Part shown: positions 1 through 64,000 of the stretch, piece by piece | How positions within the stretch are numbered: position 1 is the stretch's first letter | How the letters are laid out: every line of letters begins with the position of its first letter | Notes under the pieces: generated by a model | Databases searched by the model: none | Seen by the model: only the letters and a program-made list of their open reading frames with translations | Told to the model about the DNA's origin: nothing | Assembly: GCA_017885655.1 (NCBI GenBank) | Contig: JAFNFQ010000004.1 | Span: 89,373 to 153,372 of the forward strand | DNA length: 64,000 nucleotides | Source: Methanobacteriota archaeon | Lineage (GTDB): Archaea > Thermoplasmatota > Thermoplasmata > RBG-16-68-12 > JAFNFQ01 | Reading direction: 5' to 3' | Translations under genes and position numbers: made by a program

Positions 1-3000
1 GCCTGTCAGGTTGATATGGTCGACCGCGACCGCGCGCAGGGTGACCCCGTTGATGGGGACGCCTGGAATCCACAGGTATGAGCCGTCGATCGTGAAGTCG
101 GATCCAATCGTATGCCATGAGCCGTCGAAGTAAGTGAAGTTAACGCGCACGACATCGGAATCCGTCGTGTATGCGATTGTGAGCGTCCCGTCCACCGCTT
201 GGTTGTCCACCACGGTTCCGATCGTGATTGTGGGCGGCGTGTTGTCGACATCAATCGGGGAGACGATGGTCATGTTCGTGGCCGTCACGTTGTTCGTCAC
301 TGTGGCAAGGAGACTGCCGCTCGCGAAGTCCAGTCCAGAGGTATCCCAATAATAAGTGCCATTGAGGGTTGCGGTGCTCCCAATAGGTGTCCAGCCCATC
401 CCATCATTGTAGTCGAACTGGACCGAGACAGAGTCCGTGCTGTTCGTATACACTATTGGCACGACGCCCGTCAGGAGTGCCCCCGATGCAGGGAAGCTGA
501 TCGCTATCCATGGTGGTGTGCCGAGAATCACGTGGATTTGCGCTGTCCCGATGATTATTCCGAAGGAAGCTTGCAGGGTCCCGTTGGCGGCGGGCGGGTT
601 GGATGTGAAAAGAACATCTTGTCCCCATGAGATGTTGAGGCTGCCGACACCACCACCGACAGCCCATGTGAAGTTCACGTCGGGTATGGTGTTGTTGTAT
701 GAATCGTACGCCTGTGCGTTGAAAATCTGAGACGCGAATGCAGGCATTGTGACGTTGTCCGGCGTGACAACTATGCGGTTCACGGGGCCGGGCGAGACGG
801 TGATGTTGTCGCTGAGACCGGTGACGGTGCTGAAGTTGGAGAAGATTCTGATAGTCTCTGCTTTGGTGTACGTCTCTGTTGCCAAGGTGGCGGCACCGCC
901 CGCCGAAATCACGAGCGATGCCGTACCCAAGACACCCCCGCCAGGTGTTATCCCGTCTGGGAGGCGAGCCTCCAGGGCGACAATGCCTGTCCAGGAGGTC
1001 ATCGTCGCGTTCAAGATGTCTTTCGCGGTCACAGTGACCGCGAACGGCGCTCCGGCGACCGCGGACGACGGGGCAGTCACGTAGAAGTGGTCGAGCCGGT
1101 GGGTGTATGTGAACCGGATTTCCTCAAGCACGGGAGTGATTAGGGTGTTGGCCGTGGATAGACTGGCACGGAAACGGATCTTTCCAGTCGCGATGCTTGC
1201 GGTCCGGAGATTCGCGGGTGGCGTGACAGCTATCCATGTACTGCCGGAGTCGAGGGAGTATTGGTACGAAATCGTCTGGCCATTGAGATTCTCCACAACT
1301 GTGAAGTTACCCCAAGCGGAGAGATCCGCCGGCACGAGGTCGTTTGTCTCGATTGTCCCTGCCGGTGGATAACGGAAATAGGATATGTTCACATCCCCTA
1401 TGACTGGCATATGCCCTGGGTTGGTGACCGAGAGAAGGAGGCGGTAATCGACCCACCGCGAACTCCCTGTCATCGGGGAAGTCGATGAACTCGGGTATGG
1501 CGCAGGCCATCCAGACCACGTGGCGTCCACAGGATTCGTGTCTCCGATGCGGGTCTGAACAGTGACCGTTGCGTCATTGGGAAGTGTGAAGCGAACATAA
1601 TCCACATCAACTGGGAGTGCGGTGCCGGAGAACCCATCGGTAACGAAGAACGCAGCCCGGACTCCGAGCGTATACTCGAACGAGGGTGTATATGTGTCCC
1701 GGACGGTCCATGCGGCACCGTTCGTGCTGGTCGAAGCGGTAAATGTGTTTCCCACGCGCCGGATCCGGACCCACGCGGGGACGGGGTTGCCGCTGGCGAC
1801 GTCTACGCGGACCGTAGTGGCGGCATCGTCCGTCGCATAAACCCTCCAGTTCCTCGGCCCGCCCACATTCGTCTTCGATATGCTGTACCAATTATGGTTG
1901 TCAACGAGGATCATGAGGCCAGATTTCTGGCCATTCACAGCGGGGTTCACGCTGTATTTCATAATGGCGGTGAAATCCCCGACGAGTCTCTCCGAGAGGA
2001 CATTGCCTGTGAACGTCCCGTCAGTGAAGTCAGTCCCGGTACTCGAGACGACATGGAGGCTCCCGGGCGTGGTCACGCCGACATTATATGAGGACGGCGG
2101 GTTAGTCCACGCCCATTTCGGGTCCAAGGAAGCGCCATTGAACTCATCCGAGACGAGGTCTCGGACCGACGGGTTCCACGAGATGTTCTTCCATGCGGCT
2201 GTGGTTCCTGGGCCGCCCACCTTGGAGATATACTCGGCAGTGGCCCCGACCACTCTGTACCAGATCTCCAGCTTCGGACGTCGGGTCGAGTCGATTGCGT
2301 AGTCTGAGGAGTAGAAAGTCTTGTCCGAGTCTGTCCCGGGGTTCGGCCCTTCGATCAGCAGGCCGTAGTTGGGCAGCCGCCCACGGTACCATAGGTCGAC
2401 AAGCTGGGTGACGTTCCAGGTCCTCCAGCCAGCTGTGTTGTCGATGAACGTCTGGTCGATCACGCGCACGCTGAAATCGCCGCCCGCGGTCCCCCATTTG
2501 ATTCCGGTGAGCCGATCGCTCCACGTCACCTGGGCCTCGTTCCACTGTGCAACCACATGGTGGAGGCTCGCGGTGAAGGAGTTGCCGAATCCCGCGCTCT
2601 GGTAGAGGCTTAATCTCGCGCCGTCAATCACTGCGCTCGCGGGAATCGCGGAAATGTCGAACCGGAGAATCGGCTGAGCGTCGGGGTTGCGGCCATCGAG
2701 GACGAGTGTGGTGCCGGCCCCGTGGTTGAGGTCCGGGTTCGTCTTCTCTAGCCACGCGTCTTCCCCGGTCGCCCCGGGCTGGAGGGTCAGGAGGGTGCCA
2801 GGCCCCGAAGGAATCGCCATTGCGACATCCCCAGGCCACCGAGCGATGTCTATGTTCGTCGCGCTGTCCGGGCCGGAGAAGTCTGCTTGGGTCGTGCTGT
2901 TCCACCAGAAGGTGGGCTGGCGCTCGAGGGTTGCATTGCTGCCCAGGATTTCCGTGTTCGTGAAGGTGTAGTCCGCAGGGTTCGTGAAGTTCCAGACAGC

Positions 3001-3132
3001 GTCTGATGTGCCGTCGGGATTATTCGTGATCGACGGGTCCGCGGAGACACGGCGTGAGAAGGGAGTTAGCGACGCCGAAGAAGCCAGCAGGACGATGCTG
3101 ATTGCCATGGCGCGCACCAAGCCGGTTCTCAT
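1..3132 (-). CDS. Large secreted/cell-surface protein, 5' part only; the gene continues past window position 1 (C-terminus outside)
   Basis: One minus-strand reading frame (codon phase 1) has no stop anywhere between 3132 and 1, so the track lists no ORF for it. ATG at 3130-3132 preceded by GGGGGAG. N-terminus MRTGLVRAMAISIVLLASSASL looks like a signal peptide. Body is Thr/Ser/Asn/Gly-rich, typical of surface-protein beta-sandwich domains. Confidence 0.6.
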   Translation of the reverse strand, partial: MRTGLVRAMAISIVLLASSASLTPFSRRVSADPSITNNPDGTSDAVWNFTNPADYTFTNTEILGSNATLERQPTFWWNSTTQADFSGPDSATNIDIARWPGDVAMAIPSGPGTLLTLQPGATGEDAWLEKTNPDLNHGAGTTLVLDGRNPDAQPILRFDISAIPASAVIDGARLSLYQSAGFGNSFTASLHHVVAQWNEAQVTWSDRLTGIKWGTAGGDFSVRVIDQTFIDNTAGWRTWNVTQLVDLWYRGRLPNYGLLIEGPNPGTDSDKTFYSSDYAIDSTRRPKLEIWYRVVGATAEYISKVGGPGTTAAWKNISWNPSVRDLVSDEFNGASLDPKWAWTNPPSSYNVGVTTPGSLHVVSSTGTDFTDGTFTGNVLSERLVGDFTAIMKYSVNPAVNGQKSGLMILVDNHNWYSISKTNVGGPRNWRVYATDDAATTVRVDVASGNPVPAWVRIRRVGNTFTASTSTNGAAWTVRDTYTPSFEYTLGVRAAFFVTDGFSGTALPVDVDYVRFTLPNDATVTVQTRIGDTNPVDATWSGWPAPYPSSSTSPMTGSSRWVDYRLLLSVTNPGHMPVIGDVNISYFRYPPAGTIETNDLVPADLSAWGNFTVVENLNGQTISYQYSLDSGSTWIAVTPPANLRTASIATGKIRFRASLSTANTLITPVLEEIRFTYTHRLDHFYVTAPSSAVAGAPFAVTVTAKDILNATMTSWTGIVALEARLPDGITPGGGVLGTASLVISAGGAATLATETYTKAETIRIFSNFSTVTGLSDNITVSPGPVNRIVVTPDNVTMPAFASQIFNAQAYDSYNNTIPDVNFTWAVGGGVGSLNISWGQDVLFTSNPPAANGTLQASFGIIIGTAQIHVILGTPPWIAISFPASGALLTGVVPIVYTNSTDSVSVQFDYNDGMGWTPIGSTATLNGTYYWDTSGLDFASGSLLATVTNNVTATNMTIVSPIDVDNTPPTITIGTVVDNQAVDGTLTIAYTTDSDVVRVNFTYFDGSWHTIGSDFTIDGSYLWIPGVPINGVTLRAVAVDHINLTG

Positions 3133-3387
3133 TGCGACGACTCCCCCTTTCATCCAGCAGTCGGGCTGCTGGGCTGGGAATCGCGATTTTACCAGTCTTC
3201 TTTCTATATAACAGGCATCTGGTGGTTATCTCTTCAGAGAATCACCACATGGAACCTCTCGAATATCGGTAAGCCCCAAATCCGTCGATTCCCGCCATTT
3301 TCAACTGCGAGAACGGCATGATGGCGGGGCGGAAAAATGGATGGATGCAGGTCGTTGGCTACTCCTGCCGTCCTCCGTAGCGCAGGC

Positions 3388-3564
3388 CTATCCCATTTCC
3401 CTTCTCACCGTGATGGGTATGACGCCTTTCTGGAACTCCAGTTCCGCGATCGAGAGCGGGTCGATGATGGTCTTGGGGACATCGACCAAGACGGGTGCAC
3501 CCATGGAGATTTGGAGTGCCCGTGCGCCCAGTATCCTTGCTCTCTCGAAGCGCGTGTATTTCAT
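3388..3564 (-). CDS. rpoK: DNA-directed RNA polymerase subunit K (Rpo6/RpoK), 58 aa
   Basis: Minus-strand translation [58 protein letters not shown] matches the conserved archaeal Rpo6 core (KYTRFE.ARI.GARALQI.MGAPVL...EF..G.IP). AGAGG lies 6 nt upstream of the ATG. Under 60 aa, so absent from the ORF track; the listed plus-strand ORF 3341-3577 is the antisense artefact. Confidence 0.8.
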
Positions 3565-3728
3565 CGACTGCCTCTGATAATGCTCCCTAATCGATGCGTT
3601 GCTCGATACCGAACACTCGGTGCGGCTTTAGGGTTTCGGATTCTCCTCAATGGGCAGGTAGTACATGATTCTTGGCATTTGGGCATGGCTGAATCCCCCG
3701 CTTCTCTCTGGAGGAACAGAACTTGCCG

Positions 3729-4595
3729 ATGGGCAAACCTATAAATGACCGGGTCACCTACTCAACGGAGATTACCTTGGATGCACAAATACCGCCCCCG
3801 GCTGAGAAGCCTGCACGCCGCGTTATCCTGCCGGGCGACGAGGTTGCAGTGAGCGAGGAATACGAGTCGGGAGAGGGGACCTACGAGCGCGACGGGAAGA
3901 TCTATGCGACCGCGCCGGGGATTCTGAATCTCGACGACGCGAGCAAGGTCGCCCGGGTCAGGATGTTCAACCCTCCCGCGCAGCTCAAGGTCGGCGACAT
4001 AGTGTATGCGACGGTGAGCGACATCAGGAGTTCTATGGCGACGGCGCAAGTCGTCGTCCTCCATGGCGTCGACAGGCAGCTCAGCGGCGACACAGAAGCG
4101 GCAATTCACATCTCTAACGTCTCTTCCGATTACACCGAGGAGTTTAGGCAGGTGTTCTGCCTTGGGGACATCATCCGCGCCCAGGTGATCCAGGCTCAGC
4201 CTTCGCTCCAATTGACGACTGCCGGTCCGACATTGGGCGTCGTGAAGGCGCTATGTTCCGAGTGCAGGGGTCCCTTGGTGAGGAGAGGGAATGAGCTTTA
4301 CTGCGAGAGGTGCGAACACAGCGAGCAGAGGAAGATCACGTCCGACTACGGCGACCTCACGCTCGATTCGCCAGCGAAGCAGCTGAGCATCGCATTCTCC
4401 GGCGACCGCAGAGAGCGGAGGGGCGAGGGCAGAGGCGAAGGGCACGGGTACCGCGGAGGGGACAGAGGGGACAGGGGCGACAGCGGAGATCAGAGAGGCG
4501 GGAGAGGCCGAGGTCCCCCGCGGAGAGGTGGTTACGAACACCGTGGCGGCGGCGGGAGAGGCAGGCCGCCGAGGCGCGATGGCCCCAGGCACTGA
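3729..4595 (+). CDS. csl4: Exosome complex RNA-binding subunit Csl4 (S1 domain + Zn-ribbon) with an unusual C-terminal RGG/RGD-rich tail
   Basis: S1-like core followed by CSECRGPLV...CERCEH zinc ribbon. C-terminal roughly 80 aa are GDRGDRGDSGDQRGGRGRGPPRRGG repeats. The track start at 3723 is TTG; the ATG at 3729 is more likely. Confidence 0.8.
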   Translation: MGKPINDRVTYSTEITLDAQIPPPAEKPARRVILPGDEVAVSEEYESGEGTYERDGKIYATAPGILNLDDASKVARVRMFNPPAQLKVGDIVYATVSDIRSSMATAQVVVLHGVDRQLSGDTEAAIHISNVSSDYTEEFRQVFCLGDIIRAQVIQAQPSLQLTTAGPTLGVVKALCSECRGPLVRRGNELYCERCEHSEQRKITSDYGDLTLDSPAKQLSIAFSGDRRERRGEGRGEGHGYRGGDRGDRGDSGDQRGGRGRGPPRRGGYEHRGGGGRGRPPRRDGPRH

Positions 4596-4678
4596 GTGAT
4601 GAGTGCGATAATCAGCATTATCATTCACAGCCAAAAGCATATGAACCCGCGAAGATATGCATAGGGTGTAGGTAGCAG

Positions 4679-4843
4679 ATGCCGCAATCCACTGAGGAAC
4701 TTCTACAGGAGATCCAACGGCTCAGGACGGAGATTCAGCAGCTGCGCGAGATGGTGAACGCGCTGTTCAACGCGGTCTTCGAGGATCTCGAGGAAGACTG
4801 GGACACGCTCCCGCACCGCGAAGACTTTAACGCCTACAACTGA
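4679..4843 (+). CDS. Small hypothetical coiled-coil protein (54 aa)
   Basis: ATG preceded by AGGGTGTAGGTAG. Translation MPQSTEELLQEIQRLRTEIQQLREMVNALFNAVFEDLEEDWDTLPHREDFNAYN. Stop TGA overlaps the ATG at 4843. Under 60 aa, not in track. Confidence 0.3.
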   Translation: MPQSTEELLQEIQRLRTEIQQLREMVNALFNAVFEDLEEDWDTLPHREDFNAYN

Positions 4844-4863
4844 TGCCTTGCCGGCTTGACGGC

Positions 4864-6066
4864 ATGAGCGACATTACTTCTCTAGTCTCTCGTCACGACG
4901 AGTGGCGGCTTCGCGAGTGCATCAACCTGCAGTGTTCCGAGAACGTCACGAGCAAGGCGGTCAGGAAGATACTATCCTCCGACATGGGCCATAGGTACAC
5001 GCTGCCCATCAACCAGGACGTGCACGGGTCATTTGTCGAGAACGCGTACCGTGGGACGCGGTACATGGACGAGATAGAGGCGTTGGGGGAGAAGCTGGCC
5101 GCAGAACTCTTCGGCGGGAAGTTCGCGACGGTCAAGCCGCTCTCGGGCCACATTGCCGCAATGATCATGCTCACTGCGATTTGCAGGAAAGGTAACAGGA
5201 TGCTCGTCGTGGACGCGAGGCATGGCGGGTATGACGGCTATCTTCCAGAGAACATGGCCGGCATGTTCGGCTTCAAGGCGGGTTTCCTTCCTTTCGACAA
5301 GAGGAGGTGGAATGTTGATTCCGGCGCTGCGGCTCGCAAGATCAGGAAGGAGAAACCTAGGCTCGTGGTCCTGGGGGCCAGCTTCATCCTGTTCCCATAC
5401 GATATTCGGCCAATACGAGAAGCTGCTGACGACGTCGGTGCGCGGCTCGGCTACGACGGATCCCACGTCCTCGGGCTGATGGCGGGAGGCGAATTCCAGA
5501 AGCCTTTCGAAGAGGGTGTCGACATCCTTGTGGGGAGCACGCACAAGTCATTGTTCGGGCCGCAGGGAGGGCTAGTGGTCTGCCGGGATGACAGCCTGGC
5601 CGATGACGTCCGGAAGGCGTTCTACTGGAAGGTCATGGACAACGCTCACTGGAACAGGATCGCCGCGTTGACGCAGGCGCTGTCGGAAGTGAAGAGACAT
5701 GGGGCGAAGTATGCGCGGCAGGTCGTGAAGAACTCGAAGGCCCTCGCGTCTTCCCTGCATCGTGGCGGGTTGGAGTTGAGGTTTCCAGAGCTCGACTTCA
5801 CCGAATGCCACCAGATGCACGTCGATGAGCGCGCGCTCAAGGCGGATTGGAATCTCACCCTGGACCAGTATGCCAAGAAACTGGAGAGGAGCAACCTGAT
5901 CGTCGACGCGGTCGGCCGCATCGGGACGAATGAGCTCACGAGGTTGGGCGGGCGGGAGGAGACCACCTCCGAGATCGCAGACATGATTCTTCGTGCCCTG
6001 AAAGATGAGGACGTAGCGCGGGAAGTTGCCGCCCTGCGCTCCAATCTCAGGATGAGTTACTGCTAG
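4864..6066 (+). CDS. glyA: Serine hydroxymethyltransferase (archaeal type)
   Basis: Motifs ECINLQCSEN and GSTHKSLFGPQGG (PLP-lysine region). The N-terminus aligns with archaeal SHMT from the second Met (MSDITSLVSRHDEW); the track ORF starts at 4843. Confidence 0.9.
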   Translation: MSDITSLVSRHDEWRLRECINLQCSENVTSKAVRKILSSDMGHRYTLPINQDVHGSFVENAYRGTRYMDEIEALGEKLAAELFGGKFATVKPLSGHIAAMIMLTAICRKGNRMLVVDARHGGYDGYLPENMAGMFGFKAGFLPFDKRRWNVDSGAAARKIRKEKPRLVVLGASFILFPYDIRPIREAADDVGARLGYDGSHVLGLMAGGEFQKPFEEGVDILVGSTHKSLFGPQGGLVVCRDDSLADDVRKAFYWKVMDNAHWNRIAALTQALSEVKRHGAKYARQVVKNSKALASSLHRGGLELRFPELDFTECHQMHVDERALKADWNLTLDQYAKKLERSNLIVDAVGRIGTNELTRLGGREETTSEIADMILRALKDEDVAREVAALRSNLRMSYC

Positions 6067-6099
6067 CCAAGGGGAAAAAGACAATAAGCCACACCAGTC

Positions 6100-7125
6100 A
6101 TGTCCATCCACCGCATGCCCAATCTGGATAGATACAGCCGCCAGACAGTCCTCGAACAGGTCGGCAAGGAAGGCCAGAAGAGATTGCTCGATGCACATGT
6201 CTCCGTTCTCGGCCTCGGGGCCCTCGGAACCGTGAGTTCGACTCTGCTGGTAAGGGCCGGGGTTGGGCACCTCACCGTCATCGACAGGGACGTCGTCGAA
6301 CTCGTCAACCTCCAGAGGCAGGTACTCTATGGAGAGGATGACATCGGGCTGCCAAAGGCACCTGTAGCCGCCGCAAGACTGAGACAGATGAACTCCTCGA
6401 TCAAGGTCGAGGGCATGGCGAAGGATGTGAGCAGCGCCAATGTGCTCGGACTCCTCAAGGGTTCGGAGCTTATTCTCGACGGCACCGACAACCTCGAAAC
6501 GCGATTCCTACTGAACGAGGCTTGCGTGGAGACCGAGACTCCGTGGGTCTATGCGGGGGTCATAGGGACAGAGGGACGGGTCATGTCGATAGTCCCCGGC
6601 AAGACCGCGTGCTTCCGATGCTTCTCCAGAAGCCTTCCGGCCCCTGGGACTCTGCCAACGTGCGAGACCGCCGGGGTACTCAACTCAGTAGCTGCCGCCA
6701 CCGCGTCTCTGCAAGTAACGGAAGCCATCAAGCTGATGGTCGGGGAGGAACCTGCTGGACATCTCATGGTCCTCGACGGATGGTCCCCCGAACTGCTGCG
6801 AATCAAGATGCCCCGGAGCAGGACCTGTCCGGTCTGCGTCGGCGGCAAGAGGGAGTATCTTGGCGGGAGGAGACCCCAGGTGATAACCGCCCTCTGCGGC
6901 GGGAACACGATATCGTTCGACCCGCTGCACAAAGGCAAGGTCGATTTGGCGGGAATCGCGATGAGACTCGAGAAGATTGGGAAGGTTAAAGTGGCGGGCG
7001 GGGTGGTGGTCTTCGAGACGGGCAGGCACAGAATGACGATATTTGAAGATGGGCGGGCGTTAATCAAAGGCGCGCGCAGCCCGGGAGAGGCGAGGTCCCT
7101 CTATTCGAAGTACGTCGGGCTGTGA
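6100..7125 (+). CDS. E1-like ThiF/MoeB/HesA-family adenylyltransferase with an extra C-terminal roughly 90-aa domain
   Basis: Rossmann GLGALG nucleotide-binding motif, paired CxxC (CFRC...CPVC) zinc motif, then a C-terminal extension homologous to the free-standing ORF 7810-8100. Confidence 0.85.
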   Translation: MSIHRMPNLDRYSRQTVLEQVGKEGQKRLLDAHVSVLGLGALGTVSSTLLVRAGVGHLTVIDRDVVELVNLQRQVLYGEDDIGLPKAPVAAARLRQMNSSIKVEGMAKDVSSANVLGLLKGSELILDGTDNLETRFLLNEACVETETPWVYAGVIGTEGRVMSIVPGKTACFRCFSRSLPAPGTLPTCETAGVLNSVAAATASLQVTEAIKLMVGEEPAGHLMVLDGWSPELLRIKMPRSRTCPVCVGGKREYLGGRRPQVITALCGGNTISFDPLHKGKVDLAGIAMRLEKIGKVKVAGGVVVFETGRHRMTIFEDGRALIKGARSPGEARSLYSKYVGL

Positions 7126-7138
7126 CCTGAGGAAGTGA

Positions 7139-7813
7139 ATGATGACCAACATCGCTGGAAAGGGGTTGTTGCTCTTGAGTGGTGGGTTCGACAGCCCCGT
7201 GGCCGGCCACCTCATGAAGCAGCAGGGCCTTGACATCGACGCGATCCATTTCTCGCTCGAACCCGTCACCGACGACGCAGCCGAGAAGAAGTGCATGGAG
7301 CTCGCGAGGATAGTCGGGCTTCGAAAGGTGTATGTCGCGAAAGTCGGGGACGCATTCACGAAGATTGCGGCGATGTGCTCACACCGATTCTATTTCGTCC
7401 TCAGCAAGAGGCTGATGGTCCGGGTGGCCGAGGCCGTGGCCAGGCGCGACGGCTACAGCTTCCTCGTCACGGGGGAGAACCTCGGACAGGTCTCGAGCCA
7501 GACGCTGCAGAACCTGACTGTCATCGACAATGCCGCCAGGATCCCGGTTTTGCGTCCGCTTCTCGGCTTCGACAAGCAGGAGATAATCTCGGTGGCGAAG
7601 AAGCTGGGAACATACGAGACCTCGAAGGGCCCTGAGATATGCGACGCGCTCGGCCCCGACAAGCCGTCGACAGCCGCCACTCTGCCGGAGATCCTTCAAG
7701 AGGAGACTAATCTGAACGGCGAGGGGCTTGTCGAGAAAGTGGTCGGTGATATGGAAGAGAGAGCGATACCTCGCGACGCCAAAGCCGCCGACAAGAGGGA
7801 GGCCGCTGGATGA
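7139..7813 (+). CDS. PP-loop ATPase, ThiI-like catalytic domain only (no THUMP, no rhodanese domain)
   Basis: SGGFDSP PP-loop signature within residues 13-20. The ORF starts 14 nt after the E1-like gene, so there is no room for an N-terminal THUMP/ferredoxin-like domain. Confidence 0.75.
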   Translation: MMTNIAGKGLLLLSGGFDSPVAGHLMKQQGLDIDAIHFSLEPVTDDAAEKKCMELARIVGLRKVYVAKVGDAFTKIAAMCSHRFYFVLSKRLMVRVAEAVARRDGYSFLVTGENLGQVSSQTLQNLTVIDNAARIPVLRPLLGFDKQEIISVAKKLGTYETSKGPEICDALGPDKPSTAATLPEILQEETNLNGEGLVEKVVGDMEERAIPRDAKAADKREAAG

Positions 7814-8100
7814 CCTATTACTTGCTCAAGCCCTGCAAGACCTCCGCGGGCTTCACGAGCACCTTGAAAAAGAGGACGAAGCTCAATCTCAAGGACGCGA
7901 AGCCGAAGTTGGAGGCGGCGGGATACAAGGTAACCGATGTCGAGGTCATGCTCATCCTCGAGGGCCCGGGGGGCATGACTGTCTACGAGAGCGGCAAGAT
8001 CCTCCTCAAGACGAACGACAAGGATGAGGCGCAGCATCAGATTGATTCAGTCTACGGGATCCTAGGTCTGTCTGAAGAGAAGGCCGAGACCCCCGCCTAA
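7810..8100 (+). CDS. Small protein (96 aa) that is a stand-alone copy of the domain fused to the C-terminus of the E1-like protein
   Basis: ATGA overlap with the PP-loop gene. KLNLKDAKPKLEAAGYKVTDVEVMLILEGPGGMTVYESGKILLKTNDKDEA aligns with KVDLAGIAMRLEKIGKVKVAGGVVVFETGRHRMTIFEDGRALIKGARSPGEA of the 6100-7125 product. Confidence 0.6.
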   Translation: MTYYLLKPCKTSAGFTSTLKKRTKLNLKDAKPKLEAAGYKVTDVEVMLILEGPGGMTVYESGKILLKTNDKDEAQHQIDSVYGILGLSEEKAETPA

Positions 8101-8603
8101 TGCTTATCTATATGCATTCCGAATCCACCGTCGTGAGATTCGTCCTGGACACCTCGGCTCTCATGAGCGGCAAGACGTTCGAGGGCGATCTGTACACGAC
8201 GCCGGAGGTTCTGAGCGAACTCAGGAGGTTCGGCGTTACCCCGCAGCTTGAGGCCTTCATCGAGAACAAGGTCCGAATCGTCACTCCCGGTGACGAGTCA
8301 GTCGATGTGGTGAAGCGCAAGGCCGAAGAGACGGGGGACGTCAATCGGTTGTCGCCGACGGACATCGGCATCCTCGCGTTGGCGGTCGAATTGAGAGCGG
8401 CTCTTGTGACAGACGACTATTCCATCGAGAACACGGCGAAGGCGATGGGCATCCGGTACGATACGGTGATGATGCCAGCGATCAAGGAGGAGGTCCACTG
8501 GCGGTATCGCTGCACCGGCTGTCTCAAGTTCTGGCCCGAATGGCACAGCGCGTGCCCGGTTTGCGGCGCTCGGCTAAAGACATCCAGATCGAAGAAGAAG
8601 TGA
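8100..8603 (+). CDS. nob1: Nob1-like endonuclease (PIN domain + C-terminal zinc ribbon)
   Basis: VLDTSAL PIN motif, later TDD acidic residues, C-terminal CTGC...CPVCG ribbon. Size matches archaeal Nob1. Overlaps the previous stop (TAATG). Confidence 0.8.
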   Translation: MLIYMHSESTVVRFVLDTSALMSGKTFEGDLYTTPEVLSELRRFGVTPQLEAFIENKVRIVTPGDESVDVVKRKAEETGDVNRLSPTDIGILALAVELRAALVTDDYSIENTAKAMGIRYDTVMMPAIKEEVHWRYRCTGCLKFWPEWHSACPVCGARLKTSRSKKK

Positions 8604-9386
8604 CTACTTCCCGAAGCGCCTGTGGCGCATCTGATAGGATCTTATGGCCCGCAAGAAGTCAATTTTCCTGAAGCCCGGCCAGTAGACGTCCACGAAGTAC
8701 AGTTCGGAGTAGGCGAGCTGCCACAGGAAGAAGTTGCTGATCCTCTCCTCCCCGCTGGTCCTCAGGATCAGGTCCGGGTCCGGGATATCGGCCGTCCATA
8801 ATCGCCTCGAGAAGAACTTCTCGTCAACGTCTTCCGGCGCAATCTTCCCGCTGCGCGCGTCTCGCACGAGCCCCCTGATGGCGTCGAGGATCTCCTCTCT
8901 CCCGCCATAAGCGATAGCGAGGTTCAGCCTGTACTTGTCGTATCCCTTGGTTCTGGCCTCGCAGTATTCGATTGCCTCGACGACCTCCCTCGGGAGCATG
9001 TCCCGCCGCCCGAGGACCGTGATCCGTATCTGGTTCTTGTGTACCCTCCCCTCGTCGCCCGCCCTGCGGAAGTTCTCGGCGAAGAGGCGCATGATGTGCC
9101 CGACCTCCTCCGTGTCCCTCGAGAAGTTCTCGGTGGAGAAGGCGTACACGGTAAGGATCTTGACGCCGGCCTCGAGGCACCACTCCAGGACCTCCTCCAG
9201 CTTCTCCCGCCCCTTCTCGTGCCCGGTCAGCGGCCTCAGCCCTATCGATTCAGCGAACCGCCGGTTGCCGTCCATGATTATGGCGACATGCTCGGGGACG
9301 GGTCGCGATTTGACCTGCTGGACTAGGTTCCTCTCGTAGGCCTGGTATGCAGCATCGCTGAGCATCTTGGAGATATCGACAGGCAA
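8604..9386 (-). CDS. uppS: Undecaprenyl-diphosphate synthase-type cis-prenyltransferase
   Basis: HVAIIMDGNRRFA, LTVYAFSTENFSR and the C-terminal RTSGEERISNFFLWQ motifs. Confidence 0.9.
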   Translation of the reverse strand: MPVDISKMLSDAAYQAYERNLVQQVKSRPVPEHVAIIMDGNRRFAESIGLRPLTGHEKGREKLEEVLEWCLEAGVKILTVYAFSTENFSRDTEEVGHIMRLFAENFRRAGDEGRVHKNQIRITVLGRRDMLPREVVEAIEYCEARTKGYDKYRLNLAIAYGGREEILDAIRGLVRDARSGKIAPEDVDEKFFSRRLWTADIPDPDLILRTSGEERISNFFLWQLAYSELYFVDVYWPGFRKIDFLRAIRSYQMRHRRFGK

Positions 9387-9536
9387 CGACCGTTCTCATC
9401 GTCCATCCGCTTATTAACTTTCTCGGCGAGCCGATTCCGCAGGATCCTCTCAGCCAGAATCGCTAGTCCCGAAACTTTAAGTAGAACACCTTTTATCAAT
9501 CAGCCAGATACAAACAGGAATCCTCCAGTGGAGCCG

Positions 9537-10334
9537 ATGAAGCATAGCGAATATATGGAGCTTTATCGAAAGCTCTCCACGCCCGAAGATATCGATTTTC
9601 TGGCGGAGAACTTTGGATACGGCAAAGAACTCCTCCTGGTCATCTACACGCAGCGAGTGACACGAGACGCGACGAAGCGCTACTACCGTGTCAAGGACCA
9701 GGCGAAACGCCTTCTGAGGATGTGGCAGGACGGACAATCATTCGTCCAGATAGCGAGGAGATACGACTTCCCGCCCGTGCTCACCGCCATGATGATAATG
9801 GAGCAGAGGAAGGTCTCGCGGAAACAGTTCTGGAAGCTCGTGTCAGACCCTGGGTTGTCGGGAGACGCCGGTCTCCGGAAGGATTTGCAGCAGGCCCTGA
9901 AGGATGACATCGTTTACTCGCCATCCGGAGTCGAGACGCAATACGCTCGAGGGAGATGGGGCGAAAAGATGCTCACTGACTGGCTCGATGCTCGAGGTCT
10001 CCAGTACAGGACGGAGAAGCAGCTCAAGTCCGAGTACGACAAGACACCTGATGTGCTGCTGCATAAACCGATTGAGTGGAACGGGTCGAAGAACTATTGG
10101 ATAGAGAGCAAGGCAATCGTCGGCGACCCCGTCGAGATAAAGCGCCACATCAGGAAGCAGCTAGGTCCGTATTGGGAGATTTTCGGGGATGGGATAGTGG
10201 TCTACTGGTTCGGCTTTGTGGACGATGTGAAGCTCGAAGTGCCCAAAGGCATTAGCATGGTCGATCAGCGCTTCTTCGAACGGGACGACGTCGTGCCTCT
10301 GCCCCAAACGGTGAAGCGAGTCGGAAGCAGCTGA
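9537..10334 (+). CDS. TPD-domain protein (C15orf41/CDIN1-like; PD-(D/E)xK-like fold)
   Basis: [24 protein letters not shown] motif. The track start 9528 is GTG; ATG at 9537 with TTTTATCA TATA-like box at 9491-9498. Confidence 0.6.
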
Positions 10335-10396
10335 ATTCCATTGCGGTATCCCCGTCCCAAGAAAGCCTTATAGGGTTCAACAACATCGTCGGCTCG

Positions 10397-10702
10397 ATGC
10401 CTGAAAATGAAGCGGGCCGAGTGAGGCTCCCACAGCTGAGAGGCGGAGAGATTTTCGGAATCGCGGACCAGCTCCTCGGCGCATCGCGAATCAAGGTAAT
10501 GTGTGCGGACGGCAAGAGCCGGCTGGGGAGAATCCCTGGCAAGTTGAAGAAACGGATGTGGATAAGGGAGGGGGACTTGCTGGTCGTCAAGCCTTGGGAC
10601 TTCCAGGACGAGAAATGCAACATCATCCACAGATACACCAAGACCGAGGCCAGCTACCTGAGCAGGCGTAGGGCGATACCTAAGACAATCGATATATTCT
10701 AG
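10397..10702 (+). CDS. eif1a: Translation initiation factor aIF-1A
   Basis: OB-fold motif [22 protein letters not shown], typical of archaeal/eukaryotic IF1A. Confidence 0.9.
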
Positions 10703-10736
10703 TCGCTACTTACGGCTTTTGAGGAAAGCTCCTCCA

Positions 10737-11528
10737 ATGTGCCCTCCGTTATCCCGAAACAGACTCAGACTGGACGAGAAGAAGCTTCTCGTTCTCGAGG
10801 AGCGCATCGACGGATGGCGCGCTCGCGTCAAGGACGACAGCCAGGCAAAGACTTATGGCGAGGTCTTCGACCAGAGGACGCTCATGGTCATCTACAAGCT
10901 CATCAACGAGGGAGCCGTTTCGACCGTTGACTATCCTGTCTCGACGGGGAAGGAGGGCAATGTATTCCATGCGACGGCGAACGGCGAGCCTGTCGCGCTC
11001 AAGATATACCGAGTCAGCAATGCGGCCTTCCGCGCGCTTTCAGACTACATCCTGGGCGATCCTCGCTTCAAGGGACTGAAGGGAAGCAAGAGGAAAATCA
11101 TCTGCGCCTGGGCGACAAAGGAGTACAAGAACCTCGAGAGGATGCACCTCTCGGGGACAAGGGTCCCGAGGCCAATCGCCGTGGAGGAAAATATACTAGT
11201 CATGGGCTATTTAGGTGACGAGACAATGCCCGCCCCGATGCTCAAGAGCGTGAAGCTCAAGGATCCGGAGTCGGTAATGGACGACGTGATAGACAACATG
11301 AAATGCATACAAAAAGCGGGGCTGGTACACGGAGACCTGAGCGAGTACAACATCCTCATCTGGGACGGGAAGACATACATCATCGATGTCGGGCAGGCGG
11401 TCACGCTGGATCATGTCAACGCGAATGAATGGTTCAAGAGGGATGTGGAAAACGTCGCGCGGTACTTCCGCCGCCTCGGTTGCGACATCACGCCGGAAGC
11501 GGTCAATCAGCGAGTCAGGGGTGTGTAA
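10737..11528 (+). CDS. rio1: RIO-type serine/threonine kinase Rio1
   Basis: STGKEGNVF ATP-binding motif, LVHGDLSEYNIL catalytic loop, IDVGQAV metal-binding loop. The track start 10719 is TTG; the first ATG is at 10737. Confidence 0.85.
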   Translation: MCPPLSRNRLRLDEKKLLVLEERIDGWRARVKDDSQAKTYGEVFDQRTLMVIYKLINEGAVSTVDYPVSTGKEGNVFHATANGEPVALKIYRVSNAAFRALSDYILGDPRFKGLKGSKRKIICAWATKEYKNLERMHLSGTRVPRPIAVEENILVMGYLGDETMPAPMLKSVKLKDPESVMDDVIDNMKCIQKAGLVHGDLSEYNILIWDGKTYIIDVGQAVTLDHVNANEWFKRDVENVARYFRRLGCDITPEAVNQRVRGV

Positions 11529-12069
11529 GATGTTCTACGTGAGAATACCTGTCGACAGGGTCGGGGTCCTCATAGGCGAGCAGGGACAGACGAAGGGCCG
11601 CCTCGAGGAGCTGACCGGGGTCAAGATCACTGTCGATTCGAACACCGGCGAGGTCACAATCGATGAAACCGGGGCAAAAGATCCAACGTTCTCGCTGAAA
11701 GTGAGGGACGTGGTCACGGCGATAGGGCGGGGTTTCTCTGAGGAGAAAGCATTCCTGCTCATGGACGATGACATGTACATTCAGGCTTTCGACATCAAGG
11801 AGTTCGCGAGCGACAGCAAAGACAGGGTCGCGCAGATCAAGGGGCGCGTCATCGGGGCGGGAGGCAAGACCCGCCGCCTTCTCGAGGAATTGGCGGGAGT
11901 CGACATCTCCGTCTCCGGGCACACGGTTGCCATAATCGGCGACGCGTTCCATCTGGACATCGGTAGGCAGGCGGTCGAGATGCTGCTTGGCGGGAGCGAG
12001 CACAAGACGGTCTACCGTTTCCTGGAGCGGAAGAGGCAGGAGATCAAGGCATACGAGACGGGCCTGTAG
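11529..12069 (+). CDS. KH-domain RNA-binding protein (archaeal Dim2/Pno1-like)
   Basis: Two KH-like GxxG segments (IGEQGQTKGRLEE and IGAGGKTRRLLEE). ATG at 11529 directly follows the Rio1 stop. The longer track ORF from 11386 overlaps Rio1 and is rejected. Confidence 0.8.
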
Positions 12070-12138
12070 CCAGTATTTCTGGGCAGTCGCAAATTCTTAA
12101 GTAATCGGCTCGTGTCCCAACCGATCGGTGAGCTGATG

Positions 12139-14862
12139 TCAAAGTACGTTTACTTCTTCAACGAAGGCAGTGCAAGAATGCGTGACCTCCTCGGGGGAAA
12201 GGGGGCTAACCTGTGCGAGATGACGCGCCTGGGCATGCCCGTGCCTCAAGGTTTCGTGATAACGACCGAAGTCTGCGTCCATTATACGAAAGAGGGCGCG
12301 TACCCGCCAACGCTCGACGAGCAGGTGAATGCCGCTCTCGCCAATGTCGAGAAGGAGATGGGCCTGAAGTTCGGGGACGAGCACGAGCCCCTGCTGCTCT
12401 CCTGCCGGAGCGGGGCGAGGCGCTCGATGCCCGGGATGATGGAGACCGTGCTCAACGTCGGCCTCTGCTCGAAGACGATCCCAGGTTTGATTGAAAAGAC
12501 GCGCAACGAGCGATTCGTCTATGACGCCTACCGCAGGCTCATCATGATGTATTCAGACGTGGTCATGGAGAAAGCGGAGGGCATCGAGACGAAAGAAGGC
12601 GAAGGCATCCGTGACAAGTTGGAATCGCTGATGGCGGGGATGAAGAAGAAAAAGCACTACACTCAGGATACGGAATTGACCGCCGAGGATCTCAAGGAAC
12701 TCTGCACTCAGTTCAAAAAGAAAGTCAGGGAGGTCATGGGCAGGGATTTCCCCGACGATCCGATGGAGCAGCTCTGGGGGTCGGTCGGTGCTGTCTTCAA
12801 GAGCTGGAACGGCAAGCGCGCCGTCTCATATAGGAGAATCGAACACATCCCCGACGATTGGGGGACCGCAACGAACGTGCAAAGCATGGTTTTCGGCAAC
12901 ATGGGCGAGACATCTGCCACAGGCGTGGCTTTCACACGGAATCCCGCCACGGGAGAGAACAAGTTCTATGGGGAGTGGCTGCCGAACGCCCAAGGCGAGG
13001 ACGTCGTCGCCGGCATCCGCACGCCGAACCCCCTTAACGAGGAAACGAAGAATCCCCAGAACAAGCACCTGCCATCTCTCCAGAGCAAATGGCCCGCGCT
13101 CTACCGCGAGCTCGGCAGTATACGGACCACGCTGGAGAAGCACTTCAGGGACATGCAGGACATCGAATTCACGATTCAGGAGGGCAAGCTCTACATGCTC
13201 CAGTGCCGCAACGGCAAGAGGACGGGCACAGCAGCCGTGAACATGGCCATGGACATGATGGAGGAGGGATTAATCGACGAGAAAACAGCCGTAAAACGGG
13301 TTGAGCCGGGGCACATCGAGGAAGTGCTGCACCCCATAGTGGATCCGGAAAAGGAAAAAGAAGTCAGACCGTTCCTGAAGGGGCTGCCGGCTGGCCCTGG
13401 CGGGGCGTGCGGAAAGATAGTATTCACTTCGGCAGATGCGGTGAAATCGGCCAGCCGGGGCGAAAAGGTCATCTTGGTACGTGAGGAGACCAATCCCGAG
13501 GATGTTGAAGGAATGCGCGCGGCAGAGGGCATCCTGACAGCTCGTGGTGGCATGACCAGCCATGCAGCCCTGGTCGCGCGAGGCTGGGGCAAATGTTGCA
13601 TTGTCGGGGCGGGCGATGCGGAGATCAACTTGGGCGCCAAACGGCTCTCAGCTGAAGGGACAAAGCTCAAGGAAGGCGACCTGATCACCCTCAACGGGAC
13701 CAGGGGTTTGGTGTATAAGGGTGCCTTGGCGCTAGTAAATCCGAGCGCGAATAGGCAGTTCTGGCACCGTTTTGAGGACTTTATGAAATTAGCAGACAAG
13801 TACCGGACGATCGGCGTGCGCACGAACGCAGACACGCAGCACGACGCCAAGGTGGCCCGGGACTTCGGCGCCGAGGGCATCGGGCTATTCCGCACTGAGC
13901 ACATGTTCTACGGCAAGGGCTCGGACGAGCCGCTCTTCCTTCTCAGGAAGATGATCCTCAGCAACACGCCGGAGGAGAGACAAGCGGCCGTCGATGAGCT
14001 CTACCCAATCGTGAAGAGGGACATCAAGGCCACCCTGGAAGCCATGGACGGGCTGCCGGTGACGATCAGGCTGCTGGACCCGCCGCTGCACGAATTCGTC
14101 CCTCAGGGCAAGGAGAACCAGGCGCAGCTGGCAAAGGCGCTCGGCATCAAGCCGTCCGACATCAAGAAGCGAGGCGAGGCACTGCGGGAGTCCAACCCGA
14201 TGATGGGGCACCGGGGCGTCCGCCTCGGCATCACGTATCCTGAGATCACGGAGATGCAGGTGCGCGCAATCCTCGAAGCCTCCGCGGAACTCATCAAGGC
14301 GGGCAAGCGCATGAAGCCTGAGATCATGGTCCCGGTGACCTGCGATGTAGGCGAGCTCGACGCCACGAGGGTGATCGTCGACCGCGTCCATGTCGAGGTC
14401 AGGAAGACGACCGGCGTCGACGTGCCTTTCCTCTACGGCACGATGATCGAGATCCCGAGGGCTTGCCTGTTGGCTGACAAGATGGCAAAGTCCGCGCAGT
14501 TCTTCTCGTTCGGCACCAACGACCTGACGCAGATGACATTCGGATTCAGCCGCGACGACATTGGGACTTTCCTCCCCGACTATCTGAAGCAGGGTCTGCT
14601 GCCCGCCGACCCATTCCAGACCATCGACCAGGCTGGAGTCGGCCAGCTGATCCAGATGTCTGTGGACAGGGGCCGGGCCGCTCGACCGGATCTCAAGATC
14701 GGCATCTGCGGCGAACAGGGCGGCGATCCCGCCAGCGTCGAGTTCTGTTTCAAGGCCGGGCTGAACTACGTCAGTTGCTCGCCTTTCAGAGTCCCCGTGG
14801 CCCGTCTCGCGGCCGCCCAGGCCAATCTGAAACACAAGGAGGCGGAGAACAGAGGAGTCTAG
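12139..14862 (+). CDS. ppdK: Pyruvate, phosphate dikinase
   Basis: N-terminal KYVYFFNEG...GGKGANL, central phospho-His region GGMTSHAALVARGWG, C-terminal PEP-utilising domain. The track start 12112 is GTG; ATG at 12139 has GGTGAG upstream. Confidence 0.9.
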   Translation, partial: SKYVYFFNEGSARMRDLLGGKGANLCEMTRLGMPVPQGFVITTEVCVHYTKEGAYPPTLDEQVNAALANVEKEMGLKFGDEHEPLLLSCRSGARRSMPGMMETVLNVGLCSKTIPGLIEKTRNERFVYDAYRRLIMMYSDVVMEKAEGIETKEGEGIRDKLESLMAGMKKKKHYTQDTELTAEDLKELCTQFKKKVREVMGRDFPDDPMEQLWGSVGAVFKSWNGKRAVSYRRIEHIPDDWGTATNVQSMVFGNMGETSATGVAFTRNPATGENKFYGEWLPNAQGEDVVAGIRTPNPLNEETKNPQNKHLPSLQSKWPALYRELGSIRTTLEKHFRDMQDIEFTIQEGKLYMLQCRNGKRTGTAAVNMAMDMMEEGLIDEKTAVKRVEPGHIEEVLHPIVDPEKEKEVRPFLKGLPAGPGGACGKIVFTSADAVKSASRGEKVILVREETNPEDVEGMRAAEGILTARGGMTSHAALVARGWGKCCIVGAGDAEINLGAKRLSAEGTKLKEGDLITLNGTRGLVYKGALALVNPSANRQFWHRFEDFMKLADKYRTIGVRTNADTQHDAKVARDFGAEGIGLFRTEHMFYGKGSDEPLFLLRKMILSNTPEERQAAVDELYPIVKRDIKATLEAMDGLPVTIRLLDPPLHEFVPQGKENQAQLAKALGIKPSDIKKRGEALRESNPMMGHRGVRLGITYPEITEMQVRAILEASAELIKAGKRMKPEIMVPVTCDVGELDATRVIVDRVHVEVRKTTGVDVPFLYGTMIEIPRACLLADKMAKSAQFFSFGTNDLTQMTFGFSRDDIGTFLPDYLKQGLLPADPFQTIDQAGVGQLIQMSVDRGRAARPDLKIGICGEQGGDPASVEFCFKAGLNYVSCSPFRVPVARLAAAQANLKHKEAENRGV

Positions 14863-14865
14863 GAA

Positions 14866-15642
14866 ATGGGTCTGCTGGACTTCCTCAACACGCCCTATGC
14901 GGTAGTCGTAGTCCTGCTGATTTTCGCCTTCCTGCCGCCAATAGCCTTTCTAATCTGGGTCAGGAACACCGAACGGTACGGTCGGGAGCCCTGGTTCGCC
15001 GTCATCAAGGTTTTCGTCTGGGGTGCCGTGTTTGCGGTGATAATCTCCATATTCCTCAGCCTGGGCCTGACATGGCTCTACAACAGATTCGCGCCCGCAT
15101 ATGTCATCTTGGGGAGCGAGCAGACTCTCGAGTCGCTCGTGGTCGTACTCGTCGTCGCTCCATTCGTGGAGGAGGGCGCGAAGGCGATCGGGGTCTACAC
15201 GGCGGCGTATAATATCAACGAGGTGGAGGACGGGATTGTCTACGGCGCCGCCTCCGGTCTCGGCTTCTCAGCCACCGAGAACCTCTTCTACGGGATTGCG
15301 GCCCTGGTGATGCTCGGTCCGGCGGGCTCGATCACGCTCATCGTGGTGAGGAGCATATCTTCGGCGCTGTTGCACGCGAGCGCGACGTCGACGACCGGCC
15401 TGGGCATCGGGAAGAGTCTCGTCTCCGGCGGGAAGAATCGCGTGGCGCCTTATTACCTCATTGCGGTGGCCATGCACGCTTCCTACAACTTCTTCGCGTC
15501 CTTCGGGGAGCTGTACAAATCGAGTTTCGGGGACAACGGGTATCTGTTCGGATTTGCGGCGGCATGGATTTTCGCGATCATAGCATTTAGCGTCCTGAGG
15601 GGCAAGATTTCCAAGGGCGAAAGGGGCGTCACCCCCAAATGA
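14866..15642 (+). CDS. PrsW-family intramembrane metalloprotease
   Basis: Multi-pass membrane protein with FVEEGAKA (EExxK), FSATENL and HASYNF motifs characteristic of PrsW/CAAX-like proteases. Confidence 0.7.
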   Translation: MGLLDFLNTPYAVVVVLLIFAFLPPIAFLIWVRNTERYGREPWFAVIKVFVWGAVFAVIISIFLSLGLTWLYNRFAPAYVILGSEQTLESLVVVLVVAPFVEEGAKAIGVYTAAYNINEVEDGIVYGAASGLGFSATENLFYGIAALVMLGPAGSITLIVVRSISSALLHASATSTTGLGIGKSLVSGGKNRVAPYYLIAVAMHASYNFFASFGELYKSSFGDNGYLFGFAAAWIFAIIAFSVLRGKISKGERGVTPK

Positions 15643-15714
15643 CCGCGCAGGCGCCAATCTTCAAGCGCTCTCTCGCGGCACATTTAATATCCTCCACCCT
15701 CATCGAATCGGTGA

Positions 15715-16191
15715 ATGAGGTATCGCTTCTTCCTTGATGGCCAAGCCTATTCGAAGAACAAGAACTCGTTCAAGAAGCTGCTGAGGAAACATGAGCTATC
15801 TTTCAAGGGTTCCTTCGGTGACTTTGTTTGGGAGAACGACAGGGAGAAGGTGATTGCGGAGTTCGAACGGGATCCGGAGAAGGACCTGACCATCTCCGCG
15901 ACACTGGTCTGGGAGGGCCGCAAGAAGACTGAATTCATGGAGGAGTTGAAAGCTTGGGTCTGGGAGCTTGGCGGGAAGGGGGACAAGGACGAGGCGCCCG
16001 CTCCCAAAGCATCCGAGGTCGAATCGCGAATCGACGAGGAGCTGGGATTCTGGGACGGCATCAACAAGCCTGACGTGGATCACCTAAGGGTGACGGGAAG
16101 GCCCGAGGAGTGGATAATGAGGGATTTGGAGGATTGGAAGAAGCGCAGGCGCGAGAAGAAGAGGGAGCTCGCGGAGAAGTACCGCGCCTAG
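15715..16191 (+). CDS. Hypothetical protein (158 aa, charged, W-rich)
   Basis: ATG ORF with TATA-like CATTTAATAT about 27 nt upstream, consistent with a leaderless archaeal transcript. No recognised domain. Confidence 0.5.
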   Translation: MRYRFFLDGQAYSKNKNSFKKLLRKHELSFKGSFGDFVWENDREKVIAEFERDPEKDLTISATLVWEGRKKTEFMEELKAWVWELGGKGDKDEAPAPKASEVESRIDEELGFWDGINKPDVDHLRVTGRPEEWIMRDLEDWKKRRREKKRELAEKYRA

Positions 16192-16355
16192 GTGGCGGAC
16201 GGAGCCGGCGCCATTAGGCTCTCGATGCAGTCGAAGCAGAATCCCTGCCGCTTGTCGTTCGGCAGGAGCACGAGCCTCATCCCGCAACGCCGACAGTAGC
16301 TGACTTTCTCGTCGTCAAGCTCATACTTCCGAATATCTGGACGAAGCCGCAACAA
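16188..16355 (-). CDS. Possible small zinc-ribbon protein (about 55 aa, TTG start)
   Basis: In-frame TTG codons at 16353-16355 and 16350-16352, preceded by GGAGGAG, with a TATA box (TATAAAAAAG at 16406-16415) upstream on this strand. Product contains CRRCG...CFDC. The 96-aa track ORF is the same frame extended into the promoter. Confidence 0.25.
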   Translation of the reverse strand: MLRLRPDIRKYELDDEKVSYCRRCGMRLVLLPNDKRQGFCFDCIESLMAPAPSAT

Positions 16356-16499
16356 GAACTCTCCTCCTGCATGCAAGACGGGCAAGCAGGGGAGAGGACC
16401 GAGTCTATAAAAAAGTTCCTGACTAAGGAGACGCGCAGCGAGATACAATGATGTCTCTGAGGCCAAGGTTTTTCTCAAGGGCTGCGCATCCCGCGCGAG

Positions 16500-17117
16500 A
16501 TGAGAGGCAGTTTTGTCACGTTTGAGGGCATCGACGGCTCCGGGAAGACGAGCGTCGCCAGAAAGACCGCCGCGAGATTACGGCGGCGGGGGCTGCCGAT
16601 CGTCCTCACCACTGAGCCCACGAAGACTTGGCTCGGCGATGCAGTCAAGCGGAGCTACAGAGAACCCGTGAGCAATTTCACCGAAGCCTTTCTCTTCATG
16701 GCGGACAGGGCGACTCACACCACGAGAATCGAGGAGTTGCTGAGGAAGGGGACGCTGGTGATCAGCGACAGGTACTGCGACTCCACCTATGCTTACCAGG
16801 CGGCTAGGTTGAAGGGAATGGTGAAGGACCCGATGAATTGGCTGAAACGAATCAGCGAACCGTTCGTCATCGAGCCGGACTTGACGATATTGCTGGATAT
16901 CGAACCCCGGAGTGGATTAAGGAGAATCGCAGCGAGGAAGAAGAAGGTGCACTTCGAGAACGAGCCGTTCCTCAGGCAGGTGAGGCGGAATTATCTCGCC
17001 CTTGCGGGGGAAAGGAGGTTCGTCGTGCTTGATGCGTCTCGCTCTCTCGACGAGGTCGTTGAGGATTCAGTTGACGTGATCAGTTCGCGATTGCGAGTAT
17101 CAAAGGGTCTTCGGTGA
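16500..17117 (+). CDS. tmk: Thymidylate kinase
   Basis: FEGIDGSGKTS P-loop and the DRY motif (DRYCDS). Confidence 0.9.
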   Translation: MRGSFVTFEGIDGSGKTSVARKTAARLRRRGLPIVLTTEPTKTWLGDAVKRSYREPVSNFTEAFLFMADRATHTTRIEELLRKGTLVISDRYCDSTYAYQAARLKGMVKDPMNWLKRISEPFVIEPDLTILLDIEPRSGLRRIAARKKKVHFENEPFLRQVRRNYLALAGERRFVVLDASRSLDEVVEDSVDVISSRLRVSKGLR

Positions 17118-17313
17118 TGCGGACGGTCGGGTTCTCCTCCTGAGCGAGGAAGGCCTTGGCGAAAAGGATGGCCCGTTCTACGTTTCCCCTGCTCAGCTCT
17201 GCCAGGAAAGCTCTACCGAAGACGGTCTTTGAGCTGGGCAGAGAGGGGAAGCTGCTCATCCAGCATCTACTTGGCCGCGTGACACCATATAGCTCGGCCT
17301 GTCAGAATCACCG

Positions 17314-18942
17314 GTGATTATCTCGCGAGATTGTGAGAATCAAGCGGTGGAACGTGTCCGTGACGCGACGAGCGGTTCGGCTCTCATCCATGGAACAAAG
17401 TATTTATCGAGGCGCCAGGATTACTCACAACTCGCGGATGCACTCATGGACGCAGGAGTTCAAAACCACTCAGTGGTATCCAGCGATGTCGCCGAAGGGT
17501 TCATCGGCGTGATTTATGGCGATGTCGGAACGACGAGCTTCAGGTGCAGCGCGATCACGCCGATAGACCGCAACGAGTTCGTCCAGGTCAGGCACTGGCA
17601 GTGCGGAATGGTGCTCGGCAGGGTCGAGGAGCTTCAGAGGAAGACCGACCTGTCGTTGGAGAAGGCCCAGCTGGTCTCCGACGGCGAGGACGTGCAGGTC
17701 GACGAGAAGGTCTCGGCGGCGATCCACGTCATCGGGTACAGGGACGAGCGCGGGCTCCTCCAGGTGCCGAGGACGCCGTTCAGGGCTGGGGAGTCGGTGT
17801 ACAAGGCCGAGGACTCCCTCATAAGGCAGGTCATCGGCCTCCTGGACAGCGAGAGGAAGGGCGCCTACATCGGAGTGCTCATTGGGCACGAGATCCAGAT
17901 ATACCTCGACATCAACGCGATGGTGCAGAAGCACGTGAGCGTGCTTGCGAAGACTGGCGGCGGCAAGAGCTACGTCGTCGGCGTGCTCATGGAGGAATTC
18001 ATGAAGCATGGTGTGACGGTGGTGATAATCGACCCGCACGGGGAGTACTCCTCTCTCCGCGACAAGTCGAAGGCCGAGGCGACAGAGAGGAAGTTCGGCG
18101 TCAAGCCGAGGAGCTACTCTGATCAAGTCCTCGAGTTCTCGCCCGATGTGAAGGTGAATCCCTCGGCCCACCCTCTGAGGTTCACGCTCGGCAACCTCGA
18201 AGCGAGGGACATACTAGGCCTCACGAAGCTGTCAAACCAGAGGAGCCACCTGCTGATGCTCAGGAAGGTGCTGGACGCGCTCAGGATGGCGGGCAAGGCC
18301 TACTCGCTCGCGGAGATAATCGCCCTGCTTGATGTGGAGGACGACACCACGGTAGGCTCTCTGATCGACGAGCTGGAATACCTGCGCGAGGTCGAGATAT
18401 TCGCCAAGGAAGGCACGAAGATCGACGACCTCGTCGTCAAGGGCAAGTGCACCATCATCAACCTGAAGGGCAGCCCGCCGGACATCCAGGAGCTCGTCGT
18501 CAGCAGGATAGCGAGCGCGCTGTTCGAGCTGCGCAAGGTCAACAAGGTCCCTCCGATGCTGCTGGTGCTCGAGGAGTCGCACAACTTCTGCCCCCAGATG
18601 GGCGTGGCTGCGTCGTCCAAGATACTCCGCACGATAGCCTCCGAGGGCAGGAAGTTCGGCCTGGGGCTGCTCATCGTGACACAGCGCGCGGCCAAGGTGG
18701 ATAAGAACGTGCTGAGCCAGTGCAACACGCAGATAATCCTCAAGGTCACCAACCCCAACGACCTGAGGGCGATAACCGCCAGCGTCGAAGGGCTCACGGC
18801 CTCGATGGAGGACGAAGTCCAGAGGCTGCCGATCGGGGTGGCCATAATCACCGGAGGCGGGATTCAGATGCCTCTCATGGTGGAGATCAGGCCGAGGGAG
18901 ACCCGCCACGGCGGCGAGAGCGTCAAGGTCCTGCCCGACTAG
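17314..18942 (+). CDS. HerA/FtsK-superfamily P-loop ATPase (DUF87-like)
   Basis: Walker A AKTGGGKSY, Walker B LLVLEESH, N-terminal HAS-barrel-like region. The GTG start at 17314 is uncertain (alternative ATG near 17446). Confidence 0.75.
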   Translation: MIISRDCENQAVERVRDATSGSALIHGTKYLSRRQDYSQLADALMDAGVQNHSVVSSDVAEGFIGVIYGDVGTTSFRCSAITPIDRNEFVQVRHWQCGMVLGRVEELQRKTDLSLEKAQLVSDGEDVQVDEKVSAAIHVIGYRDERGLLQVPRTPFRAGESVYKAEDSLIRQVIGLLDSERKGAYIGVLIGHEIQIYLDINAMVQKHVSVLAKTGGGKSYVVGVLMEEFMKHGVTVVIIDPHGEYSSLRDKSKAEATERKFGVKPRSYSDQVLEFSPDVKVNPSAHPLRFTLGNLEARDILGLTKLSNQRSHLLMLRKVLDALRMAGKAYSLAEIIALLDVEDDTTVGSLIDELEYLREVEIFAKEGTKIDDLVVKGKCTIINLKGSPPDIQELVVSRIASALFELRKVNKVPPMLLVLEESHNFCPQMGVAASSKILRTIASEGRKFGLGLLIVTQRAAKVDKNVLSQCNTQIILKVTNPNDLRAITASVEGLTASMEDEVQRLPIGVAIITGGGIQMPLMVEIRPRETRHGGESVKVLPD

Positions 18943-19037
18943 CCGTCTTCCCTCGGGCAATCCGTCCTAAACCGATAAATACGCGGTAATGGTTTTAGAC
19001 AGTCAACCTCTGACGCGCACGGGAGGAGTGGGCAGAA

Positions 19038-22000
19038 TTGTTAAAGACAAGCCTCTTGGCTCTGCTAGTGCTGGTGCTTCTGGTCGTACCGTCGGTTCCG
19101 TATGTCCAGGGAACTCATGTTGCGGGTGTTGAAGAATCCGGCCGGGCGATCTCGCTGGATTCAACCGCAGATCAAACGCAGGGCTGGACGCAGACGAGCA
19201 TCGAGGATACGCTGGTCGCGGATGCCGGGAAGCAGTTTGTGGACGTCGTCGTTTTCACAAGCGACGCAGGCGAGCTCGGACGTGCGCTGTCGAGCATGCC
19301 TCACCAGGGGGTCGTCGGCACCGCCAGCGGCGGCGGTTTCAGCACGCCCCGCATCCAGGTCCCCGCGTGGGCACTCGAAAGGATCAAATCGCTTCCATCC
19401 ACCATCGGCGTGTACGACTATAAGTCTCCCGAGAGACAGATAATGGACGATGCAGAAATCATGTCTGGCGAGGGTGTCGTCCCGACCAACATAGATTCTG
19501 TGAACAATCACAAGGCACCTGCCGCCTGGGCGCGGGGCTACAGGGGCGAGGGGACGGAGATCGCGATAGTCGACGACGGGATAGATTTCGCACATCCGGA
19601 TCTCCTGGGGACGGCCGCGAGGTACAACGCCAGCGAGGTCCCTCAGGCCACGCTGAACCAGAAGCCCTGGCTGGGCACTTACGACGGCTGGCCGATCGCC
19701 TACGACCCGACATCGATGTCCGGATGGTTCGCCAAGGGAGGGAAGGCGGAGGGCACTTGGTACGCAAACACGACCTCGACCGATGACACCGTATGGCACA
19801 CCATCAAGGTCGACGGCAAGAACGACTTCTGGACCGACGGTAGCGAGAAGATCGGGAGCGACAGCAACAGCGACATAGTCGAGATCAATGGCACCGAGAC
19901 GAGGCAGGACTACAACCTCATAGACCTCTGGGCCACCCAAGACCAGAACAACTGGTACTTCGCCTTCTCTTCAAAGGCGAACCACTCGACGATGAACTTC
20001 GGGCTCTACATCAACACGACATCGTCGCCGCCATGGACCGCGGGTGCGACGTACGATCCTGTGAACGGCAATCTCATCACGGCCGTTTCGAACCATACCC
20101 CCGAGTTCGCGATCTACATGACCCACAACGGCGGACAGCTGCCGGGACACTACGACAAGAACGACACGATCGACAACGCGACGGTGTGGAAGTGGACCGG
20201 CTCTGCATGGGGATCGCCGGTCAACGTCACCGATTCCCCGATAAACGGGCAGTTCGGTTACGGGAAATACGACTTCAAGAAAGGCGTGGGCTTCGTCGAG
20301 ATCATGATACCGAAGTCCTACCTCGGCAACCCGCCGGGGGTGTCGGTGGAGCTCTTCACAACTGGCACGAATGTCTCGCACGCGCAGGACACGTGCTACG
20401 AGGATCCAAACGTAAACTTCGCCAACCCTGACTGGTCCAGCACGCCCACTCAACTGTCAGCCTTCGTGCAAGTGGAGCGCAGCTTCTGGCATCACACGAG
20501 GAACAAGGTCGGCGACAGGGCGACGCTCTCATGGCCGATACACTACATCACCACCGGCACGAGCAAGAGCGGCTCATATTTCTTCGGGGATCACCCGGAC
20601 AAGAACCTGCCCCAGACCAAGGTACTCGTCGTCGATGAGGCGGCGGCGGGGGTCTACGACACGGTCTACGTCGACCTCGATCACAACAAGGACTTCCATA
20701 ACGACAAGGCGCTGAAGAAGCTCGGCAAGTACGATGCGTCGTTGAACTGGCACCCGGTCGATTGGAACGGCCAGGGGACCGTCTACGACGAGACCTCGTA
20801 CATGGACTTCTACGATCCGGGAGGGGCGGTGAGGACGGTTGCGTACTCGTCCGACGGCAAATGGTTCGTGTCCGGCGGGGAAGACCACCAGGTGGTGCTA
20901 TGGGACACGTCGAACTGGGCGATCAAGTGGTCGACGAACCCGCGCGATGGCCGCCCTGTCTCGTCCGCATTCTCGCCTGACAGCAACAGCGTGGCGGTCG
21001 GGTTCGACGACGCCTCGGGCGGCAGGTACTATGTCGTGATCTGGGACGTGGCGACTGGGACCATCACGCACACGCTCGCCGGTCACGCGGGTAGCGTGAA
21101 CGGTCTCGCCTGGTCGCAGGACGGGACCAAGATTGCATCCGCGTCATCCGACGGCACAGGGAGGATATGGGTCGTTGCCACGGGTTCATACATTGAGCTG
21201 GCAGGACACACCAACGCCGTGACTGGTGTAGCGTGGAGGTGGTCGGACAACATAGTCGCGACCAGTTCTCTGGACGGCACGATACGCCTGTGGGACTCGT
21301 CGGGCACGAGCACCGCAAGGCTCGTCTACGGTCCGCCTCTGTCCGCAGTTGACTTCAACCCGACCGGCACGATCCTTGCGGCCGCATCGTTCGATGGCAA
21401 CGTAACGCTCTGGAACACCGTCACTCGGCTGTTTTCGGCCGCAGCGGCTCATGGAGGCAACGGAGTGCTCAGCGTCAAGTTCAACAGCTCCGGCACCGGG
21501 CTCGTCACTACATCGAACGTGACCGGCGACTTCGACGCGACCGTGGTGACCTGGGACGTCGTTGCATGGGACAACTTCTTCCCGAGGGCCTCGGGGGCGA
21601 GCGCCTGCTACGAGAGCGCCCGGGGATACCGGTCGCCTGCGGGCGCGTTCGCGGCGAATGGCACACAGGTCGCATCGGCCTGCGGCAGCAGCTCGATAAA
21701 GCTGTGGGACAACAACCTAAGGCTTCAGGGCACGCTCAGGGGGCACCGCATAGGAGTCACGGACTACACGATATGGGATGCGGGCGACGGTCTACCTGAC
21801 ATCTCCGGCGGGATGATTTACTTCATCGCGCAGAACTACTATTACACCGCCACCACCAGCTGGGGGACGCCGATTCCGTATTCTGACGCCTACAAGAGCC
21901 GAAATGGCCAGGAGAACCTCTTCATCCCCGTCAACGGCACGCTCGTCGCTTTCATGGGCGAGATGGACCTGGGCAACAAGCACGGGACTCTGATGGCTTC

Positions 22001-25000
22001 CAGTATCGTCGGCAAGGGGGCCTCGAAGTACTATGACTCTACCACGACGATACCTTACCCGATGAAGGAACCGACTGCGCCGCAGGTGGTCGGCATCGCG
22101 CCCGCAGCGAAACTGGTCCCGATAGCTAATGTGTACACAAGCAGCGTCTTCGAAGGGTGGTGGTTCGCCGTCCAGGGATATGACGGCGCGCCGAGTAGCG
22201 GCGACGAGCCGCAGATCGCAGCGAACGGCTTGAGTTTCAGCAGCACCTTCGAGGACGGCTGGGACTTCTACTCGCGGTTCGCCGACTGGATCACCATGGT
22301 CTACGCGAGTGGCAGCGTCGCCTTCACGATGTCGGCGGGAAATGACGGTAATGGCTACGGCACCGTGACATCGCCCGGCTCTGGAGCTGGAGTGATCAGC
22401 GTCGGGGCCAGCACTGACTTCTTCTACCGCAAGGCATCTGGGTTGGAAGGGGGCTCGAGCCAGAGCTACGGTGATGTGGTGCCATTCTCCAGCCGAGGCC
22501 CGACAGCACTTGGAGCGCCCGATCCCCACATGCTCGCGAACGGCCGCATGTCCTACGGCTCGACCCCGCTCAACCTCGTGATTCCATACAACGGACAGAT
22601 AGCGAGCGAGCTCTGGTCTGGGACGAGCTTGTCATCGCCACTGGCGGCGGGCATACTCGCGATGACCGAGCAGGCCTACAAGCAGAAGCACGGCCATTGG
22701 CCCGATGCGGCAACCGCCAAGTCCCTCCTGATGAGCTCGTGCGACGACATCAACTACGACGCCTACTCGCAGGGCGCGGGCTTCCTCAACGCGGACCGCG
22801 CCACGAAGCTGGCGGAGGAGAGCGAGGGATTCTACGTCACTCCCTCTCTCTGGACCCCGGGCAACTACTCCGGACAGAAGTATGAGGCCTTCACATCCCT
22901 CCTCGACCCGGGCTCCTCCGACTCCCAGACATTCACGATAGGTAACCTTCATCAGACGGCCGCGCGGACCGCCAACCTGTCCGCCGAGATATTCCACAGG
23001 TTCTCACAAGTCGACCTCGCGGTGAACACGCTGGCGGACTTCACCGGTGCCGCGATTGACAACTACGTCACTCTGTCGGTGCTCAGTCCGGCCGCGCAGA
23101 CCCTCGGCGGTCCAGGCGCGTACCAGCTCATCCCTCCAACGGTGATGAAGAAGCGCGCGTCGATCAACGTGGCAGACTGGATCAGGGCGGACCTGTTGCG
23201 GGTCACGATATCTGCCAATTTCACCTCGCTGGACGGGGATGGTGACGGCGTCCTTGGCGGGTCGAAGGACTTCACTTACAACATCGACCTGTACGACTGG
23301 ACCTGGGACGGGCTGAACCCGATAATGCCGCACACGGGCAACTTCGCGGACCTCAACAGGATGACAATCAACCATCCAACCGCGAACGTGGTCCAAGCGA
23401 CGATCCGCAACCCCGCGATGAGGACGCACGACGGCCTGTTGATAGGCATCAGGAGGTTCCCGTACGGCGCGAAGGACATCTACTTCCGTATCAGTATCGA
23501 ATTCTTCGAGAAGACGACGTGGTCCCCGTTCCTCACGCTCGACAATAATTCGGTGAACGTCCCTTCGAACTCGAATGCGACATTCACCGCCACCGTGAAC
23601 GTCCCGGCGGACATCCCGATCGGCAGCTACGAGGGATCGATATACGTCAAGGGCAACCCGCAGCACGACATCAAGACGTGGGAGGTCGTGAGGACGAACA
23701 CGAAGTACGCCGCGCTGAACCAGTTCAACATAGTCGGCATCGCGGTCTGGCGGGGGGCGGTCAAGCTCAGGCCGGGCATTGACTATGTCGCCTACAATGA
23801 CACCGGCGTCGTCGAGTTCAAGATTGTCTTGGGGCTGGGGAACATCATGAAGGTGGATTACTGGTACGACCAGGTAGTCACGATCCCTGTCTCTGTCACG
23901 GTGCCCGCTCATGGAGTCATATTCAACTGGTCGGCGGGCCAAGTGCCCGGCCAAGACGAGTTCTACTCGAACGTGATTTCCGCGGGCTTCGGGCTGGGCG
24001 GGCAGTCTGGCGACTGGCGCTTCTACCCGACGTTGCTGCCGCAGGGCGGGCTGTACGACCTATCCAAGACGTTGCGATTCATCGCGAAGGTCAGCTGGGA
24101 TTTGAACAGGACGGACATCGACGTCTTCTCGTTCGGCCCAGGCGGCTCCGTCGTCGCGGTGGGCTCCGACCTGTCCACGCAGAGATACGGGCCGTTCCTC
24201 GTCGGCAGGAACAACGGCGGCAGCACGACTACCGCCCTTGTGTTCACCACGAGCGGGGGGAACATGGAGATAGCATCGCCGGCCTTCGCCGGTGGGCTCA
24301 ACATAATCGCCGTGCACGTCGTGCACATGAACGGTCTGCGCTACAGGGAGAACGTCTCCGGGGAGGTCGGTCTCTTCGGCCTCAACCCGAAGGAACTGAC
24401 CGTGGTCACCAACAAGCTGTACGGGAGCAGGGCGTTCCAGATATTCAGCACGATGAGCTGGCCAGGCATCGGAGCGGTATCAGCTGGCCCGGCGCCGCCA
24501 GAGCGTTATATGAACGAACACATAAAGCAGGACTCGACCGAGGGGACGGACTTCGTCTCGATGCTCTCGAAGGGTTCCTACACCCGCCTCGTCCGTGTCA
24601 AGCCGAGTGCACTCATCTTCAGCGCGAACACATCGAGCGATCAAGGCTACACCGACAAGCCCTGTTCCGACCTCGACCTGGGCGTCTTCCTCGACGGCAA
24701 AGGTCCTGGCAACGTCCCTGACGGCATCGCGCAGCCGGAGGAGTTCGTCGTCTACTCCGCCGGTCAAAGCGCGACGGAGGAAGTGAGGCTCATCAGGCCA
24801 ACCGTCGAGGACGACCCGGACACTCCAAATATCAACGAGATGGAGGTCGGCGCGCCCTACCTGATAAAGGTCCTAGGCTACATCGTCCCTTGGGCTCCTT
24901 ACGGCACGTTCAACGTGGACGTCACCCTCGTGCAGGGCGTGGGCTTCAGTGTCGAGGGTGCGACCAAGCTCCGCGTCGACCCTTACAACATATCGAGGGT

Positions 25001-26636
25001 GTACCTGAACTGGAACCTGCAGGGGAGCACGAAACCTGGCAGGATGCTCGGCGCTCTCTACATCGGTCCCTCGAACGCGCCGCTCATGATACTGGTCCCG
25101 ATAACGCTGGTCATCGACTTCACCGCACCTAAGATTACCAAATTCTCCGTCACTGCGACAGGCGAGAGCCGCGTGGACGCCGCAACGGGCAGGACGACGA
25201 ACGACAGGATGCCGAGTCTCGTCCTCGAGGTGAGGGACGACGACAGGGGCGAGCTGGATCCCGCGAGCGTCAGGACATACATGGACGGGGAGAACGTCAC
25301 AGCCTGGACTTCTGTCTCCTTCGCATTCAGCCCCCACCCGACCAGCGCGGTCCTTGGCCGGTGGAGCGGGAGCATCAGGTATGTGCCGATAAGGCCGCTC
25401 AGCCCGGGGCCCCACTTGTTCAAGGTCTCGGTGGCGGATGTTGCGGGGAACTTCGTCGATAGGGACTACGTCATAGTGATCGACCCCGATGCCCCGCTAA
25501 TAGCCATAGAAGGCCCGCCGGTCCGGTACACGAACGTCTCTGATGCGGAGATCCGCGGGACCACGGAGCCGGGCGCGACAGTCGTCATGGGGAACACCTC
25601 AGTAGTGGCCGATCAGGACGGGGCTTTCTCCTTCAATGTGCGCCTCACTCCAGGGATCAACGAGTACTCCGTGAGGGCGACCGACTGGTTCGCAGCAGGC
25701 ACGGGAGGAACGCAGGTCAGCGGCAATTACGCCGATGCCGCTGTCAGGATAATCTACGACACCGTACCGCCGGAGCTGCAGGCGGCGATCTCGCCATCCC
25801 TGGTCACGAGTGGCGAGGCCGTCATGGTCTGGGGACAGGTGAGCGACAGCGCCTCGACGATCGAACTGGACCCGACCACGGTGAGGGTGACCGTGAACGG
25901 AAACGACATCCACGTCAGCGCGGACGGGAAGTTCACGGTGTGGGTCACGCTGTTGCTCGAAGGCGACAACAGGATCACGGTCGCCGCGACGGACCTTGCG
26001 GGCAACACCGCCAGCCAGGAAATCACGGTCGTGAGGGACACCGAGCCACCGTCCCTAATCCTCGACGACATGCCGAGCGTCGTGACCGAGAGCAAGGTCA
26101 CGGTCTCCGGGAGGACTTCGCCAGGAGTGAGGGCGAAGGTGAACGGGTTCGAGGCTCCCGTGAACCCTGACGGGACCTTCTCGAAGCAGGTGCAGCTCAG
26201 CTACGGCATGAACTGCATCGTGGTCAGGGTGACCGACGACGCCGACAACGTCAACGAGATGAAGGTCGGGGTGTACTACGCCTCCAGCTTTGCGCCGGAA
26301 TCGGGGGCGCCAGGCGGCTACCTCAACATGTCCCCGGGGGTGTGGGCGGCGATTGCCGTGGTCATCGGTCTGGTGATTGGCTTGGTTCTCTCCATTCTCT
26401 TCAAGCCGAAGGGTGGAACGAAGGGCGAACCCGAGGAGGGCGAGGCCGGGGAAGCAGAGGCCGAAGAGAAGCCGAAGGAGGAAGAGGCTCCGAAGAAAGA
26501 GGTTCCACCTGAGACCGAGCCCATGAAGCCCGCAGAGGACAAGAGGGAGGCTGCGCTGCGCAAGGCCCTCGAGGACGGGAAGATAAGCAAGGAGATCTAC
26601 GAGAAGAACCTGGCCCGCATCAAGGGGAAGGCGTAG
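19038..26636 (+). CDS. Giant (2532 aa) membrane-anchored surface protein: subtilisin-like (S8) peptidase triad with an inserted WD40 beta-propeller, multiple beta-sandwich domains, C-terminal TM helix and acidic/Lys tail
   Basis: TTG start with GGGAGGAG upstream; signal peptide MLKTSLLALLVLVLLVVPSVPYVQG. Asp motif AIVDDGIDFAHPDL, His motif HGTLMASSIVG about 800 aa later, Ser motif SGTSLSSPLAAG. WD repeats (VVLWDTS, VIWDVATG, RIWVVATG, IRLWDSSG, VTLWNTV, VVTWDV, IKLWDNN) lie between the Asp and His motifs. C-terminus VWAAIAVVIGLVIGLVLSILF followed by an E/K-rich tail. Confidence 0.85.
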   Translation: MLKTSLLALLVLVLLVVPSVPYVQGTHVAGVEESGRAISLDSTADQTQGWTQTSIEDTLVADAGKQFVDVVVFTSDAGELGRALSSMPHQGVVGTASGGGFSTPRIQVPAWALERIKSLPSTIGVYDYKSPERQIMDDAEIMSGEGVVPTNIDSVNNHKAPAAWARGYRGEGTEIAIVDDGIDFAHPDLLGTAARYNASEVPQATLNQKPWLGTYDGWPIAYDPTSMSGWFAKGGKAEGTWYANTTSTDDTVWHTIKVDGKNDFWTDGSEKIGSDSNSDIVEINGTETRQDYNLIDLWATQDQNNWYFAFSSKANHSTMNFGLYINTTSSPPWTAGATYDPVNGNLITAVSNHTPEFAIYMTHNGGQLPGHYDKNDTIDNATVWKWTGSAWGSPVNVTDSPINGQFGYGKYDFKKGVGFVEIMIPKSYLGNPPGVSVELFTTGTNVSHAQDTCYEDPNVNFANPDWSSTPTQLSAFVQVERSFWHHTRNKVGDRATLSWPIHYITTGTSKSGSYFFGDHPDKNLPQTKVLVVDEAAAGVYDTVYVDLDHNKDFHNDKALKKLGKYDASLNWHPVDWNGQGTVYDETSYMDFYDPGGAVRTVAYSSDGKWFVSGGEDHQVVLWDTSNWAIKWSTNPRDGRPVSSAFSPDSNSVAVGFDDASGGRYYVVIWDVATGTITHTLAGHAGSVNGLAWSQDGTKIASASSDGTGRIWVVATGSYIELAGHTNAVTGVAWRWSDNIVATSSLDGTIRLWDSSGTSTARLVYGPPLSAVDFNPTGTILAAASFDGNVTLWNTVTRLFSAAAAHGGNGVLSVKFNSSGTGLVTTSNVTGDFDATVVTWDVVAWDNFFPRASGASACYESARGYRSPAGAFAANGTQVASACGSSSIKLWDNNLRLQGTLRGHRIGVTDYTIWDAGDGLPDISGGMIYFIAQNYYYTATTSWGTPIPYSDAYKSRNGQENLFIPVNGTLVAFMGEMDLGNKHGTLMASSIVGKGASKYYDSTTTIPYPMKEPTAPQVVGIAPAAKLVPIANVYTSSVFEGWWFAVQGYDGAPSSGDEPQIAANGLSFSSTFEDGWDFYSRFADWITMVYASGSVAFTMSAGNDGNGYGTVTSPGSGAGVISVGASTDFFYRKASGLEGGSSQSYGDVVPFSSRGPTALGAPDPHMLANGRMSYGSTPLNLVIPYNGQIASELWSGTSLSSPLAAGILAMTEQAYKQKHGHWPDAATAKSLLMSSCDDINYDAYSQGAGFLNADRATKLAEESEGFYVTPSLWTPGNYSGQKYEAFTSLLDPGSSDSQTFTIGNLHQTAARTANLSAEIFHRFSQVDLAVNTLADFTGAAIDNYVTLSVLSPAAQTLGGPGAYQLIPPTVMKKRASINVADWIRADLLRVTISANFTSLDGDGDGVLGGSKDFTYNIDLYDWTWDGLNPIMPHTGNFADLNRMTINHPTANVVQATIRNPAMRTHDGLLIGIRRFPYGAKDIYFRISIEFFEKTTWSPFLTLDNNSVNVPSNSNATFTATVNVPADIPIGSYEGSIYVKGNPQHDIKTWEVVRTNTKYAALNQFNIVGIAVWRGAVKLRPGIDYVAYNDTGVVEFKIVLGLGNIMKVDYWYDQVVTIPVSVTVPAHGVIFNWSAGQVPGQDEFYSNVISAGFGLGGQSGDWRFYPTLLPQGGLYDLSKTLRFIAKVSWDLNRTDIDVFSFGPGGSVVAVGSDLSTQRYGPFLVGRNNGGSTTTALVFTTSGGNMEIASPAFAGGLNIIAVHVVHMNGLRYRENVSGEVGLFGLNPKELTVVTNKLYGSRAFQIFSTMSWPGIGAVSAGPAPPERYMNEHIKQDSTEGTDFVSMLSKGSYTRLVRVKPSALIFSANTSSDQGYTDKPCSDLDLGVFLDGKGPGNVPDGIAQPEEFVVYSAGQSATEEVRLIRPTVEDDPDTPNINEMEVGAPYLIKVLGYIVPWAPYGTFNVDVTLVQGVGFSVEGATKLRVDPYNISRVYLNWNLQGSTKPGRMLGALYIGPSNAPLMILVPITLVIDFTAPKITKFSVTATGESRVDAATGRTTNDRMPSLVLEVRDDDRGELDPASVRTYMDGENVTAWTSVSFAFSPHPTSAVLGRWSGSIRYVPIRPLSPGPHLFKVSVADVAGNFVDRDYVIVIDPDAPLIAIEGPPVRYTNVSDAEIRGTTEPGATVVMGNTSVVADQDGAFSFNVRLTPGINEYSVRATDWFAAGTGGTQVSGNYADAAVRIIYDTVPPELQAAISPSLVTSGEAVMVWGQVSDSASTIELDPTTVRVTVNGNDIHVSADGKFTVWVTLLLEGDNRITVAATDLAGNTASQEITVVRDTEPPSLILDDMPSVVTESKVTVSGRTSPGVRAKVNGFEAPVNPDGTFSKQVQLSYGMNCIVVRVTDDADNVNEMKVGVYYASSFAPESGAPGGYLNMSPGVWAAIAVVIGLVIGLVLSILFKPKGGTKGEPEEGEAGEAEAEEKPKEEEAPKKEVPPETEPMKPAEDKREAALRKALEDGKISKEIYEKNLARIKGKA

Positions 26637-26678
26637 GGCGCAAAGCTATTCTACCGGTGGCGGTTAGGCACCGCCCAA

Positions 26679-26750
26679 GGGCCGATAGATCAGTGGAAGA
26701 TCGCCGCCTTCGCAAGGCGGAAGCCGTGGGTTCAAATCCCACTCGGTCCA
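26679..26750 (+). tRNA. tRNA-Ala (anticodon CGC), no encoded CCA
   Basis: Cloverleaf folds by hand: acceptor GGGCCGA/TCGGTCC with a G3:U70 pair (Ala identity element), D-stem GATC/GATC, anticodon stem CCGCC/GGCGG with loop TTCGCAA, T-arm GTGGG-TTCAAAT-CCCAC. Confidence 0.85.
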
Positions 26751-26905
26751 CTTTCAATGAGTGCGCATGGAGTTCAGTACGCATCGCAGGGAATCATGCT
26801 GGGCTTTATCCAGAGGGATTATTGTCATAGTCCTCATCGAAAGAATCAATACGCGAATCATGAAGGTTCCTAGATTGACAGAACGGCATCGAACCCTGGC
26901 TATGC

Positions 26906-28363
26906 CTATACTTCTAGCGCGTCGATCCTATTGCCCGCGATTCGAACAACGAATGTGAGCAGTAGCGCCGAGAGATCTGCCATGAGAATCGCAACGAGTA
27001 CTCCCAGAACCCTGTCGTTCATGAAAACGAGCGGCGCTGGTGCGAAGACCACCACGCAGGCTATCAGGCCGAGGATGAAGACAGCATACATCGTGAAAGA
27101 GTCAGGAAGACCGCCAGTGTTCCTGTCGAAGCTTGGCGATCTGGCCCCGAAATAGAGCCCCACAGCGATCATTAGGAAACTCACGACCAGCGCCCCGAAC
27201 GCCAGCATGACGGTAACCGCCCATGGGAGTCCCGCCATCAATGACAGCGGCAAAGTAACAGCCACTACAGCTGGCACGACGATCAGGTAGGCCGACACCT
27301 TGCCGACCGCCACGGCATGTCCATTCACTGGAGCCGTGCGGACGATCCAAATGGAATCGAATTCCCCGCCAATGGAGGAGAGCCCCTTTGAGGTGAGGAC
27401 GAGCGCCGCACCTATGTAGGCTCCCGCCATCGCGAGCGCAGGAAGGGTGAATCTCGCGAGAGGGCCCGCAGGCGGACCGCCAAGGAATAAGTCGACTGAC
27501 GCCAGAGCGACTGTCAGCAGGATGAGTGTGGCGATCGAGATGGTGATCTCCCGGCGCCTCCACGCGGTCTTGATCTCCTTGTCGAAAAGGGCGGCCTCGG
27601 GTTCTGTCATCCATGGGAGCCTGAACGCCCTCGAGCTCCTCAGGCCCGACTTGCCCGGGGATGAGGTTTGGACATTCCAGGCCTCAGCCAACCATTCGGA
27701 TGTCCCGAAAGCCGAAGCCATTGTTGGCGGAACTACAGCCAGGAGGAATGCGAACATATTGCCCAAGGGAGGTTCGTTCTGTACTAGGACGAGCCAAGCG
27801 ATTGCGGGAACTACCGCCAGCGACGCCAAGCCCGTTATCTTCTTTCTCCATGTCGACAGCGAGGCCGCCACTGAGAAGGCGAACCCCGAGGCGAGTCCTC
27901 CGATCGCCGCAAGGACAAGGGACGGGATGAACAGGCCGGTGGCGGGGATTTGCATGTGCAGCCCCGCTATCATGGCGGTCGCGCTGCCAAGTGCGAGGGC
28001 CACGAAAGCCAAGTTGAACGAGAACACCGTGGCCAGTTTGGCTGCCACGATCGAGCGGCGGGAGAGCGGCTGTTGGAGCAAGAAGACCAGAGAAGGGTTG
28101 CGCACCATCCTGTTGTAGCCGTCTATCGCCCCCTTCCCGAGGGCGATCATGAACGCCGCGAAGAGAAGGGAGCCCGGCGTGATCGGCATGGCAATCGGAG
28201 CGTTTGATGTGTTTACCAGCTCGACTATTCTGAGAATCAGCCAGATGCTCCCGAGGAACTGGAGGATCGACAGAGGGAACGAGATCTTGTGCTTGCTGTA
28301 GCGCGCGGTGGAGAAGCGCATCGACTGCACTACATCCGCAGCGTGGATTGAGAACGCGCTCAT
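26906..28363 (-). CDS. ABC-2-type transporter permease (large, probably duplicated/fused, about 12 TM segments)
   Basis: Hydrophobic multi-pass protein translationally coupled (ATGA overlap) to the upstream ABC ATPase. Confidence 0.7.
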   Translation of the reverse strand: MSAFSIHAADVVQSMRFSTARYSKHKISFPLSILQFLGSIWLILRIVELVNTSNAPIAMPITPGSLLFAAFMIALGKGAIDGYNRMVRNPSLVFLLQQPLSRRSIVAAKLATVFSFNLAFVALALGSATAMIAGLHMQIPATGLFIPSLVLAAIGGLASGFAFSVAASLSTWRKKITGLASLAVVPAIAWLVLVQNEPPLGNMFAFLLAVVPPTMASAFGTSEWLAEAWNVQTSSPGKSGLRSSRAFRLPWMTEPEAALFDKEIKTAWRRREITISIATLILLTVALASVDLFLGGPPAGPLARFTLPALAMAGAYIGAALVLTSKGLSSIGGEFDSIWIVRTAPVNGHAVAVGKVSAYLIVVPAVVAVTLPLSLMAGLPWAVTVMLAFGALVVSFLMIAVGLYFGARSPSFDRNTGGLPDSFTMYAVFILGLIACVVVFAPAPLVFMNDRVLGVLVAILMADLSALLLTFVVRIAGNRIDALEV

Positions 28364-29085
28364 GAGTCTCCCACTATCGCGGTGAACGCGTCCTCCAGGG
28401 TAGATGCCCCCGACTTCGCGCAGACCTCCTTGACGGACCCGAGCGCCACGAGGCCTCCGTCGTGTATTATCGCGATTCTATCGCAGATCGCCTCCGCCAC
28501 CTGAGTCACGTGCGTGCTCAGGAGGATGGTGTTTCCTGCCCGGGCATATTCCTTGAGCCATTCCTTGAGCACCTTGGCGAACCTGGGGTCGAGGCCGTTG
28601 GTGGGCTCGTCCAGGATGAGCACCGGTGGCCTGTGGAAAAGAGCGCTCGACACTGCGAGCTTCTGCTTCATCCCCCTGGACAGCCCATCCGACTCGCGTT
28701 CGAGCTCCGCGCCCATGCGGAACAGCTCCCTCATCTCGGATATCCCCCTGTCGGCATCGGCCTGCTTCATGTTTCGCAGCCGGGCGATCATGTTCAGGAA
28801 CTCGCGGCCTGTGAGCTTGTCGTAGAGAGATGGATTCTCGGGAACGAAGCCGATCAACCGTCTTGCCCGGAGCGGATCTCGGACTACGTCGGCATTGCCG
28901 ACGACGGCCACCCCGGAATCCGGGCGGAGGAGAGTGGCGAATATCTTCATCAGGGTGGTCTTGCCCGCCCCGTTCGAGCCCAGCAGGCCGAAGACCTCTC
29001 CTCTGGACAGCTCGAGGCTGACACGGTTGAGGGCAATGATGTCCCCATAGCGCTTGGTCACGTCCCTGGCGGCTAGCATGAGCAT
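28360..29085 (-). CDS. ABC transporter ATP-binding protein
   Basis: Walker A GSNGAGKTT, ABC signature LSRGMKQK, Walker B LILDEPT, H-loop STH. Confidence 0.9.
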   Translation of the reverse strand: MLMLAARDVTKRYGDIIALNRVSLELSRGEVFGLLGSNGAGKTTLMKIFATLLRPDSGVAVVGNADVVRDPLRARRLIGFVPENPSLYDKLTGREFLNMIARLRNMKQADADRGISEMRELFRMGAELERESDGLSRGMKQKLAVSSALFHRPPVLILDEPTNGLDPRFAKVLKEWLKEYARAGNTILLSTHVTQVAEAICDRIAIIHDGGLVALGSVKEVCAKSGASTLEDAFTAIVGDS

Positions 29086-29160
29086 CCAAAGAAGGCGGAA
29101 CGGCTTAAGGATTGACCTATCGCCGGTCAGTGGACGACAGGAAGCGCCGATACATTTCGC

Positions 29161-29739
29161 CTAAATTCGCGTGATCGAAGCGATGTATGCCATAGGAAGA
29201 TGGCCGTTGAAACTCGCCTCGAACCTCGTCTCTCTGATGTAGTTGATCCTCCATCCTCCGCCGAAAGTCTGGCGGATCTCGGCCTGGGTTATCCTCCTCG
29301 GTCCGCCGCCATCAGGCTCTTTGTCGCTGAAACAGAGCATGAAATAGGTCCCGCCGGGCCTCAGCACCCTTGCCAGGCCTCTGGCAAAAACCTCTCGCTC
29401 TTCATCAGAAAGGACGTGGAAAAGACCCGAGTCTATTACCGAATCGAACTTTCGGCCTATGGAGGGGAGATCGAGCGCGCCGTGGACGAGGAACTTGGCA
29501 TTTAGCCGTCGGTCTTTCGCCTTCAGTCTCGCTTTCTCTATGGCAAGTGGGGCCGAGTCGATCCCCCAGACCTCGTGCCCCTCCGCCGCGAGGAACAGGG
29601 AGTTCTCGCCGGTCCCGCAGCCAACGTCCAGAACTGCGCCTCGAATCTCGCCTGACTGCGCCAGTCTTACTATCTCACCTTGAGGGTGGCCTATGTCCCA
29701 GGGCGGCGTGCCCCGGTAGGCCTCGTTGAACCAGCCCAT
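29161..29739 (-). CDS. Class I SAM-dependent methyltransferase (192 aa)
   Basis: VLDVGCGTGE motif I. ATG at 29739 lies 11 nt downstream of the DUF1059 stop. The 238-aa track ORF is a GTG-initiated extension that overlaps the DUF1059 gene in another frame. Confidence 0.8.
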   Translation of the reverse strand: MGWFNEAYRGTPPWDIGHPQGEIVRLAQSGEIRGAVLDVGCGTGENSLFLAAEGHEVWGIDSAPLAIEKARLKAKDRRLNAKFLVHGALDLPSIGRKFDSVIDSGLFHVLSDEEREVFARGLARVLRPGGTYFMLCFSDKEPDGGGPRRITQAEIRQTFGGGWRINYIRETRFEASFNGHLPMAYIASITRI

Positions 29740-29750
29740 GGCTTCTCTTT

Positions 29751-29915
29751 CTAGGCCGGCTCGATCTTGCCCCTCATCTCGACTGGGGTCGACCTCATGT
29801 TGTGGATGTTCGACACGTGGCTCAGCGCGAGATTCACTATCTCGTTCTCGTCGTGGCTTCTCACCATGAATCCGCACTCAGGTTCGCATTCAATCTTCTT
29901 CAGATTTGCTGCCAT
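29751..29915 (-). CDS. DUF1059-like small metal-binding protein (54 aa)
   Basis: Translation MAANLKKIECEPECGFMVRSHDENEIVNLALSHVSNIHNMRSTPVEMRGKIEPA with the C-x-C ... H ... H pattern of DUF1059. TATA box upstream. Under 60 aa, so not in the track; the plus-strand ORF 29767-29949 is the antisense artefact. Confidence 0.65.
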   Translation of the reverse strand: MAANLKKIECEPECGFMVRSHDENEIVNLALSHVSNIHNMRSTPVEMRGKIEPA

Positions 29916-29957
29916 GTTATTTGCCCCGGTTTATCTTGTTCTTGTTTAGGCTGCCCG

Positions 29958-29967
29958 AATATATAAA
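29958..29967 (-). promoter_or_regulatory. TATA box (AATATATAAA) for the DUF1059-methyltransferase operon
   Basis: AT-rich box about 43 nt upstream of the DUF1059 ATG in an otherwise GC-rich intergenic region. Confidence 0.45.
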
Positions 29968-30010
29968 CGGTTGCTAATTCCCCGGGAGGACCCTGCCCTG
30001 GTACAATCCC

Positions 30011-32359
30011 TCAAGGCTCCTTCAGACGCCCGAAGCGGCCCAGTTGGCCTTGTTCTTTCCTGAGTTGTTCCTTGTATATCCAGAAAAGAACCAGAAGGCA
30101 CCCGACCGCCAGGGCGACTGTGATCACCCCGCACGCGCTCACGAGGTATAGGCCCGACTCCTCCACGGTGTCTGCCTGGTTGTTGACGAAGCGATTGTTG
30201 TCGAGGACCATGTGGCTCGCGCTGTCGTACCTTATGGCGTAGTTGCTGTTGTGCTGGAAGTAGTTGGAGCGGATTATGGGGCTTGAGGTCCGCACGACGA
30301 CGCCGTGGAGGTTGTCGATGAAGGAGTTGTCCTCGATGAGTGCGTCCGAGCCTTCCGCGACTATCATCGCATAGTTGCAGTTCTCTATCCTGTTGCCGAC
30401 GATGCGCGCCTTGGCGCCGTGCATCTCGATCCCGTCGTCACCCGCGTCGGAAATGGTCGAGTTGGCGATGGTCGGATTCGAGTTCATGATCAGGATTCCG
30501 TTGAGCCTGGCGTTGGGGAACCTCGTCGCGTTGATGATGACGTCGCTGGAATAGATCTCGAGACCGCCATTATAGTTCTCCTGCTTCGGGTCCGCCCAGA
30601 TTCCGGAGATCAGGCTGTTGTCGATCACCGCGGACCCCATGATTTCAAACGTGTAGGCGAAATCGGGGCTCGAGCTCAGCACCTTGGAGTCGGCGCTGAT
30701 GAAGAGCGTCCCGCCATCGGCCACCCATATGCCGAATTCCTTGTCGGAAGTGAGGTTCATGATCAGCGACGTGTTGACGAGCTGGAGGATCTGGCCCGCG
30801 TCGACGAGAATCCAATCGTTCACGTTGATCGTGGCGTTCACATAGGTGCCCGGCGCGAGGCTGCTTGAGGCCGGCTTCGGCTCGATGTAAATCGCCGACT
30901 GCGGGGCGGCGGGAGCGGAGACGGCCATCTCCAGCCCTATGCTGACGAAGAAGAAGGCGAGCGCCACCGCAATGATGGCCGCGGGGACCTTGATGTTCAG
31001 CTTTCTTGGCACAATCTTCTGCATCTTCGTCATCCTGAACGTCATGTAGGTGACCGCGAGCATGACGAAGATCGGCATGACAAGCCCGAGACCGGATAGC
31101 ACGAGGGAGATCGGCTGACCCGAGAACGTGTACAGGATGAACAGTGCGCTGATGAAGGCTGCAAGAGCGGTGGCGGTCGCGTAGAGCCCGTACTCTATCT
31201 TCCTCGAGGAGACGGCCTCCTCGGGCGACACCTCGCCCTTCACGATGAACTCCTCCCGCCCGAGCTTCGCCCGTATGGTGTCTAGCATCTCCGGGAAACC
31301 TCGCATCCTCTTCCTGATCGCGATGCTCTGCCTCGGATTGGCGGTCCTGAAGATGTAGACCTGGCCGTCTATGAAATTGCTCATCTCCGTGATGTCGCGC
31401 AACTCGCCGAATGAGTAGAAGAAAGTCCGCCCGCCAAACGGCGCGGTCGCCTCGATCCCGTTTTCATAGATTCTGACAGGTTTCAGTCTCCGGCTCATGA
31501 AAATGAGCACGATGCCGACGGCGGCAAGCATCGGGCCGAAAACGAAGAACATCATCAGCAGGAAGAAGAAAAGCGTCGGGAGCACCATGGCGAGGAGCGC
31601 GACCCCTATGCCCGCGATCGCGATGCCGACGCCGATGAGCAAAGCCCCGCCTCTGATGAAAGCCTCCGCCCTCTCGCCGATGTCCTCTTGGCTCTCTTCG
31701 AGGAGCAGCTTGCCCTTACCTTCCACCGCGGGCTTTGGCGGTGGCATCCCGAACGGTCTCATCTCGGCCGATCGCGGGGTTCCCGGACCCCGCATGCTCT
31801 TGTGGATGAGGAGGTCGCCCTCCATGAAGTTGCCCCAGAGAGTCTCGTTCTCGCGGTAGGTCTGGTACCATCGCGGCCCCATCGCCTGCTTGAGGATCGG
31901 GATCAGCTTTTCGAAGTCGTGCGCTCTCGAGCTGACGAGGAGCGCCATGGAGCTCTCCGTCTCTATCTGCAGAGCCTTGAACGATGCGGGGCCGGTCCAG
32001 ATCGAGTCGGTCTTCGTGAAGGGGTTCTCTATCTTCACTGGGTAGATGTCGGATATCTCCGACCAGGGCACGAAGATGTACTTTCCTTTCTTGCCCACGC
32101 TGAACTTGGCGTAGATGCCGTTCTGGTAGATCGCAATGCCTTCATGCGAGACGAGCTTGCGCTTGTACAGAGGAGATCCCTGAGGTCTCGCCTGAGGGTT
32201 CATCGCCCTGTATCTCCTGTTGGCCTCCTTCAGGGCCTTGACCTGCGTCTTGTCGAGTTTGACCCAGCTGTGGACCACCTTGCCGTAGCGCTTGATTCCG
32301 TACCAGAGCGCCAGGGGAATGCCGAAGGCGACTGCAAAGATCGCGATATCCTCTATCAC
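30011..32359 (-). CDS. Membrane protein with extracytoplasmic right-handed parallel beta-helix (NosD/pectate-lyase-like) repeats and a C-terminal TM anchor
   Basis: Several TM helices in the N-terminal half, then repeats (NSNPTIANSTISDAGDDGIEMHG, RIVGNRIENCNYAMIV, IEDNSFIDNLHGVVV, IRSNYFQHNSNYAIRY), then a final TM helix. Confidence 0.75.
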   Translation of the reverse strand: MIEDIAIFAVAFGIPLALWYGIKRYGKVVHSWVKLDKTQVKALKEANRRYRAMNPQARPQGSPLYKRKLVSHEGIAIYQNGIYAKFSVGKKGKYIFVPWSEISDIYPVKIENPFTKTDSIWTGPASFKALQIETESSMALLVSSRAHDFEKLIPILKQAMGPRWYQTYRENETLWGNFMEGDLLIHKSMRGPGTPRSAEMRPFGMPPPKPAVEGKGKLLLEESQEDIGERAEAFIRGGALLIGVGIAIAGIGVALLAMVLPTLFFFLLMMFFVFGPMLAAVGIVLIFMSRRLKPVRIYENGIEATAPFGGRTFFYSFGELRDITEMSNFIDGQVYIFRTANPRQSIAIRKRMRGFPEMLDTIRAKLGREEFIVKGEVSPEEAVSSRKIEYGLYATATALAAFISALFILYTFSGQPISLVLSGLGLVMPIFVMLAVTYMTFRMTKMQKIVPRKLNIKVPAAIIAVALAFFFVSIGLEMAVSAPAAPQSAIYIEPKPASSSLAPGTYVNATINVNDWILVDAGQILQLVNTSLIMNLTSDKEFGIWVADGGTLFISADSKVLSSSPDFAYTFEIMGSAVIDNSLISGIWADPKQENYNGGLEIYSSDVIINATRFPNARLNGILIMNSNPTIANSTISDAGDDGIEMHGAKARIVGNRIENCNYAMIVAEGSDALIEDNSFIDNLHGVVVRTSSPIIRSNYFQHNSNYAIRYDSASHMVLDNNRFVNNQADTVEESGLYLVSACGVITVALAVGCLLVLFWIYKEQLRKEQGQLGRFGRLKEP

Positions 32360-32766
32360 AGTCTCATCTCAGCGCAGCTCTTCTGATGACTCTCCCATAC
32401 CTTCCTGCTATTGAACCTCTTGCCGCAGTGCTTGCATGCGAAGTCTCCCGCAATAACGGCGGGTTCTATGCTCCCCATGCGGTAGACGGTCATGAGCGAG
32501 ATCCCCAATCCGACGAAGAGCAGGACCGTGACGAACACCATGAACATGGTCTGCAGGATCTCCTTGTTGGGGAGAAGGACGAGGAGGCAGAGGAAGACCA
32601 CGCCGAAGACACCGTAGAGAACAGCCATCGCCCAGATCCTGCCGGCGGCCTCTGGCCTCACCGTCGTTGGCGGGGCCGGGATGGGCTTGCCCGCCCTGGG
32701 AGGTGAGAAACCTTGCGTCCTCGGAGTCATCCCCATGAATCCTGCCCCCTGCAGCGGCTGAAGCAT
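32356..32766 (-). CDS. Small membrane protein with a C-terminal C2HC zinc-finger-like motif
   Basis: Two TM helices, then CKHCGKRFNSRKVWESHQKSC. ATGA overlap with the downstream beta-helix gene. Confidence 0.55.
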   Translation of the reverse strand: MLQPLQGAGFMGMTPRTQGFSPPRAGKPIPAPPTTVRPEAAGRIWAMAVLYGVFGVVFLCLLVLLPNKEILQTMFMVFVTVLLFVGLGISLMTVYRMGSIEPAVIAGDFACKHCGKRFNSRKVWESHQKSCAEMRL

Positions 32767-32912
32767 GCTCCATGGTCAAATGCTTTGCGCCAGAGGAGTG
32801 GGTGTATTCATTCATGCGGGACATACGTCGAGCATCCTCTCGATGGCGGTAAGCCCGGTTCGGGCCTGCAAAGCTTGCTGCGCATTTCGCGAATCCGCTT
32901 TCTGCTCTCTCC

Positions 32913-33104
32913 TTAGTAGCCAGGGACGGCCCAGTTGACGTCGCTGCTGACGCGGATCATATAGGCGTAGCCAGTCATCAGGTGCGTCGATGTTCCAGCC
33001 CCCGCATTCGGCACAGTGCCGAGATACGCGAACGGGCTGGTCACGACAAGGCCAATCAGGAGAAGGGCCATGCCTGCTCTTCCGAATCCGATTTCATTTT
33101 TCAT
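32913..33104 (-). CDS. Small hydrophobic protein (63 aa) translationally coupled to the InlB-repeat surface protein
   Basis: ATG overlaps the upstream TGA (ATGA) and is preceded by AGGAGGAAGGAAA. Product MKNEIGFGRAGMALLLIGLVVTSPFAYLGTVPNAG... has one TM segment. Confidence 0.5.
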   Translation of the reverse strand: MKNEIGFGRAGMALLLIGLVVTSPFAYLGTVPNAGAGTSTHLMTGYAYMIRVSSDVNWAVPGY

Positions 33105-35713
33105 TTTCCTTCCTCCTGCGATCCGAGCTCTCTCGATGATCCTTCCCCGCCACGAGGATTGGTCGGAGGCACGATTTTCTTGTCCGCTCTCCCGGCCTTC
33201 CGACCCGACTCCTCTTCCCTTGCTCGCTTGCGGTGCAAATAGAACAGCAGAAGCGCGGTGAGGATCACCGCCAATAGGATTGCCGCGATGACGACCAACG
33301 CTGTCGGGAATGGAGAGGGCTGTTGTGAAGGCGTCTGTTCGACCCAGGTCGCAGTCACGGCTTTTGGCGAGTCCATGAGTACTGCCACGTGGAGATCCCT
33401 GCCGCTCGCGTCCCCGGTCCATCCGTTGAAGTCCCAGACCGTGCCGTAGGAATCCGTGAAGGTGGAGTTGACAGTCAATGAGGCGACCGATTGATTGTTG
33501 TACCAGCCCTCGCCCGCAGGCTCCTCGCATTCAGCGCTCCCGCCGCAGTCCGACGACACCGTCAGCCGGAACTGCACTGCCCAGTTGGCGGTGACCGTCA
33601 GGGGCGTGTCCATTGTCACGGTCACCTGATCGTCCGTGCCGCTCGCGCCGCCCGACCATTCGGTGAATATGCAGCGCGTGCCGCCGTTCACGCTGACAGT
33701 CTCGGAAATGGCGACGGTGGCCTCCGACCCCTCGTCGTACCAGCCCGCTCCGGTCGGCGAGCCGCAGTTGGTGATCGAGGAGCACTCCGATACTATGGTC
33801 AGGAGGAACTGGGGTTCCCACGCCGCTGAAACTTCCTTGGCCGCGTTCATCGTCAGCACCAGAGGGTTCGAGGTGCCGGAGGCGTCCATCCCCCAGCCGA
33901 TGAACTTCTGCCTGGTGTCGGTGCTGATGACGAAAGGATCCTCCAATGTCACAGACGCGGTTGTTCCGTTCAGATACCAGCAATCCGCATTCGAGCACTG
34001 GGGATTCCCATAAAGGGAAAGCACCGTCAAATGGAAGAAGATCGTCCATTCGGCGACCGCCGTCATCGGAGCAATCATCAACAGTTGGGCAGACGTGTCG
34101 GTTCCGCTTGCGTCGCCGGACCACTGCACGAACTCATAGCGGCCGCCGTTACCGTCCAGCCACGGCGAAGTCACCTGCGCCGTCGCGGGCTCGGATAGGT
34201 CGTACCAGCAGTCTGTGCGTTCGACGCAGCGGATGTCTCCGATTATCGGAGGGGATAGTGTGAGTTTCACCTGCATGCGACCGTAGAATGCAATATAGTC
34301 CTCCGGTGCGGCGATGAGGACTCGGCGTTGCGACAAGAAGACTCCATCCGACCATTGAGTGAAGGCGTACCTGACCAGAACGAGTTCGTAATTCAGAACC
34401 GTCAGGTTGAGCCAGTGCATCGACTGGTTCTCCCACCATAAGGACGTCAGGCCGTTACAGTTCACGTCGTCGACGCTGAAGTCGATGTTCGTTGGACTGG
34501 TATCGACCCTCACAAGGAAATCGAGATAGCACACGGCCGTCTCTGTGATACTGCCAAGAATCGTGATCGTCGCGTTCGGGTCGGGGCCCGTGTAGTTCCC
34601 GGGTCCATCGCCAATCCACATCTCGAAGCGGTACCGCGTTCGCGGCGGGAGAACTGTCGGCGGAACCCACATCAATTGCACGTCCGTCCCCATGTCTACC
34701 CAAATGGTGATTGGCGGATCGCCCGTGCATATAAACTGCAAGGTGAGCAGGCATTCGGCGTTGAATATCACGATGTACGTCGCCGGACCCGTCACAGGGC
34801 CGATGGGTCGAATCTGGCTGAGGTAGCCATCCGACCACTGCATGAATGTGAATCTGCAATCGTCGAACCGCTGTGGCGAGTTTATGATTAGACTCGGAGA
34901 GGAGTTCTCATCCGCCCAGCAGTGGACTGGGGTGGTCATCGGCACGTCGCATCCGGGTATGTCGCTCCCTATCAAGAGAGGTTCAGGGACGTTCGACTGG
35001 ATCGTTATCAGATACTGTTTGATGAAGCTGGCCACGAATGTCTGAGACCCGTTGATGGTCACGTTCCAGCCCCATGTAGTGGGTCCCCCGATCCACCGGT
35101 CGAACCGATACCGCGTGTCCACCGGGTTCGACGGCTGTGGCGAAACGGTGTACAGCATGTGCGCCGAGCCGTTCTGGAGGACAAGATTCGTCGGAGCAAT
35201 CTGCAGCGGACTCGAGTCGATGCCGACCATCAACCCGGTCGGGATCGTGTCAATCGTGATTGTGACATCCTGATCAAGTGTCGGGTCGGTCCCCGAATTC
35301 GGACGCTCTTCCTGAATCGCGCTCCTAGAACGGCTTATTGCCGCGTTAGTCGAATCAGTCTGACCTGCACCGACCTGATCGGTCGCTCCGCTCGATTCAG
35401 TCTGCTCCTTCACGTCGCCCTGGGTGCCCGCGTTCAGCTCGAGCTGCGTGTCGTCCGGGACTGGGCCGCCCTTCTCCTGAATCTGCGCTTCCGGCAGAAC
35501 CATTGTGACACCGCCCGGGTCAGCCGCCATGGGGGACCCCATGTCCAGCTGTATTTCAGGCGGTGGAATCGTTGTGAGCCCGGACGAGTCCGGGCGTACT
35601 GCGTCCGCTCCCGTGTCCGGCCTGGCGCCGAGCACCGGAGCAAGACAGGAGAAGAGGGCCACAACGACAAGAAGCAGAGCGCTAGCTCTACAGAGTCTAA
35701 GCTCTTGTAACAT
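33101..35713 (-). CDS. Secreted, C-terminally membrane-anchored protein with about eight InlB-B-repeat-like modules
   Basis: ATG at 35713 with GGAGGAGG 7 nt upstream; signal peptide MLQELRLCRASALLLVVVALFSCLAPVLGA. Repeated F.(Q/E)WSGDASGTD / RYRF..W.GG motifs, C-terminal TM helix and basic tail. The track start 35761 is TTG. Confidence 0.65.
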   Translation of the reverse strand: MLQELRLCRASALLLVVVALFSCLAPVLGARPDTGADAVRPDSSGLTTIPPPEIQLDMGSPMAADPGGVTMVLPEAQIQEKGGPVPDDTQLELNAGTQGDVKEQTESSGATDQVGAGQTDSTNAAISRSRSAIQEERPNSGTDPTLDQDVTITIDTIPTGLMVGIDSSPLQIAPTNLVLQNGSAHMLYTVSPQPSNPVDTRYRFDRWIGGPTTWGWNVTINGSQTFVASFIKQYLITIQSNVPEPLLIGSDIPGCDVPMTTPVHCWADENSSPSLIINSPQRFDDCRFTFMQWSDGYLSQIRPIGPVTGPATYIVIFNAECLLTLQFICTGDPPITIWVDMGTDVQLMWVPPTVLPPRTRYRFEMWIGDGPGNYTGPDPNATITILGSITETAVCYLDFLVRVDTSPTNIDFSVDDVNCNGLTSLWWENQSMHWLNLTVLNYELVLVRYAFTQWSDGVFLSQRRVLIAAPEDYIAFYGRMQVKLTLSPPIIGDIRCVERTDCWYDLSEPATAQVTSPWLDGNGGRYEFVQWSGDASGTDTSAQLLMIAPMTAVAEWTIFFHLTVLSLYGNPQCSNADCWYLNGTTASVTLEDPFVISTDTRQKFIGWGMDASGTSNPLVLTMNAAKEVSAAWEPQFLLTIVSECSSITNCGSPTGAGWYDEGSEATVAISETVSVNGGTRCIFTEWSGGASGTDDQVTVTMDTPLTVTANWAVQFRLTVSSDCGGSAECEEPAGEGWYNNQSVASLTVNSTFTDSYGTVWDFNGWTGDASGRDLHVAVLMDSPKAVTATWVEQTPSQQPSPFPTALVVIAAILLAVILTALLLFYLHRKRAREEESGRKAGRADKKIVPPTNPRGGEGSSRELGSQEEGK

Positions 35714-35928
35714 CGTCGTGCCTCCTCCAATCGAAGCCCTATCAGGGGCATCGAAAGTCAAAGCGATATCCGACTATTTAATAACAAATGTCGAGGAGGT
35801 GCGATTGAACGCGGATGCCGACGACATGGGGAATTCCCGCCATTTTCGGAGCGCTGTCGTCCTATCATGTCGCGATGCTACAGCGACACCGATAGGCCTT
35901 TGAGCCGCCGCGCACTTTCTCCCTGCGC

Positions 35929-38811
35929 TTGAAACGACAGAAGGAAAGGATCGAACGTCAAGTGCGGGAGGGCTTTGCGGCCCTGGCGGAGAACGACGTG
36001 GAGGCAGCGGAGCGCCACTTCAGAATAGCCGGTCACACTCTCGGCATCGCGCTCGCCTGCTATCACGGCCGGTTTTGGGAGCGAGCGACCAGCAAGGCCC
36101 TGGCGGCACTGGCCATGGCGGGACCTGGAACCGAGGACGAGGCGGTCGCCCTCAAGGTCCTCGCGATCGCTTCCAAGCAGCCGGGAGAGAAAGAGGTCAG
36201 AGGCGCCGCGCAGCAGCGGCGGGAGGCGCTCATCAAGCGCGCGGAGGAGCGGCTGGACGGGGTCGAATGGGGGCCAGTGCATGGCCTGATGCGCGAGCTG
36301 GCGAAGAAGCAGCCCGCCATCTACGGGGCTCTCGCCTCCGTCCGCATGGGGCGGAAAATGGTGAAAGCGGGTTTCCGGACAATAGTCGACTTCGTTCTTG
36401 CGGGAGATTACCACCGGGCGGCCTGTCTGGGCGACGACCTCACGCGCATAGAGGCGACGACCTGGGGGCTCGCGGCGGAGTTCTCCCTCTGCCCGGACTG
36501 CCTGGAGGAGTGGTTCGAGCCAGCTCCGGGGGAGCCGCCAAACGTGGCGCTGAACCGCTTGAGCGCGCTGACCGGGACGATACTCTTCGAGTTCACGTGG
36601 AAGAGTCCGGAGCACGCGCTGATCCTCGGGATCTCGGCGCTTCACTTCGCCGAGTTCAGGGCCCGCCACGGGGAGGACGTCGCGAGGCTCGTCGAGCGCG
36701 CGCAGGTCTACTACGATGCGGCCGCGGCACCGCAGTCGCTCGCGCCCGAGGAGGCGGGGCGCTGGACCGCCTGCGTCGAATATCACAGGGGGCGTGTACT
36801 CGAACTGGGGAAGAACGAGGCGGCCGCGCTGGCCCTCGTTGAGAAGGTCGCCTCGGGGTCTGCCGCCCCGTGGAACGAGAGGGCGCAGGAGGTGGCCGAT
36901 AGGATCCGCCGCCGCCAGGCGTCGGAGGCGAAAAGGGCGCGCGTCGCGACCCTGCGCGGGGAATGCGAGGCTGCGAGGAAGAAAAGCGATGGCGAGGTCG
37001 AGCTCGCCGCCCTGAAAGCCCTTTCATCGGAGATTGATCTGGAGCTCGGCCAGCTCGAGAGGCTCTCGCGCCTCCGCGACGAGGATCACGATCCAGGCTG
37101 GACGGACATAGCGATAAAGGCCGCGGCGAAAGGATCGCACGACGAGAACCTGTCAAGGCGTCTCGGGGAGGAGGCTGCCGTGCGGTGGTCGGAGGGGAAA
37201 GGACGCGAAGCATTGAACCTCTTCATTCTGGCCCGCCGCATCGCTCCGCTGTCGCTCGACGTGATGTCGGCGTACGCGGCAGTGCTCGCCTCGTTCGGCC
37301 GCAATGCCGAGGCGGCGAAGGCGTACGCGGCGATCGGCCACAGGGAGCCCATGCACTTCCTCGAGAGCGCGCGCTGCTTCATGGCGGCGGGCGAGGAGAG
37401 GCGCGCGGTCGCGGTGGTGCAGGCGCTGTTCGTCGCGTCGGACGCGGTCCGCCTGTGGGAGGATGGTCTGCGCCTTGTCGAGTCCCATACCACACCGCCG
37501 GCCCTGCGCCTCCTGGCCAGACTGCTGCTGGACCGGCAACCTGAGAACGAATTCGCCCGCACCGCCCTTGCCCGTGCAGAGGCGGAGGCGTACCGCGCGG
37601 CGGTCGAGGAGCGCGAGAGAGTACGTGCAGTTGCGCGCGTGGCCGCGAAGACGGGAGACTGGCGGAAGGTGAGGGATTCCCTGCAGAGCGTGCAGGAGAA
37701 TGTGAGGGACGGCGAACTCTGGAACCTGCTCGCCCGGGCTCATGAGGCCCTCGGTGAGGGGGAGGAAGCCCTGCGGTGCTACGAGGCGATGCCGCAGACG
37801 GCAGCCTCGATGGCGGGCCGCGCGCGCAGCCTCGTCCGCCTGAGGAGGTTCGAGGATGCCCGCGAGACTCTGGAGCATCTCCGTGACCGATTGGAGCCCG
37901 AGGAGGAGCCGGAGCTGGGGAGCGACCCTGATGTCAAGGGGCTGTGGGCCGAAGTGAAGGGCGACCTGCAGCTGGCGGCGCGGCTGTATGTCGATGAGGC
38001 GATGCTCCGCTCTCTGATCATGAAGGCGCGCGAGCGGGAGGATGCGCTGGCGGAGCTGGAGGCGCTCTCGGTCATCGCCGCGCGCGATGAAGCGTGCGTC
38101 GGCGAGCTCATGGACCGCGTGCGGGCCCTTGAGGGGCGCCTGCCTGTCCGCGCGAAGGCGCGCATCGTCCGAGATCGCATGCCCTCGCTCGTCCTGTGCG
38201 ACACGAACGTGCTGCTGTCGAGGGTGCTCGAGGGCGTCCCCCTGCCGGGCGATCTGAAAGCGCTCGGCAATCCGCGGGGTGTTGAGCGTTTCGAGACGCT
38301 CAGGTCGCAGAGGGGGAACGCGGTTCTCGCGGTCACGGATACCGTGGCGGGGGAGCTGAGGTCCCTGCTCAAGTACCAGATGGCGGTCCGGGAGGACGAG
38401 GAGGCGGAGAAGGCGCTCGAGGAGGTCATGCGGCGCGCGGAGCAGCTCGTGTCGGAGATGCGGGTGGAGAAGGTCGCCGGCCTCTCGCCGAGGCCGCCAC
38501 CGGAGTACTCGGAGCGCGTGAGGTCATTCTATAGGTCAATGGGCCCGCGCCTGCGTGCGATTACTCGGCGCAAGGTGAGCAGGCGGCCCGAGCGGTCGTC
38601 GGAGATCCTCGGCCGGCGGGGAGTGAGCAAGGGCAAGCCGGGGCGCGCGCCGATGCCGGAGGCGGTGGACCAACGGCTGCTCGCCGAGGCGGCGTCGCTC
38701 GTTGACGGGCCGCTGCCCGGGTTCGGCGGCGTGGGCATCCTGTCCGACGACGCTGACTTCCGGAGCTTCGCGCGGGAGATCGAGACGACATTCGGCGTGA
38801 GGATTCACTGA
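35929..38811 (+). CDS. Large alpha-helical (TPR-like) protein with a C-terminal PIN-domain nuclease
   Basis: Ala/Arg/Glu-rich helical repeats over roughly 750 aa, then a PIN core LVLCDTNVLL ... AVTDTV ... QRLLAEAA ... GILSDDADF. Many overlapping alternative-frame ORFs are by-products of high GC. Confidence 0.7.
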   Translation: MKRQKERIERQVREGFAALAENDVEAAERHFRIAGHTLGIALACYHGRFWERATSKALAALAMAGPGTEDEAVALKVLAIASKQPGEKEVRGAAQQRREALIKRAEERLDGVEWGPVHGLMRELAKKQPAIYGALASVRMGRKMVKAGFRTIVDFVLAGDYHRAACLGDDLTRIEATTWGLAAEFSLCPDCLEEWFEPAPGEPPNVALNRLSALTGTILFEFTWKSPEHALILGISALHFAEFRARHGEDVARLVERAQVYYDAAAAPQSLAPEEAGRWTACVEYHRGRVLELGKNEAAALALVEKVASGSAAPWNERAQEVADRIRRRQASEAKRARVATLRGECEAARKKSDGEVELAALKALSSEIDLELGQLERLSRLRDEDHDPGWTDIAIKAAAKGSHDENLSRRLGEEAAVRWSEGKGREALNLFILARRIAPLSLDVMSAYAAVLASFGRNAEAAKAYAAIGHREPMHFLESARCFMAAGEERRAVAVVQALFVASDAVRLWEDGLRLVESHTTPPALRLLARLLLDRQPENEFARTALARAEAEAYRAAVEERERVRAVARVAAKTGDWRKVRDSLQSVQENVRDGELWNLLARAHEALGEGEEALRCYEAMPQTAASMAGRARSLVRLRRFEDARETLEHLRDRLEPEEEPELGSDPDVKGLWAEVKGDLQLAARLYVDEAMLRSLIMKAREREDALAELEALSVIAARDEACVGELMDRVRALEGRLPVRAKARIVRDRMPSLVLCDTNVLLSRVLEGVPLPGDLKALGNPRGVERFETLRSQRGNAVLAVTDTVAGELRSLLKYQMAVREDEEAEKALEEVMRRAEQLVSEMRVEKVAGLSPRPPPEYSERVRSFYRSMGPRLRAITRRKVSRRPERSSEILGRRGVSKGKPGRAPMPEAVDQRLLAEAASLVDGPLPGFGGVGILSDDADFRSFAREIETTFGVRIH

Positions 38812-38943
38812 GAGCTGCCGGGGCGGCGCGGTCTGAGCGTCCTTCATTGTCCCTACTTCAAGGAATCAGACAAGGCATCTGCATCAAGATTCCGTCATCG
38901 CCGGAATCGCATGGTTTAACATCCGCGGGGAGTTCCCACGGAC

Positions 38944-40209
38944 ATGGCCGAGGTCTGGGTCAGCCTGCTCGTCGGCGGGACTCTGCTCCTCATCGGATAT
39001 GGCGCCTCCCTGATTTTCGACAAGTTCCGAATCCCCGACTTCATCGTGCTCATCTTCCTGGGTGTCCTCCTGGCGCAGATACCTGTCGAGCCTTTCGGAC
39101 CAGGTCTCGTGCCCTCGCTCACCCCGATACTGCCGGTCTTCACGGCCCTGACCATAGCATTCATCATGTTCGAGGGGGGCCTCTCGCTGAACCTCAAGGG
39201 CTCGGGCAGGGGGATGCCGGGGGTCCTCGCTCACGTCGCGGTCTCGGTGTTCATCACGGTCGTCCTTATCTGGTTGATCGCGACGCGCCTCCTCGGCTTC
39301 GACGGCGTCACCGCGCTTGTTCTGGCGGGGGCGTTCTGCGGTCCGTCGGCCGCCGTCATCCTCAGCTTCGCGACGCGTCTCAAGCTCGGCAAGGCGGCGG
39401 AGAGGGCGGTCGTGCTCGACGCCGTGGTCACGAACGTCATCGCGGTGATCCTGGTATTCTTCGCGATAAGGTCGGCGAGCGCCGAGCCGGCGACTTTCCT
39501 CCATCAGTATGCGCTCGAGATAGCGCTCGCGACGATCGTGGCGATTGCGGCGGGGATTCCGTGGAGGATGGCGATCAAGCGCTCGCCTTCACGCAAGTTC
39601 ATGTACATCGCGACAGTCGCCTGGGCCCTCGTCATCTATGGCATCGCCGATGGGCTCATCAACGGGAACGGCGCCGTCGCCGCATTCGTCTTCGGCCTCG
39701 TCCTCGCATACCGCAAGCCCGAGGACGCTCCGGACCCGGAGGGGAAGGGCAGCCTCCAGGAGTTCCAGTCCGAGATCACCTTCGGCATGAGGACGTTCTT
39801 CTTCATCTACCTCGGTCTCGTGGTGACGGTGGACAGCGTGACCCCGGTGGCGCTCATTGGCGCTCTCCTCCTGACGCTGGTGTTCGTCGTGTCGAGGGTG
39901 CCGAGCTCGATCGCTCTGGGCAGGCTATCCGGGTTCAGCAAGAGGGAGACGAGGGTCCTCATCGCGTCGATGGCGCGCGGGATGACCGATGTGGTGCTCA
40001 TCCTCATCGCGATCGAGAGCGGAGTCGTACCAGCGTCCTCGGTTCCTCTGCTCGTCGGGCTGGTGACCGTGACTATCCTGGTTGCGGTGGCGGTGTGCGC
40101 GGGGCTGGTCGTCTGGGCGGAGAGGAGCCCCATGGAGGAACAGGCACGTGAGAACCCACCTATTCCACCTGACGCGGATGTCCCTCTGCAATTCGACCGT
40201 CCAGCGTAG
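38944..40209 (+). CDS. Monovalent cation:proton antiporter (CPA1/NhaP-like)
   Basis: Ten to twelve predicted TM helices. The overlapping 434-aa ORF 38847-40151 in another frame is RG-rich and rejected. Confidence 0.85.
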   Translation: MAEVWVSLLVGGTLLLIGYGASLIFDKFRIPDFIVLIFLGVLLAQIPVEPFGPGLVPSLTPILPVFTALTIAFIMFEGGLSLNLKGSGRGMPGVLAHVAVSVFITVVLIWLIATRLLGFDGVTALVLAGAFCGPSAAVILSFATRLKLGKAAERAVVLDAVVTNVIAVILVFFAIRSASAEPATFLHQYALEIALATIVAIAAGIPWRMAIKRSPSRKFMYIATVAWALVIYGIADGLINGNGAVAAFVFGLVLAYRKPEDAPDPEGKGSLQEFQSEITFGMRTFFFIYLGLVVTVDSVTPVALIGALLLTLVFVVSRVPSSIALGRLSGFSKRETRVLIASMARGMTDVVLILIAIESGVVPASSVPLLVGLVTVTILVAVAVCAGLVVWAERSPMEEQARENPPIPPDADVPLQFDRPA

Positions 40210-40233
40210 CCGAGCTGCCCGCCATCGGTCGTT

Positions 40234-40704
40234 CTACTTCAGATTTATCCTGTAGAAGCTCCAGTCAGTCTTTTCCGCGTTGTTCTTCTCGTAGAATCTC
40301 TGGGCGGACTTGTTCCAGTCGAGGACGGTGAACTCGATTCTCCCGCAACCCTCTTTCTTGGCTCTTTCCACGCAGAAGTCGAACATGGCCTGACCTATGC
40401 CCTGTCTCCGGTACTCCTCAAGCACGAAGATGTCCTCAAGGTAAAGAGTTGGCAGGGCGCGGAAGCTGGAGTAGGTGAAATAGACGATGACGTAGGCAAC
40501 GTACTTGGAGTCAAGTCTGCCCAGGTATGCCTCGTATCTAGGGTTCTTCGAGAGCGCGTCTCGCCTCAGTCTTCTCTTGGCGGCTTTGTCCGGAGGTGCG
40601 AGGTTTTCGAACTTCGCGAGTCCCTCGATGAGAAGGAGGAGGTGATGGAAGTTGTCCCCCGTGACTCGCTCGATGATCAGTCCACTGTCAGCATGCTTGC
40701 TCAT
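40234..40704 (-). CDS. GNAT-family N-acetyltransferase
   Basis: Acetyl-CoA motif RRQGIGQAMFDFCVERAKKEG. TATA-like ATATTTACG about 30 nt upstream of the ATG (leaderless arrangement). Confidence 0.85.
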   Translation of the reverse strand: MSKHADSGLIIERVTGDNFHHLLLLIEGLAKFENLAPPDKAAKRRLRRDALSKNPRYEAYLGRLDSKYVAYVIVYFTYSSFRALPTLYLEDIFVLEEYRRQGIGQAMFDFCVERAKKEGCGRIEFTVLDWNKSAQRFYEKNNAEKTDWSFYRINLK

Positions 40705-40767
40705 GGCGGCGGTAAGATGAAGCGTCGGCGTAAATATCCTTCCGCGGAACGGTTTCGGAGCGGAATC
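40624..40767. repeat. Direct repeat copy 1 (about 142 bp): promoter plus first 29 codons of the GNAT gene
   Basis: Aligns by eye with 41576-41719 at high identity, including the ATATTTACG TATA-like box and the MSKHADSGL coding start. Confidence 0.7.
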
Positions 40768-40988
40768 GATAATCTGCGCGTTTGTATCCCCGATCAGACT
40801 GGACCCGCCATCACATCATCGGAGGGAGATCCACGAGAGATATCGATATCGGCAGAACTACCAGCAATCCGGTATCTAGCTCTCCGGCGAAGAGACTGGG
40901 CATCCGCTCTTTAAGATTCCTTCATTCCAATATTAGAGCACGCAGGAGTCATGGGTTCTTCACTCCACGATGAATCGCGCGAGCGCGG

Positions 40989-41513
40989 CTATGGCGTATC
41001 CCACGCCGCAATCTGCATTATCGTTGAATCGTCCACGAGCTCAAACCTCCAGTCATGGGAACCCGACATTCCGTAGACAAAGAAAGAATCGCCAGTGCTC
41101 AACCTCCCGTCGCTGTCCTCGTCGTGGACGATTGCCTTGACTGTCAGGCCGAAGCTGAATGGGGTGTTAAATCTCAGACTTTGATAATCCGGGAGTAGGG
41201 GACTGAAATCCGCGTACATGCGCATTCGTATGTGGGAGACTTCCCCAAAGCGTTCCGTCACGCATTTCGCCTTCCAGCTAGCCGTGAGGTTGTCCGAGAG
41301 TCCACCGATGTCGATTTCGGTGAAGTACATCGGAGCCCCATCTACCCACGGACCGCAATATTCGGGGGTATGGGCGGTCAGCGTGTACCAGACAATGACA
41401 GCTGTCACCAAGAGGACGGCAATTACGAAGGAGGCAACCGCGTACAGGAATCTGCGAGATTTCGATTTCCTCTCGTTTCCATTGGCATCCTTTCGCTCGG
41501 GCTGCGCCGTCAT
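40989..41513 (-). CDS. Membrane-anchored extracytoplasmic protein (174 aa), inserted between the two GNAT-promoter repeats
   Basis: N-terminal TM anchor (FLYAVASFVIAVLLVTAVIVWY), GGAG 6 nt upstream. ATGA overlap with the truncated GNAT leader ORF. Confidence 0.55.
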   Translation of the reverse strand: MTAQPERKDANGNERKSKSRRFLYAVASFVIAVLLVTAVIVWYTLTAHTPEYCGPWVDGAPMYFTEIDIGGLSDNLTASWKAKCVTERFGEVSHIRMRMYADFSPLLPDYQSLRFNTPFSFGLTVKAIVHDEDSDGRLSTGDSFFVYGMSGSHDWRFELVDDSTIMQIAAWDTP

Positions 41514-41656
41514 CCGTCGCTCCCTGCACCGAGAGCATGCTTATTACCCTTAAAGGTTCCTGGATTCGGGAGGCTCTCGACAAGAAGGAGGAATTCCTGG
41601 AAGTTGTCTCCTTTGACTCGCTCGATGGTCAGTCCACTGTCAGCATGCTTACTCAT
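41510..41656 (-). pseudogene. Truncated duplicate of the GNAT gene 5' end (29 conserved codons + 19 novel codons), acting as a leader ORF coupled to the 40989-41513 gene
   Basis: MSKHADSGLTIERVKGDNFQEFLLLVESL matches MSKHADSGLIIERVTGDNFHHLLLLIEGL of the full gene, then diverges and stops overlapping the next ATG. Confidence 0.6.
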
Positions 41657-41719
41657 GGCGGCGGCGAGATGAAACGTGGGCGTAAATATTCTTCCGCGGA
41701 AAGCCTTCAACAGGGAATC
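41576..41719. repeat. Direct repeat copy 2 of the GNAT promoter/5' segment
   Basis: See copy 1. Copy 2 ends where the Fic gene (41718-42656) ends. Confidence 0.7.
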
Positions 41720-42656
41720 AGCGGGCTTGCGTCCCCGGCTGGACCGTTTCCGCGTACCGCGCTAGTGCATGCTTGCTTGAATACCATGTGCGGCCGATCT
41801 TGACGGCCTCGAGCACTCCCTGCCGCGCGCGCAACGAGAGGTATTCCTGAGAATACGCGCTGCCCCGGGCAAGCTGTCTCAGGGGGACGAGAGCACGTTC
41901 GGGATCCACCGCGGACAGGAACACCGCCAGCCCCTCGTCAACAGCATGCAGTACGAAGCCCGAGAGCGGTCCGTACCGGCCCCGGTCCGCCTCATCGAGA
42001 CACTTGTAGTACCGCCGCCTGTCCTCCACGCGGAGGACGACAGGCGCGTATCCTGCGCTGATGAGCACCAGGTTGGCGGCCAGCCGCGCGGTCCTCCCGT
42101 TCCCGTCGAGGAACGGATGGATCGATGCGAGGCGGTGATGCAGGCAGATGCTGCGGAGGACCGGCTCGCGGATGGCGGGAAGTCCCTTGAACAGCTGGTC
42201 GAGTCGCCGGACGATCTCGGATGGGGGCGGCGGGAGGTGCGCCGAACCGCCGATCCGGACCTGCTGCCGTCTGTACTCCCCTGGAGACTCCAGCGTCCCC
42301 TTCGTGACCATTTCGTGGAGCTTCTTGAGGGGGGCATGGTCGAACCGCAGGCCAGGACGGCCACTCTCCCATATCCAGTCGAAGGCCTCCGCGTTGTTCG
42401 TGGCCTCGAGGTGTTCGCGGACGCTCTTCCCCCCGATCGTGATCCCCTGCTCGATGATGAGGCGGGTCTCCTTGAGGCTGAGCGTGTTCCCCTCTATGGC
42501 GTTGCTGTTGTAGGTGTGGTAGAGGCGCAGCTGCTGCCGCAATCGTTCCAGGACGTCCCGGGGAAGGGGCCTGCGGGACCGCAGCTCCTTGAGATTCGAC
42601 TGGACCCGCCGCCATGTCACAGGAGGAAGGTCGGAGACGGATATCGGTATCGGCAT
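41718..42656 (-). CDS. Fic/Doc-family protein
   Basis: Canonical Fic motif HPFLDGNGRTARL. Confidence 0.85.
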   Translation of the reverse strand: MPIPISVSDLPPVTWRRVQSNLKELRSRRPLPRDVLERLRQQLRLYHTYNSNAIEGNTLSLKETRLIIEQGITIGGKSVREHLEATNNAEAFDWIWESGRPGLRFDHAPLKKLHEMVTKGTLESPGEYRRQQVRIGGSAHLPPPPSEIVRRLDQLFKGLPAIREPVLRSICLHHRLASIHPFLDGNGRTARLAANLVLISAGYAPVVLRVEDRRRYYKCLDEADRGRYGPLSGFVLHAVDEGLAVFLSAVDPERALVPLRQLARGSAYSQEYLSLRARQGVLEAVKIGRTWYSSKHALARYAETVQPGTQAR

Positions 42657-42800
42657 GTTTCCGTGTTATCCGATAGCCTTGCGGTTATATATCGGTATCG
42701 GCAAGATTGACAGTAATCCGATATCTGTCTCTCCATGAAGGTGATTCGAGACTTGACGCCCCTTGCACAAGCCCGGAAGATTCAGAGCACCCAGATGCCC

Positions 42801-43493
42801 TCATCCGGCGGTGAACACGTCCCATCTCGAGACTTTCGCGCCCGCCGACCTCAACTCCTCGATGAGGGCGGTGGCGTCCTCGTCCGAGAGCATGAGGACT
42901 GATGGGGAGACGACAGTCGCCTCGTACCTGTCCTTGAGCCCCTCGTACCTGTAGATCGTCCGGCGCCCTCCGACCTCCTTCGTCGAGACGGACCCGTGGA
43001 CCTTACGCGACACCTGCACCTTCTTGCCGGGCGGGAGGCCTGTGAGGTCATAGGAGACTAGGACCATCGGCCTCAACGCGAGGTGGTCGGGCGTGAGGAC
43101 GAACTTGCCCTGGAGCACGACTCCCTCCCGGAACACGTTCCTCAGGAAGCTCGGGTCGAGGTCCCTCAGGTTCGTGGGGATCGCGTTGATGTCCCTGTGG
43201 GGCCTGAGCGCTGTCACCATGCGCGCGATCTGCCGGTTGAGCGTCTGGGGAACCCTGCGGTCGACTATCACGAGGAGGTCGATGTCGGACCTGCGGTCGA
43301 ATTCGCCGCGGGCGAGGGAGCCGAATAGCACTACCCCGCCAGCTCGGACGATTCCCTGAAGGCCGTCGAGGAACCTCTCGATGAGCCGCCGGTCGTCGTC
43401 GGGGAGCTCAGTGAAGCTCGGCTTCGATGTCCCCGAGGATCTCCTTCGCTCTCTTGGCCGACTTTCCATCTCCTTTTCCTCCGTAGTGTTCAT
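42801..43493 (-). CDS. Nucleotidyltransferase-domain protein (MNT-like N-terminus + about 110-aa C-terminal domain)
   Basis: LFGSLARGEFDRRSDIDLLV = GS...D.D minimal nucleotidyltransferase signature. Confidence 0.8.
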   Translation of the reverse strand: MNTTEEKEMESRPRERRRSSGTSKPSFTELPDDDRRLIERFLDGLQGIVRAGGVVLFGSLARGEFDRRSDIDLLVIVDRRVPQTLNRQIARMVTALRPHRDINAIPTNLRDLDPSFLRNVFREGVVLQGKFVLTPDHLALRPMVLVSYDLTGLPPGKKVQVSRKVHGSVSTKEVGGRRTIYRYEGLKDRYEATVVSPSVLMLSDEDATALIEELRSAGAKVSRWDVFTAG

Positions 43494-43571
43494 TCTGTAA
43501 CAGGTTAATGAAAGAGGCAGTTCTTGGCACTTTCTGTTAATCCGTCACAGACTGCACCTAGGGCGGAATCG

Positions 43572-43620
43572 TCATCGGAACCTGTATCCCTCCGGGAAGC
43601 ATCTCAGCAGCTTCCCCGGC
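43572..43620. repeat. Copy a of a repeated gene-3' segment (X-type end, shortest copy)
   Basis: Shares TCA.CGGAACCTGTATC..TCCGGGA.GCAT.T.AGCAGCTTCCCC with copy b. The minus-strand reading ends ...GKLLRCFPEGYRFR* versus ...GKLLKCIPDRYRFQ* in copy b. Confidence 0.55.
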
Positions 43621-43741
43621 AGCCTGCCGTCAAGCTCCTCGATGTCGCGGTCCACGGACCCAATCACGCGGATGCCATACCTCTTGAGGATCTCCCGCTT
43701 CGTCTTCAGTCATCTCACGAAGCGTGCACGATCGAGTTCAT

Positions 43742-44125
43742 TCAGATTAACAGAGCGGCTTGCTCGACCGTCCCGCCGCAGAGCTCGACCGATTCGCTGT
43801 CACTCTGCGGGCCCAATACCCCGCCTGTCGAATCCGCGGACACTTGGTGCGTCTGACAGGAGTCGACGAGCCATGTTATATCGAACGTGTACTGGATGGA
43901 CCCCAAGGGCGAGAGAGTCCCGCTGTACTTCAACTGACCGTCCAGAAACACCCGGTATTCCACATCATTCACCAGATGCGTGCTCGACACGGTCACAACG
44001 ATCTTGCCGCTCTTCGAGATCATGAAGAACCCGATTAGTGCGACAACCACCACGATAACGACCACGATGATAACACCAGTGTGCTTCTTGGGCTGTGCTT
44101 GTTGCGTCGGCTGAGGCTGCGCCAT
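43742..44125 (-). CDS. Small membrane-anchored extracytoplasmic protein (127 aa)
   Basis: N-terminal MAQPQPTQQAQPKKHTGVIIVVVIVVVVALIGFFMI TM anchor. Lies between repeat copies a and b. Confidence 0.45.
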   Translation of the reverse strand: MAQPQPTQQAQPKKHTGVIIVVVIVVVVALIGFFMISKSGKIVVTVSSTHLVNDVEYRVFLDGQLKYSGTLSPLGSIQYTFDITWLVDSCQTHQVSADSTGGVLGPQSDSESVELCGGTVEQAALLI

Positions 44126-44259
44126 CTATCTACGCTCCTTGCGCTGAAGATGTCTCGACAAGCTTTAAATGTTTCCAGACACCACACGTCACCGGGTATT
44201 CGGGGTCGCGGATCCTGCGCAATCGATGCAGGCGATCCTTGGACGCCCCTCGCCCGGAT

Positions 44260-44427
44260 TCACTGGAACCTGTATCTATCCGGGATGCATTTGAGCAGCT
44301 TCCCCTCCGAGCCCTCGTGGACGCACGTCTCCTTCAGGTCGCATCCGGGGCAGAACCGTGCGCGGATCTCGCTCTCCTCCAGCCCCAGGAGGCCCGCCTG
44401 GTCGAACAGTTCGTGGAGGAGCTTCAG
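44260..44427. repeat. Copy b of the repeated gene-3' segment (about 165 bp)
   Basis: 129 bp (44299-44427) align with 49156-49284 of gene 49088-49492 at roughly 90% identity by eye. Minus-strand reading LKLLHELFDQAGLLGLEESEIRARFCPGCDLKETCVHEGSEGKLL matches LKLLHDMFDQAGLLGLDESEIRVRFCPECDLRATCVHEGSEGRL. In frame after the 44497-44973 gene stop. Confidence 0.7.
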
Positions 44428-44496
44428 GTTCCATCCCCCGGGATCAGGCGGTCCCCGGCGGGGTCGGTGCTCCTCTCTCGGTCATCGTCCGGCAGC

Positions 44497-44973
44497 TCAC
44501 CCTTCTCCGAGAAACCTCAGGTCCTCGAGGTCCTGCTTCCTCCGTAGCTTCTTGAGGGTCTCCCTGTGGTCATCGAGCGATATCACGGGGATCCTGACGC
44601 CCTTGTATGAGAACGTCTGTCTTCTCTTCCAGAGGTCGTCGAAAGACCCCAGGACGGGACTGGTGATGATGTCCACCTCCCTGTCGTTCGTGAACGTGGT
44701 GTGCCCCATCCCCCGTATGTCCTTCACGACGTCCGTGTCGGGGACGAGCCCCAGGCTCTCCAGCGCCTTCACGGTTGCGGACACGTTCTCCGGCCCCGGG
44801 TGGATCATGATGTCGACGTCGACCGTCGTGCGGGGGACGCCGTGGAGGACGCCGGCGAGGCCTCCCGCCAGGAGGTACCTGACCTTATTCCTATTCAGCG
44901 TCCTCATTATCACCTGAAGCTCTAGCAATCCTCGCCTCCCTTCTGAACCCCTCAACCTCCTCAGCGAGCGCAA
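44497..44973 (-). CDS. Nucleotidyltransferase-fold protein (AbiEii/DUF-type)
   Basis: RYLLAGGLAGVLHGVPRTTVDVDIMI: hG[GS] plus D.D pattern of the Pol-beta-like nucleotidyltransferase fold. Confidence 0.55.
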   Translation of the reverse strand: MRSLRRLRGSEGRRGLLELQVIMRTLNRNKVRYLLAGGLAGVLHGVPRTTVDVDIMIHPGPENVSATVKALESLGLVPDTDVVKDIRGMGHTTFTNDREVDIITSPVLGSFDDLWKRRQTFSYKGVRIPVISLDDHRETLKKLRRKQDLEDLRFLGEG

Positions 44974-45852
44974 GTCGCTCCTGAGGTGTCAGGCTCAGGA
45001 ACCACCTGCCGAGCCTCTCCCGCGCCGGGTCTTTCTCTGGCATCGGGCCTCAATCCCTCTCGTTGGTATATCTCCCTTTCGCGGCGGCCGGTCGATATGT
45101 TCGGCAGATTGCCGTCCGGACGGAAGCCGTCGCTCCGGGTTGAACCCCTGTCAGCCCCGCACTACGAGACTTTGTCTTCCAGGACCATCGCGACGATTCC
45201 GTCCCAGCATCGGCGACCAGCCCCTGGCGGGCCTTCTCCAACCACCCGCCATCGATGAGGCTGATGGACCTGGTTTTGTCCATCAGGAAGCCTCCATTAG
45301 GAGAGAATCAACAGAATCGATCAGCCGTATTGAGGCCTCGGCGACCCAGAGGATCCCGAGGCGTGTAATCGATGTGGTTGTGGGTTCCGCGATTCCGGAA
45401 CCGTGTAATTCGAAATCAAATGGGTTCATGGGTATTTAACGACATTGGACTCGGTGATCAAGGTCGTTCGTTGGTGTAGCTTGCCGATAGGTTGCTCGGC
45501 GGGATTCCGGTGATCACGAGTCGAATCATCGGGGCATGGACGTTGCGGGCGCGACATTCCCCAGCGTCTGAATCTGCTTCTGGGACGCAGCCTCAACGAG
45601 GCAATGTTCCAGGAGATGCCCGCTACGGATGAACACAGGATATTTAAGGTGGGATGAGATGTCTTTTCGAGAATCCGGGCAGAAGGTAAAAGTAGGCGCC
45701 CGGGCCATAGACGACGCATCTGGAACTGCATACGGTTTGGGGGCTAGGGGTAAGAGCGGGAACCGGACGATGGACGCCGTCCAAGAAGGACAGAGAGGCA
45801 AAGGATACGAGCTCTTGGGAGCGAATGGTTTAACGGGACGTGCTGCGGGGGT

Positions 45853-46320
45853 TTGCCTTTGAAGAAAGTAAAGCTGACGATACGAGAGAAGATCCAGGAC
45901 GCTGGTTTCAGGCTCTGCCTCATGAAGGAGGCGCAGAAGCAGTTCATCACGCGCTTCTTCGCCGAGAACCTCCAGGACAAGAAGACCGTCGAGGTCCTGG
46001 TGGGCGGCCGCCGCAAGGACGTCGATCGATACATCCAGACCGTGAAGGGAATGCGCACGGGGAATCCCAAGGGCTTCGATGTGGAAACACAGGACTATGA
46101 CGGGAACATAATGGACATCAGGGATTTCGCCGGCTATCTGACGGCGGAACAGCTGGTGAGAGGCGTGGGGGGAATGACGGGGCTTGTCTCGAGGATCGAC
46201 ACGCTCGACAAGACGCTCGTCGTTCGCCTTTCCGGGCTTGAGACCACATTGAAGGGAATCGGCCCTGACATCGCAAGAGCCATACTGGAGGGGTTCGAGC
46301 GCCTCGAGAAGCGGGGTTAG
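45853..46320 (+). CDS. Hypothetical protein (155 aa; TTG start, first ATG at Met24)
   Basis: Single long ORF in an otherwise ORF-poor stretch. The N-terminal region is loosely acylphosphatase-like (FR...A...G..N..D..VEVLV.G); not confidently assigned. Confidence 0.35.
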   Translation: MPLKKVKLTIREKIQDAGFRLCLMKEAQKQFITRFFAENLQDKKTVEVLVGGRRKDVDRYIQTVKGMRTGNPKGFDVETQDYDGNIMDIRDFAGYLTAEQLVRGVGGMTGLVSRIDTLDKTLVVRLSGLETTLKGIGPDIARAILEGFERLEKRG

Positions 46321-46562
46321 ACCCCGGTCAGAGGGCGGCGCGTCTCAGGATATCATCCAGAGATCGTGGTGGCGCGAGACCAAGCCAGCCGGCCGATTGC
46401 CAGTTTCCCCCATGGTTCTCATGGACCGTCCATGGCAGATTTTCTTCATCCTGAGTTGGAGATTGGGCCGGATTCGCCGTCCCTGCATTCGCTTTGGATT
46501 GGCACTCATCTTCCTAATATCCTTCCTGACTCGAGGGCTCTGACAGATCACTGCGCGATGCC

Positions 46563-46700
46563 CTAGGCACGTGACTTCGCACCGCCTCTGAGAATGACGG
46601 TCGCAACTCCATCCAGGCACAGCGGCGACAGCTTCCCCTCCGAGCCCTCATGGATGCACGTCTCTTTCAGGTCGCATCCGGGGCAGAACTGCACATGGAG
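46563..46700. repeat. Copy c of the repeated gene-3' segment (about 140 bp, Y-type end)
   Basis: Minus-strand reading VQFCPGCDLKETCIHEGSEGKLSPLCLDGVATVILRGGAKSRA* versus RFCPECDLRATCVHEGSEGRLSPLCLDGVATAILRANFESSI* of the full gene. Similarity continues about 25 bp past the stop codon. Confidence 0.7.
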
Positions 46701-46751
46701 CCCGACCGATTTAAATTGACGCGGTGTGCCGATGCTCGGAGACGACCGCGA

Positions 46752-47921
46752 CTAATCGAGGATTATATCGAGATAGGGCCGATAGGCGAAAACTCGATTG
46801 CGCCTGTTCCCCGTCTGTTCATTCAAAAGCGCGAGCCCCTCCAGTTCGACCGCGAGTTCGTTCGCGCTCGGGAACGACAGCCCTGTGACCCTCTGCATAT
46901 CGTTCACCGAGACCATCGGGTGCTGGTACATGAACTCGATGAGAATGAGTGCGCCTCCCGCCCTTCGTCCCATTGCATTCTGGATCAACCGCCTATGCTC
47001 CTCACGCAGCTGGATGATTCTCTTCGCTGTCTCGGTCGCCTGCCTGGACACCTCGTCGACGCCTTTCAGGAAGAACCTCAGCCAGCCCTCCCAGTCCCCC
47101 TCGTCCCTGACCGCCTGCAGCGTGTCGTAGTACGAAGACCTGTTCTGGCGGAAGTAATGTGAAAGGTAGAGCAGGGGCCGCTCGAGATAGCCCTCCGCCG
47201 TCAAGAGGAAGGTGATGAGCAGACGCCCCATCCTCCCGTTGCCGTCCAAGAACGGATGGATCGTCTCGAACTGGCTGTGCGCGAGCCCCACCTTGACCAG
47301 CGGCGGCAAGGATCTCTCTGTCAGGAGAAAGCGCTCCAGATCGTCGAGGGCCTTTCTCATCTCGGGTACAGCAGGCGGGACGAAGGCTGCATCTTCAATC
47401 CCCCTCTCCGAGGGGCCGATCCAGTTCTGCACCGACCTCAGCTCGCCAGGACTATGGCTGCTGCCCCTGCCCCTGCTGAGCAGGCGAGCATGTATCTCCT
47501 GAACGAGCGCGACAGACAGCTCTCTCCCCCTCGCGATCTGACCCAGACCGTGGTTCATCGCGTCGATGTAGTTGGACACATCGACGACATCGCGAGGGTG
47601 ACCGCGCAGGCGCGCGCCCGCCTCGTACTCGAGGAGGTCGATCAGCGATGATTGGGTGCCCTCGATCTGGCTGGACAGTACGGCCTCTTTCCTGATATAC
47701 ATGAAGACGAAGAGGTCCGGGTTCGGCAGGGTCTCCGTCGCCCCGCTGAGCCTCCCAAGGTTCCTGTCCGCTTGCGAGAGGATGCTCAGCATCGAGCTGT
47801 CGAAGTCGATCGGAGGATTGGGCGGGAGCGGTTTGGGGACATATGTGCGATAGCCTTCCGGTTGCATCGCATATTGACCTGCACGCGCGGTCGTTTTTAC
47901 CATATTTAAGCCAGCCTTCAC
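46752..47921 (-). CDS. Fic-family protein with C-terminal winged-helix region
   Basis: Fic motif HPFLDGNGRMGRLL; 389 aa with the C-terminal wHTH typical of long Fic proteins. Confidence 0.85.
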   Translation of the reverse strand: MKAGLNMVKTTARAGQYAMQPEGYRTYVPKPLPPNPPIDFDSSMLSILSQADRNLGRLSGATETLPNPDLFVFMYIRKEAVLSSQIEGTQSSLIDLLEYEAGARLRGHPRDVVDVSNYIDAMNHGLGQIARGRELSVALVQEIHARLLSRGRGSSHSPGELRSVQNWIGPSERGIEDAAFVPPAVPEMRKALDDLERFLLTERSLPPLVKVGLAHSQFETIHPFLDGNGRMGRLLITFLLTAEGYLERPLLYLSHYFRQNRSSYYDTLQAVRDEGDWEGWLRFFLKGVDEVSRQATETAKRIIQLREEHRRLIQNAMGRRAGGALILIEFMYQHPMVSVNDMQRVTGLSFPSANELAVELEGLALLNEQTGNRRNRVFAYRPYLDIILD

Positions 47922-48119
47922 AATTCAGAAGCTTTAACAGTTAATTAATTTTCTATTGACATTATTGAATAACGAGCTGCATCTATAAGTACATTCCTTC
48001 CAAAGCTAGCTGCTGCGAAAATGAAAGACCTTGAACGATTCTTTCGAAATCGGGCAAGGGAATCGCAGGCGCGGGATTCCTCAGCCTGAATCGCGCGGGT
48101 CGTTCCGGATCTTGATGTC

Positions 48120-48199
48120 TCACTCCGACTTCGCTCTCAGGATGACTGTGGCGATCCCGTCCAGGCACAGCGGCGACAGCTGCCCCTCCGAGCCCTCGC
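48120..48199. repeat. Copy d of the repeated gene-3' segment (shortest Y-type copy, about 80 bp)
   Basis: GTCCAGGCACAGCGGCGACAGCTGCCCCTCCGAGCCCTCG is shared with copies c and e. Minus-strand reading ...GSEGQLSPLCLDGIATVILRAKSE*. Confidence 0.6.
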
Positions 48200-48345
48200 G
48201 GAGGCGTAATTCTCCTGCGGCACTCCGGGCGGAACCGCACACGGGATTTACTCTGACGGAATTCTCCTATCCTAGGCCGATTGCGTTATGAAAGTACACA
48301 GAATCATTATGGCCGCGAATGCGTTGCCATTCGCGTGGATGAGAC

Positions 48346-48861
48346 ATGACTGCAGAGCGCACGATGCTGTTCATGGACGGATCGAATCTTTTCCACTCCA
48401 CCAAGGACTTCGACCCTGGATTGAAAATCGATCTCGTGAAACTTCGAGATTTCTTGGCGAAAGACAGGCTCCTGATACGCGCATACTACTATGGCTCGAT
48501 ACCGATTGGGAATCCGGAGAGAATCGCGAAACAGACCGCCTTTCATCACTTGCTCGAGTACAGCGGTTTCAAGACGGTGATTTTGCCGCTGCGCAGGCGA
48601 GGGGCGGAGTACGTGGAGAAAGGTGTCGACGTCTCCCTTGTTACCGACATGTTGGCGCTTGGGTTCGATCGAGCTTACGAGTGCGGCATTCTCGTGGCTG
48701 GCGATGCCGACTATGTCAGGGCGATTCAAGAGGTAGAACGCAAGGGCATCAGGATTCACGTCGCATTCTACGATCTCCCCTTATGTGCGGGCGACCTGAG
48801 ACGGGCTGCACATTCGTTCGTCTCGCTGGATAAGCATCTTGAGGAATTCAGGAAGTCGTGA
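48346..48861 (+). CDS. NYN-domain (LabA-like) protein, paralog 1
   Basis: MLFMDGSNLF ... YYYGS ... EKGVDVSLVTDML ... LVAGDADYVRAIQEV, matching the NYN/LabA core. The likely true start is the ATG at 48364. Confidence 0.8.
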   Translation: MTAERTMLFMDGSNLFHSTKDFDPGLKIDLVKLRDFLAKDRLLIRAYYYGSIPIGNPERIAKQTAFHHLLEYSGFKTVILPLRRRGAEYVEKGVDVSLVTDMLALGFDRAYECGILVAGDADYVRAIQEVERKGIRIHVAFYDLPLCAGDLRRAAHSFVSLDKHLEEFRKS

Positions 48862-48879
48862 AATCAAAAATGCATTGAG

Positions 48880-48975
48880 GAAGCTTTTTTGCCAGACGAC
48901 CGAGCCAAATGATGTGCGCTTGTCGTTATGGTTTTTGGCGGTCGTCTGGAGAGTTATTTTCGCATTCTTAATTCA
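48880..48975. repeat. Conserved hairpin element (copy 1) just downstream of NYN paralog 1
   Basis: TTTTTT-GCCAGACGACCG-(loop with CTTGTCGT)-CGGTCGTCTGG-AGAGTTATTTTC. Resembles 60420-60515 in the arms, the loop motif and the T-rich flanks. Confidence 0.55.
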
Positions 48976-49087
48976 CGTGCTTGCTTAAAACTCTTTCGCT
49001 TGGAGTCAGCCTCTTGATAGCCTGATCTGGCAAGCGTCCGTGTGAGCGATTGATGGATATTTCCAAGAAGGTTCCACGCGCAAAAGC

Positions 49088-49492
49088 CTAGATGGACGAT
49101 TCGAAGTTTGCGCGGAGTATCGCGGTCGCAACACCGTCCAGGCACAGCGGCGACAGCCTCCCCTCCGAGCCCTCGTGGACGCACGTCGCCCTCAGGTCGC
49201 ATTCGGGGCAGAACCGCACGCGGATCTCGCTCTCATCCAGCCCCAGGAGGCCCGCCTGGTCGAACATGTCGTGGAGGAGCTTCAGGTACTTGCCCTCGGC
49301 TATGCGCGGCACGTCGTACTTCGCCGCCTTCAGTCCCCCGCGCGCGGTCCAGTACTCGTAGAGGCGCCGCGCGCCCTTGGAGCTGTTGCACAAGGGGCCG
49401 ACCCGGAAGGCATTCCTCCCGCCACTAGTCAATAAATGGCGATTGCATTCCGTGCAGCTTCGCCACGAATTCTTCAGTCTTCTTAAAGTCAC
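49088..49492 (-). CDS. Hypothetical small Cys-pair protein (134 aa if GTG at 49492); the full-length gene whose 3' end recurs in copies a-d
   Basis: SCTECNRH ... FCPECDLRATCVHEG Cys pairs. 3' region 49088-49284 is the repeat unit. The GTG start overlaps the upstream RNase-III-like gene by 68 nt, so the true start may be an internal TTG/GTG/ATG. Confidence 0.5.
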   Translation of the reverse strand: MTLRRLKNSWRSCTECNRHLLTSGGRNAFRVGPLCNSSKGARRLYEYWTARGGLKAAKYDVPRIAEGKYLKLLHDMFDQAGLLGLDESEIRVRFCPECDLRATCVHEGSEGRLSPLCLDGVATAILRANFESSI

Positions 49493-49937
49493 GATCAGTA
49501 TCTAAGTAAACGGCTCCTATGAGCGCCTCTAGCGTCTCGGCCGGAATTCTCGGTTGCACATCGAGGCTCTTATCTCTCTCCGACCCTCCCAGCCGAATGA
49601 GACCTCCGACTCCTTTTTCCAGTGCGAGTTTTGCTAACGTCGGTTTCTCTTCCATCTTTCTCCTTTCCACGGTAATTTTGTCCCCTGTCTCGAAGCCGGA
49701 GTGATATAGGATATCGGTTAGTGCCGCTTTGAGCAAAGCATCGCCCAAGGTCGCGAGCGCTGTCTGATCCTCACATTTCGGTTGCTGCAACGCCCGATCC
49801 TCGACAAACTTCTGACGGGTCAATGCACGGATGAGAATATCTGTGTTTCCGAATCGATGGCCGAGAATTCCTTCCTCTTCGTTCGCTTTGATGATCTTGT
49901 CCATTGGGTCTTCGAGTTTCAAGCAATCACCTCGCAC
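49425..49937 (-). CDS. RNase III-domain-like protein (170 aa, single catalytic-domain type)
   Basis: LATLGDALLKAALTDILY and ETLEALIGAVYLD resemble the RNase III signature (ERLEFLGDA ... EALIGAIYLD). Confidence 0.55.
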   Translation of the reverse strand: MRGDCLKLEDPMDKIIKANEEEGILGHRFGNTDILIRALTRQKFVEDRALQQPKCEDQTALATLGDALLKAALTDILYHSGFETGDKITVERRKMEEKPTLAKLALEKGVGGLIRLGGSERDKSLDVQPRIPAETLEALIGAVYLDTDRDFKKTEEFVAKLHGMQSPFID

Positions 49938-50150
49938 ATATGTCTGTTCATGCTAATCCTGTCGTGTTCCATTGCTATTCCCCTCGCCGACATGCAAATG
50001 CATGGGGTCCTATTTCAAAGATGGCTTGCGCATGATGGTGACATCCCGCCCACCGCTAGATCGTCCTGCTGAGTTAAGTGTCAATTTGAGAATGTCAATC
50101 GCGACCTTTATCAAACTCTATATACGCGACACTCACATTCGGTTAATCGA

Positions 50151-50633
50151 TTGCGCATGGCAGGAGTTACGTGCCTGACCTTGTCGGGGGACAACTACTG
50201 GGCGGTCGTCAACAGCGTCTGGTCTCTTCTGTATGAGGGGCTTTCAGTCCCTAGCCACCTCATTCTCATAACTAACGGCCGCCACAAAGATGTCGCGAAG
50301 AGGGCTTCCGATTCGTTGCAGACACTGCTTTCCTTCTATGGGATGACCAGCGTCCCCGAAATCATCGTCGTCCCCGAATATGACCTGCGCCAGGTACACG
50401 ACAAGCTGTTTGAAATCATGCAGAAGGCCAAGTCGGAGGGAGAAGTCGCTCTCAATATCACTCCGGCTAGAAAGTCGCTTGCCACAGTCGCCATGGTCGC
50501 CGCATGGGAAACTAAGGTGAATAGAATCCATTACGTTTACCTCAGAAGTCTCAAGGACGCCGATTGTCCCTATCCCCTCATAGCAAGGGATCTCCATGAA
50601 TTGCTCGACTTGAAGGAGCTCCGCCCGAAATGA
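50151..50633 (+). CDS. CARF-like Rossmann-fold sensor domain protein (degenerate ligand-site motif)
   Basis: VTCLTLSGD ... HLILITNG ... VALNITPARKSLATVAMVAAWE ... IHYVYL parallels the Csa3-like protein in this window (VHIATVGE ... LHINITGGTNIMASAALIAG ... VYYI), but with NITPA in place of NITGG. TATA CTATATAC at 50118-50125; likely ATG at 50157. Confidence 0.45.
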   Translation: MRMAGVTCLTLSGDNYWAVVNSVWSLLYEGLSVPSHLILITNGRHKDVAKRASDSLQTLLSFYGMTSVPEIIVVPEYDLRQVHDKLFEIMQKAKSEGEVALNITPARKSLATVAMVAAWETKVNRIHYVYLRSLKDADCPYPLIARDLHELLDLKELRPK

Positions 50634-51718
50634 GCACATGGTGCGCGCCCAGCAGATTCCTGATGGCGCTGGTCAACAGGATTTTTGGATATGGACGCGG
50701 GGTAATCACAATCAGATATCCACTCTATGGCACGGAGCTCTTCTCATTCGATTCATCATTCAAAGTCAAGAGCGCCTCATCCAAGCACAAGTTTTACGAA
50801 GCGCGAAAGGCTGCAACCTCATGGAGCAAGGAGCTGAGTCACGAAGCGCCCGAGTGGAACCAAGTGATGGACTCGTTCGTATCCTCTGGGACATTGAAGC
50901 CTCAGAACCTCGCCGATTTCGCTGTATGGGCCAGGAAGACACTGGAGGATAGGAGACGTCCGGAATTGGCAGCTCGCCCATTCTTCCTGGCAATCGATAC
51001 GAATGTAGCTTACAATCGCCTGTTCACGCGGCATTTTCCAATCGATGGCCCAAGCGGCGTCGTTAGAGCTCCAGATTTCAGATTCCTGTTATGCGATGTT
51101 GTCCGTCGAGAAGTCGACGAACAGATTAAACGAAAATATCGCGGGGAACTGAACCAAATATTCACCCATCCTGAACAGGAATCGATTCTCAAGGAAATCG
51201 GAGGACGCAATGTCCTCGTGGCGCGAAGGGCCAAGCTCGCTCAGAATGAAATCGACTACCTTGACAAAACGCTCAACGCCTTGACTGTTCCTTGCACGGA
51301 GTTCCCCTCAGACAAGGAAGATCGAGATATTCTCATCGCAAAGACCTACGGAGCATTCAGCCGGGACAGAAACGTGGACATAGCGCTGCTGACGATGGAC
51401 CAGAACATGGTGGACCACGCGAAGAATGCTCAGATTATGTCCTTCTCGTTAAGGGTCCCTGGAGCTTCGGAACTGGAGAAGGTCGAACTGCACTACTCCC
51501 TGTGGCATCTGCTCCACGATCTGGCCGTTGCGCTAGGCGTGATTGACATAGAGCCCTTCGGGACGCGGGTGTACGGCGAGTGGGCCGGAAAAACCACGTC
51601 TGACTACGGCGCAGAGAGAGTGAAGATAGTTCTCGACGACAAAGCTCCAATAGCGAATGAAGTGGTCAGGGACTTCCGGATTTGCGCGAAAGTCTTGGGA
51701 GTGTCAATTAGCGGCTGA
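50630..51718 (+). CDS. PIN-domain nuclease with N- and C-terminal extensions
   Basis: ATGA overlap with the CARF-like gene. PIN core PFFLAIDTNVAYN ... DVVRREVDEQ ... LLTMDQNMVDHA. Confidence 0.65.
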   Translation: MSTWCAPSRFLMALVNRIFGYGRGVITIRYPLYGTELFSFDSSFKVKSASSKHKFYEARKAATSWSKELSHEAPEWNQVMDSFVSSGTLKPQNLADFAVWARKTLEDRRRPELAARPFFLAIDTNVAYNRLFTRHFPIDGPSGVVRAPDFRFLLCDVVRREVDEQIKRKYRGELNQIFTHPEQESILKEIGGRNVLVARRAKLAQNEIDYLDKTLNALTVPCTEFPSDKEDRDILIAKTYGAFSRDRNVDIALLTMDQNMVDHAKNAQIMSFSLRVPGASELEKVELHYSLWHLLHDLAVALGVIDIEPFGTRVYGEWAGKTTSDYGAERVKIVLDDKAPIANEVVRDFRICAKVLGVSISG

Positions 51719-53230
51719 CGGTTTGCCATCGTGGGATTCAGCGACTATGTCGGCGCCTAGATCCTTCGCTCTCTGTGTGACACGTTTAGCATCATCAGGT
51801 GACTTGGCCAGGATGTATTTCTTCCCTTTGTGTTGGAATAGATCTACATCTTCTTCTGACTTCAACCTCTGGGCACCCTTTGGAAGAGTCGGAGGGAGCA
51901 CTGTCCAACGGTACACGATCTCGTGGGGCAATGATTGCACCTCCCCCTCATCGGGAATAGGGAATTCCTTGGGCTCGGTCTCCGCCATCGAGTCCAACGA
52001 TTTCGCTTGAATTGTGCCAAGGTCTTTCTCGATTGTCCCTCCTACGATTGCCGGCGACAGTCCCCTGCCGTCCCAGAGGAGGCATTCGCCGGTAACCTGG
52101 CCGCGGGGCAGGTTCTCCGTCAGCCTGAAGTGGAATGTCTTGGGCCATGACTCCATCAGGGTTCGAAGACTCTCGCACTGGGCGGGGGTGAGTTGGACAC
52201 CGGTCTCGAACCCGGTATCTAATCCGCGTGATTCTACATTGGCCGTCATCACGATGCCACGCATCTTGCCGCTCATCTTGCCTAACATGGCTTTCGCGTG
52301 CAGGTACCTGTGAGCATATACATCCGCGCCTCCGCGCATCAGATTCACGGCAGCCTCCATGTTCTTGACGCGGGGTCGCATGAAAATGTGCGTTCTCAGC
52401 CCACCCTTGACCCTCTTCAGCAGGTTTTGTGTGACTTCGTGTTTCATATCGAGATTATAGATTGACATCCAGAAATCATCCTGTGCACTCTCCACGAAGT
52501 CCAACAGAGATTGCCTGAGGGTTTGCATGTTCTGCGTCGTCACGGGCAGGTCAGACGGCAACACGGACTTTATCTCCATCCTACCGGACTTGCTGACCGG
52601 TTCTAGGCGTCCAGCTCGGAACAGCTCGTGTTCGCTCTCCTGCCAGAATCCGATTCTGAACTGTTCGAAAAGCGCTTTCGCAAGATCACCTTTCAAGGGG
52701 ATAACCACCTCAACGTTCCGTGTCAAGGCTTCTGTGGCAAGATTTGCGGTGGAAAGGAAGGCTGCCGTCTTGCCAGGACTCCGCGGATCGACGATCACAA
52801 ATTTCGAATGGAAGTGCCCTGCTGTGCGGACCAATACTCTGCCCGCCAATGCGTCCAATGTCGCCTTATGCTCCTCAACCTGCCTCTTAGCGAATTCCGA
52901 TTCCTGAGAAAGGTCTTTGAGCAGATGTTGCTCCGACATCGTCAGCACGTAACAGCGCACACCTCTTTTCGACGCCTCCAGGAGCGCGTTGCCGATATTC
53001 TGATCGTAGAACAGGAAAGAGCAAAGGCATACCGTTTCCATAGAAGAGCGTATGGCTTCGACGATCATCGAACGGGCGAACCCAGTTTCCTCGGTGGGCC
53101 ATATGGTGGCGTCGCGCCTCGGCGGCACTGCGGGCGATCCCATCTGAGGCGCCAAAGGAATCCATGCAATCCCTAGAGGATTTTCCCTGAAAGGCTTGAT
53201 CATCTTCTTCTCTAGCGCCCAAGTGCTCAT
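51704..53230 (-). CDS. Phospholipase-D-family nuclease (two HKD motifs), MkoB-like
   Basis: HFHSKFVIVD and HAKAMLGK HxK motifs. ATG at 53230 gives an ATGA overlap with the upstream gene; the track ORF from 53278 would overlap it by 52 nt. Confidence 0.8.
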   Translation of the reverse strand: MSTWALEKKMIKPFRENPLGIAWIPLAPQMGSPAVPPRRDATIWPTEETGFARSMIVEAIRSSMETVCLCSFLFYDQNIGNALLEASKRGVRCYVLTMSEQHLLKDLSQESEFAKRQVEEHKATLDALAGRVLVRTAGHFHSKFVIVDPRSPGKTAAFLSTANLATEALTRNVEVVIPLKGDLAKALFEQFRIGFWQESEHELFRAGRLEPVSKSGRMEIKSVLPSDLPVTTQNMQTLRQSLLDFVESAQDDFWMSIYNLDMKHEVTQNLLKRVKGGLRTHIFMRPRVKNMEAAVNLMRGGADVYAHRYLHAKAMLGKMSGKMRGIVMTANVESRGLDTGFETGVQLTPAQCESLRTLMESWPKTFHFRLTENLPRGQVTGECLLWDGRGLSPAIVGGTIEKDLGTIQAKSLDSMAETEPKEFPIPDEGEVQSLPHEIVYRWTVLPPTLPKGAQRLKSEEDVDLFQHKGKKYILAKSPDDAKRVTQRAKDLGADIVAESHDGKPSAAN

Positions 53231-54357
53231 CGAACCGCCTCCTGCTTCCCCAGGTCGGTTGGTGCCCGCAAGTACCAATATGCCGCTGGCAATAAATCAC
53301 CACGAAGGATTGCGCCATGCCGAATCTGATCGGCCATCTTATCATGTTCAGGCAATGTGATATCGAAATCTGGGAATCTGTCGGTGACACCGCGGACTAG
53401 TTTAGGATAGCTGTTTTCATCAAGGTATTCGGTGATTTCATGCTCGAGAACCCACTCCCCCCATTCTTGTGCGTCTTTGACCGTTCGCGGGGCAATTGGC
53501 ACGTCACGGATTTCTGTTTCATCAAACGTGCCGTATTCACTCACGGTCGGCCTATCTAACTTCAGTTGCCTCGACATCGACGTCTTCTCTGCATCCGACA
53601 CCTCATTGAAGCCGCATCGCAAGACCCCTCTTCGAGCATCCCATGCCTGGCGAGTGTCGCCCAACAACTCAAGGAAAATGCTTTCGTGGGAAACCTTGGG
53701 CGACTCCATATCCCACTTTGCGAAACCTTCTGCCATGAGCTCAGATTCTCTATCAGGGTGGATGATCCATTTCAGCGAAAGCCTCTCATTCTGTTCCACC
53801 TGCGAACGTACGCATCGTTCAGCGACTGACATGATGCGGATTCGCTCCCCTAATCGTGGAAGCATGATTGACTGGTCTTTCAATTCGACAAGCCATGGCG
53901 GCACCTGCTCGACCTCCTCAGATTGTTTGCCTTTCGATTCGAGCCTCCTCGCCGCCCTGCGCGCGTTCACGATGTCCTCCACCATGGGCTCGTGCGTGCC
54001 TTCCAAATCCAGGATTCGCTGAGGAACCAACGGGTCGGTCGTGCAAAGAATTCTATAACGTCCATGCTCTGGCAATGGCACAGTTTTTCGCTCAAGCGAT
54101 TCTCTCCCTAAAGGCGTGAGACTTCCATAATCGTCAAGTAGCCCGAGATCTCGGCAGCGCGAAATTACCGTATGGCCAACGGCTATCGGTCGATCAATGA
54201 GGAGGGAATTGCAGATGTCCTCTGCTCTGATTTGTCCTCCGAGTTCTTCCGCTCGCATCAGAACGGAGATGACATCCTTGCGCCTCTCCTCCCTCCCGAC
54301 TTCCATAACAACTTCATACGCGGTCATTGACACATTTCGACTAAGGATGATCTTCAT
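53227..54357 (-). CDS. Hypothetical protein (376 aa) embedded between the helicase and PLD genes
   Basis: 4-nt overlaps on both sides indicate co-translation within the operon. No recognisable motif; the N-terminus is possibly wHTH-like. Confidence 0.6.
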   Translation of the reverse strand: MKIILSRNVSMTAYEVVMEVGREERRKDVISVLMRAEELGGQIRAEDICNSLLIDRPIAVGHTVISRCRDLGLLDDYGSLTPLGRESLERKTVPLPEHGRYRILCTTDPLVPQRILDLEGTHEPMVEDIVNARRAARRLESKGKQSEEVEQVPPWLVELKDQSIMLPRLGERIRIMSVAERCVRSQVEQNERLSLKWIIHPDRESELMAEGFAKWDMESPKVSHESIFLELLGDTRQAWDARRGVLRCGFNEVSDAEKTSMSRQLKLDRPTVSEYGTFDETEIRDVPIAPRTVKDAQEWGEWVLEHEITEYLDENSYPKLVRGVTDRFPDFDITLPEHDKMADQIRHGAILRGDLLPAAYWYLRAPTDLGKQEAVR

Positions 54358-57002
54358 CTTGTGTTCGACCTCCCTTCTTTTGAACTGTATGAGAAGGCTA
54401 TTGGTATCTGGGTCCCGAGCCGCCGCAACAAATCAGATTTCCACTGGCGGGCGAAGCCCCTGCAATTCCCCACTAGGACCAATTGGAATCGCCCTCTCGT
54501 TATCGCGACGTTCAATCTATGAGGACTGTCGAGGAATCCAATGCTTTTTCTTCCGAGTGGATCCCGAACAAAGGATAAAAGCACGAAATCTGCCTCGTGC
54601 CCTTGGAATCGGTCAACAGATCCAAGAGAGACGCGGACCCTGCCATCGCCGGTCTTGAAATGCTGCCTGTTCCAAGACTTGAACAAGCTACGCAATCGTC
54701 GTCTCAGCTCGCTTTCTTGGGCGAGATAGAATGTCAGCACGGCAACATCCCACGGCAATATAGTGCCGTTCTTCTTCTTCGGATTGCTAGTCGCCCACGA
54801 AAGGAAGGTCTGGAGCTCATCCATTATAATGTCGGCCTCGGCAAAATTGCGGTTGGCGTTCGGATCTTCATTCGCTAGAACATGAATCCAAACGGATCGG
54901 GCGCCGTATCTTCCGATATTCAGAGACCGCTGTGAAGCAATGTTTGGTGGGTCTCTGAGGCTTTGGCCTTCGTAGATATTCTCACGCGGGAACCGGGAGA
55001 TATCAGGATGCATTCGATGCTGATACGTCAAGACCGCGTGTCGCTTGCTCAGAACTTCCGTGGGCAGCCCGTGGGTGATTGCCGTTGGCTCATACTTCAT
55101 CTGCTCCCTTTCGAATCCGACTTGAAGCATTTCCAGGATAGAAGGCAGTGCTACGCGCTTGATTGAATTGACTTCATATGAAATACGATTCATTTCTTTT
55201 TCATCGAGCCACTTTGGCAGGAGCGCGTCGACATCTGCGGCGTACCGTTTCGCCTCTTCAGGCCGACGGCGGAGTTCAAACTGACGAATGAGGCGCCATC
55301 CGATTTCCGAAGCCCACGTTTTCTCCTCGCGTTCCATCTGTTCCTCATTGTCGGCCTCCTCGGGATGACGCACTCGCCAGTACGCCATTCTTCGCTCGAG
55401 GCGTGACGTGATAACCGTCTCGGAGAGAACTTGAACATTCAGAGGCAATAAACGACCGATGACGGTCAAATCCTTCGTGTCAGCGACCATCAGGTCGGCC
55501 CAAAGTGGCCCCAGGTCTCCACTATCGATCGTCTGCGGCGACAATTGTACCGTAGGTATGCCCAGCGCTTCCGCTTGTTTTACTGCCCATTCCCTGACCT
55601 TCGGGTCGGGGTCGCAAAGGAGAAAGCTGCGTTTCTCGCCCTTCTTGCGACGCGCCCGCACGAAGGCCTTGAACACTGGTAGTATCGCGCGGCTTTCCCT
55701 CTCGTCCAGGATGCCCGCAAGATTGGCCTCGACCTCGACATTGTTCACGAAGGGTGATAGCTGATTGACATCTCCAACGAGGACCCATTTCTTCGCATAG
55801 AGTGCTGGAACCAAGAACTCCTGGAATGGGGTCTTGCTCGCCTCATCAACAATCAGTGTGTCAAACTCCGGGAACGCCGGCCGCACGAGACCCACCGCTA
55901 TGTCAGGATGTTTGAGAATGCCTATGGTGGTCCCGCATACGAGATTCGCAGAATCCAGGATCAATCGCTGAAGAACCTTTTCGCCATCTTCTTCCAAAGC
56001 TTTCAGCAGGTAGTCCTGTGCGGGGGTCCTCCGCGCAATGCCTTTGAGTTTCTTCTTGAGTTCGTTCCTCTCAGTCTCGAGCCGGTTCTTGAGCAGAAGA
56101 TGAGAGACTTGCTCGGAAACGTCGAAATCCCTCGAGGCAATTCGCACCGCGACGACGGACCTTTCCATCCACCCCAGATCTACAAGCTTCTCCAAGACAT
56201 TGTCAACCGCCACATGCGTGGATGCGCAAAGAAGGACTCGATGTCCCAGCTCGATTTCTTGAAGAATCAACTCGCAGATGGTGACGGTTTTTCCGCTGCC
56301 GGGGGGCCCTTCAAGAATCGCGAAATCCGGGGTGCCAAGGGCTTTCTCCACAAAGTCACGTTGTTCATCGACTCCCGCAAAGTCGTCATCGACCAGTATT
56401 CTCCAGTTAATGGGGGAGACAGCCGCAACTGGTTCCCATCGAACATTGTTGTAGCCTTCGGCCAATGAAATCAAAGGCCTGTGAGCAGGGTGAGGACTCT
56501 GCCGAATATTCTCCAGGGCCATTAGCTCGCGATAGAGGTTCCATGTATTGGGGTGAATGTAGACTTTCTCTGCAGCTGGCAATCGGGACACACAGATCGC
56601 GTCAATTTCGGGCTCCCTGTCAAGCACCTCAATATCGCCGCGTCCTGCCTTTGCTTTATCGGAAATGAAATCCGCATCGAAGAACTCATCGAACACTTCT
56701 TCGGGAGTCTCAGCGTCGATTTCTCTCAGACGAATCCAAAATCCCATCGCACTCGTTTTTCGTTGTGCCGGTTGGTGAATGTTTTGTTCGGAGGGCATCG
56801 ATCCATTGGCGGTTCGATTTCGGATAATCTCTGGGTCAATAGGTCCCTCCCAGGCGAGCATCAATGCCTGCGCTTCAATCCTGTACTTTGCGCTGCTAAG
56901 ATACTTGTAGAACGGTCGGTAGTTGTTGTAGGTTCTTTCCAAGAGAACCTGAATGTCTGTGTTAGGAACTCTTGGCATATTAGCAAAGTGCAGGTTCAGC
57001 AT
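54354..57002 (-). CDS. Superfamily-1 Upf1/DNA2-like helicase (COG1112-type, MkoA-like) with about 230-aa N-terminal domain
   Basis: Walker A GPPGSGKTV, Walker B LIVDEASKT, motif VI VAITRGRFQLVLVG. Confidence 0.85.
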   Translation of the reverse strand: MLNLHFANMPRVPNTDIQVLLERTYNNYRPFYKYLSSAKYRIEAQALMLAWEGPIDPEIIRNRTANGSMPSEQNIHQPAQRKTSAMGFWIRLREIDAETPEEVFDEFFDADFISDKAKAGRGDIEVLDREPEIDAICVSRLPAAEKVYIHPNTWNLYRELMALENIRQSPHPAHRPLISLAEGYNNVRWEPVAAVSPINWRILVDDDFAGVDEQRDFVEKALGTPDFAILEGPPGSGKTVTICELILQEIELGHRVLLCASTHVAVDNVLEKLVDLGWMERSVVAVRIASRDFDVSEQVSHLLLKNRLETERNELKKKLKGIARRTPAQDYLLKALEEDGEKVLQRLILDSANLVCGTTIGILKHPDIAVGLVRPAFPEFDTLIVDEASKTPFQEFLVPALYAKKWVLVGDVNQLSPFVNNVEVEANLAGILDERESRAILPVFKAFVRARRKKGEKRSFLLCDPDPKVREWAVKQAEALGIPTVQLSPQTIDSGDLGPLWADLMVADTKDLTVIGRLLPLNVQVLSETVITSRLERRMAYWRVRHPEEADNEEQMEREEKTWASEIGWRLIRQFELRRRPEEAKRYAADVDALLPKWLDEKEMNRISYEVNSIKRVALPSILEMLQVGFEREQMKYEPTAITHGLPTEVLSKRHAVLTYQHRMHPDISRFPRENIYEGQSLRDPPNIASQRSLNIGRYGARSVWIHVLANEDPNANRNFAEADIIMDELQTFLSWATSNPKKKNGTILPWDVAVLTFYLAQESELRRRLRSLFKSWNRQHFKTGDGRVRVSLGSVDRFQGHEADFVLLSFVRDPLGRKSIGFLDSPHRLNVAITRGRFQLVLVGNCRGFARQWKSDLLRRLGTQIPIAFSYSSKEGRSNTR

Positions 57003-57901
57003 CCAATTTCCCTTCCCCTTTCCCTCAACACTCCGAAGATCTCCTTGTCATCAGCGATGACCTTCCCCCCGGGACGCCATTGGTAATGGCCGCCTCGAAC
57101 AAGAAACTTTCGCCTATCCCATCCCGCTCTCTGAATAGCATCTTGCACTCCGACCTCGAGAATCGACGGTCCGAACCCATAACTGCCACCCGTATTCTGG
57201 AAGAATCGACCGAGTGGGTCCATCATGAGGTATGAGTCTGTCATGGCCCGATTATCCTCTTTGACTGGATTGAGGCATTCATGGCGAGCGACGAAGGCTT
57301 CGAACTGCCCATTCATAGTGGCCAAGTCTGCGAAGCTGTCATCGTTCTCTCCTTTTATTGGGAGCATTTGAAAGACCTTCCACCGCCGAGGTTTCAGTTC
57401 GGCAACGAAGGATCGCATGTCTTCTCCCCAATTCATTGAGGTGACAACAGTGTTGACTTTGAATCGTATGCCGAATTCATGAATCCGCTTTGCCACTTCG
57501 CGAACAAGTGCGACATGATTTCCATCACCCCGCCCGAGAGCTTTTTCCACTTGCTCTGATGCGCTGTCAACGCTCAGAGCGATCCAGTCGACTAGGTCTG
57601 CAATCGTGCTGAGATAGGTCTTATTCAGCCGCGTCCCGTTCGATATGATCATCGTTGTCAGGCCAGCTTCTTTTGAAGCCTGAAGTACCTCTCGGAGGTG
57701 GGAACACAATGTCGGCTCCCCTCCCGCCAAGGTCAACTTTTCCGTCCCCGCTTTGCGGAGAATCTCCGGAATCTTCACCGCCTGATTCATCGAAAGCGGG
57801 GTACAGATTCCCTTGAAATGGGCGAAGCAGAATCTGCAGCGATAGTTGCACCATGGCCATATATGCCAATTCACCGAAACCGGTTCCACGCCCCCATTCA
57901 T
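56996..57901 (-). CDS. Prokaryotic viperin (pVip) radical-SAM enzyme
   Basis: Residue-level correspondence with animal viperin: PVSVNWHIWPWCNYRCRFCF vs [20 protein letters not shown]; AGGEP vs SGGEPF; ISNGTRL vs VSNGSLI; FKVNTVV vs FKINSVI; RWKVFQMLPIKGEN vs RWKVFQCLLIEGEN; MTDSYLMMD vs MKDSYLILD; ILEVGVQDAIQRAGWDRRKFLVRGGHYQW vs [29 protein letters not shown]. Confidence 0.9.
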   Translation of the reverse strand: MNGGVEPVSVNWHIWPWCNYRCRFCFAHFKGICTPLSMNQAVKIPEILRKAGTEKLTLAGGEPTLCSHLREVLQASKEAGLTTMIISNGTRLNKTYLSTIADLVDWIALSVDSASEQVEKALGRGDGNHVALVREVAKRIHEFGIRFKVNTVVTSMNWGEDMRSFVAELKPRRWKVFQMLPIKGENDDSFADLATMNGQFEAFVARHECLNPVKEDNRAMTDSYLMMDPLGRFFQNTGGSYGFGPSILEVGVQDAIQRAGWDRRKFLVRGGHYQWRPGGKVIADDKEIFGVLRERGREIGC

Positions 57902-57946
57902 CTAGATTGTCAGGTATTGCAGACACCTATAGCGGTTCTCTTTTAT

Positions 57947-57967
57947 AGTAAAATGCTGCATTTTACT
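57947..57967. promoter_or_regulatory. Perfect 10-bp inverted repeat (AGTAAAATGC-T-GCATTTTACT) in the pVip/csa3 divergent promoter; candidate Csa3 operator
   Basis: Lies between the TTTTATAG TATA-like box (57941-57948) and the csa3-like ATG (57973), i.e. over the expected leaderless transcription start. Confidence 0.4.
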
Positions 57968-57972
57968 GACGG

Positions 57973-58617
57973 ATGTGCGCAGTCCATATAGCCACGGTCG
58001 GCGAAACGCCCGAGCCAATCATAGAAGGCGTCAGACACCACAGCGTCGATTTGCAGGTGCTCCTGCATAGTCGCGAGACAAAGAGTGTTGCCGTCGAAAT
58101 TCGCAGGAGGATTAAGAGCCTTATTGGCAGAGACATCTGTGAGCTGAAGGAGATCGATCCGTTCGACATGCGCGACATCATGACTGCCATCGTCTCATAT
58201 CGAAAAAGGATGCCCGCGGAGGTGCTCCACATCAACATAACGGGCGGAACCAACATCATGGCATCTGCGGCCCTGATAGCGGGATTCGTGGTCGGGGCAC
58301 GCGTTTACTATATCCGGAAGGATCCAAACCCGAAGATACCGCTCGCTGATCGTATCATCGAGCTTCCGGTTCCCCGCGTTTCTCTTGAGAGCCTCGACGA
58401 GAATCATCGCAGGATTCTGAAATTGATACATAATCGAGGAACGGAGTTCGCTCCGGCCAACAGCGTGATTGCGACCGAATTGGGGATGTCGCGGCAGCTC
58501 GTGAGCTACCACCTCAGGAGGCTCGAGAGGGCGGGCTTATTGCACCTGACACTTGAAGGTCGAAACAAGATCGCGAGTCTGACGCCCGAAGGAGACCTCT
58601 ACGCTGAGATTGTTTGA
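57973..58617 (+). CDS. csa3: Csa3-like transcriptional regulator (CARF domain + winged HTH)
   Basis: CARF motifs VHIATVGETPEP and LHINITGGTNIMASAALIAGFVVGARVYYI; C-terminal wHTH RILKLIHNRG ... IATELGMSRQLVSYHLRRLERAGLL. Confidence 0.8.
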   Translation: MCAVHIATVGETPEPIIEGVRHHSVDLQVLLHSRETKSVAVEIRRRIKSLIGRDICELKEIDPFDMRDIMTAIVSYRKRMPAEVLHINITGGTNIMASAALIAGFVVGARVYYIRKDPNPKIPLADRIIELPVPRVSLESLDENHRRILKLIHNRGTEFAPANSVIATELGMSRQLVSYHLRRLERAGLLHLTLEGRNKIASLTPEGDLYAEIV

Positions 58618-59255
58618 TCCAGAATGCGCCCCATAACCGAAGCCGAATCACAAGGACGCGATGGCAAGATTCTTGTCCACCCATTAACATGGCGCACCAA
58701 CGAGGCCGTCATATGACCAAGAATCCGGCGAAAATGAGGGAGGACTTCAAGCCCGATAGGATACGATTTCTGATGGTCGGAGAATCACCGCCCAGGAAAG
58801 GGTTCTTTTATGATCCTGAAAGCTCATTGAAGTCGTTGTCTCGCGGTACCGCTGAAGTCTTTGAGGAAGTATATGGTGAGGACTATGGCAAAGGAGAAGA
58901 CCAGAAGCTCCTGTTCCTCAATAGCTTCCAATCTAAAGGGTTCTATCTTCACGATTTCTACGCTGTGAGAGGCAAGAAAGTAAGAAGAAGACGTTGGGAC
59001 GATATATACGAAGGAATCGACGAGCTCAGGTCATTGCTGGAAGTCAGTAAGGCCGACATTGGACGTGTCGTGACGGTGTGGCCCGAGATCTCGGACATCG
59101 TGGATGAAGCTTTGTGGAAGGAGGAGATTAAGGCACTGCACAGGATCGTCCCATTCCCCTCCAATGTGAGCATGAAGGTCTACAAGTGGAGGATCTCGGA
59201 GATCGTGAAGGAGTTCGAAGGTCGTCCGCGTTCGCATTCTCGCAACGATCGATGA
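58614..59255 (+). CDS. Hypothetical protein, ATGA-coupled to csa3 (alternative ATG at 58713); possible uracil-DNA-glycosylase-superfamily fold
   Basis: FLMVGESPP and IVPFPSNVS loosely resemble UDG motif A (GE.PG) and motif B (HPSP.N). Weak assignment. Confidence 0.4.
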   Translation: MIQNAPHNRSRITRTRWQDSCPPINMAHQRGRHMTKNPAKMREDFKPDRIRFLMVGESPPRKGFFYDPESSLKSLSRGTAEVFEEVYGEDYGKGEDQKLLFLNSFQSKGFYLHDFYAVRGKKVRRRRWDDIYEGIDELRSLLEVSKADIGRVVTVWPEISDIVDEALWKEEIKALHRIVPFPSNVSMKVYKWRISEIVKEFEGRPRSHSRNDR

Positions 59256-59423
59256 CGGAGTGACTGAGGCAAAATCCGCGATTTCTGCATGATCATCTCC
59301 TTCCCCCTGATGCGGATACGCCCGGATAGGACTTGACTTCATCGCAAGAAATACCGTCGAACTGTCTCCAACCACGTTGATGTTCCTCCATTTCCACACA
59401 TCAATGTAGGAGGTGTGATTCGA

Positions 59424-59585
59424 TTGAAGCCTATCAACGTAGACGACAAGAACGTGTGGTTCGAGCGCGGGGTGAGGTGCCTGGAGAGACACGAGTACGG
59501 TCAGGCGGTGGACCGCTTCAAGAGGGCGCGCGTGCCGCTCCCATGGGAGGTGCTGAGGAGAAGGAGCGGGAAGATGAAGTACTAA
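59424..59585 (+). CDS. Possible small ORF (53 aa, TTG start) upstream of NYN paralog 2
   Basis: GGAGGTG 9 nt upstream of the TTG. Product KPINVDDKNVWFERGVRCLERHEYGQAVDRFKRARVPLPWEVLRRRSGKMKY. Speculative. Confidence 0.2.
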   Translation: MKPINVDDKNVWFERGVRCLERHEYGQAVDRFKRARVPLPWEVLRRRSGKMKY

Positions 59586-59635
59586 GCTGGAGGCTCTGAT
59601 GCGAATGGTGAATATCATCAAGGGATAATCGGCCC

Positions 59636-60199
59636 ATGCAACATTCGATGCCTGAGAGATTGATGATTTTCATCGATGGTTCAAATCTCTTTCACACCGG
59701 TCGACTGTACGGGAAGCATTACCGAATCGAGGACCTATGCAACGAACTGTCCGCGGACAGACAACTCGTCCGGACCTACTACTATGGTTCCATTCCCACT
59801 GGCGGAGACGACGACAAGGTGGAGAAGCAGAAAGGATTCCATATGAGGCTGGAATATGGGGGAATCAATGTCAGCATCATTCCGCTGAAGACACGGGAGG
59901 TCAATTTTAAATGTCCAAAGTGTGGGGCAAAATCGGCTTTCAGCCGCAATGTCGAGAAGGGGGTGGACGTCGCGCTCGTCACTGACATGCTTGCTTTCGG
60001 TTTCCGCGATGGCTACGATGTGGCCTTGCTGGTCGCGGGCGACCTGGATTACATCAGAGCGATTGAGGAAGTGAAGAGGATACCAAAAAGGGTCGAGATA
60101 GCATTCTTCGAGAGCATCCAGGCGATCAGCGGCGCACTGAAGAGGAAAGCGGATCGCTTCATTCCTCTGGAACCGATAATCAACAAGATCGGCACCTAG
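59636..60199 (+). CDS. NYN-domain protein, paralog 2, with an inserted CPKCG zinc-ribbon
   Basis: MIFIDGSNLF ... YYYGS ... KCPKCG ... EKGVDVALVTDML ... LVAGDLDYIRAIEEV. Confidence 0.8.
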   Translation: MQHSMPERLMIFIDGSNLFHTGRLYGKHYRIEDLCNELSADRQLVRTYYYGSIPTGGDDDKVEKQKGFHMRLEYGGINVSIIPLKTREVNFKCPKCGAKSAFSRNVEKGVDVALVTDMLAFGFRDGYDVALLVAGDLDYIRAIEEVKRIPKRVEIAFFESIQAISGALKRKADRFIPLEPIINKIGT

Positions 60200-60419
60200 T
60201 GTTTAGACGTAGTTATTTCACCAGGTCGCCGAGGAGATACCGAAAGCGTCTCCCCGCCAGGGCATGTTGGTTCCGCCGACCTGTTAAGTTGTTTCACCAC
60301 CCTTATGACTCCCGCGTATCTTAAGCTTTTTCCTGGGGCTATCTCGAAGGGGCAGTACATGATTCTCGAATAGGCATCGTTGGCGGCGATGACACGGTCC
60401 GTGATCTGTTGACTTGGTA

Positions 60420-60515
60420 AAGGTTTTTTACCAGACGACCGACAAGCCATCCCCGCGAACACTTGTCGTCAAGGCATTAGCCGTCGTCTGGAGAGCTATT
60501 TTCAGACACCTCATT
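60420..60515. repeat. Conserved hairpin element (copy 2) downstream of NYN paralog 2
   Basis: TTTTTT-ACCAGACGACCG-(loop with CTTGTCGT)-CCGTCGTCTGG-AGAGCTATTTTC. See 48880-48975. Confidence 0.55.
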
Positions 60516-60677
60516 CGTTTCGGACTTTGAAGCCTTTATGCTTCAATTCATCAAGGTGCGCCGCACACGATGTCGCGAACCGAATTGAGTACACGGTCGG
60601 AGGAATCCCTGATGTCTTTCTCCGTGATGTTCAAGCGAGATCGCATCCGCATTTCTTTCCGCGCGAACGGGTTGGAC

Positions 60678-61187
60678 TTAGGGTACCCAGATGCATTCTT
60701 CGACTGTGACGAATTCGAAGGTCGCCGATTCCGGATTGCCGTCCTTGCGTATCCGCGAGAGGAGCGTTTCGAAGTCCTCATCGGAGTCGATTACCTTCCG
60801 ATTCTTCACTGCGATGTAGCGGTCGCCGAACTTCTTGCGCAGGGTCAACATGGACCTATCGATCCATGCCGAGTTCCGCTGCTCTCTTCGAATCGAGCGG
60901 AGTATCTCTGCCTTGTTCACGTTCATTACAGGCTCTTCATGGCCTGCTATGGAGATAAAGCCTTCTCGTCCGATTATGGTCGGTCCGAGTTGCAACGCAC
61001 ATCTACGGCGAATCGGGGTGAGTATTGAGAAGGGGCGTTGGCTTGAGTCTCTTTTCATGAGTGAGAGGGCGAATTTTCGACCCCCTACATGGTTCAAGAT
61101 AGTCTTGCCTATCCTATATTCTCTCATTGATTCAAGAATCAATAGAGCAGGATTGGGGTATGGACCATGTGCCTCGCACCTACTCAA
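60678..61187 (-). CDS. Hypothetical protein; true gene may be only the C-terminal roughly 80 aa
   Basis: The C-terminal part (MNVNKAEILRSI ... DRYIAVKNRKVIDSDEDFETLLSRI ... FEFV) looks like a small self-contained domain. The long N-terminal extension is low-complexity. Confidence 0.4.
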   Translation of the reverse strand: MSRCEAHGPYPNPALLILESMREYRIGKTILNHVGGRKFALSLMKRDSSQRPFSILTPIRRRCALQLGPTIIGREGFISIAGHEEPVMNVNKAEILRSIRREQRNSAWIDRSMLTLRKKFGDRYIAVKNRKVIDSDEDFETLLSRIRKDGNPESATFEFVTVEECIWVP

Positions 61188-61316
61188 TCCCGCCAGAGAG
61201 TGCGAATATCCTTTCGATCATTCCGCCCGAGACTCCCATGGGTTCTGGACAAGTCCAGTGATGTCTCAGACGGATGGGCGATAGCATTTTAGCGAGGCAT
61301 GCCATTCATTATTTAA

Positions 61317-61664
61317 ATGGAAGCGCAGGGGGGCGCGACGCTCCGTCACGCAAAGACGCATCTGAGCCGCGAGGGACTCGCATGCGTTATTGTCGATTAC
61401 TTGGTTCTAAGAAAGGAGAGTACCAAGCCAGGATGCACCGCGTACGACATCGCTAAAAATGCACCTAGGCTGAGGACCACACAGCGTCAGCAGCGAATCG
61501 AGGAGATTCTAAGGGATCTCGAGACACAGGGAATCGTCCACTGCGAGCGCTACGAGAAAGCAAGCTACTTCTCGATTACTGATGATGGGATGAAGTGGTA
61601 CAAGGATATCGTCAAACGTTTCTATGATGTGCTCGGGCCGATTTATCCTGGATTTCAGGACTGA
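61317..61664 (+). CDS. PadR-like winged-helix transcriptional regulator
   Basis: VIVDYLVLRKESTKPGCTAYDIAKNA ... RQQRIEEILRDLETQGIVHCE ... YFSITDDG follows the PadR pattern (hGYel ... G.lYp.L.rLe..G). Confidence 0.5.
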   Translation: MEAQGGATLRHAKTHLSREGLACVIVDYLVLRKESTKPGCTAYDIAKNAPRLRTTQRQQRIEEILRDLETQGIVHCERYEKASYFSITDDGMKWYKDIVKRFYDVLGPIYPGFQD

Positions 61665-61754
61665 CTCGCAACGGATTTCGCTTGAATATTGCCCCGGATA
61701 TTATTCGGTCGGGTTTAGATCAGTCAGCTGTGTTCAGATTCCTTAGAAGGGGCT

Positions 61755-62501
61755 TCATCTGACCCAGATTGAAGTGAATTTGCCGTCACTATGCGTGAGG
61801 AGTGCATTGAAGACATTCTTTGTGGGCAATCCCTCCTCACTCCGAGTCCATTCGACCGCGTCGGCCTCGAAACCGGCTTTGGACACAGCCAATATCACGA
61901 AAGGTCCCCTGCCACGTCTTCTTGCAACGTCCATGACATCCGCTTTGAACTCGACAAGTTCCGCCATGGTCGTCGGACTTTGCCCTTCGAACCTTCTTAT
62001 GGCTGCCAATCGTGCTCCGAATTCAGCATAGATATTGAAACGGTGCGAGCCAGTCTTTCCAAGGACTTCAGCGTCGAAAGTGACTTTAGCTTTTGAGAAC
62101 TCGGGATGAAGCTCCGTGAGCTTGGCCATTATCTGCTTATCCAAATCCTCGCTCGTAGTCGGCAACATCTCGAATTTGACTTTGAACCAAAGAGGGTAGA
62201 AGCATTCAAAGAAGTGCTCTAAAGGTTTATCGAACTTCATGGACGGGGCAATCACAAAGAGTCCGAAAAAGCCCAGGATTATTCCGGCCAACCCGGAAAT
62301 AAGAACAGCCAAATCCGTAAACGGCCCCCACACTTCCGGTTCAAGGACCATTGCCAGAATCCATAGAATCAATGTGATTATCATGACGAGGCTGGATACT
62401 TTCGCCCAGAGTACCAAAGTTCTGAGCTTCTGTCGCTGGCTAAACAGGGTTTCTGACGCTTCCAAGAGAGTAAGTACCGGAGGAGTGCCTGCTTTATTCA
62501 C
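61755..62501 (-). CDS. Membrane protein (two TM helices) with a C-terminal cytoplasmic domain of unknown function (possibly nuclease-like)
   Basis: TM segments LVMIITLILWILAMV and LAVLISGLAGIILGFFGLFVIA; C-terminal D..E.K-like residues (DAEVLGK ... ELVEFKAD). Confidence 0.5.
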   Translation of the reverse strand: MNKAGTPPVLTLLEASETLFSQRQKLRTLVLWAKVSSLVMIITLILWILAMVLEPEVWGPFTDLAVLISGLAGIILGFFGLFVIAPSMKFDKPLEHFFECFYPLWFKVKFEMLPTTSEDLDKQIMAKLTELHPEFSKAKVTFDAEVLGKTGSHRFNIYAEFGARLAAIRRFEGQSPTTMAELVEFKADVMDVARRRGRGPFVILAVSKAGFEADAVEWTRSEEGLPTKNVFNALLTHSDGKFTSIWVR

Positions 62502-62661
62502 GATGCTGAATATGAAATGGCGACATATAGCCGGTACTGGAATTTCGTTCTAGTTCCACGACGCGGAAATCATCATACGTGAACTGATGTTCTCCTGAAT
62601 CGTATTTTCGTTCGTTGCCAACCCTAGTATCTCTTCATGCCTCTATGTCTCGGTGTAAAAA

Positions 62662-63294
62662 ATGCGAGACACGGAAGCAGATTCGGAAATAGGTGTGAGC
62701 GCGGATGTGGGAACGTCAGCCAAGAGAGTGGCCGTCTTCGTTGACGTGCCAAACCTCTGGGTCGTTGCGAAAGACAATGGTTTCGATTTTGACACGAAAC
62801 CAGTGATCGACGCAGCAAAGACCTACGGTCGGGTCGTTCTCGCAAAGGCATATGCCGCCATCCAGTGGGGGCGGCCAGTGAATTCTGGGGTGATAGACCT
62901 CGAGCATGTCGGCTTCGAGGCCGTGCATAGATGCGTGTCGCCGAAAGATGGCAATGGAAAGAAAGACATCGACTCCCTACTCTTGACGGATATGATCGTG
63001 GCCGCGTACGAAAACGTGGCCGACACGTTCCTGCTTGCAAGTGGAGACTCAGACTACGTTCCAGCCATTCGGACGATCAGACGGCTTGGCAAGAAGGTCG
63101 TGGTCATGTCATACCCCGCCCAGATGTCCCCGCGGCTGCTTGCAATCGCAGACGAGGCCATATCGATGATCCCCCCCTGCGAAGTGAAGGATCCCGGGAA
63201 CGAAAGTTGTGCAATGCCCCCCGCCATCCGGGATTCGACGTGGAGTCGGGACTGTGGGGTCCCTGTTGATGGCTCAGCAGGAGTCAAAGGATAG
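62662..63294 (+). CDS. NYN-domain protein, paralog 3
   Basis: VAVFVDVPNLW ... KDIDSLLLTDMIVAAY ... LLASGDSDYVPAIRTIRRLGKKVVV. Confidence 0.75.
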   Translation: MRDTEADSEIGVSADVGTSAKRVAVFVDVPNLWVVAKDNGFDFDTKPVIDAAKTYGRVVLAKAYAAIQWGRPVNSGVIDLEHVGFEAVHRCVSPKDGNGKKDIDSLLLTDMIVAAYENVADTFLLASGDSDYVPAIRTIRRLGKKVVVMSYPAQMSPRLLAIADEAISMIPPCEVKDPGNESCAMPPAIRDSTWSRDCGVPVDGSAGVKG

Positions 63295-63306
63295 GGGGGA
63301 AATATC

Positions 63307-63447
63307 GTGCGAACGAGATATTTAATCGCTGGTGGTGCCGGATTCATAGGAAGCCACTTGGTCCGTTGCCTTCTCGATCGAGATTCTCAGGCGAGAGTCG
63401 TTATTCTCGATGGAATGAATAGACACCAGAAAATTGATATAGGGTAA
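63307..63447 (+). pseudogene. Remnant of the 5' end of an NAD-dependent epimerase/dehydratase gene (46 codons, then premature stop)
   Basis: GTG-RTRYLIAGGAGFIGSHLVRCLLDRDSQARVVILDG matches the N-terminal Rossmann motif (TGGAGFIGSHL) of UDP-glucose 4-epimerase / dTDP-glucose dehydratase-type enzymes. The reading frame ends at TAA 63445-63447. Confidence 0.5.
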
Positions 63448-63453
63448 ACTGAG

Positions 63454-64000
63454 ATGCGTGGCAATTGTACGGGGGACAGGGATCCGGTGCCGAACCTCTT
63501 CTACTGTAACATCGAACATCAGAGGCCTGGAGAGTTGCAGAATTCCGTTTCGCGCGAACTGGGTTATTTCAGAGGATATCTCGAGAAGGCTAGACGCTCG
63601 ATGGATGTCAGGCGATACGGCCTTCAGTGGGAGGCGGACGAGAAAATGGTCTATGACATTTTCCCGTGTCAGCTCTTAGAGATTCCCAAGCCGCAGAATC
63701 GCGTGTTGTTGCGACTTCGCAACGAGAAATTCTCGGCCAAGAAAGCAATCATGAGGGATAATGGTGAAAGAATCCTCTATGACAACCACGAAATCGTGGA
63801 TGGCGGTGTCGTCCTCTTGCTGCAAGAAGTGGAGAGATTGTCGACGGGGGATGTAATTCTTTATGGGATGACTAAGGTGGACTGGGAACCCCTGTCGTCC
63901 GGATTTTCCGGATCAATCGAGAGTTTGTCCGATAGAACAGGAAGGAAATACACGCCGCGTCAAGTGCGTGAAAAGCCAGACCATTACGAAGTGCAGCTCA
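63454..64000 (+). CDS. Hypothetical protein, 5' part only (open to the window end)
   Basis: ATG at 63454, no stop through position 64000 (182 codons). Not in the track because no stop lies in the window. Confidence 0.45.
   Translation, partial: MRGNCTGDRDPVPNLFYCNIEHQRPGELQNSVSRELGYFRGYLEKARRSMDVRRYGLQWEADEKMVYDIFPCQLLEIPKPQNRVLLRLRNEKFSAKKAIMRDNGERILYDNHEIVDGGVVLLLQEVERLSTGDVILYGMTKVDWEPLSSGFSGSIESLSDRTGRKYTPRQVREKPDHYEVQL

Follow-up and report, generated by a model that had tools for sequence, protein, structure and literature searches.

The two overlapping genes at 50157 to 51718 on the forward strand of the window, the 64,000-nucleotide stretch of archaeal DNA analyzed here, probably encode one subunit each of a split CARF-PIN effector of the CARF_m1 clade, that is, an RNase gated by cyclic oligoadenylate (cOA). 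We put the probability of this reading at roughly 60%. By analogy with other CARF proteins, the 158-aa CARF subunit is probably a homodimer, and it would bind cOA in a pocket made of the loop after strand 1 and the ITPARK loop. It would be docked on the 362-aa PIN subunit, and ligand binding would presumably switch the metal-dependent PIN nuclease on rather than off, with RNA as its likely substrate. The activated nuclease may then degrade RNA non-specifically and so arrest the infected cell, while the ATGA overlap of the two genes would keep the subunits co-translated. CARF-PIN proteins are the least characterized of the predicted cOA-dependent RNases.

Gene pair and its sensor and nuclease domains

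The upstream gene (50157 to 50633, forward strand) encodes a CARF_m1 sensor subunit of 158 aa when read from its ATG. An alternative TTG start at position 50151 of the same strand gives 160 aa, the length assumed in a sequence-only reading of this DNA, and the ATG is the likelier start because the protein is 158 aa long in all close homologs and public gene calls. The downstream gene (50630 to 51718, forward strand) encodes the 362-aa PIN effector subunit. Both open reading frames were found as that reading had described them, with the four nucleotides ATGA (50630 to 50633, forward strand) common to the stop codon of the CARF gene and the start codon of the PIN gene. A purine-rich GGAG lies on the same strand 13-16 nt upstream of the PIN start, before the overlap, and the two features together mark the pair as translationally coupled, as read from the sequence. 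A comparison of junctions across loci revealed an identical ATGA in L003, L006, L021, L022, and L097, and a purine-rich stretch upstream of the junction recurs in distant family members. A TATA-like box (TCTATATAC, 50117 to 50125, forward strand) is located approximately 33 nt upstream of the CARF ATG and is a possible archaeal promoter, which would give the pair a short leader. Against a relative with 78-79% identity, dN/dS was 0.11 for the CARF gene and 0.05 for the PIN gene; both are therefore real genes under purifying selection.

The upstream protein matched the PADLOC models CARF_m1--CARF (PDLC01971, 3.4e-23; PDLC01972, 1.8e-20) as well as positions 9-134 of the 465 positions of CARF_m1--CARF_PIN (PDLC01973, 7.9e-18), and the downstream protein matched positions 217-454 of the latter (7.2e-17). 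These models represent a clade of the 2020 CARF classification of Makarova et al., whose profiles are part of PADLOC. The two proteins correspond to the two portions of one fused model, in agreement with the initial suggestion of a split sensor/effector pair. With Pfam, the CARF protein gave sub-threshold matches to HFX_2341_N (0.0024) and Csa3_N (0.007), and the PIN protein a weak match to PIN_4 (0.065); no NCBIfam model was found for either protein. The AF2 model of the CARF protein, based on 51 homologs, reached a mean pLDDT of 91.6 and contains the six-stranded Rossmann-like fold of the CARF superfamily. Together with the CARF_m1 profile matches, this fold bears out the CARF-like sensor proposed from the sequence.

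The same reading had described the CARF domain as degenerate and had pointed to NITPA in place of NITGG. NITPA is indeed found at residues 100-104 (nt 50454-50468), and the neighboring Csa3-like protein has NITGG, but the supposed degeneracy did not hold. Motif II, the predicted phosphate-binding loop after strand 4, reads N100-I-T102-P-A-R105-K106 (50454 to 50474, forward strand) and matches in full the CARF signature for this position, [DN]x[ST]xxx[RK] (PMC4012209). In a family-profile alignment of 204 members, T102, K106, and R105 were conserved in 97%, 94%, and 82%, respectively; position 104 was Gly in 75% and Ala in 23%, and position 103 was Pro in 64% and Ser in 21%. These frequencies make ITPARK an ordinary clade variant of ITGG.K. 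Because NITPARK satisfies the signature and Ala104 occurs in 23% of the clade, we rejected a degenerate or ligand-dead CARF domain on the motif statistics of these 204 members. The motif I loop after strand 1, G11-D12-N13 (50187 to 50195, forward strand), was assigned from hmmalign statistics and aligns with GTS of the Crn1 ring nuclease Sso2081. Its consensus in the 204 aligned members is G-R-S, with Ser in 70% and the Asn of the window protein in 5%. A clade-specific C-terminal motif (Y126, Y139, I142, and P143) is also highly conserved and may be the docking surface for the PIN subunit.

As for the ligand, the nearest structural neighbors of the CARF subunit are cA4 binders. Its best sequence match in the PDB was Sso2081 (4.6e-7), with ITGGRK aligned to ITPARK, and its R105 and K106 align with cA4-binding residues of both Sso2081 and a second Crn1 enzyme, Sis0455. 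In Sis0455, R105, K106, and D75 bind and cleave cA4 (PMC9638899). Since the structural neighbors bind cA4, the CARF-PIN protein SiRe_0806 was crystallized with cA4, and R105/K106 match Sis0455, our best guess by analogy is that cA4 is the likeliest ligand.

The PIN subunit comprises an N-terminal domain (residues ~1-110), a PIN core (~116-275), and a C-terminal domain (~285-362). The core (50975 to 51454, forward strand) contains invariant acidic residues, and the PIN fold is present in an AF2 model (pLDDT 92.3). These residues, all encoded on the forward strand, are D123 (50996-50998), E161 (51110-51112), D228/E230/D233 (51311-51328), and D257 (51398-51400), and they are invariant among 24 homologs with identity down to 31%. 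A central PIN domain had been proposed from the sequence, and both the fold and the conserved acidic residues are there. The acidic residues sit after strand 1, in a helix, at a helix start, and after strand 4 of the model, a placement that appears to match the canonical PIN layout. The 25 clusters of PIN homologs are mostly 348-363 aa long, with one truncated to 269 aa. Foldseek returned as top match for the PIN subunit 9jxx, the structure of SiRe_0806 with cA4. A PDB sequence search with the profile of the PIN partner found no match, and a PDB search with the PIN core alone gave only a chance match to a kinetochore protein (E 0.68).

Split and fused forms and a copy within a type III operon

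An exhaustive profile search for the CARF family yielded 414 representatives, mostly of 150-170 aa. Approximately 10 of the best 150 of these 414 cluster representatives are 485-531 aa long, and in the long proteins P0097, P0107, P0111, P0127, and P0132 the whole PIN partner is found C-terminal to the CARF domain. A single-ORF CARF-PIN fusion was seen for one of these five (in L018). Fused homologs, for which the sequence-only reading had advised a search, are thus a minority. A PIN partner follows the CARF gene in 21/21 informative loci from look-ups and a genome scan and in 74/74 informative metagenome loci, and in 73 of the latter the PIN match begins -3 to +12 nt from the CARF stop. Even for the CARF members at the greatest distance (25-29% identity; from Methanoculleus and other Euryarchaeota), the partner is a full-length homolog of the PIN protein. 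The split between CARF and PIN is a family trait, the rule rather than an error. A sequencing frameshift in a fused gene was rejected on the recurrence of the split, with its ATGA junction, in about 95 independent loci and on the PIN profile match, which starts from residue 1 at the CARF stop.

These counts bear on a reading according to which the CARF protein is primarily a ring nuclease or sponge of Crn1 type that removes cOA and the PIN protein is a separately acting nuclease or a co-expressed accessory. We consider this quite unlikely. None of the 95 informative loci has a CARF gene without its PIN partner, and some lineages carry them as a fusion; together, these observations speak for a sensor coupled to its effector more than for an off-switch acting on its own. 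The window protein also carries Asn at the position of the Ser used by large Crn1 enzymes. A split effector could also accommodate a sensor that limits its own signal by cleavage, as is seen in some Csm6 proteins.

CARF-PIN proteins have been predicted in general to act in cOA signaling (PMC7854544; PMC12669027). One relative is found in precisely this setting. On a 172-kb metagenome contig (L097), a complete type III operon between two CRISPR arrays includes the split pair, with the gene order Cas6-Cas10-Csm3-Cas5 (type III-D)-Csm2-Csm3-Csm3-like, CARF_m1, PIN, Csx1-Cas1-Cas2. Its Cas10 has an HD motif at residue 135 and GGDD at residue 572. The CARF_m1 protein (166 aa) and its PIN partner (342 aa) are encoded by genes joined by an ATGA overlap as in the window, and equivalents of the PIN acidic residues are present. 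The position of this pair within a type III operon therefore places the family in the cOA signaling pathway.

The arrangement of the two genes also recalls a toxin-antitoxin module. The order is that of VapB-VapC, and the CARF protein could stoichiometrically inhibit a PIN RNase that is otherwise constitutively toxic, with ligand binding or CARF loss freeing the nuclease. The main difference from the split-effector explanation is the sign of regulation. However, the upstream protein is a CARF protein with an intact nucleotide-binding loop rather than a DNA-binding antitoxin; it is CARF throughout, and no HTH, RHH, or AbrB match was found in it. The stable CARF-PIN fusions, the solved relative SiRe_0806 with both parts in one chain, and the type III operon around the L097 pair also argue against this reading, which we hold to be unlikely. 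A split effector remains the explanation that we favor.

Genomic context and source of the signal

No Cas10, CD-NTase, other cyclase, cas gene, or CRISPR array was detected in the window, where ORFs of 150 aa or longer were scanned, in line with the earlier statement that no nucleotide cyclase is visible there. Likewise, neither cas or cyclase genes nor CRISPR arrays recur in the 10 kb on either side of the pair at most related loci. The pair is detached here from CRISPR and, as no type III locus surrounds it, its signal must arise elsewhere in the genome or from another source. Speaking against a split cOA-gated effector are this lack of a cyclase in the window, the Asn that replaces, in the strand-1 loop, the Ser found in 70% of members, and the CARF-PIN protein ST0035, which was not activated. 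Most copies, including that of the window, are far from any Cas10, which sharpens the question of what orphan CARF sensors detect.

The pair is located in a low-GC island (GC 0.51-0.55 vs 0.58-0.62 elsewhere), which also holds genes for two Fic proteins, three NYN proteins, an RNase III-like protein, and an MNT-like nucleotidyltransferase (42801-43493). We considered the latter as a signal synthase and discarded it, its matches being to MntA-type antitoxins and minimal nucleotidyltransferases and not to cyclases. Archaeal Rrp4, RIO1, and HerA are encoded in the window, and an Rfam scan of 41-64 kb gave no match.

The pair could also be a CRISPR-independent regulator of RNA metabolism, vertically inherited in most carrier archaea, that senses a nucleotide other than cOA or an RNA end, much as damaged tRNA is sensed by the CARF domain of RtcR. 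Its role would then be to adjust RNA turnover under stress and not to act in defense. In Methanomassiliicoccales and Thermoplasmata loci, the pair is syntenic with the housekeeping genes POR, ABC transporter, arginase, aIF5A, and Nop, with no cas gene within ±10 kb; relatives of the CARF or the PIN protein were absent from the viral contigs searched; and some CARF domains are known to have ligands other than cOA (PMC7790460). On the other hand, RtcR-type CARF domains mostly lack a basic residue after strand 4 (PMC4012209), and 94% of the present family keep it. One family member lies inside the type III operon of L097 and the window copy lies in a low-GC defense island, and we regard a role in RNA metabolism as rather improbable.

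A convergent operon on the reverse strand (51704 to 57901) has been kept with the pair in the lineage of the window. It encodes a PLD nuclease (51704-53278), an uncharacterized 376-aa protein (53227-54357) for which a PDB sequence search found no match, an MkoA-like SF1 helicase (54354-57002; match 4e-83), and a prokaryotic viperin (56996-57901; match 2e-83, NCBIfam 5e-85). Divergent from the viperin gene is a gene on the forward strand (57973 to 58617) for a Csa3-like CARF3-wHTH regulator (PADLOC CARF3--CARF, 9e-49; NCBIfam Csa3, 1.8e-10), which adds a second CARF sensor to the block. A Csa3-like gene accompanies the pair also in Methanomassiliicoccales. The full seven-gene block (CARF-PIN, PLD-376-aa protein-helicase-viperin, and Csa3-like) was found in three lineages, with CARF identities of 100%, 78% (L003), and 62% (L105), and its flanks are unrelated among the window, L003, and L105. 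In L105, the PIN gene looks interrupted and the viperin operon is intact. Viperin, helicase, and PLD are absent from about 90 other loci with the pair. The sequence-only reading had set the pair next to a viperin-Mokosh operon: the adjoining viperin, MkoA-like helicase, and PLD are there, but this neighborhood is a trait of a lineage and not of the family. Because the block recurs in L003 and L105 and is missing from the other loci, the viperin link is real but confined to one lineage. The repeated co-transfer of this copy with the viperin-helicase-PLD genes and the Csa3-like gene makes the island a concrete place in archaea to test for cross-talk between defense systems.

The pair might even be a functional part of the adjacent viperin-helicase-PLD system and answer a nucleotide that this system makes or unmasks instead of Cas10 products. 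The recurrence of the block between unrelated flanks at CARF identities down to 62% would agree with this, as would the two CARF sensors that flank the operon and the window without a cyclase. However, the roughly 90 loci in which the pair stands without viperin, helicase, and PLD argue otherwise, co-transfer of neighboring defense genes is common and no proof of coupling, and L105 retains an intact viperin operon next to a PIN gene that looks interrupted; we find membership in the viperin system very unlikely. At still lower odds, the seven genes might form a self-contained, Cas10-independent circuit, in which the viperin operon or the 376-aa protein would make or unmask a nucleotide during infection. 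Both flanking CARF sensors would read this nucleotide, upon which the Csa3-like protein would tune transcription and the CARF-PIN pair would unleash an RNase. If such a circuit were true, it would add a CARF ligand beyond cyclic oligoadenylates.

Comparison with known systems

The closest solved counterpart of the split effector is SiRe_0806 of Sulfolobus islandicus, a crenarchaeon that possesses type III systems. SiRe_0806 is a single-chain CARF-PIN protein (PDB 9jxw, apo; 9jxx, with cA4), whereas the window encodes two chains. Of its 411 residues, 133 (CARF) and 236 (PIN) could be aligned to the two window proteins, at an identity of 13-19%; the profile E-value was 0.0028 for the CARF part, and the PIN part gave no match. 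The PIN subunit of the window is about 86 residues longer than that of SiRe_0806. A literature search found no biochemical paper on SiRe_0806.

The two proteins belong to the known CARF_m1 clade (PADLOC CARF_m1--CARF and CARF_m1--CARF_PIN), from which they show no family-level difference, and their architecture equals that of known CARF-PIN proteins. The obligate two-gene arrangement may already have been described in the 2020 CARF classification paper. To our knowledge, the biochemically characterized CARF effectors are all single-chain proteins that hold sensor and effector together. In the only CARF-PIN protein reported to have been tested, ST0035, cA4 binding was weak and RNase activity was not induced (PMC6546367).

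The Crn1 enzymes Sso2081 and Sis0455 (CARF_m13) have in common with the window CARF protein its size, the CARF fold, R105-K106, and an acidic residue near strand 3. They are standalone proteins with a C-terminal lid insertion, whereas the window CARF protein belongs to a family that is always paired with PIN and carries its own motif (Y126/Y139/I142/P143). Cleavage of cA4 by Crn1 enzymes relies on a catalytic Lys, joined in the small enzymes by an Arg, and on a strand-1 Ser, for which the window protein has K106, R105, and an Asn in place of the Ser. In VapBC modules, a DNA-binding antitoxin that autoregulates the operon is encoded upstream, whereas the upstream protein of the window is a nucleotide-sensing CARF protein. 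The PIN protein is also approximately 2.5 times the size of a VapBC toxin, with extra N- and C-terminal domains.

The logic of a CARF sensor combined with a nuclease is common to the window pair and to Csm6/Csx1 (CARF-HEPN), Can1/Can2, Card1, and Cami1. The effector domains of these proteins are HEPN, PD-(D/E)xK, or RelE, whereas the window has a PIN domain on a separate polypeptide. In L097, the split pair adjoins a Csx1 gene in one type III operon. As a natural split form present across Thermoplasmatota and Methanomicrobia, the pair would offer a handy system to follow how the ligand signal passes from a CARF dimer to a nuclease. It departs from the textbook effectors in that its coupled subunits are obligately separate, most of its copies are CRISPR orphans, and, in the lineage of the window, it sits in a viperin-helicase-PLD/Csa3 block.

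Low-GC defence island and its flank

The stretch between positions 41718 and 63294 of the window forms a low-GC island of defence and toxin genes. It encodes two Fic proteins (41718-42656 and 46752-47921, the latter matching SoFic at 7e-115), an MNT-like nucleotidyltransferase (42801-43493), a standalone RNase III-like protein (49425-49937) and three proteins with NYN domains (48346-48861, 59636-60199, and 62662-63294). Between 36001 and 40000, GC content rises sharply to 0.66-0.685. This high-GC region contains a 960-aa ORF (35929-38811), for which no match was found in Pfam or PADLOC.

The intergenic spaces of the island also carry a dispersed direct repeat of approximately 115-190 nt, present in four to five copies with 63-90% identity (43572-43617, 44257-44441, 46590-46704, 48138-48252, and 49115-49299). 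One copy is enclosed in an ORF of 134 aa on the minus strand (49088-49492), which contains a CPEC...C motif. The repeat had no match in Rfam and may represent a MITE, a gene remnant or an RNA element.

CARF_m1-PIN pairs in other loci

In Methanomassiliicoccales/Thermoplasmata relatives, the split sensor/nuclease pair of CARF_m1 and its PIN partner belongs to a tight co-directional cluster of four genes, together with a Csa3-like CARF-wHTH gene and a second CARF gene (HFX_2341_N/Csa3_N). This cluster was found in loci L007 (8201-11074), L019 and L020 (both 8202-11074), L013, L014, and L015, where the surrounding housekeeping genes are syntenic and no cas gene lies closer than 10 kb. Three CARF sensors thus occur together, and no gene that could generate their signal is apparent.

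At positions 127-15324, the metagenome contig L097 carries a complete type III CRISPR-Cas locus, including two arrays of a 37-nt repeat (GTTACCATTCCCTTTTATCACGGGTGCTTATGTCAAC). There, the split CARF_m1-PIN pair adjoins a Csx1 CARF-HEPN effector, so that a single operon holds two different CARF-linked predicted RNases.

PIN gene and the viperin operon

In the window, the PIN and PLD genes converge and share 15 nt at their 3' ends (51704-51718), leaving no space for separate terminators. In L105, a relative with 62% CARF identity, the PIN partner (10474-11561) was called in two pieces of 45 and 269 aa. The CARF gene of this locus is intact, as is its viperin operon. The divided PIN gene could be a pseudogene or reflect an assembly error.

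Viperin, an MkoA-like SF1 helicase, a 376-aa protein and the PLD nuclease are encoded in one operon, with a Csa3-like CARF-wHTH regulator as its divergent neighbor. The entire set is kept as a unit in three lineages, represented by the window (51704-58617), L105 (11502-18465), and L003, a relative with 78% CARF identity (11075-18025). The 376-aa protein had only a weak wHTH-PRTase_assc match and none in PDB. A viperin-plus-Mokosh-like operon governed by a CARF regulator may be a subject for separate study.

Follow-up and report, generated by a model that had tools for sequence, protein, structure and literature searches.

The PLD protein DrmC of the DISARM system is found with DrmA (an SF2 helicase), DrmB (DUF1998) and a methyltransferase, and regulators of the Csa3 family bind cyclic tetra-adenylate and regulate cas genes. 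Prokaryotic viperins (pVips) are reported to protect as stand-alone genes, and the PADLOC-type pVip subtypes add a TPR partner; the partners examined for pVips are nucleotide kinases (Shomar et al.). The Mokosh helicase MkoA has a Ser/Thr kinase domain, and neither the helicase ATPase site nor the PLD active site is dispensable for Mokosh defence (Millman et al., bioRxiv 10.1101/2022.05.11.491447). In CoCoNuT systems, the CnuH-CnuE architecture consists of an Upf1-like SF1 helicase followed by a wHTH partner and HEPN, Vsr or two-PLD effectors, RtcR-like CARF regulators are frequent, and ancillary defence genes located between regulator and core produce “superoperons”; viperin is not mentioned in that paper (Bell et al., eLife 2024, PMC11090510). 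Here we describe an archaeal operon in which a pVip precedes a helicase, a protein that we call X and a PLD nuclease, under a CARF regulator. The original prediction regarded this module as apparently undescribed, and we found no viperin-helicase-PLD-CARF operon in the literature searched.

Organization of the operon and identity of its products

The following features were identified in the window, i.e., the whole 64,000-nucleotide stretch of DNA that was analysed:

49425-49937, minus strand: small RNase III-like protein (Pfam Ribonucleas_3_3, 56 bits), loosely associated
50151-50633, plus strand: stand-alone CARF_m1 domain protein (PADLOC CARF_m1, 80.5 bits)
50630-51718, plus strand: PIN-like half of a split CARF_m1-PIN protein (PADLOC CARF_m1--CARF_PIN, 59.5 bits, profile positions 217-454 of 465)
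51704-53230, minus strand: two-HKD PLD-family nuclease, 508 aa from its ATG, final gene of the operon
53227-54357, minus strand: protein X, 376 aa, signature gene of the cassette
54354-57002, minus strand: Upf1-like SF1 helicase with an MkoA/CnuH-like core, 882 aa
56996-57901, minus strand: pVip, 301 aa, first gene of the operon
57902-57972, unstranded: divergent promoter/operator region of 71 bp, containing a predicted operator
57973-58617, plus strand: CARF-wHTH transcription regulator with Csa3-like architecture, divergent from the operon

Reading the junctions directly, we observe a 7-nt overlap between the pVip and helicase genes (ATGCTGA) and 4-nt overlaps (ATGA) at both the helicase/X and X/PLD junctions, with the four minus-strand genes lying where the original prediction had placed them. 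Every internal start in the operon has a GGAGG-like purine tract (SD-like) 8-12 nt on its 5′ side, and the PLD gene has an alternative TTG start at 53278. From the overlapping stop and start codons and the SD-like tracts, pVip is predicted to be translationally coupled to helicase-X-PLD, and the same overlaps support the proposal of a tight operon under the divergent CARF-wHTH gene. The earlier wording that the viperin is “fused” into the operon does not stand, since pVip and the helicase are separate overlapping genes with no gene fusion. A kinase is absent from the operon.

The pVip passes the NCBIfam equivalog model NF038283 (viperin_w_prok; 285.2 bits against a cut-off of 180), scores 277.6 bits with the PADLOC pVip model, and matches mouse viperin (5VSL/6Q2P) at E=1.6e-53. 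Its radical-SAM motif CNYRCRFC (residues 18-25) and SAM-binding GGEP (residues 60-63) are invariant in the six operon pVips, and alignment to the mouse structures demonstrated that SNG, KxN, RWKVFQ, DSY and RGGxYxW are kept, with Asn at the position of mouse Cys314 and Tyr at that of Lys319; this Asn/Tyr combination is the “promiscuous” prokaryotic pocket (Shomar et al.). The archaeal operon pVips also have in common a C-terminal tail that is missing from the mouse enzyme. By curated HMM and active-site residues, this protein is a bona fide prokaryotic viperin, predicted to synthesize 3′-deoxy-3′,4′-didehydro-NTPs (ddhNTPs); the residues of a ddhNTP synthase, on which the original prediction depended, i.e., the radical-SAM and nucleotide-binding positions, are intact.

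The helicase matches Pfam AAA_11 (114 bits) and AAA_12 (123 bits), has Walker A (GPPGSGKT) and Walker B (DEAS) motifs visible in its translation, and finds its closest solved structures in Upf1/NAM7 (E about 1e-31). Its match to the PADLOC MkoA model PDLC03920 (278.4 bits) covers only profile positions 618-1081 of 1112, and no Pfam family matches the N-terminal 211 aa even at E<=5. The PLD nuclease matches Pfam PLDc_2 (68.8 bits), and its sole solved-structure match is mouse MitoPLD/Zucchini (4GGJ, E=0.0028). Both HKD motifs are invariant across 11 homologues (H141/K143/D148/T161-A-N163 and H311/K313/N331). Its best PADLOC match is DrmC (54.9 bits), with MkoB at 17.8 bits (E=4e-4); the NCBIfam DrmC model gives 56.6 bits, under its cut-off of 133, and the bacterial homologues score 31-47 bits against MkoB. 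Protein X has a winged helix at its N-terminus, and the region of about 270 aa behind it has no detectable relative: full-length X returned nothing below E=0.28 in a Foldseek search of the PDB, and neither its C-terminus nor that of the PLD protein has a Pfam match at E<=5. A single-sequence protein search gave just four homologues, so that X seemed rare, and a profile search then recovered 937 representatives in bacteria and archaea; the family was not found on viral contigs. There is no model for X in Pfam, PADLOC or NCBIfam, and annotation with these resources therefore misses a fairly common candidate defence system.

Known pVip systems (solo, with a nucleotide kinase, or with a TPR protein) share with this locus a bona fide pVip, but here the pVip is coupled to helicase-X-PLD and a CARF regulator is placed over the operon. 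The original prediction assigned the helicase and nuclease to the Mokosh type I architecture. Like Mokosh type I, the locus pairs an Upf1-like COG1112 helicase with a PLD nuclease that has its own gene in the same operon, but this assignment is rejected, since Pfam detects no Ser/Thr kinase domain in the helicase, the MkoB match is weak, and Mokosh is a two-gene system lacking viperin, whereas here X is an obligatory third gene, always present, and the CARF transcription factor is integral. CoCoNuT systems, type III-C above all, are comparable in their Upf1-like SF1 helicase, wHTH partner and nuclease effectors, in the frequent RtcR-like CARF control, and in having ancillary defence genes between regulator and core. 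However, here X and the PLD nuclease are separate genes, X has the additional region of about 270 aa, the archaeal regulator is a CARF-wHTH rather than a CARF-sigma54 protein, and there is no Hsp70-like CnuD and no McrB/McrC (CnuB/C); McrB/McrC had no Pfam or PADLOC match among the neighbouring window ORFs scanned, and without these defining genes we do not class the locus as a CoCoNuT. Filing under DISARM was also rejected, as only the PLD protein resembles a DISARM component (DrmC), and DrmA, DrmB and a methylase are missing from the operon.

Regulators of the archaeal and bacterial cassettes

The regulator encoded divergently from the operon contains a CARF domain matching Pfam HFX_2341_N (44.3 bits, cut-off 30; residues 4-115), with the CARF motif NITGGTN visible in its translation, and an HTH_20/HTH_24 region at residues 143-192; it scores 164 bits with PADLOC CARF3. 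Its description as Csa3-like holds for the architecture (N-terminal CARF, C-terminal wHTH) and not for the curated family, as it scores 40.6 bits against the NCBIfam Csa3 model TIGR01884, where the cut-off is 60.2. Factors of the Csa3 and RtcR types likewise consist of a CARF sensor fused to a DNA-binding output and control neighbouring defence or RNA-repair genes, but unlike Csa3, the regulator in this window does not adjoin a type I-A CRISPR locus. No archaeal-type locus with a visible upstream region lacks a homologue of it, and all informative archaeal loci contain a CARF-wHTH gene.

Within the divergent spacer we identified a perfect 10+1+10 palindrome, AGTAAAATGC-T-GCATTTTACT, which spans 57947-57967 and directly adjoins a TATA box (pVip-strand sequence TATAAAAG). 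The block T-AAA..TTTTA(C/T)TATAAAA is invariant across the spacers of five archaeal loci whose proteins are 47-79% identical, and the remainder of the spacer is not conserved among them. The palindrome is a candidate operator, a function that we infer from the spacer sequence.

In bacterial cassettes, the PLD gene is followed by a gene for an RtcR-like CARF-AAA-HTH protein in 17 of 17 informative loci (PDLC01994, about 510-520 bits). These regulators are closest to RtcR (NF038308, 189 bits, below its cut-off; PADLOC RtcR_PspF1). Searching from 350 nt upstream to 150 nt inside the called helicase start, we found sigma54 -24/-12-like sites (>=9/11) in 6 of 20 bacterial loci, vs 13 of 600 background windows. 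Four of the six are 12-68 nt upstream of the helicase start; the one in L035 is farther away, at 275 nt upstream, and that in L037 falls 28 nt into the called ORF. The bacterial cassettes appear to use an RtcR-like CARF-sigma54 activator, with promoter-like -24/-12 sites upstream of the helicase.

Conservation of the cassette and the variable position of viperin

Our comparison of related loci showed that the layout of a divergent regulator and pVip-helicase-X-PLD also occurs in L001, L002, L005 and L006, with helicase identities of 47-79% and unrelated flanks, i.e., the gene order is kept in five distinct loci and is not a chance juxtaposition confined to this genome. The 7-nt pVip/helicase overlap is retained in L001 and L005, with tight spacing in L006, and a near homologue of the helicase carries the label Thermoplasmata archaeon. 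Wherever the junction can be seen (>40 loci), X separates the helicase gene from the PLD gene, and in the related-locus maps, which were built with window-derived probes, no further conserved genes lie beside the cassette. The conserved unit is a CARF transcription factor with helicase, X and PLD; it is widespread and mostly without viperin, which occurs in only some 6 of the roughly 35 distinct cassettes that we compared. The composite viperin-helicase-PLD module originally proposed is thus real as an operon, but viperin is not part of its core.

The viperin-bearing archaeal loci are monophyletic in the helicase tree, and pVip and helicase co-diverge within this clade. In sister archaeal clades, the viperin slot contains a Vsr/DUF559 nuclease (L007, L028-30) or an NYN RNase (L026/27), or is empty (L008/25); viperin is an accessory gene in a variable slot of the cassette. 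A further pVip (PADLOC, 316 bits) is present in Ca. Parabeggiatoa (L016), where it is located between X and PLD and overlaps the PLD start. Its identity to the archaeal pVips is just 29-32%, and we therefore consider it an independent recruitment, and this second recruitment argues against chance adjacency.

Proposed function and alternative readings

We propose that the locus is probably a signal-inducible antiviral operon combining ddhNTP chain termination with helicase-nuclease attack. A dimer of the CARF-wHTH regulator would occupy the palindrome within the 71-bp promoter region, and binding of an infection signal to the CARF domain would change transcription, giving a single transcript and four translationally coupled proteins. 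The pVip would convert NTPs to chain-terminating ddhNTPs at which viral polymerases stall, while the helicase and X, the latter as a nucleic-acid-binding adaptor, would feed the PLD nuclease with viral RNA or replication intermediates. The ligand, operator binding, nucleic-acid target and any direct synergy between ddhNTPs and the helicase-nuclease are steps that we infer. The original hypothesis of joint action is strengthened by the independent recruitment of viperin in L016, although co-regulation of two independent defences, with no biochemical coupling, explains the conservation equally well. A closer mechanistic coupling, in which ddh-terminated nascent viral RNAs or stalled polymerases are the substrate that helicase and X pass to the PLD nuclease, with viperin CARF-induced in an interferon-like manner, is speculative and in our judgement rather unlikely. 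If true, it would represent a prokaryotic surveillance pathway for chain-terminated transcripts, and the first viperin to work as one part of a multi-protein effector system. In this locus viperin belongs to a regulated multi-enzyme operon, a combination that arose twice, where the literature consulted has only single-gene pVips or kinase or TPR partners, and if the CARF factor induces the operon upon infection, this would be a prokaryotic parallel to the interferon-induced viperin of animals. Bacterial versions of the cassette in cultured Vibrio species make experiments feasible.

An RNA-surveillance or stress module comparable to the RtcR-controlled RtcBA operon, with viperin recruited for a nucleotide-metabolic rather than an antiviral role, would fit the similarity of the bacterial regulators to RtcR, the action of the Upf1 family in nonsense-mediated decay, and the NYN, RNase III-like and PIN-like RNase genes close by. 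We regard this as improbable given the patchy, cross-domain distribution of the cassette, with copies on Vibrio and Klebsiella IncF plasmids and in low-GC islands, the decayed or IS-disrupted copies (L021, L046), and accessory genes from the usual repertoire of defence effectors (viperin, Vsr nuclease, MoxR-VWA); on one Vibrio aerogenes plasmid (n = 1), the cassette adjoins a complete type III-B CRISPR-Cas locus. It is quite improbable that a stand-alone pVip and a Mokosh-like helicase-nuclease are merely adjacent with no functional link. Defence genes do cluster, the island here also holds Fic, NYN and CARF-PIN genes, pVips can protect alone, and most helicase-X-PLD cassettes lack viperin, but the pVip sits between the regulator and its presumed target genes, and the retained junctions, the co-divergence of pVip and helicase, and the second, unrelated pVip inside the L016 cassette are all at odds with simple clustering.

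The viperin-like enzyme might instead catalyse another radical-SAM reaction, e.g., modifying nucleic acid or making a CARF ligand rather than free ddhNTPs, an idea to which the two CARF proteins flanking the operon, the lack of a signal synthase among the window genes scanned and the C-terminal tail of the archaeal operon pVips lend some colour. This is very improbable: the protein scores above the cut-off of the curated viperin equivalog model, all triphosphate- and ribose-binding residues are kept relative to mouse viperin, and it has the Asn pocket of ddhNTP-producing prokaryotic viperins. Moreover, viperin-less cassettes keep the same CARF regulators, and therefore the signal cannot depend on viperin.

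The antiviral operon that we favour lies within an island of low GC content (0.52 vs 0.60). Among the window genes scanned there is no cOA synthase, type III CRISPR or cas gene, and the window contains no CRISPR array or relevant tandem repeat. The PIN-like gene converges on the PLD gene, their 3′ ends overlapping by 15 nt, and the CARF_m1 gene overlaps the PIN-like start by 4 nt. PIN-like homologues lie beside the cassette in L001/L024, L005 and L020, a recurrent and not universal association, with both genes present together in L001, L005 and L020, and an RNase III-like homologue immediately follows the PLD gene in L006. An Rfam search of the window returned one tRNA as its sole match.

Structure of the operon and identity of its products

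The ORF list places the four minus-strand genes exactly at the coordinates originally predicted for them, and reading of the junctions showed that the overlaps, which had been put at 4-7 nt, are real and measure 7, 4 and 4 nt.

56996-57901, minus strand: pVip, 301 aa
54354-57002, minus strand: Upf1-like helicase, 882 aa
53227-54357, minus strand: protein X, 376 aa
51704-53230, minus strand: PLD, 508 aa counted from the ATG

The pVip/helicase junction is ATGCTGA, the helicase/X and X/PLD junctions are both ATGA, and a GGAGG-like tract lies 8-12 nt ahead of each internal start in the operon, which argues that these are genuine overlaps of the form expected under translational coupling. The GC content of the operon region is ~0.52, versus ~0.60 in the first 47 kb of the window, and this low-GC block fits a putative acquired island.

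By all available tests, the first gene of the operon encodes a viperin, i.e., it matches the PADLOC pVip model (277.6 bits), the NCBIfam equivalog NF038283 (285.2 bits, with a cut-off of 180) and mouse viperin (E=1.6e-53). In alignment with the mouse protein, the CxxxCxxC, GGEP, SNG, KxN, RWKVFQ, DSY and RGGxYxW elements are all retained, which bears out the claim of a viperin with its nucleotide-synthase residues. The window pVip has Asn at mouse Cys314 and Tyr at mouse Lys319, and this Asn/Tyr pocket is that of substrate-promiscuous prokaryotic viperins (Shomar et al.). At three loci with a sequence identical to 56996-57901 (L004, L047 and L048), public gene calls use an internal ATG to give a protein of 264 aa. 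Since this start would delete the CxxxCxxC Fe-S motif, we judge the 301-aa start to be correct and the 264-aa call to be wrong, i.e., automated annotation truncates this viperin enzyme in public gene calls.

The helicase contains AAA_11 and AAA_12 domains (Pfam), and the solved structures closest to it are Upf1/NAM7, IGHMBP2, DNA2 and Sen1. Its match to the MkoA model (278 bits) covers the helicase core only, profile positions 618-1081 of 1112. The PLD protein has two HxK...N motifs, each invariant in 11 archaeal and bacterial homologues; its top PADLOC matches are DrmC models, with MkoB at only 17.8 bits, and its sole solved-structure match is mouse MitoPLD/Zucchini (E=0.0028). The divergent gene at 57973-58617 (plus strand) encodes a CARF domain (HFX_2341_N; PADLOC CARF3, 164 bits) and a wHTH. 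The CARF and wHTH domains of the predicted "Csa3-like" regulator are thus present, but its score lies under the curated Csa3 threshold. A 213-aa ORF (58614-59255) with no match in Pfam or NCBIfam overlaps the stop of this gene by 4 nt, and is not conserved beside the regulator in the related loci L001, L002 or L005.

Protein X had no match in Pfam, PADLOC or NCBIfam, and carries no recognisable catalytic motif. A word-indexed search returned only four relatives, and a profile search across 1.84 billion representatives returned 937 at E<=1e-3, 337 of these at E<=1e-30. The best 150 of the 937 are ~260-450 aa long (mostly 360-415 aa), each with a single match stretch spanning nearly the whole profile. 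An AlphaFold2 model built from 31 sequences was confident (pLDDT 89, pTM 0.76). X is a wHTH protein with a large additional region without detected affinity.

Conserved gene order and the wider cassette

Examination of contigs encoding homologues of X or of the helicase showed that the order of a divergent regulator followed by rSAM (the gene in the pVip slot), helicase, X and PLD recurs in four further loci.

Loci sharing the gene order of the window
L001 (ENA): helicase 79% identical to that of the window
L002 (Logan): helicase about 77% identical, inferred from the bit score
L005 (NCBI MAG): helicase 53% identical
L006 (JGI): helicase 47% identical

These loci vary in their flanks, where an MmeI-type RM system, RNase HII and a resolvase are among the genes present. 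Recurrence in four loci with differing flanks shows that the layout is not a chance juxtaposition, which would have left the order without conserved synteny; chance adjacency as an explanation of the locus is therefore considered less likely. In L002, X is 68% identical to the window X, and the helicase scores 1569 bits (the helicase of L001, 79% identical, scores 1614 bits). The L002 pVip (3533-4399) shares only 51% identity, and a 178-nt gap lies between it and the helicase (4577-7225) in place of the overlap. This viperin could reflect faster evolution or replacement.

The five regulator/pVip spacers have in common an invariant block, T-AAA...TTTTA(C/T)TATAAAA, and the remaining spacer sequence is unconserved. 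The window copy of this block forms a perfect 10+1+10 palindrome (57947-57967) that abuts a TATA box, and we infer that it acts as promoter and operator for a dimeric wHTH regulator.

Scans with the X alignment identified 16 genome loci and 21 metagenome loci, and tblastn identified cassette copies on plasmids of Vibrio aerogenes, V. rumoiensis, Pontibrevibacter and Klebsiella. Mapping of the window proteins by phmmer found helicase-X-PLD throughout the loci with visible junctions. Wherever downstream sequence is visible at a bacterial locus (17 loci), PLD is followed by a co-directional CARF-AAA(sigma54)-HTH gene (PADLOC RtcR_PspF1, ~510-520 bits; Pfam Sigma54_activat domain), and every archaeal locus whose upstream sequence is visible carries a CARF-wHTH gene instead. 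The conserved unit therefore has four parts, i.e., a CARF transcription factor, helicase, X and PLD, with the output domain of the regulator exchanged between the two domains of life. The predicted composition of the operon therefore stands for helicase-X-PLD under a CARF regulator, but the viperin is not part of the core.

Around the called helicase start, there is an enrichment of sites of the sigma54 -24/-12-like form TGGCA(C/T)-N5-xTGC(T/A): 6 of 20 bacterial loci have one scored at >=9/11, versus 13 of 600 background windows. In four of these loci the site is 12-68 nt upstream of this start, in L035 it is 275 nt upstream, and in L037 it falls 28 nt into the called ORF.

A neighbour-joining helicase tree places the viperin-bearing loci in one clade within the archaeal branch. 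In sister clades, the slot between regulator and helicase holds a DUF559/Vsr nuclease (L007, L028-30), an NYN RNase (L026, L027) or nothing (L008, L025). Deep within the bacterial branch, Ca. Parabeggiatoa communis (L016) has a pVip between X and PLD that overlaps the PLD start, with an intact active site and 316 bits to the PADLOC model; its identity to the archaeal operon pVips is only 29-32%, the latter being 51-71% identical to one another. The viperin is thus an accessory recruited twice into the cassette, and it is hard to explain without selection for viperin in the operon that two different viperins were recruited, each at a different position.

In L009 (7359-10429), genes for a bpMoxR AAA+ ATPase and a VWA protein separate PLD from the RtcR-like regulator, and the same MoxR gene directly follows PLD in L012 (6080-7627), where the contig ends before a regulator could come into view; MoxR-VWA is a further accessory insertion. 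Two loci are decayed: in L046 (Klebsiella pneumoniae IncF plasmid CP052287.1), IS21/IS26 replace the helicase and most of X, with PLD and the sigma54 regulator remaining, and in L021 (uncultured deltaproteobacterium) frameshifts split helicase, X and PLD.

Proposed function and relation to known systems

The feature is real and conserved, and consists of known parts: a viperin in a CARF-controlled Upf1-like helicase/X/PLD cassette. The reading with the best support takes the locus to be an inducible antiviral operon, whose CARF regulator would sense a nucleotide-type alarm signal and control a single transcript, predicted to start ~25 nt downstream of TATAAAAG; both the ligand and the direction of regulation are presumed. 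pVip would supply ddhNTP chain terminators, and the Upf1-like helicase, X and PLD would attack viral RNA or replication intermediates as the presumed target, as hypothesised for Mokosh (Millman et al., 10.1101/2022.05.11.491447) and CnuH/CnuE (Bell et al., PMC11090510). What is observed here is the structure of the genes, the identity of their products, their synteny and the history of recruitment; any coupling between the viperin and helicase-nuclease activities is putative. A non-immune RNA-stress role of the cassette, or a different chemistry for the viperin, would each account for the locus otherwise, and we consider both less likely than an antiviral operon.

On the Vibrio aerogenes plasmid pLMG19650 (NZ_AP024863.1, 63.4-85.2 kb; L045/L049), the bacterial form of the cassette, helicase-X-PLD with an RtcR-like regulator, adjoins a complete type III-B CRISPR-Cas locus with cas10/cmr2-cmr6, a 3-kb cas1 and cas2. 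This adjacency is suggestive as one link of the CARF regulator to cyclic-oligoadenylate signalling; no cas genes and no cOA synthase were found among the window genes scanned.

The cassette can be likened to Mokosh type I and to the CnuH-CnuE modules of CoCoNuT. The Mokosh type I architecture originally proposed does not hold, and membership was rejected, since the STK domain is absent, the MkoB match is weak and X is an extra, obligatory gene. CoCoNuT was likewise rejected on the absence of McrBC among the neighbouring ORFs scanned, and DISARM on the absence of DrmA and DrmB from the operon. In CoCoNuT superoperons, ancillary defence genes have been described as lying between the CARF regulator and the core of helicase and nuclease (Bell et al., eLife 2024, PMC11090510), and the viperin slot is a new instance of this principle. 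The literature searched on viperin evolution and archaeal immunity, Shomar et al. among it, gives only kinase and TPR partners. Our search of the literature found no description of viperin, CARF, helicase and PLD as one system, in agreement with the prediction of an apparently undescribed combination; an earlier mention of the RtcR_PspF1 neighbourhood in the 2020 CARF classification is possible. The cassette itself seems to be a candidate defence system that is fairly widespread and without a name, and the finding is notable for viperin biology and annotation.

Neighbouring elements in the window

Two elements beside the operon recur at related loci.

50151-50633 and 50630-51718, plus strand: split CARF_m1 and PIN-like pair convergent with the PLD gene; homologues of the pair lie beside the cassette in L001/L024, L005 and L020
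49425-49937, minus strand: RNase III-like gene; a homologue directly follows PLD in L006

The island also contains three paralogous NYN-domain (LabA-like) genes (48346-48861, 59636-60199 and 62662-63294), the second with a match to the PADLOC candidate HEC-09 (57.7 bits), and a conserved 40-nt element follows two of them (48935-48974 and 60477-60516, 78% identical). Three copies of a ~115-nt element (46590-46704, 48138-48252 and 49115-49229) are scattered among the island genes; they share 63-85% identity and a core of 45 nt that is almost invariant (TCCAGGCACAGCGGCGACAGC..CCCCTCCGAGCCCTC), and had no match in Rfam. The fold given by RNAalifold, with three sequences only, is modest at -22.8 kcal/mol, and compensatory changes occur in 7 pairs.

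Two Fic-domain genes (41718-42656 and 46752-47921, one with Fic_N) and a Pol-beta-type nucleotidyltransferase gene (42801-43493) are situated immediately upstream of the low-GC block, and may belong to the same defence island as SoFic-like or toxin-antitoxin elements. Positions 35000-40000 have a GC content of 0.64-0.685, versus ~0.60 around them, and hold a 960-aa ORF without a Pfam match (35929-38811) followed by a Na+/H+ exchanger gene. A 2532-aa ORF (19038-26636) has WD40 beta-propellers together with a subtilase S8 domain and Ig-like/glucodextranase-B repeats, and is directly followed by tRNA-Ala(CGC) at 26679-26751.

What the first reader, a model, noticed from the sequence alone, without database searches (positions are those of the whole stretch)
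51704..57002. Mokosh-type-I-like helicase plus PLD nuclease pair with an extra embedded gene
The Upf1/DNA2-like SF1 helicase (motifs GPPGSGKTV, LIVDEAS, VAITRGR) and the two-HKD PLD nuclease (HSKFVIVD, HAKAML) match the MkoA/MkoB pairing. The interposed 376-aa ORF with ATGA overlaps on both sides is not part of the described system.
Basis: partly seen in the sequence, partly recalled or inferred. Interest (0 to 1): 0.75.

Follow-up and report, generated by a model that had tools for sequence, protein, structure and literature searches.

The report
Viperin-linked helicase–adaptor–PLD nuclease defence operon
The helicase and nuclease genes are real, but the "extra" gene between them is a conserved third part of a widespread, unnamed three-gene defence-type module that here is fused into one operon with an antiviral viperin gene.

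Summary
On the minus strand lie an 882-aa Upf1-like SF1 helicase (54354-57002), a 376-aa ORF (53227-54357) and a 508-aa two-HKD PLD protein (51704-53230), joined by ATGA overlaps.

The middle gene is not an insertion. It belongs to a family of about 605 clusters with no Pfam, NCBIfam or PADLOC model. In 34 further loci from archaea, bacteria and plasmids it sits between the same helicase and PLD families wherever the contig allows; the one exception is an IS21-truncated plasmid copy. Its AF2 model (pLDDT 95) has an N-terminal winged helix. The other roughly 280 residues match nothing solved.

A prokaryotic viperin gene (56996-57901) overlaps the helicase start by 7 nt. A divergent CARF-wHTH regulator gene follows, with a conserved palindrome and TATA box between them.

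Viperin adjacency recurs in Thermoplasmata-like, Heimdall-, Hel- and Lokiarchaeal loci. CARF regulators accompany the trio in both domains: Csa3-like in archaea, RtcR-like in bacteria.

The helicase core matches MkoA best (4e-83), but it has no kinase domain, and the PLD matches MkoB poorly. DefenseFinder already labels homologous Asgard loci "Mokosh_TypeI" and skips the middle gene.

Verdict: a distinct three-gene, CARF-associated, Mokosh-like variant. The mechanism is inferred.

The parts
56996..57901 (-). Prokaryotic viperin (pVip), a radical-SAM enzyme of 301 aa. It is the first gene of the operon, and its stop overlaps the helicase start by 7 nt.
   Evidence: NCBIfam viperin_w_prok scores 285 bits against a cut-off of 180. 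PADLOC pVip hits at 2e-83. The CxxxCxxC motif is at C18/C22/C25. The overlap was read.
54354..57002 (-). Upf1-like SF1 helicase of 882 aa. It has a family-specific N-terminal domain of about 210 aa and an intact helicase core (residues 212-852).
   Evidence: Pfam AAA_11 and AAA_12. PADLOC MkoA hits at 4e-83 over profile positions 618-1081/1112. All SF1 motifs are conserved across 113 homologues. The N-terminal domain has no Pfam or PDB sequence match.
53227..54357 (-). Middle protein ('Mid') of 376 aa. It comprises an N-terminal beta-hairpin plus winged helix (about residues 3-90), a beta-rich middle domain and a C-terminal helical bundle. It is the predicted non-enzymatic adaptor or recognition subunit.
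51704..53230 (-). PLD-family nuclease of 508 aa with two HKD-type motifs in one chain (H141/K143/D148 and H311/K313) and a C-terminal extension of about 120 aa.
   Evidence: Pfam PLDc_2 at 5e-19. PADLOC DrmC at 2e-15 and MkoB at 4e-4. Motif conservation is seen in a 15-sequence alignment.
57973..58617 (+). Divergent CARF-wHTH (Csa3-like) transcription regulator of 214 aa.
   Evidence: PADLOC CARF3--CARF at 9e-49. Pfam HFX_2341_N plus HTH_20. Homologues flank the trio in 11 of 34 other loci.
57941..57967 (-). Putative operator, an 8-nt perfect inverted repeat (GTAAAATG-CAG-CATTTTAC), abutting a TATA-like box (TATAAAAG) that points into the pVip operon.
   Evidence: Read. The same palindrome-plus-TATA arrangement is conserved in L001, L002 and L005.
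50151..51718 (+). Convergent pair forming a split CARF_m1 sensor (160 aa, 50151-50633) and a PIN-like nuclease (362 aa, 50630-51718). It is an accessory module in this clade, not part of the core trio.
   Evidence: PADLOC CARF_m1--CARF at 3e-23 for the 160-aa protein. PADLOC CARF_m1--CARF_PIN, C-terminal part, at 7e-17 for the 362-aa protein. The pair is conserved downstream of the PLD in L001, L005 and L024.

Best explanation
The locus is a four-gene archaeal defence operon: pVip, then helicase, then Mid, then PLD. It lies in a low-GC defence island and is probably controlled by the divergently encoded CARF-wHTH regulator through a conserved palindromic operator next to the promoter.

Its core is a conserved three-gene helicase-adaptor-nuclease module found in archaea, bacteria and plasmids.

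Inferred mechanism:
- The Upf1-like SF1 helicase loads on foreign single-stranded nucleic acid (RNA or ssDNA) and translocates on it using ATP.
- The middle protein has no conserved catalytic-type residues. It acts as the bridging or recognition subunit, either docking on the helicase through its winged helix or binding nucleic acid.
- The single-chain two-HKD PLD enzyme is the nuclease effector.
- In this lineage the module is co-expressed with viperin, which makes chain-terminating ddh-nucleotides. Chemical termination of viral transcription and helicase-nuclease attack on viral nucleic acid are therefore deployed together.
- A cyclic-oligonucleotide-type signal sensed by the CARF domain probably sets expression.

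What is shown: the gene content, motif integrity, strict three-gene synteny, purifying selection, recurrent CARF and viperin neighbourhoods, and the conserved operator.

What is inferred: complex formation, the substrate, the role of Mid, regulation by the CARF protein, and any functional coupling to viperin.
For: Trio synteny over 34 distinct other loci carrying Mid:
- The helicase lies upstream in 24 of 25 loci with enough DNA. The exception is the IS21-truncated Klebsiella plasmid.
- The PLD lies downstream in 29 of 29.
- The loci span Thermoplasmata, Thaumarchaeota, Heimdall- and Helarchaeota, Methanolobus, Marinobacter, Minicystis, Sorangium, Sutcliffiella and Vibrio plasmids.

Family size:
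- 605 Mid clusters at E<=1e-3.
- 2486 helicase relatives at E<=1e-3. The 120 listed share the ~860-aa architecture.

Integrity of the genes:
- Helicase and HKD motifs are conserved.
- dN/dS is 0.08-0.12 for all four genes.
- Translational coupling by overlapping stops and starts.

Defence context in the window:
- SoFic at 7e-115 and a second Fic protein;
- a split CARF_m1/PIN pair;
- two NYN proteins;
- GC falling from 0.60 to 0.52.

Defence context in relatives: type I RM, TIR, HNH and cas1/cas2.

CARF regulators:
- CARF-wHTH in 11 of 34 loci.
- RtcR_PspF1 CARF-AAA-HTH directly after the PLD in gammaproteobacterial loci (4e-158 and 4.5e-209).

Other support:
- The operator and TATA box are conserved in four loci.
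- pVip lies next to the trio in 7 of 34 loci, and also in a Lokiarchaeales MAG in published DefenseFinder output.
- Precedent: Upf1-like CnuH helicases are typically followed by genes encoding a wHTH fused to a nuclease, and the wHTH is modelled to dock on the helicase (PMC11090510).
Against: - There is no experimental evidence for defence, complex formation or substrate for any member of this three-gene family.
- Most trio loci lack viperin, and viperins are known to work alone. The coupling could be island clustering plus operon compaction.
- The window has no cyclase, Cas10 or CRISPR array that could feed the CARF domains.
- Mid's winged helix resembles MarR/Csa3/DtxR-type DNA-binding regulators, so a regulatory role is not excluded.
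- PLD nucleases cut DNA as well as RNA, so the target is open.
- The RtcR-like association could instead point to an RNA-damage stress response.
Confidence: 0.55

Rival explanations
1. It is simply a type I Mokosh system (MkoA plus MkoB) in which an unrelated passenger gene has been picked up between the two genes.
For: - The best PADLOC hit of the helicase is MkoA at 4e-83, and MkoB is weakly hit by the PLD.
- DefenseFinder labels homologous Asgard loci Mokosh_TypeI.
Against: - The middle gene is present at the same position in every locus with enough DNA, across two domains of life. It is under purifying selection and translationally coupled on both sides.
- There is no STK domain, and only 42% of the MkoA profile is matched.
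- The MkoB match is at 4e-4, against 2e-15 for DrmC.
- In the Asgard DefenseFinder output the profile coverages are only 0.15-0.32.
Confidence: 0.1
2. The trio is a stress-induced RNA-repair or RNA-quality-control module, analogous to RtcR-controlled RtcAB, and not an antiviral system. Viperin and the other defence genes are merely neighbours.
For: - An RtcR_PspF1 CARF-AAA-HTH gene lies directly downstream of the PLD in Marinobacter, Vibrio and Klebsiella loci.
- Sigma-54-like -24/-12 elements lie just upstream of the helicase in L007 and L022.
- Upf1 is an RNA-surveillance helicase (established knowledge).
Against: - Distribution is patchy across domains, with carriage on plasmids and in low-GC islands.
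- The neighbours are consistently defence genes: RM, TIR, SoFic, pVip, cas1/2 and CARF effectors.
- The overall count of sigma-54 matches is not above chance.
- RtcR-like regulators are themselves reported next to defence systems (PMC11090510).
Confidence: 0.15
3. The middle protein is the operon's own transcription factor, a wHTH repressor with a ligand-binding domain, and not a subunit of a helicase-nuclease machine.
Against: - It lies inside the operon between two enzymes, with overlapping stop and start codons, in all loci.
- It has about 280 further conserved residues of unmatched fold.
- Dedicated CARF regulators are already present.
- There is precedent for a wHTH acting as the helicase-docking module in CnuE.
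Confidence: 0.12
4. Viperin and the trio are two independent systems that happen to be adjacent, with no functional or regulatory coupling.
For: - 27 of 34 other trio loci have no pVip within the sequence held.
- pVips protect on their own (established knowledge; PADLOC and DefenseFinder treat them as single-gene systems).
- DefenseFinder calls them separately.
Against: - pVip lies immediately upstream and co-directional, with overlapping or near-abutting reading frames, in the window, L001, L005, L016 and L019. L002 has the same order but a 178-nt gap between pVip and the helicase.
- A Lokiarchaeales MAG has pVip in the gene slot adjacent to the helicase, but its strand and spacing were not examined.
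- These loci cover helicase identities from 79% down to 34%.
- A single conserved promoter-operator region lies upstream of pVip.
Confidence: 0.35

Closest known systems
Mokosh type I (MkoA helicase + MkoB PLD; Millman et al. 2022)
   Same: - It pairs a Upf1-like COG1112 SF1 helicase gene with a separate PLD-family nuclease gene in defence islands.
- The helicase core is the best PADLOC match (MkoA, 4e-83).
- DefenseFinder labels homologous Asgard loci Mokosh_TypeI.
   Different: - There is no Ser/Thr-kinase domain.
- The helicase is 882 aa against profile lengths of 1112 and 1607, and only positions 618-1081 are matched.
- The helicase has its own ~210-aa N-terminal domain.
- A conserved third gene lies between the two.
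- The PLD is a single-chain two-HKD enzyme that matches MkoB only at 4e-4.
- CARF regulators, and in archaea viperin, are attached.
CnuH-CnuE modules of type II/III CoCoNuT systems and their relatives (Bell, Makarova, Koonin et al. 2024, PMC11090510)
   Same: - A Upf1-like helicase is followed in the operon by a winged-helix-containing partner and a nuclease effector.
- In type III-C the effector is two PLD domains.
- It is frequently associated with CARF (RtcR-like) regulators, and RNA targeting has been proposed.
   Different: - The wHTH protein and the PLD are separate genes here.
- No McrB/McrC (CnuB/CnuC), Hsp70-like CnuD or TerY-P genes were found among the island genes scanned.
- Direct homology of Mid to CnuE, or of this helicase to CnuH, was not tested because no reference sequences were available in the tools.
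Eukaryotic MOV10L1-PLD6/Zucchini (piRNA biogenesis) and Upf1 RNA surveillance
   Same: The logic is the same: an SF1 Upf1-family helicase feeds single-stranded RNA to, or marks it for, a PLD-family or other nuclease. The link to Mokosh was proposed by Cury et al..
   Different: This is only a resemblance at domain level. PLD6 is a single-HKD dimer on mitochondria. There is no counterpart of Mid, viperin or the CARF control.
Prokaryotic viperins (pVip; Bernheim et al. 2021)
   Same: The first gene of the operon is a bona fide pVip by the curated equivalog model.
   Different: Known pVips are described as stand-alone genes, or as partnered with nucleotide kinases or TPR proteins (the PADLOC model names; PMC12988326). 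I found no description of an operonic fusion to a helicase-nuclease trio in the papers searched.
DISARM DrmC (PLD nuclease)
   Same: It gives the best profile matches for the PLD domain: PADLOC DrmC at 2e-15, and NCBIfam DISARM_DrmC_I at 56.6 bits.
   Different: - The score is below the curated cut-off of 133 bits.
- DrmC is a short single-HKD protein.
- No DrmA, DrmB or methyltransferase was found among the neighbouring genes scanned.

Membership tests
Mokosh type I | A gene encoding a COG1112/Upf1-like SF1 helicase domain. | tested here: met
   Pfam AAA_11 and AAA_12. PADLOC MkoA at 4e-83 over the helicase core. All SF1 motifs are intact.
Mokosh type I | The helicase protein additionally carries a Ser/Thr-kinase domain (Millman 2022 description). 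| tested here: not met
   No kinase family appears in the Pfam scan at E<=0.01. The N-terminal 210 aa match nothing in Pfam or by PDB sequence. The description was read.
Mokosh type I | A near full-length match to an MkoA profile. | tested here: not met
   Only positions 618-1081 of 1112 are matched for PDLC03920, and only the C-terminal part of PDLC03921.
Mokosh type I | A separate adjacent PLD nuclease gene that is homologous to MkoB. | tested here: inconclusive
   A PLD gene with conserved HKD motifs is present. However, the MkoB profile is matched only at 4e-4 over 134 of 610 positions, which is weaker than DrmC at 2e-15.
Mokosh type I | A two-gene architecture. | tested here: not met
   A third, strictly co-conserved gene lies between the helicase and the PLD in every locus with enough DNA.
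Mokosh type I | Called by the DefenseFinder rule, which requires MkoA and MkoB hits within the allowed spacing. | not testable with these tools
   DefenseFinder cannot be run here. Published output for Asgard MAGs calls the same arrangement Mokosh_TypeI with low profile coverage (0.15-0.32) and skips the middle gene.
Mokosh type I | Anti-phage activity that depends on the helicase ATP site and the PLD active site. | not testable with these tools
   This needs an experiment.
Mokosh type II (MkoC) | Helicase and PLD fused in one protein. | tested here: not met
   They are separate genes. The MkoC profile is matched only at 3.6e-20 over the C-terminal part of the helicase.
CoCoNuT type II/III | McrB-like GTPase (CnuB) and McrC-like (CnuC) genes in the operon. 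| tested here: not met
   The genes scanned around the trio are pVip, CARF-wHTH, CARF_m1/PIN, an RNase III-like protein, Fic and NYN. No McrB or McrC family appeared in the Pfam or PADLOC scans of these genes.
CoCoNuT type II/III | A Upf1-like helicase (CnuH) followed by CnuE, an elongated wHTH fused to a nuclease. | tested here: inconclusive
   The same three elements are present, but the wHTH protein and the PLD are separate genes. Sequence or fold homology to CnuH and CnuE was not tested because no reference sequences were available.
DISARM (DrmC) | DrmC equivalog score, plus DrmA/DrmB and methyltransferase neighbours. | tested here: not met
   NCBIfam DISARM_DrmC_I scores 56.6 bits against a cut-off of 133. 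No DrmA or DrmB appears among the neighbours scanned.
Prokaryotic viperin (pVip) | The curated viperin_w_prok equivalog model and the radical-SAM CxxxCxxC motif. | tested here: met
   285.2 bits against a cut-off of 180. C18/C22/C25 are present.
Csa3 (CARF-wHTH regulator) | The TIGR01884 cas_HTH model at its cut-off, and a CRISPR-Cas neighbourhood. | tested here: not met
   40.6 bits against a cut-off of 60.2. No cas genes were seen among the genes scanned and no CRISPR-like repeat array was found in the window. The protein is a member of the broader CARF3 group, with PADLOC at 9e-49.

The most novel reading that the evidence does not exclude
The operon may be a signal-inducible 'terminate and clear' antiviral machine. 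On a CARF-sensed cyclic-nucleotide alarm, viperin makes ddh-nucleotides that prematurely terminate viral transcripts. The Upf1-like helicase, guided by the novel-fold middle subunit, then recognises these aberrant RNAs or stalled transcription complexes and hands them to the PLD nuclease. This would be a prokaryotic counterpart of eukaryotic RNA surveillance, physically wired to viperin. The middle protein would be a new class of nucleic-acid or helicase adaptor.
Probability: 0.15. Interest if true: 0.85.

Novelty: new variant of a known kind. Interest (0 to 1): 0.62.

Why it matters
- **Mokosh census counts are mixed.** DefenseFinder labelled two such Asgard loci "Mokosh type I" through partial profile hits. 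They belong to a distinct three-gene system, and its conserved third subunit has no family model, no name and no solved structural analogue beyond a winged helix.

- **A testable entry point.** Recognising the trio gives a defined way into how Upf1-like helicase/PLD systems choose their targets.

- **Signal-controlled expression.** CARF-domain transcription regulators accompany the module in both archaea (Csa3-like) and bacteria (RtcR-like).

- **A new viperin context.** Archaeal viperins are repeatedly operon-fused to a helicase-nuclease machine. I did not find this context described in the papers searched.

- **Eukaryotic parallels.** Viperin, Upf1-family helicases and PLD6/Zucchini all have eukaryotic immune or surveillance counterparts. 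An archaeal operon that joins them, found also in Asgard archaea, bears on the origin of these pathways.

Tried and rejected
**Searches that led nowhere**
- AF2 of the middle protein with only four close sequences gave pLDDT 46 and was unusable. It was replaced by an 88-sequence alignment.
- The afdb50 fold library was not available.
- Foldseek against PDB and BFVD found nothing at E<=1e-3.
- The profile of the middle family against PDB sequences gave nothing below E=0.04.
- The helicase N-terminal domain found nothing in Pfam or in PDB sequences.
- A genome scan with the 88-sequence alignment failed because no stretch was conserved enough. It was repeated with 18 sequences.
- No relative of the middle protein was found in phage genomes.
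- No CRISPR-like repeat array was found in the window, and no cas genes or Cas10 among the genes scanned.
- Scans for the sigma-54 promoter pattern in the bacterial loci were not above chance overall. Only the positions of two hits are suggestive.
- The Makarova 2020 CARF classification paper is not held.
- Searching the supplement by class name plus 'Mokosh' returned nothing.
- Literature searches for a described viperin-helicase-PLD or helicase-wHTH-PLD three-gene system found none.

**Explanations considered and rejected**
- *Cardiolipin synthase or housekeeping PLD.* The only profile hits are nuclease-type PLDc_2, DrmC and NucT, and there are no Cls models. One GenBank record does carry the generic 'cardiolipin synthase family' name.
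- *Housekeeping Upf1/IGHMBP2.* The score is 164 bits against a cut-off of 349.
- *The middle ORF is an overprinted or spurious ORF.* dN/dS is 0.10 and there are 605 family clusters.

Full report
**What is in the sequence**

On the minus strand there are four tightly packed ORFs:
- 56996-57901, 301 aa;
- 54354-57002, 882 aa;
- 53227-54357, 376 aa;
- 51704-53230, 508 aa from the ATG. The mechanical ORF list runs on to a TTG at 53278.

I read the junctions directly:
- The first ORF's stop overlaps the helicase start by 7 nt (GGATGCTGA).
- The helicase stop and the middle start share ATGA.
- The middle stop and the PLD start share ATGA.

- GPPGSGKTV with K238, LIVDEAS with D386/E387, and VAITRGR in the helicase;
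- HSKFVIVD (H141/K143/D148) and HAKAML (H311/K313) in the PLD.

The interval is too narrow, because the operon starts one gene further upstream.

**Identity of the four genes**

- **Helicase.** It carries Pfam AAA_11 and AAA_12 at 1e-32 and 1e-35.
  - Its best defence-library match is PADLOC MkoA at 4e-83. That match covers residues 212-852 against profile positions 618-1081 of 1112.
  - The NCBIfam IGHMBP2-family model scores 164 bits against a cut-off of 349.
  - No kinase domain is found.
  - The first ~210 residues are conserved within the family but match nothing in Pfam or in PDB sequences.
  - Across 113 homologues of similar length every SF1 motif is conserved: QRxFV, GPPGSGKT, CASTHVAVDN, DEAS, VGDxxQLSP, QHRMHP, TVDRFQGHEAD and RLNVAxTRAR.
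- **PLD protein.** It has PLDc_2 at 5e-19. It matches DrmC-type profiles (2e-15) better than MkoB (4e-4).
  - A 15-sequence family alignment shows both HKD-type motifs conserved, with the second Asp variable. This implies a single-chain pseudo-dimeric active site.
- **First gene.** It is a prokaryotic viperin: NCBIfam viperin_w_prok scores 285 bits against a cut-off of 180, and PADLOC pVip hits at 2e-83.
- **Middle protein.** It has no family in Pfam, NCBIfam or PADLOC. The only signal is a weak winged-helix hit at E 0.0015.

**The middle gene is a core component, not an insertion**

A word-index search found only four close relatives. An exhaustive profile search of 1.84 billion cluster representatives found much more:
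- 605 proteins at E<=1e-3 and 381 at E<=1e-10;
- nearly all of the 150 listed are 355-420 aa and aligned end to end.

I gathered loci in five ways:
- through the close relatives;
- through helicase relatives at 39-53% identity;
- by a scan of representative genomes;
- by a scan of metagenomes;
- by tblastn of plasmids.

A tblastn tally over 34 distinct loci other than the window gave the following:

| Flank | Loci with enough DNA | Loci with the expected gene |
|---|---|---|
| Helicase family immediately upstream, same strand | 25 | 24 |
| PLD family immediately downstream | 29 | 29 |

The one exception is a Klebsiella plasmid copy cut by an IS21 element.

The hosts include:
- Thermoplasmata, Cuniculiplasma, Thaumarchaeota, Heimdall- and Helarchaeota, and Methanolobus;
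- Marinobacter, Minicystis, Sorangium and Sutcliffiella;
- Vibrio plasmids.

Against the 72-79% identical locus L001, dN/dS is 0.10 for the middle gene. The figures for the helicase, pVip and PLD are 0.08, 0.12 and 0.12.

**Structure of the middle protein**

With four sequences AF2 failed, giving pLDDT 46. With an 88-sequence alignment it gave pLDDT 95.4 and pTM 0.86. The model contains:
- an N-terminal long beta-hairpin and three-helix winged helix (about residues 3-90);
- a beta-rich region (about 93-290);
- a four-helix C-terminal bundle (293-375).

Fold searches gave little beyond the winged helix:
- Foldseek against PDB and against viral models found nothing at E<=1e-3.
- The AlphaFold-database library was unavailable.

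The invariant or near-invariant positions in the 88-sequence alignment are mainly aromatic, hydrophobic or Gly/Pro: W239, W299, W361, F278, F328, G84 and P153, with R7, D108 and D368 as the charged exceptions. I infer that it is not an enzyme. That is an inference, not a test.

**Surroundings**

The region from about 48 kb to the end of the window has GC of about 0.52, against about 0.60 elsewhere. It is a defence island containing:
- SoFic (46752-47921, PADLOC 7e-115) and a second Fic protein (41718-42656);
- an RNase III-like protein (49425-49937);
- a split CARF_m1 sensor plus PIN-like nuclease (50151-51718);
- two NYN/HEC-09-like proteins (59636-60199 and 62662-63294).

Divergent from pVip lies a CARF-wHTH gene (57973-58617, PADLOC CARF3 at 9e-49).

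The 71-bp spacer holds GTAAAATG-CAG-CATTTTAC next to TATAAAAG, read towards pVip. The same palindrome-plus-TATA arrangement is conserved in three other loci whose regulator is 44-58% identical to the window's. I read this as a promoter with an operator. That reading is an inference.

The window has no CRISPR-like repeat array, and no cas genes were seen among the genes scanned.

**Recurrent partners of the trio**

- **CARF-wHTH.** Genes of this kind flank the trio in 11 of 34 other loci.
- **RtcR-like regulator.** In gammaproteobacterial loci the gene directly after the PLD is an RtcR_PspF1-type CARF-AAA-HTH protein (PADLOC 4e-158 and 4.5e-209). The tblastn tally finds a relative in Sorangium too. 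CARF-domain transcription regulators therefore accompany the module in both domains.
- **Viperin.**
  - It lies immediately upstream and co-directional in the window's clade (L001, L002, L005), in L019 (helicase 47% identical) and in a Heimdallarchaeal locus (L016, helicase 34% identical). The reading frames overlap or nearly abut, except in L002, where a 178-nt gap separates them.
  - It lies nearby on the opposite strand in L020 (Helarchaeota) and L030.

**Comparison with what is known**

*Mokosh.* Type I is described as a helicase gene that also carries a Ser/Thr-kinase domain, plus a PLD gene. Type II is a fusion of the two (Millman et al. preprint). Here the kinase domain is absent. Only 42% of the MkoA profile is matched, MkoB is matched at 4e-4, and a third conserved gene is present. 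Several defining features are therefore tested and not met, even though the domain logic is the same.

Published DefenseFinder output for Asgard MAGs contains this same arrangement (Leao et al. 2024, Supplementary Data 1). In a Lokiarchaeales bin, on one scaffold:
- gene_2 is Mokosh_TypeI__MkoB (491 aa, 26 bits, profile coverage 0.195);
- gene_3 is unlabelled;
- gene_4 is Mokosh_TypeI__MkoA (919 aa, 149 bits, coverage 0.32);
- gene_5 is Viperin__pVip.

A Gefionarchaeia contig shows the same one-gene gap. At least these two such loci are therefore already counted as "Mokosh type I" through partial hits, with the middle gene ignored and viperin scored as a separate system.

*CoCoNuT.* The closest conceptual description is in the CoCoNuT study (PMC11090510).
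- In type III-C those effectors are two PLD domains.
- The systems are often associated with RtcR-like CARF regulators.
- The trio differs in having the wHTH protein and the PLD as separate genes, and no McrBC homologues were found among the neighbours scanned.
- I could not test homology to CnuH or CnuE directly.

**Most likely mechanism (inferred)**

- The module is a helicase-adaptor-nuclease complex. The SF1 helicase translocates on foreign RNA or ssDNA, Mid bridges or targets, and the PLD cleaves.
- In this archaeal lineage the module is transcribed together with viperin from a promoter governed by the CARF-wHTH protein. It may therefore respond to a cyclic-oligonucleotide-type alarm produced elsewhere in the genome.
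- Whether viperin's chain-terminated transcripts are the substrate of the helicase-nuclease is an attractive possibility but is untested.

**Rivals**

- A plain two-gene Mokosh with a passenger gene. The strict synteny contradicts this.
- An RtcR-type RNA-stress module rather than a defence system. The island and plasmid context argues against it but does not exclude it.
- Mid as a transcription factor.
- Viperin as a mere neighbour.

**Limits**

- Nothing here is experimental.
- The loci were found through the proteins themselves. The synteny count is robust, but the frequencies of the viperin and CARF partners are from a small, non-random sample.
- The organism is not identified. The nearest named relative of the helicase, at 77% identity, is from a Thermoplasmata MAG.

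Noticed in passing
window 57941-57967 (also L001, L002, L005 intergenic regions): An 8-nt perfect inverted repeat (GTAAAATG-CAG-CATTTTAC) abuts a TATA-like TATAAAAG box between the CARF-wHTH gene and pVip. The arrangement is conserved in three other loci. It is likely an operator plus promoter.
   Followed up: partly
window 50151-51718 (+); L001, L005, L024; compare L010 4209-5269, L013 2834-3941, L015 2191-3275: A split CARF_m1 sensor (160 aa) and PIN-like protein (362 aa) lie convergent with the PLD and are conserved in the closest loci. In L010 a weak NYN/PRORP-like ORF (186 aa) and a small CARF ORF (165 aa, PADLOC CARF3 at 8e-10) sit directly upstream of the helicase instead. L013 and L015 carry a similarly sized ORF pair at the same position; only the L015 183-aa ORF gave a weak NYN hit in Pfam, and their second ORFs were not scanned against PADLOC.
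   Followed up: partly
L007 13223-14659; L022 5926-7371; L023 8944-10389: In Marinobacter, a Vibrio plasmid and a Klebsiella plasmid, an RtcR_PspF1-type CARF-AAA-HTH (sigma-54 activator-like) gene directly follows the PLD. Sigma-54-like -24/-12 elements lie 40-75 nt upstream of the helicase start in L007 (7926-7941) and L022 (492-507). The overall match counts are not above chance.
   Followed up: partly
L018 9771-10898 (Sutcliffiella tianshenii): The PLD homologue in this Bacillaceae locus has lost both HKD motifs (AISGNIFLFDP and VVGNDIVLVD), while the helicase and the middle gene are retained. It may be an inactivated or re-purposed variant.
   Followed up: no
L023 (Klebsiella pneumoniae plasmid pE16KP0218-1) 5173-7327: An IS21-family transposase has truncated the trio. 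Only the last ~110 codons of the middle gene, the PLD and the RtcR-like gene remain. GenBank names the PLD a 'cardiolipin synthase family protein'.
   Followed up: no
window 46752-47921 (-) and 41718-42656 (-): There are two Fic-domain proteins. The first is a strong SoFic match (PADLOC 7e-115). The second matches SoFic and PDC-S04 more weakly.
   Followed up: no
window 49425-49937 (-); L019 6667-7182: A small RNase III-like protein lies just beyond the trio in the window. A 33%-identical one lies directly downstream of the PLD in L019. It may be another recurrent accessory gene.
   Followed up: no
window 59636-60199 (+) and 62662-63294 (+): Two NYN-domain proteins match the PADLOC candidate HEC-09 (3e-16 and 8e-10). 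They lie beyond the CARF-wHTH gene.
   Followed up: no
window 35000-40000 and 48000-64000: There are sharp compositional shifts. GC is 0.64-0.69 around a 960-aa ORF (35929-38811) with no Pfam match, and GC is about 0.52 across the defence island, against about 0.60 elsewhere.
   Followed up: no
window 19038-26636 (+) and 17314-18942 (+): A 2532-aa ORF was not examined. Upstream of it is a HerA-like ATPase (Pfam DUF87; PADLOC HerA 8.5e-51), which could be housekeeping HerA or part of another system.
   Followed up: no
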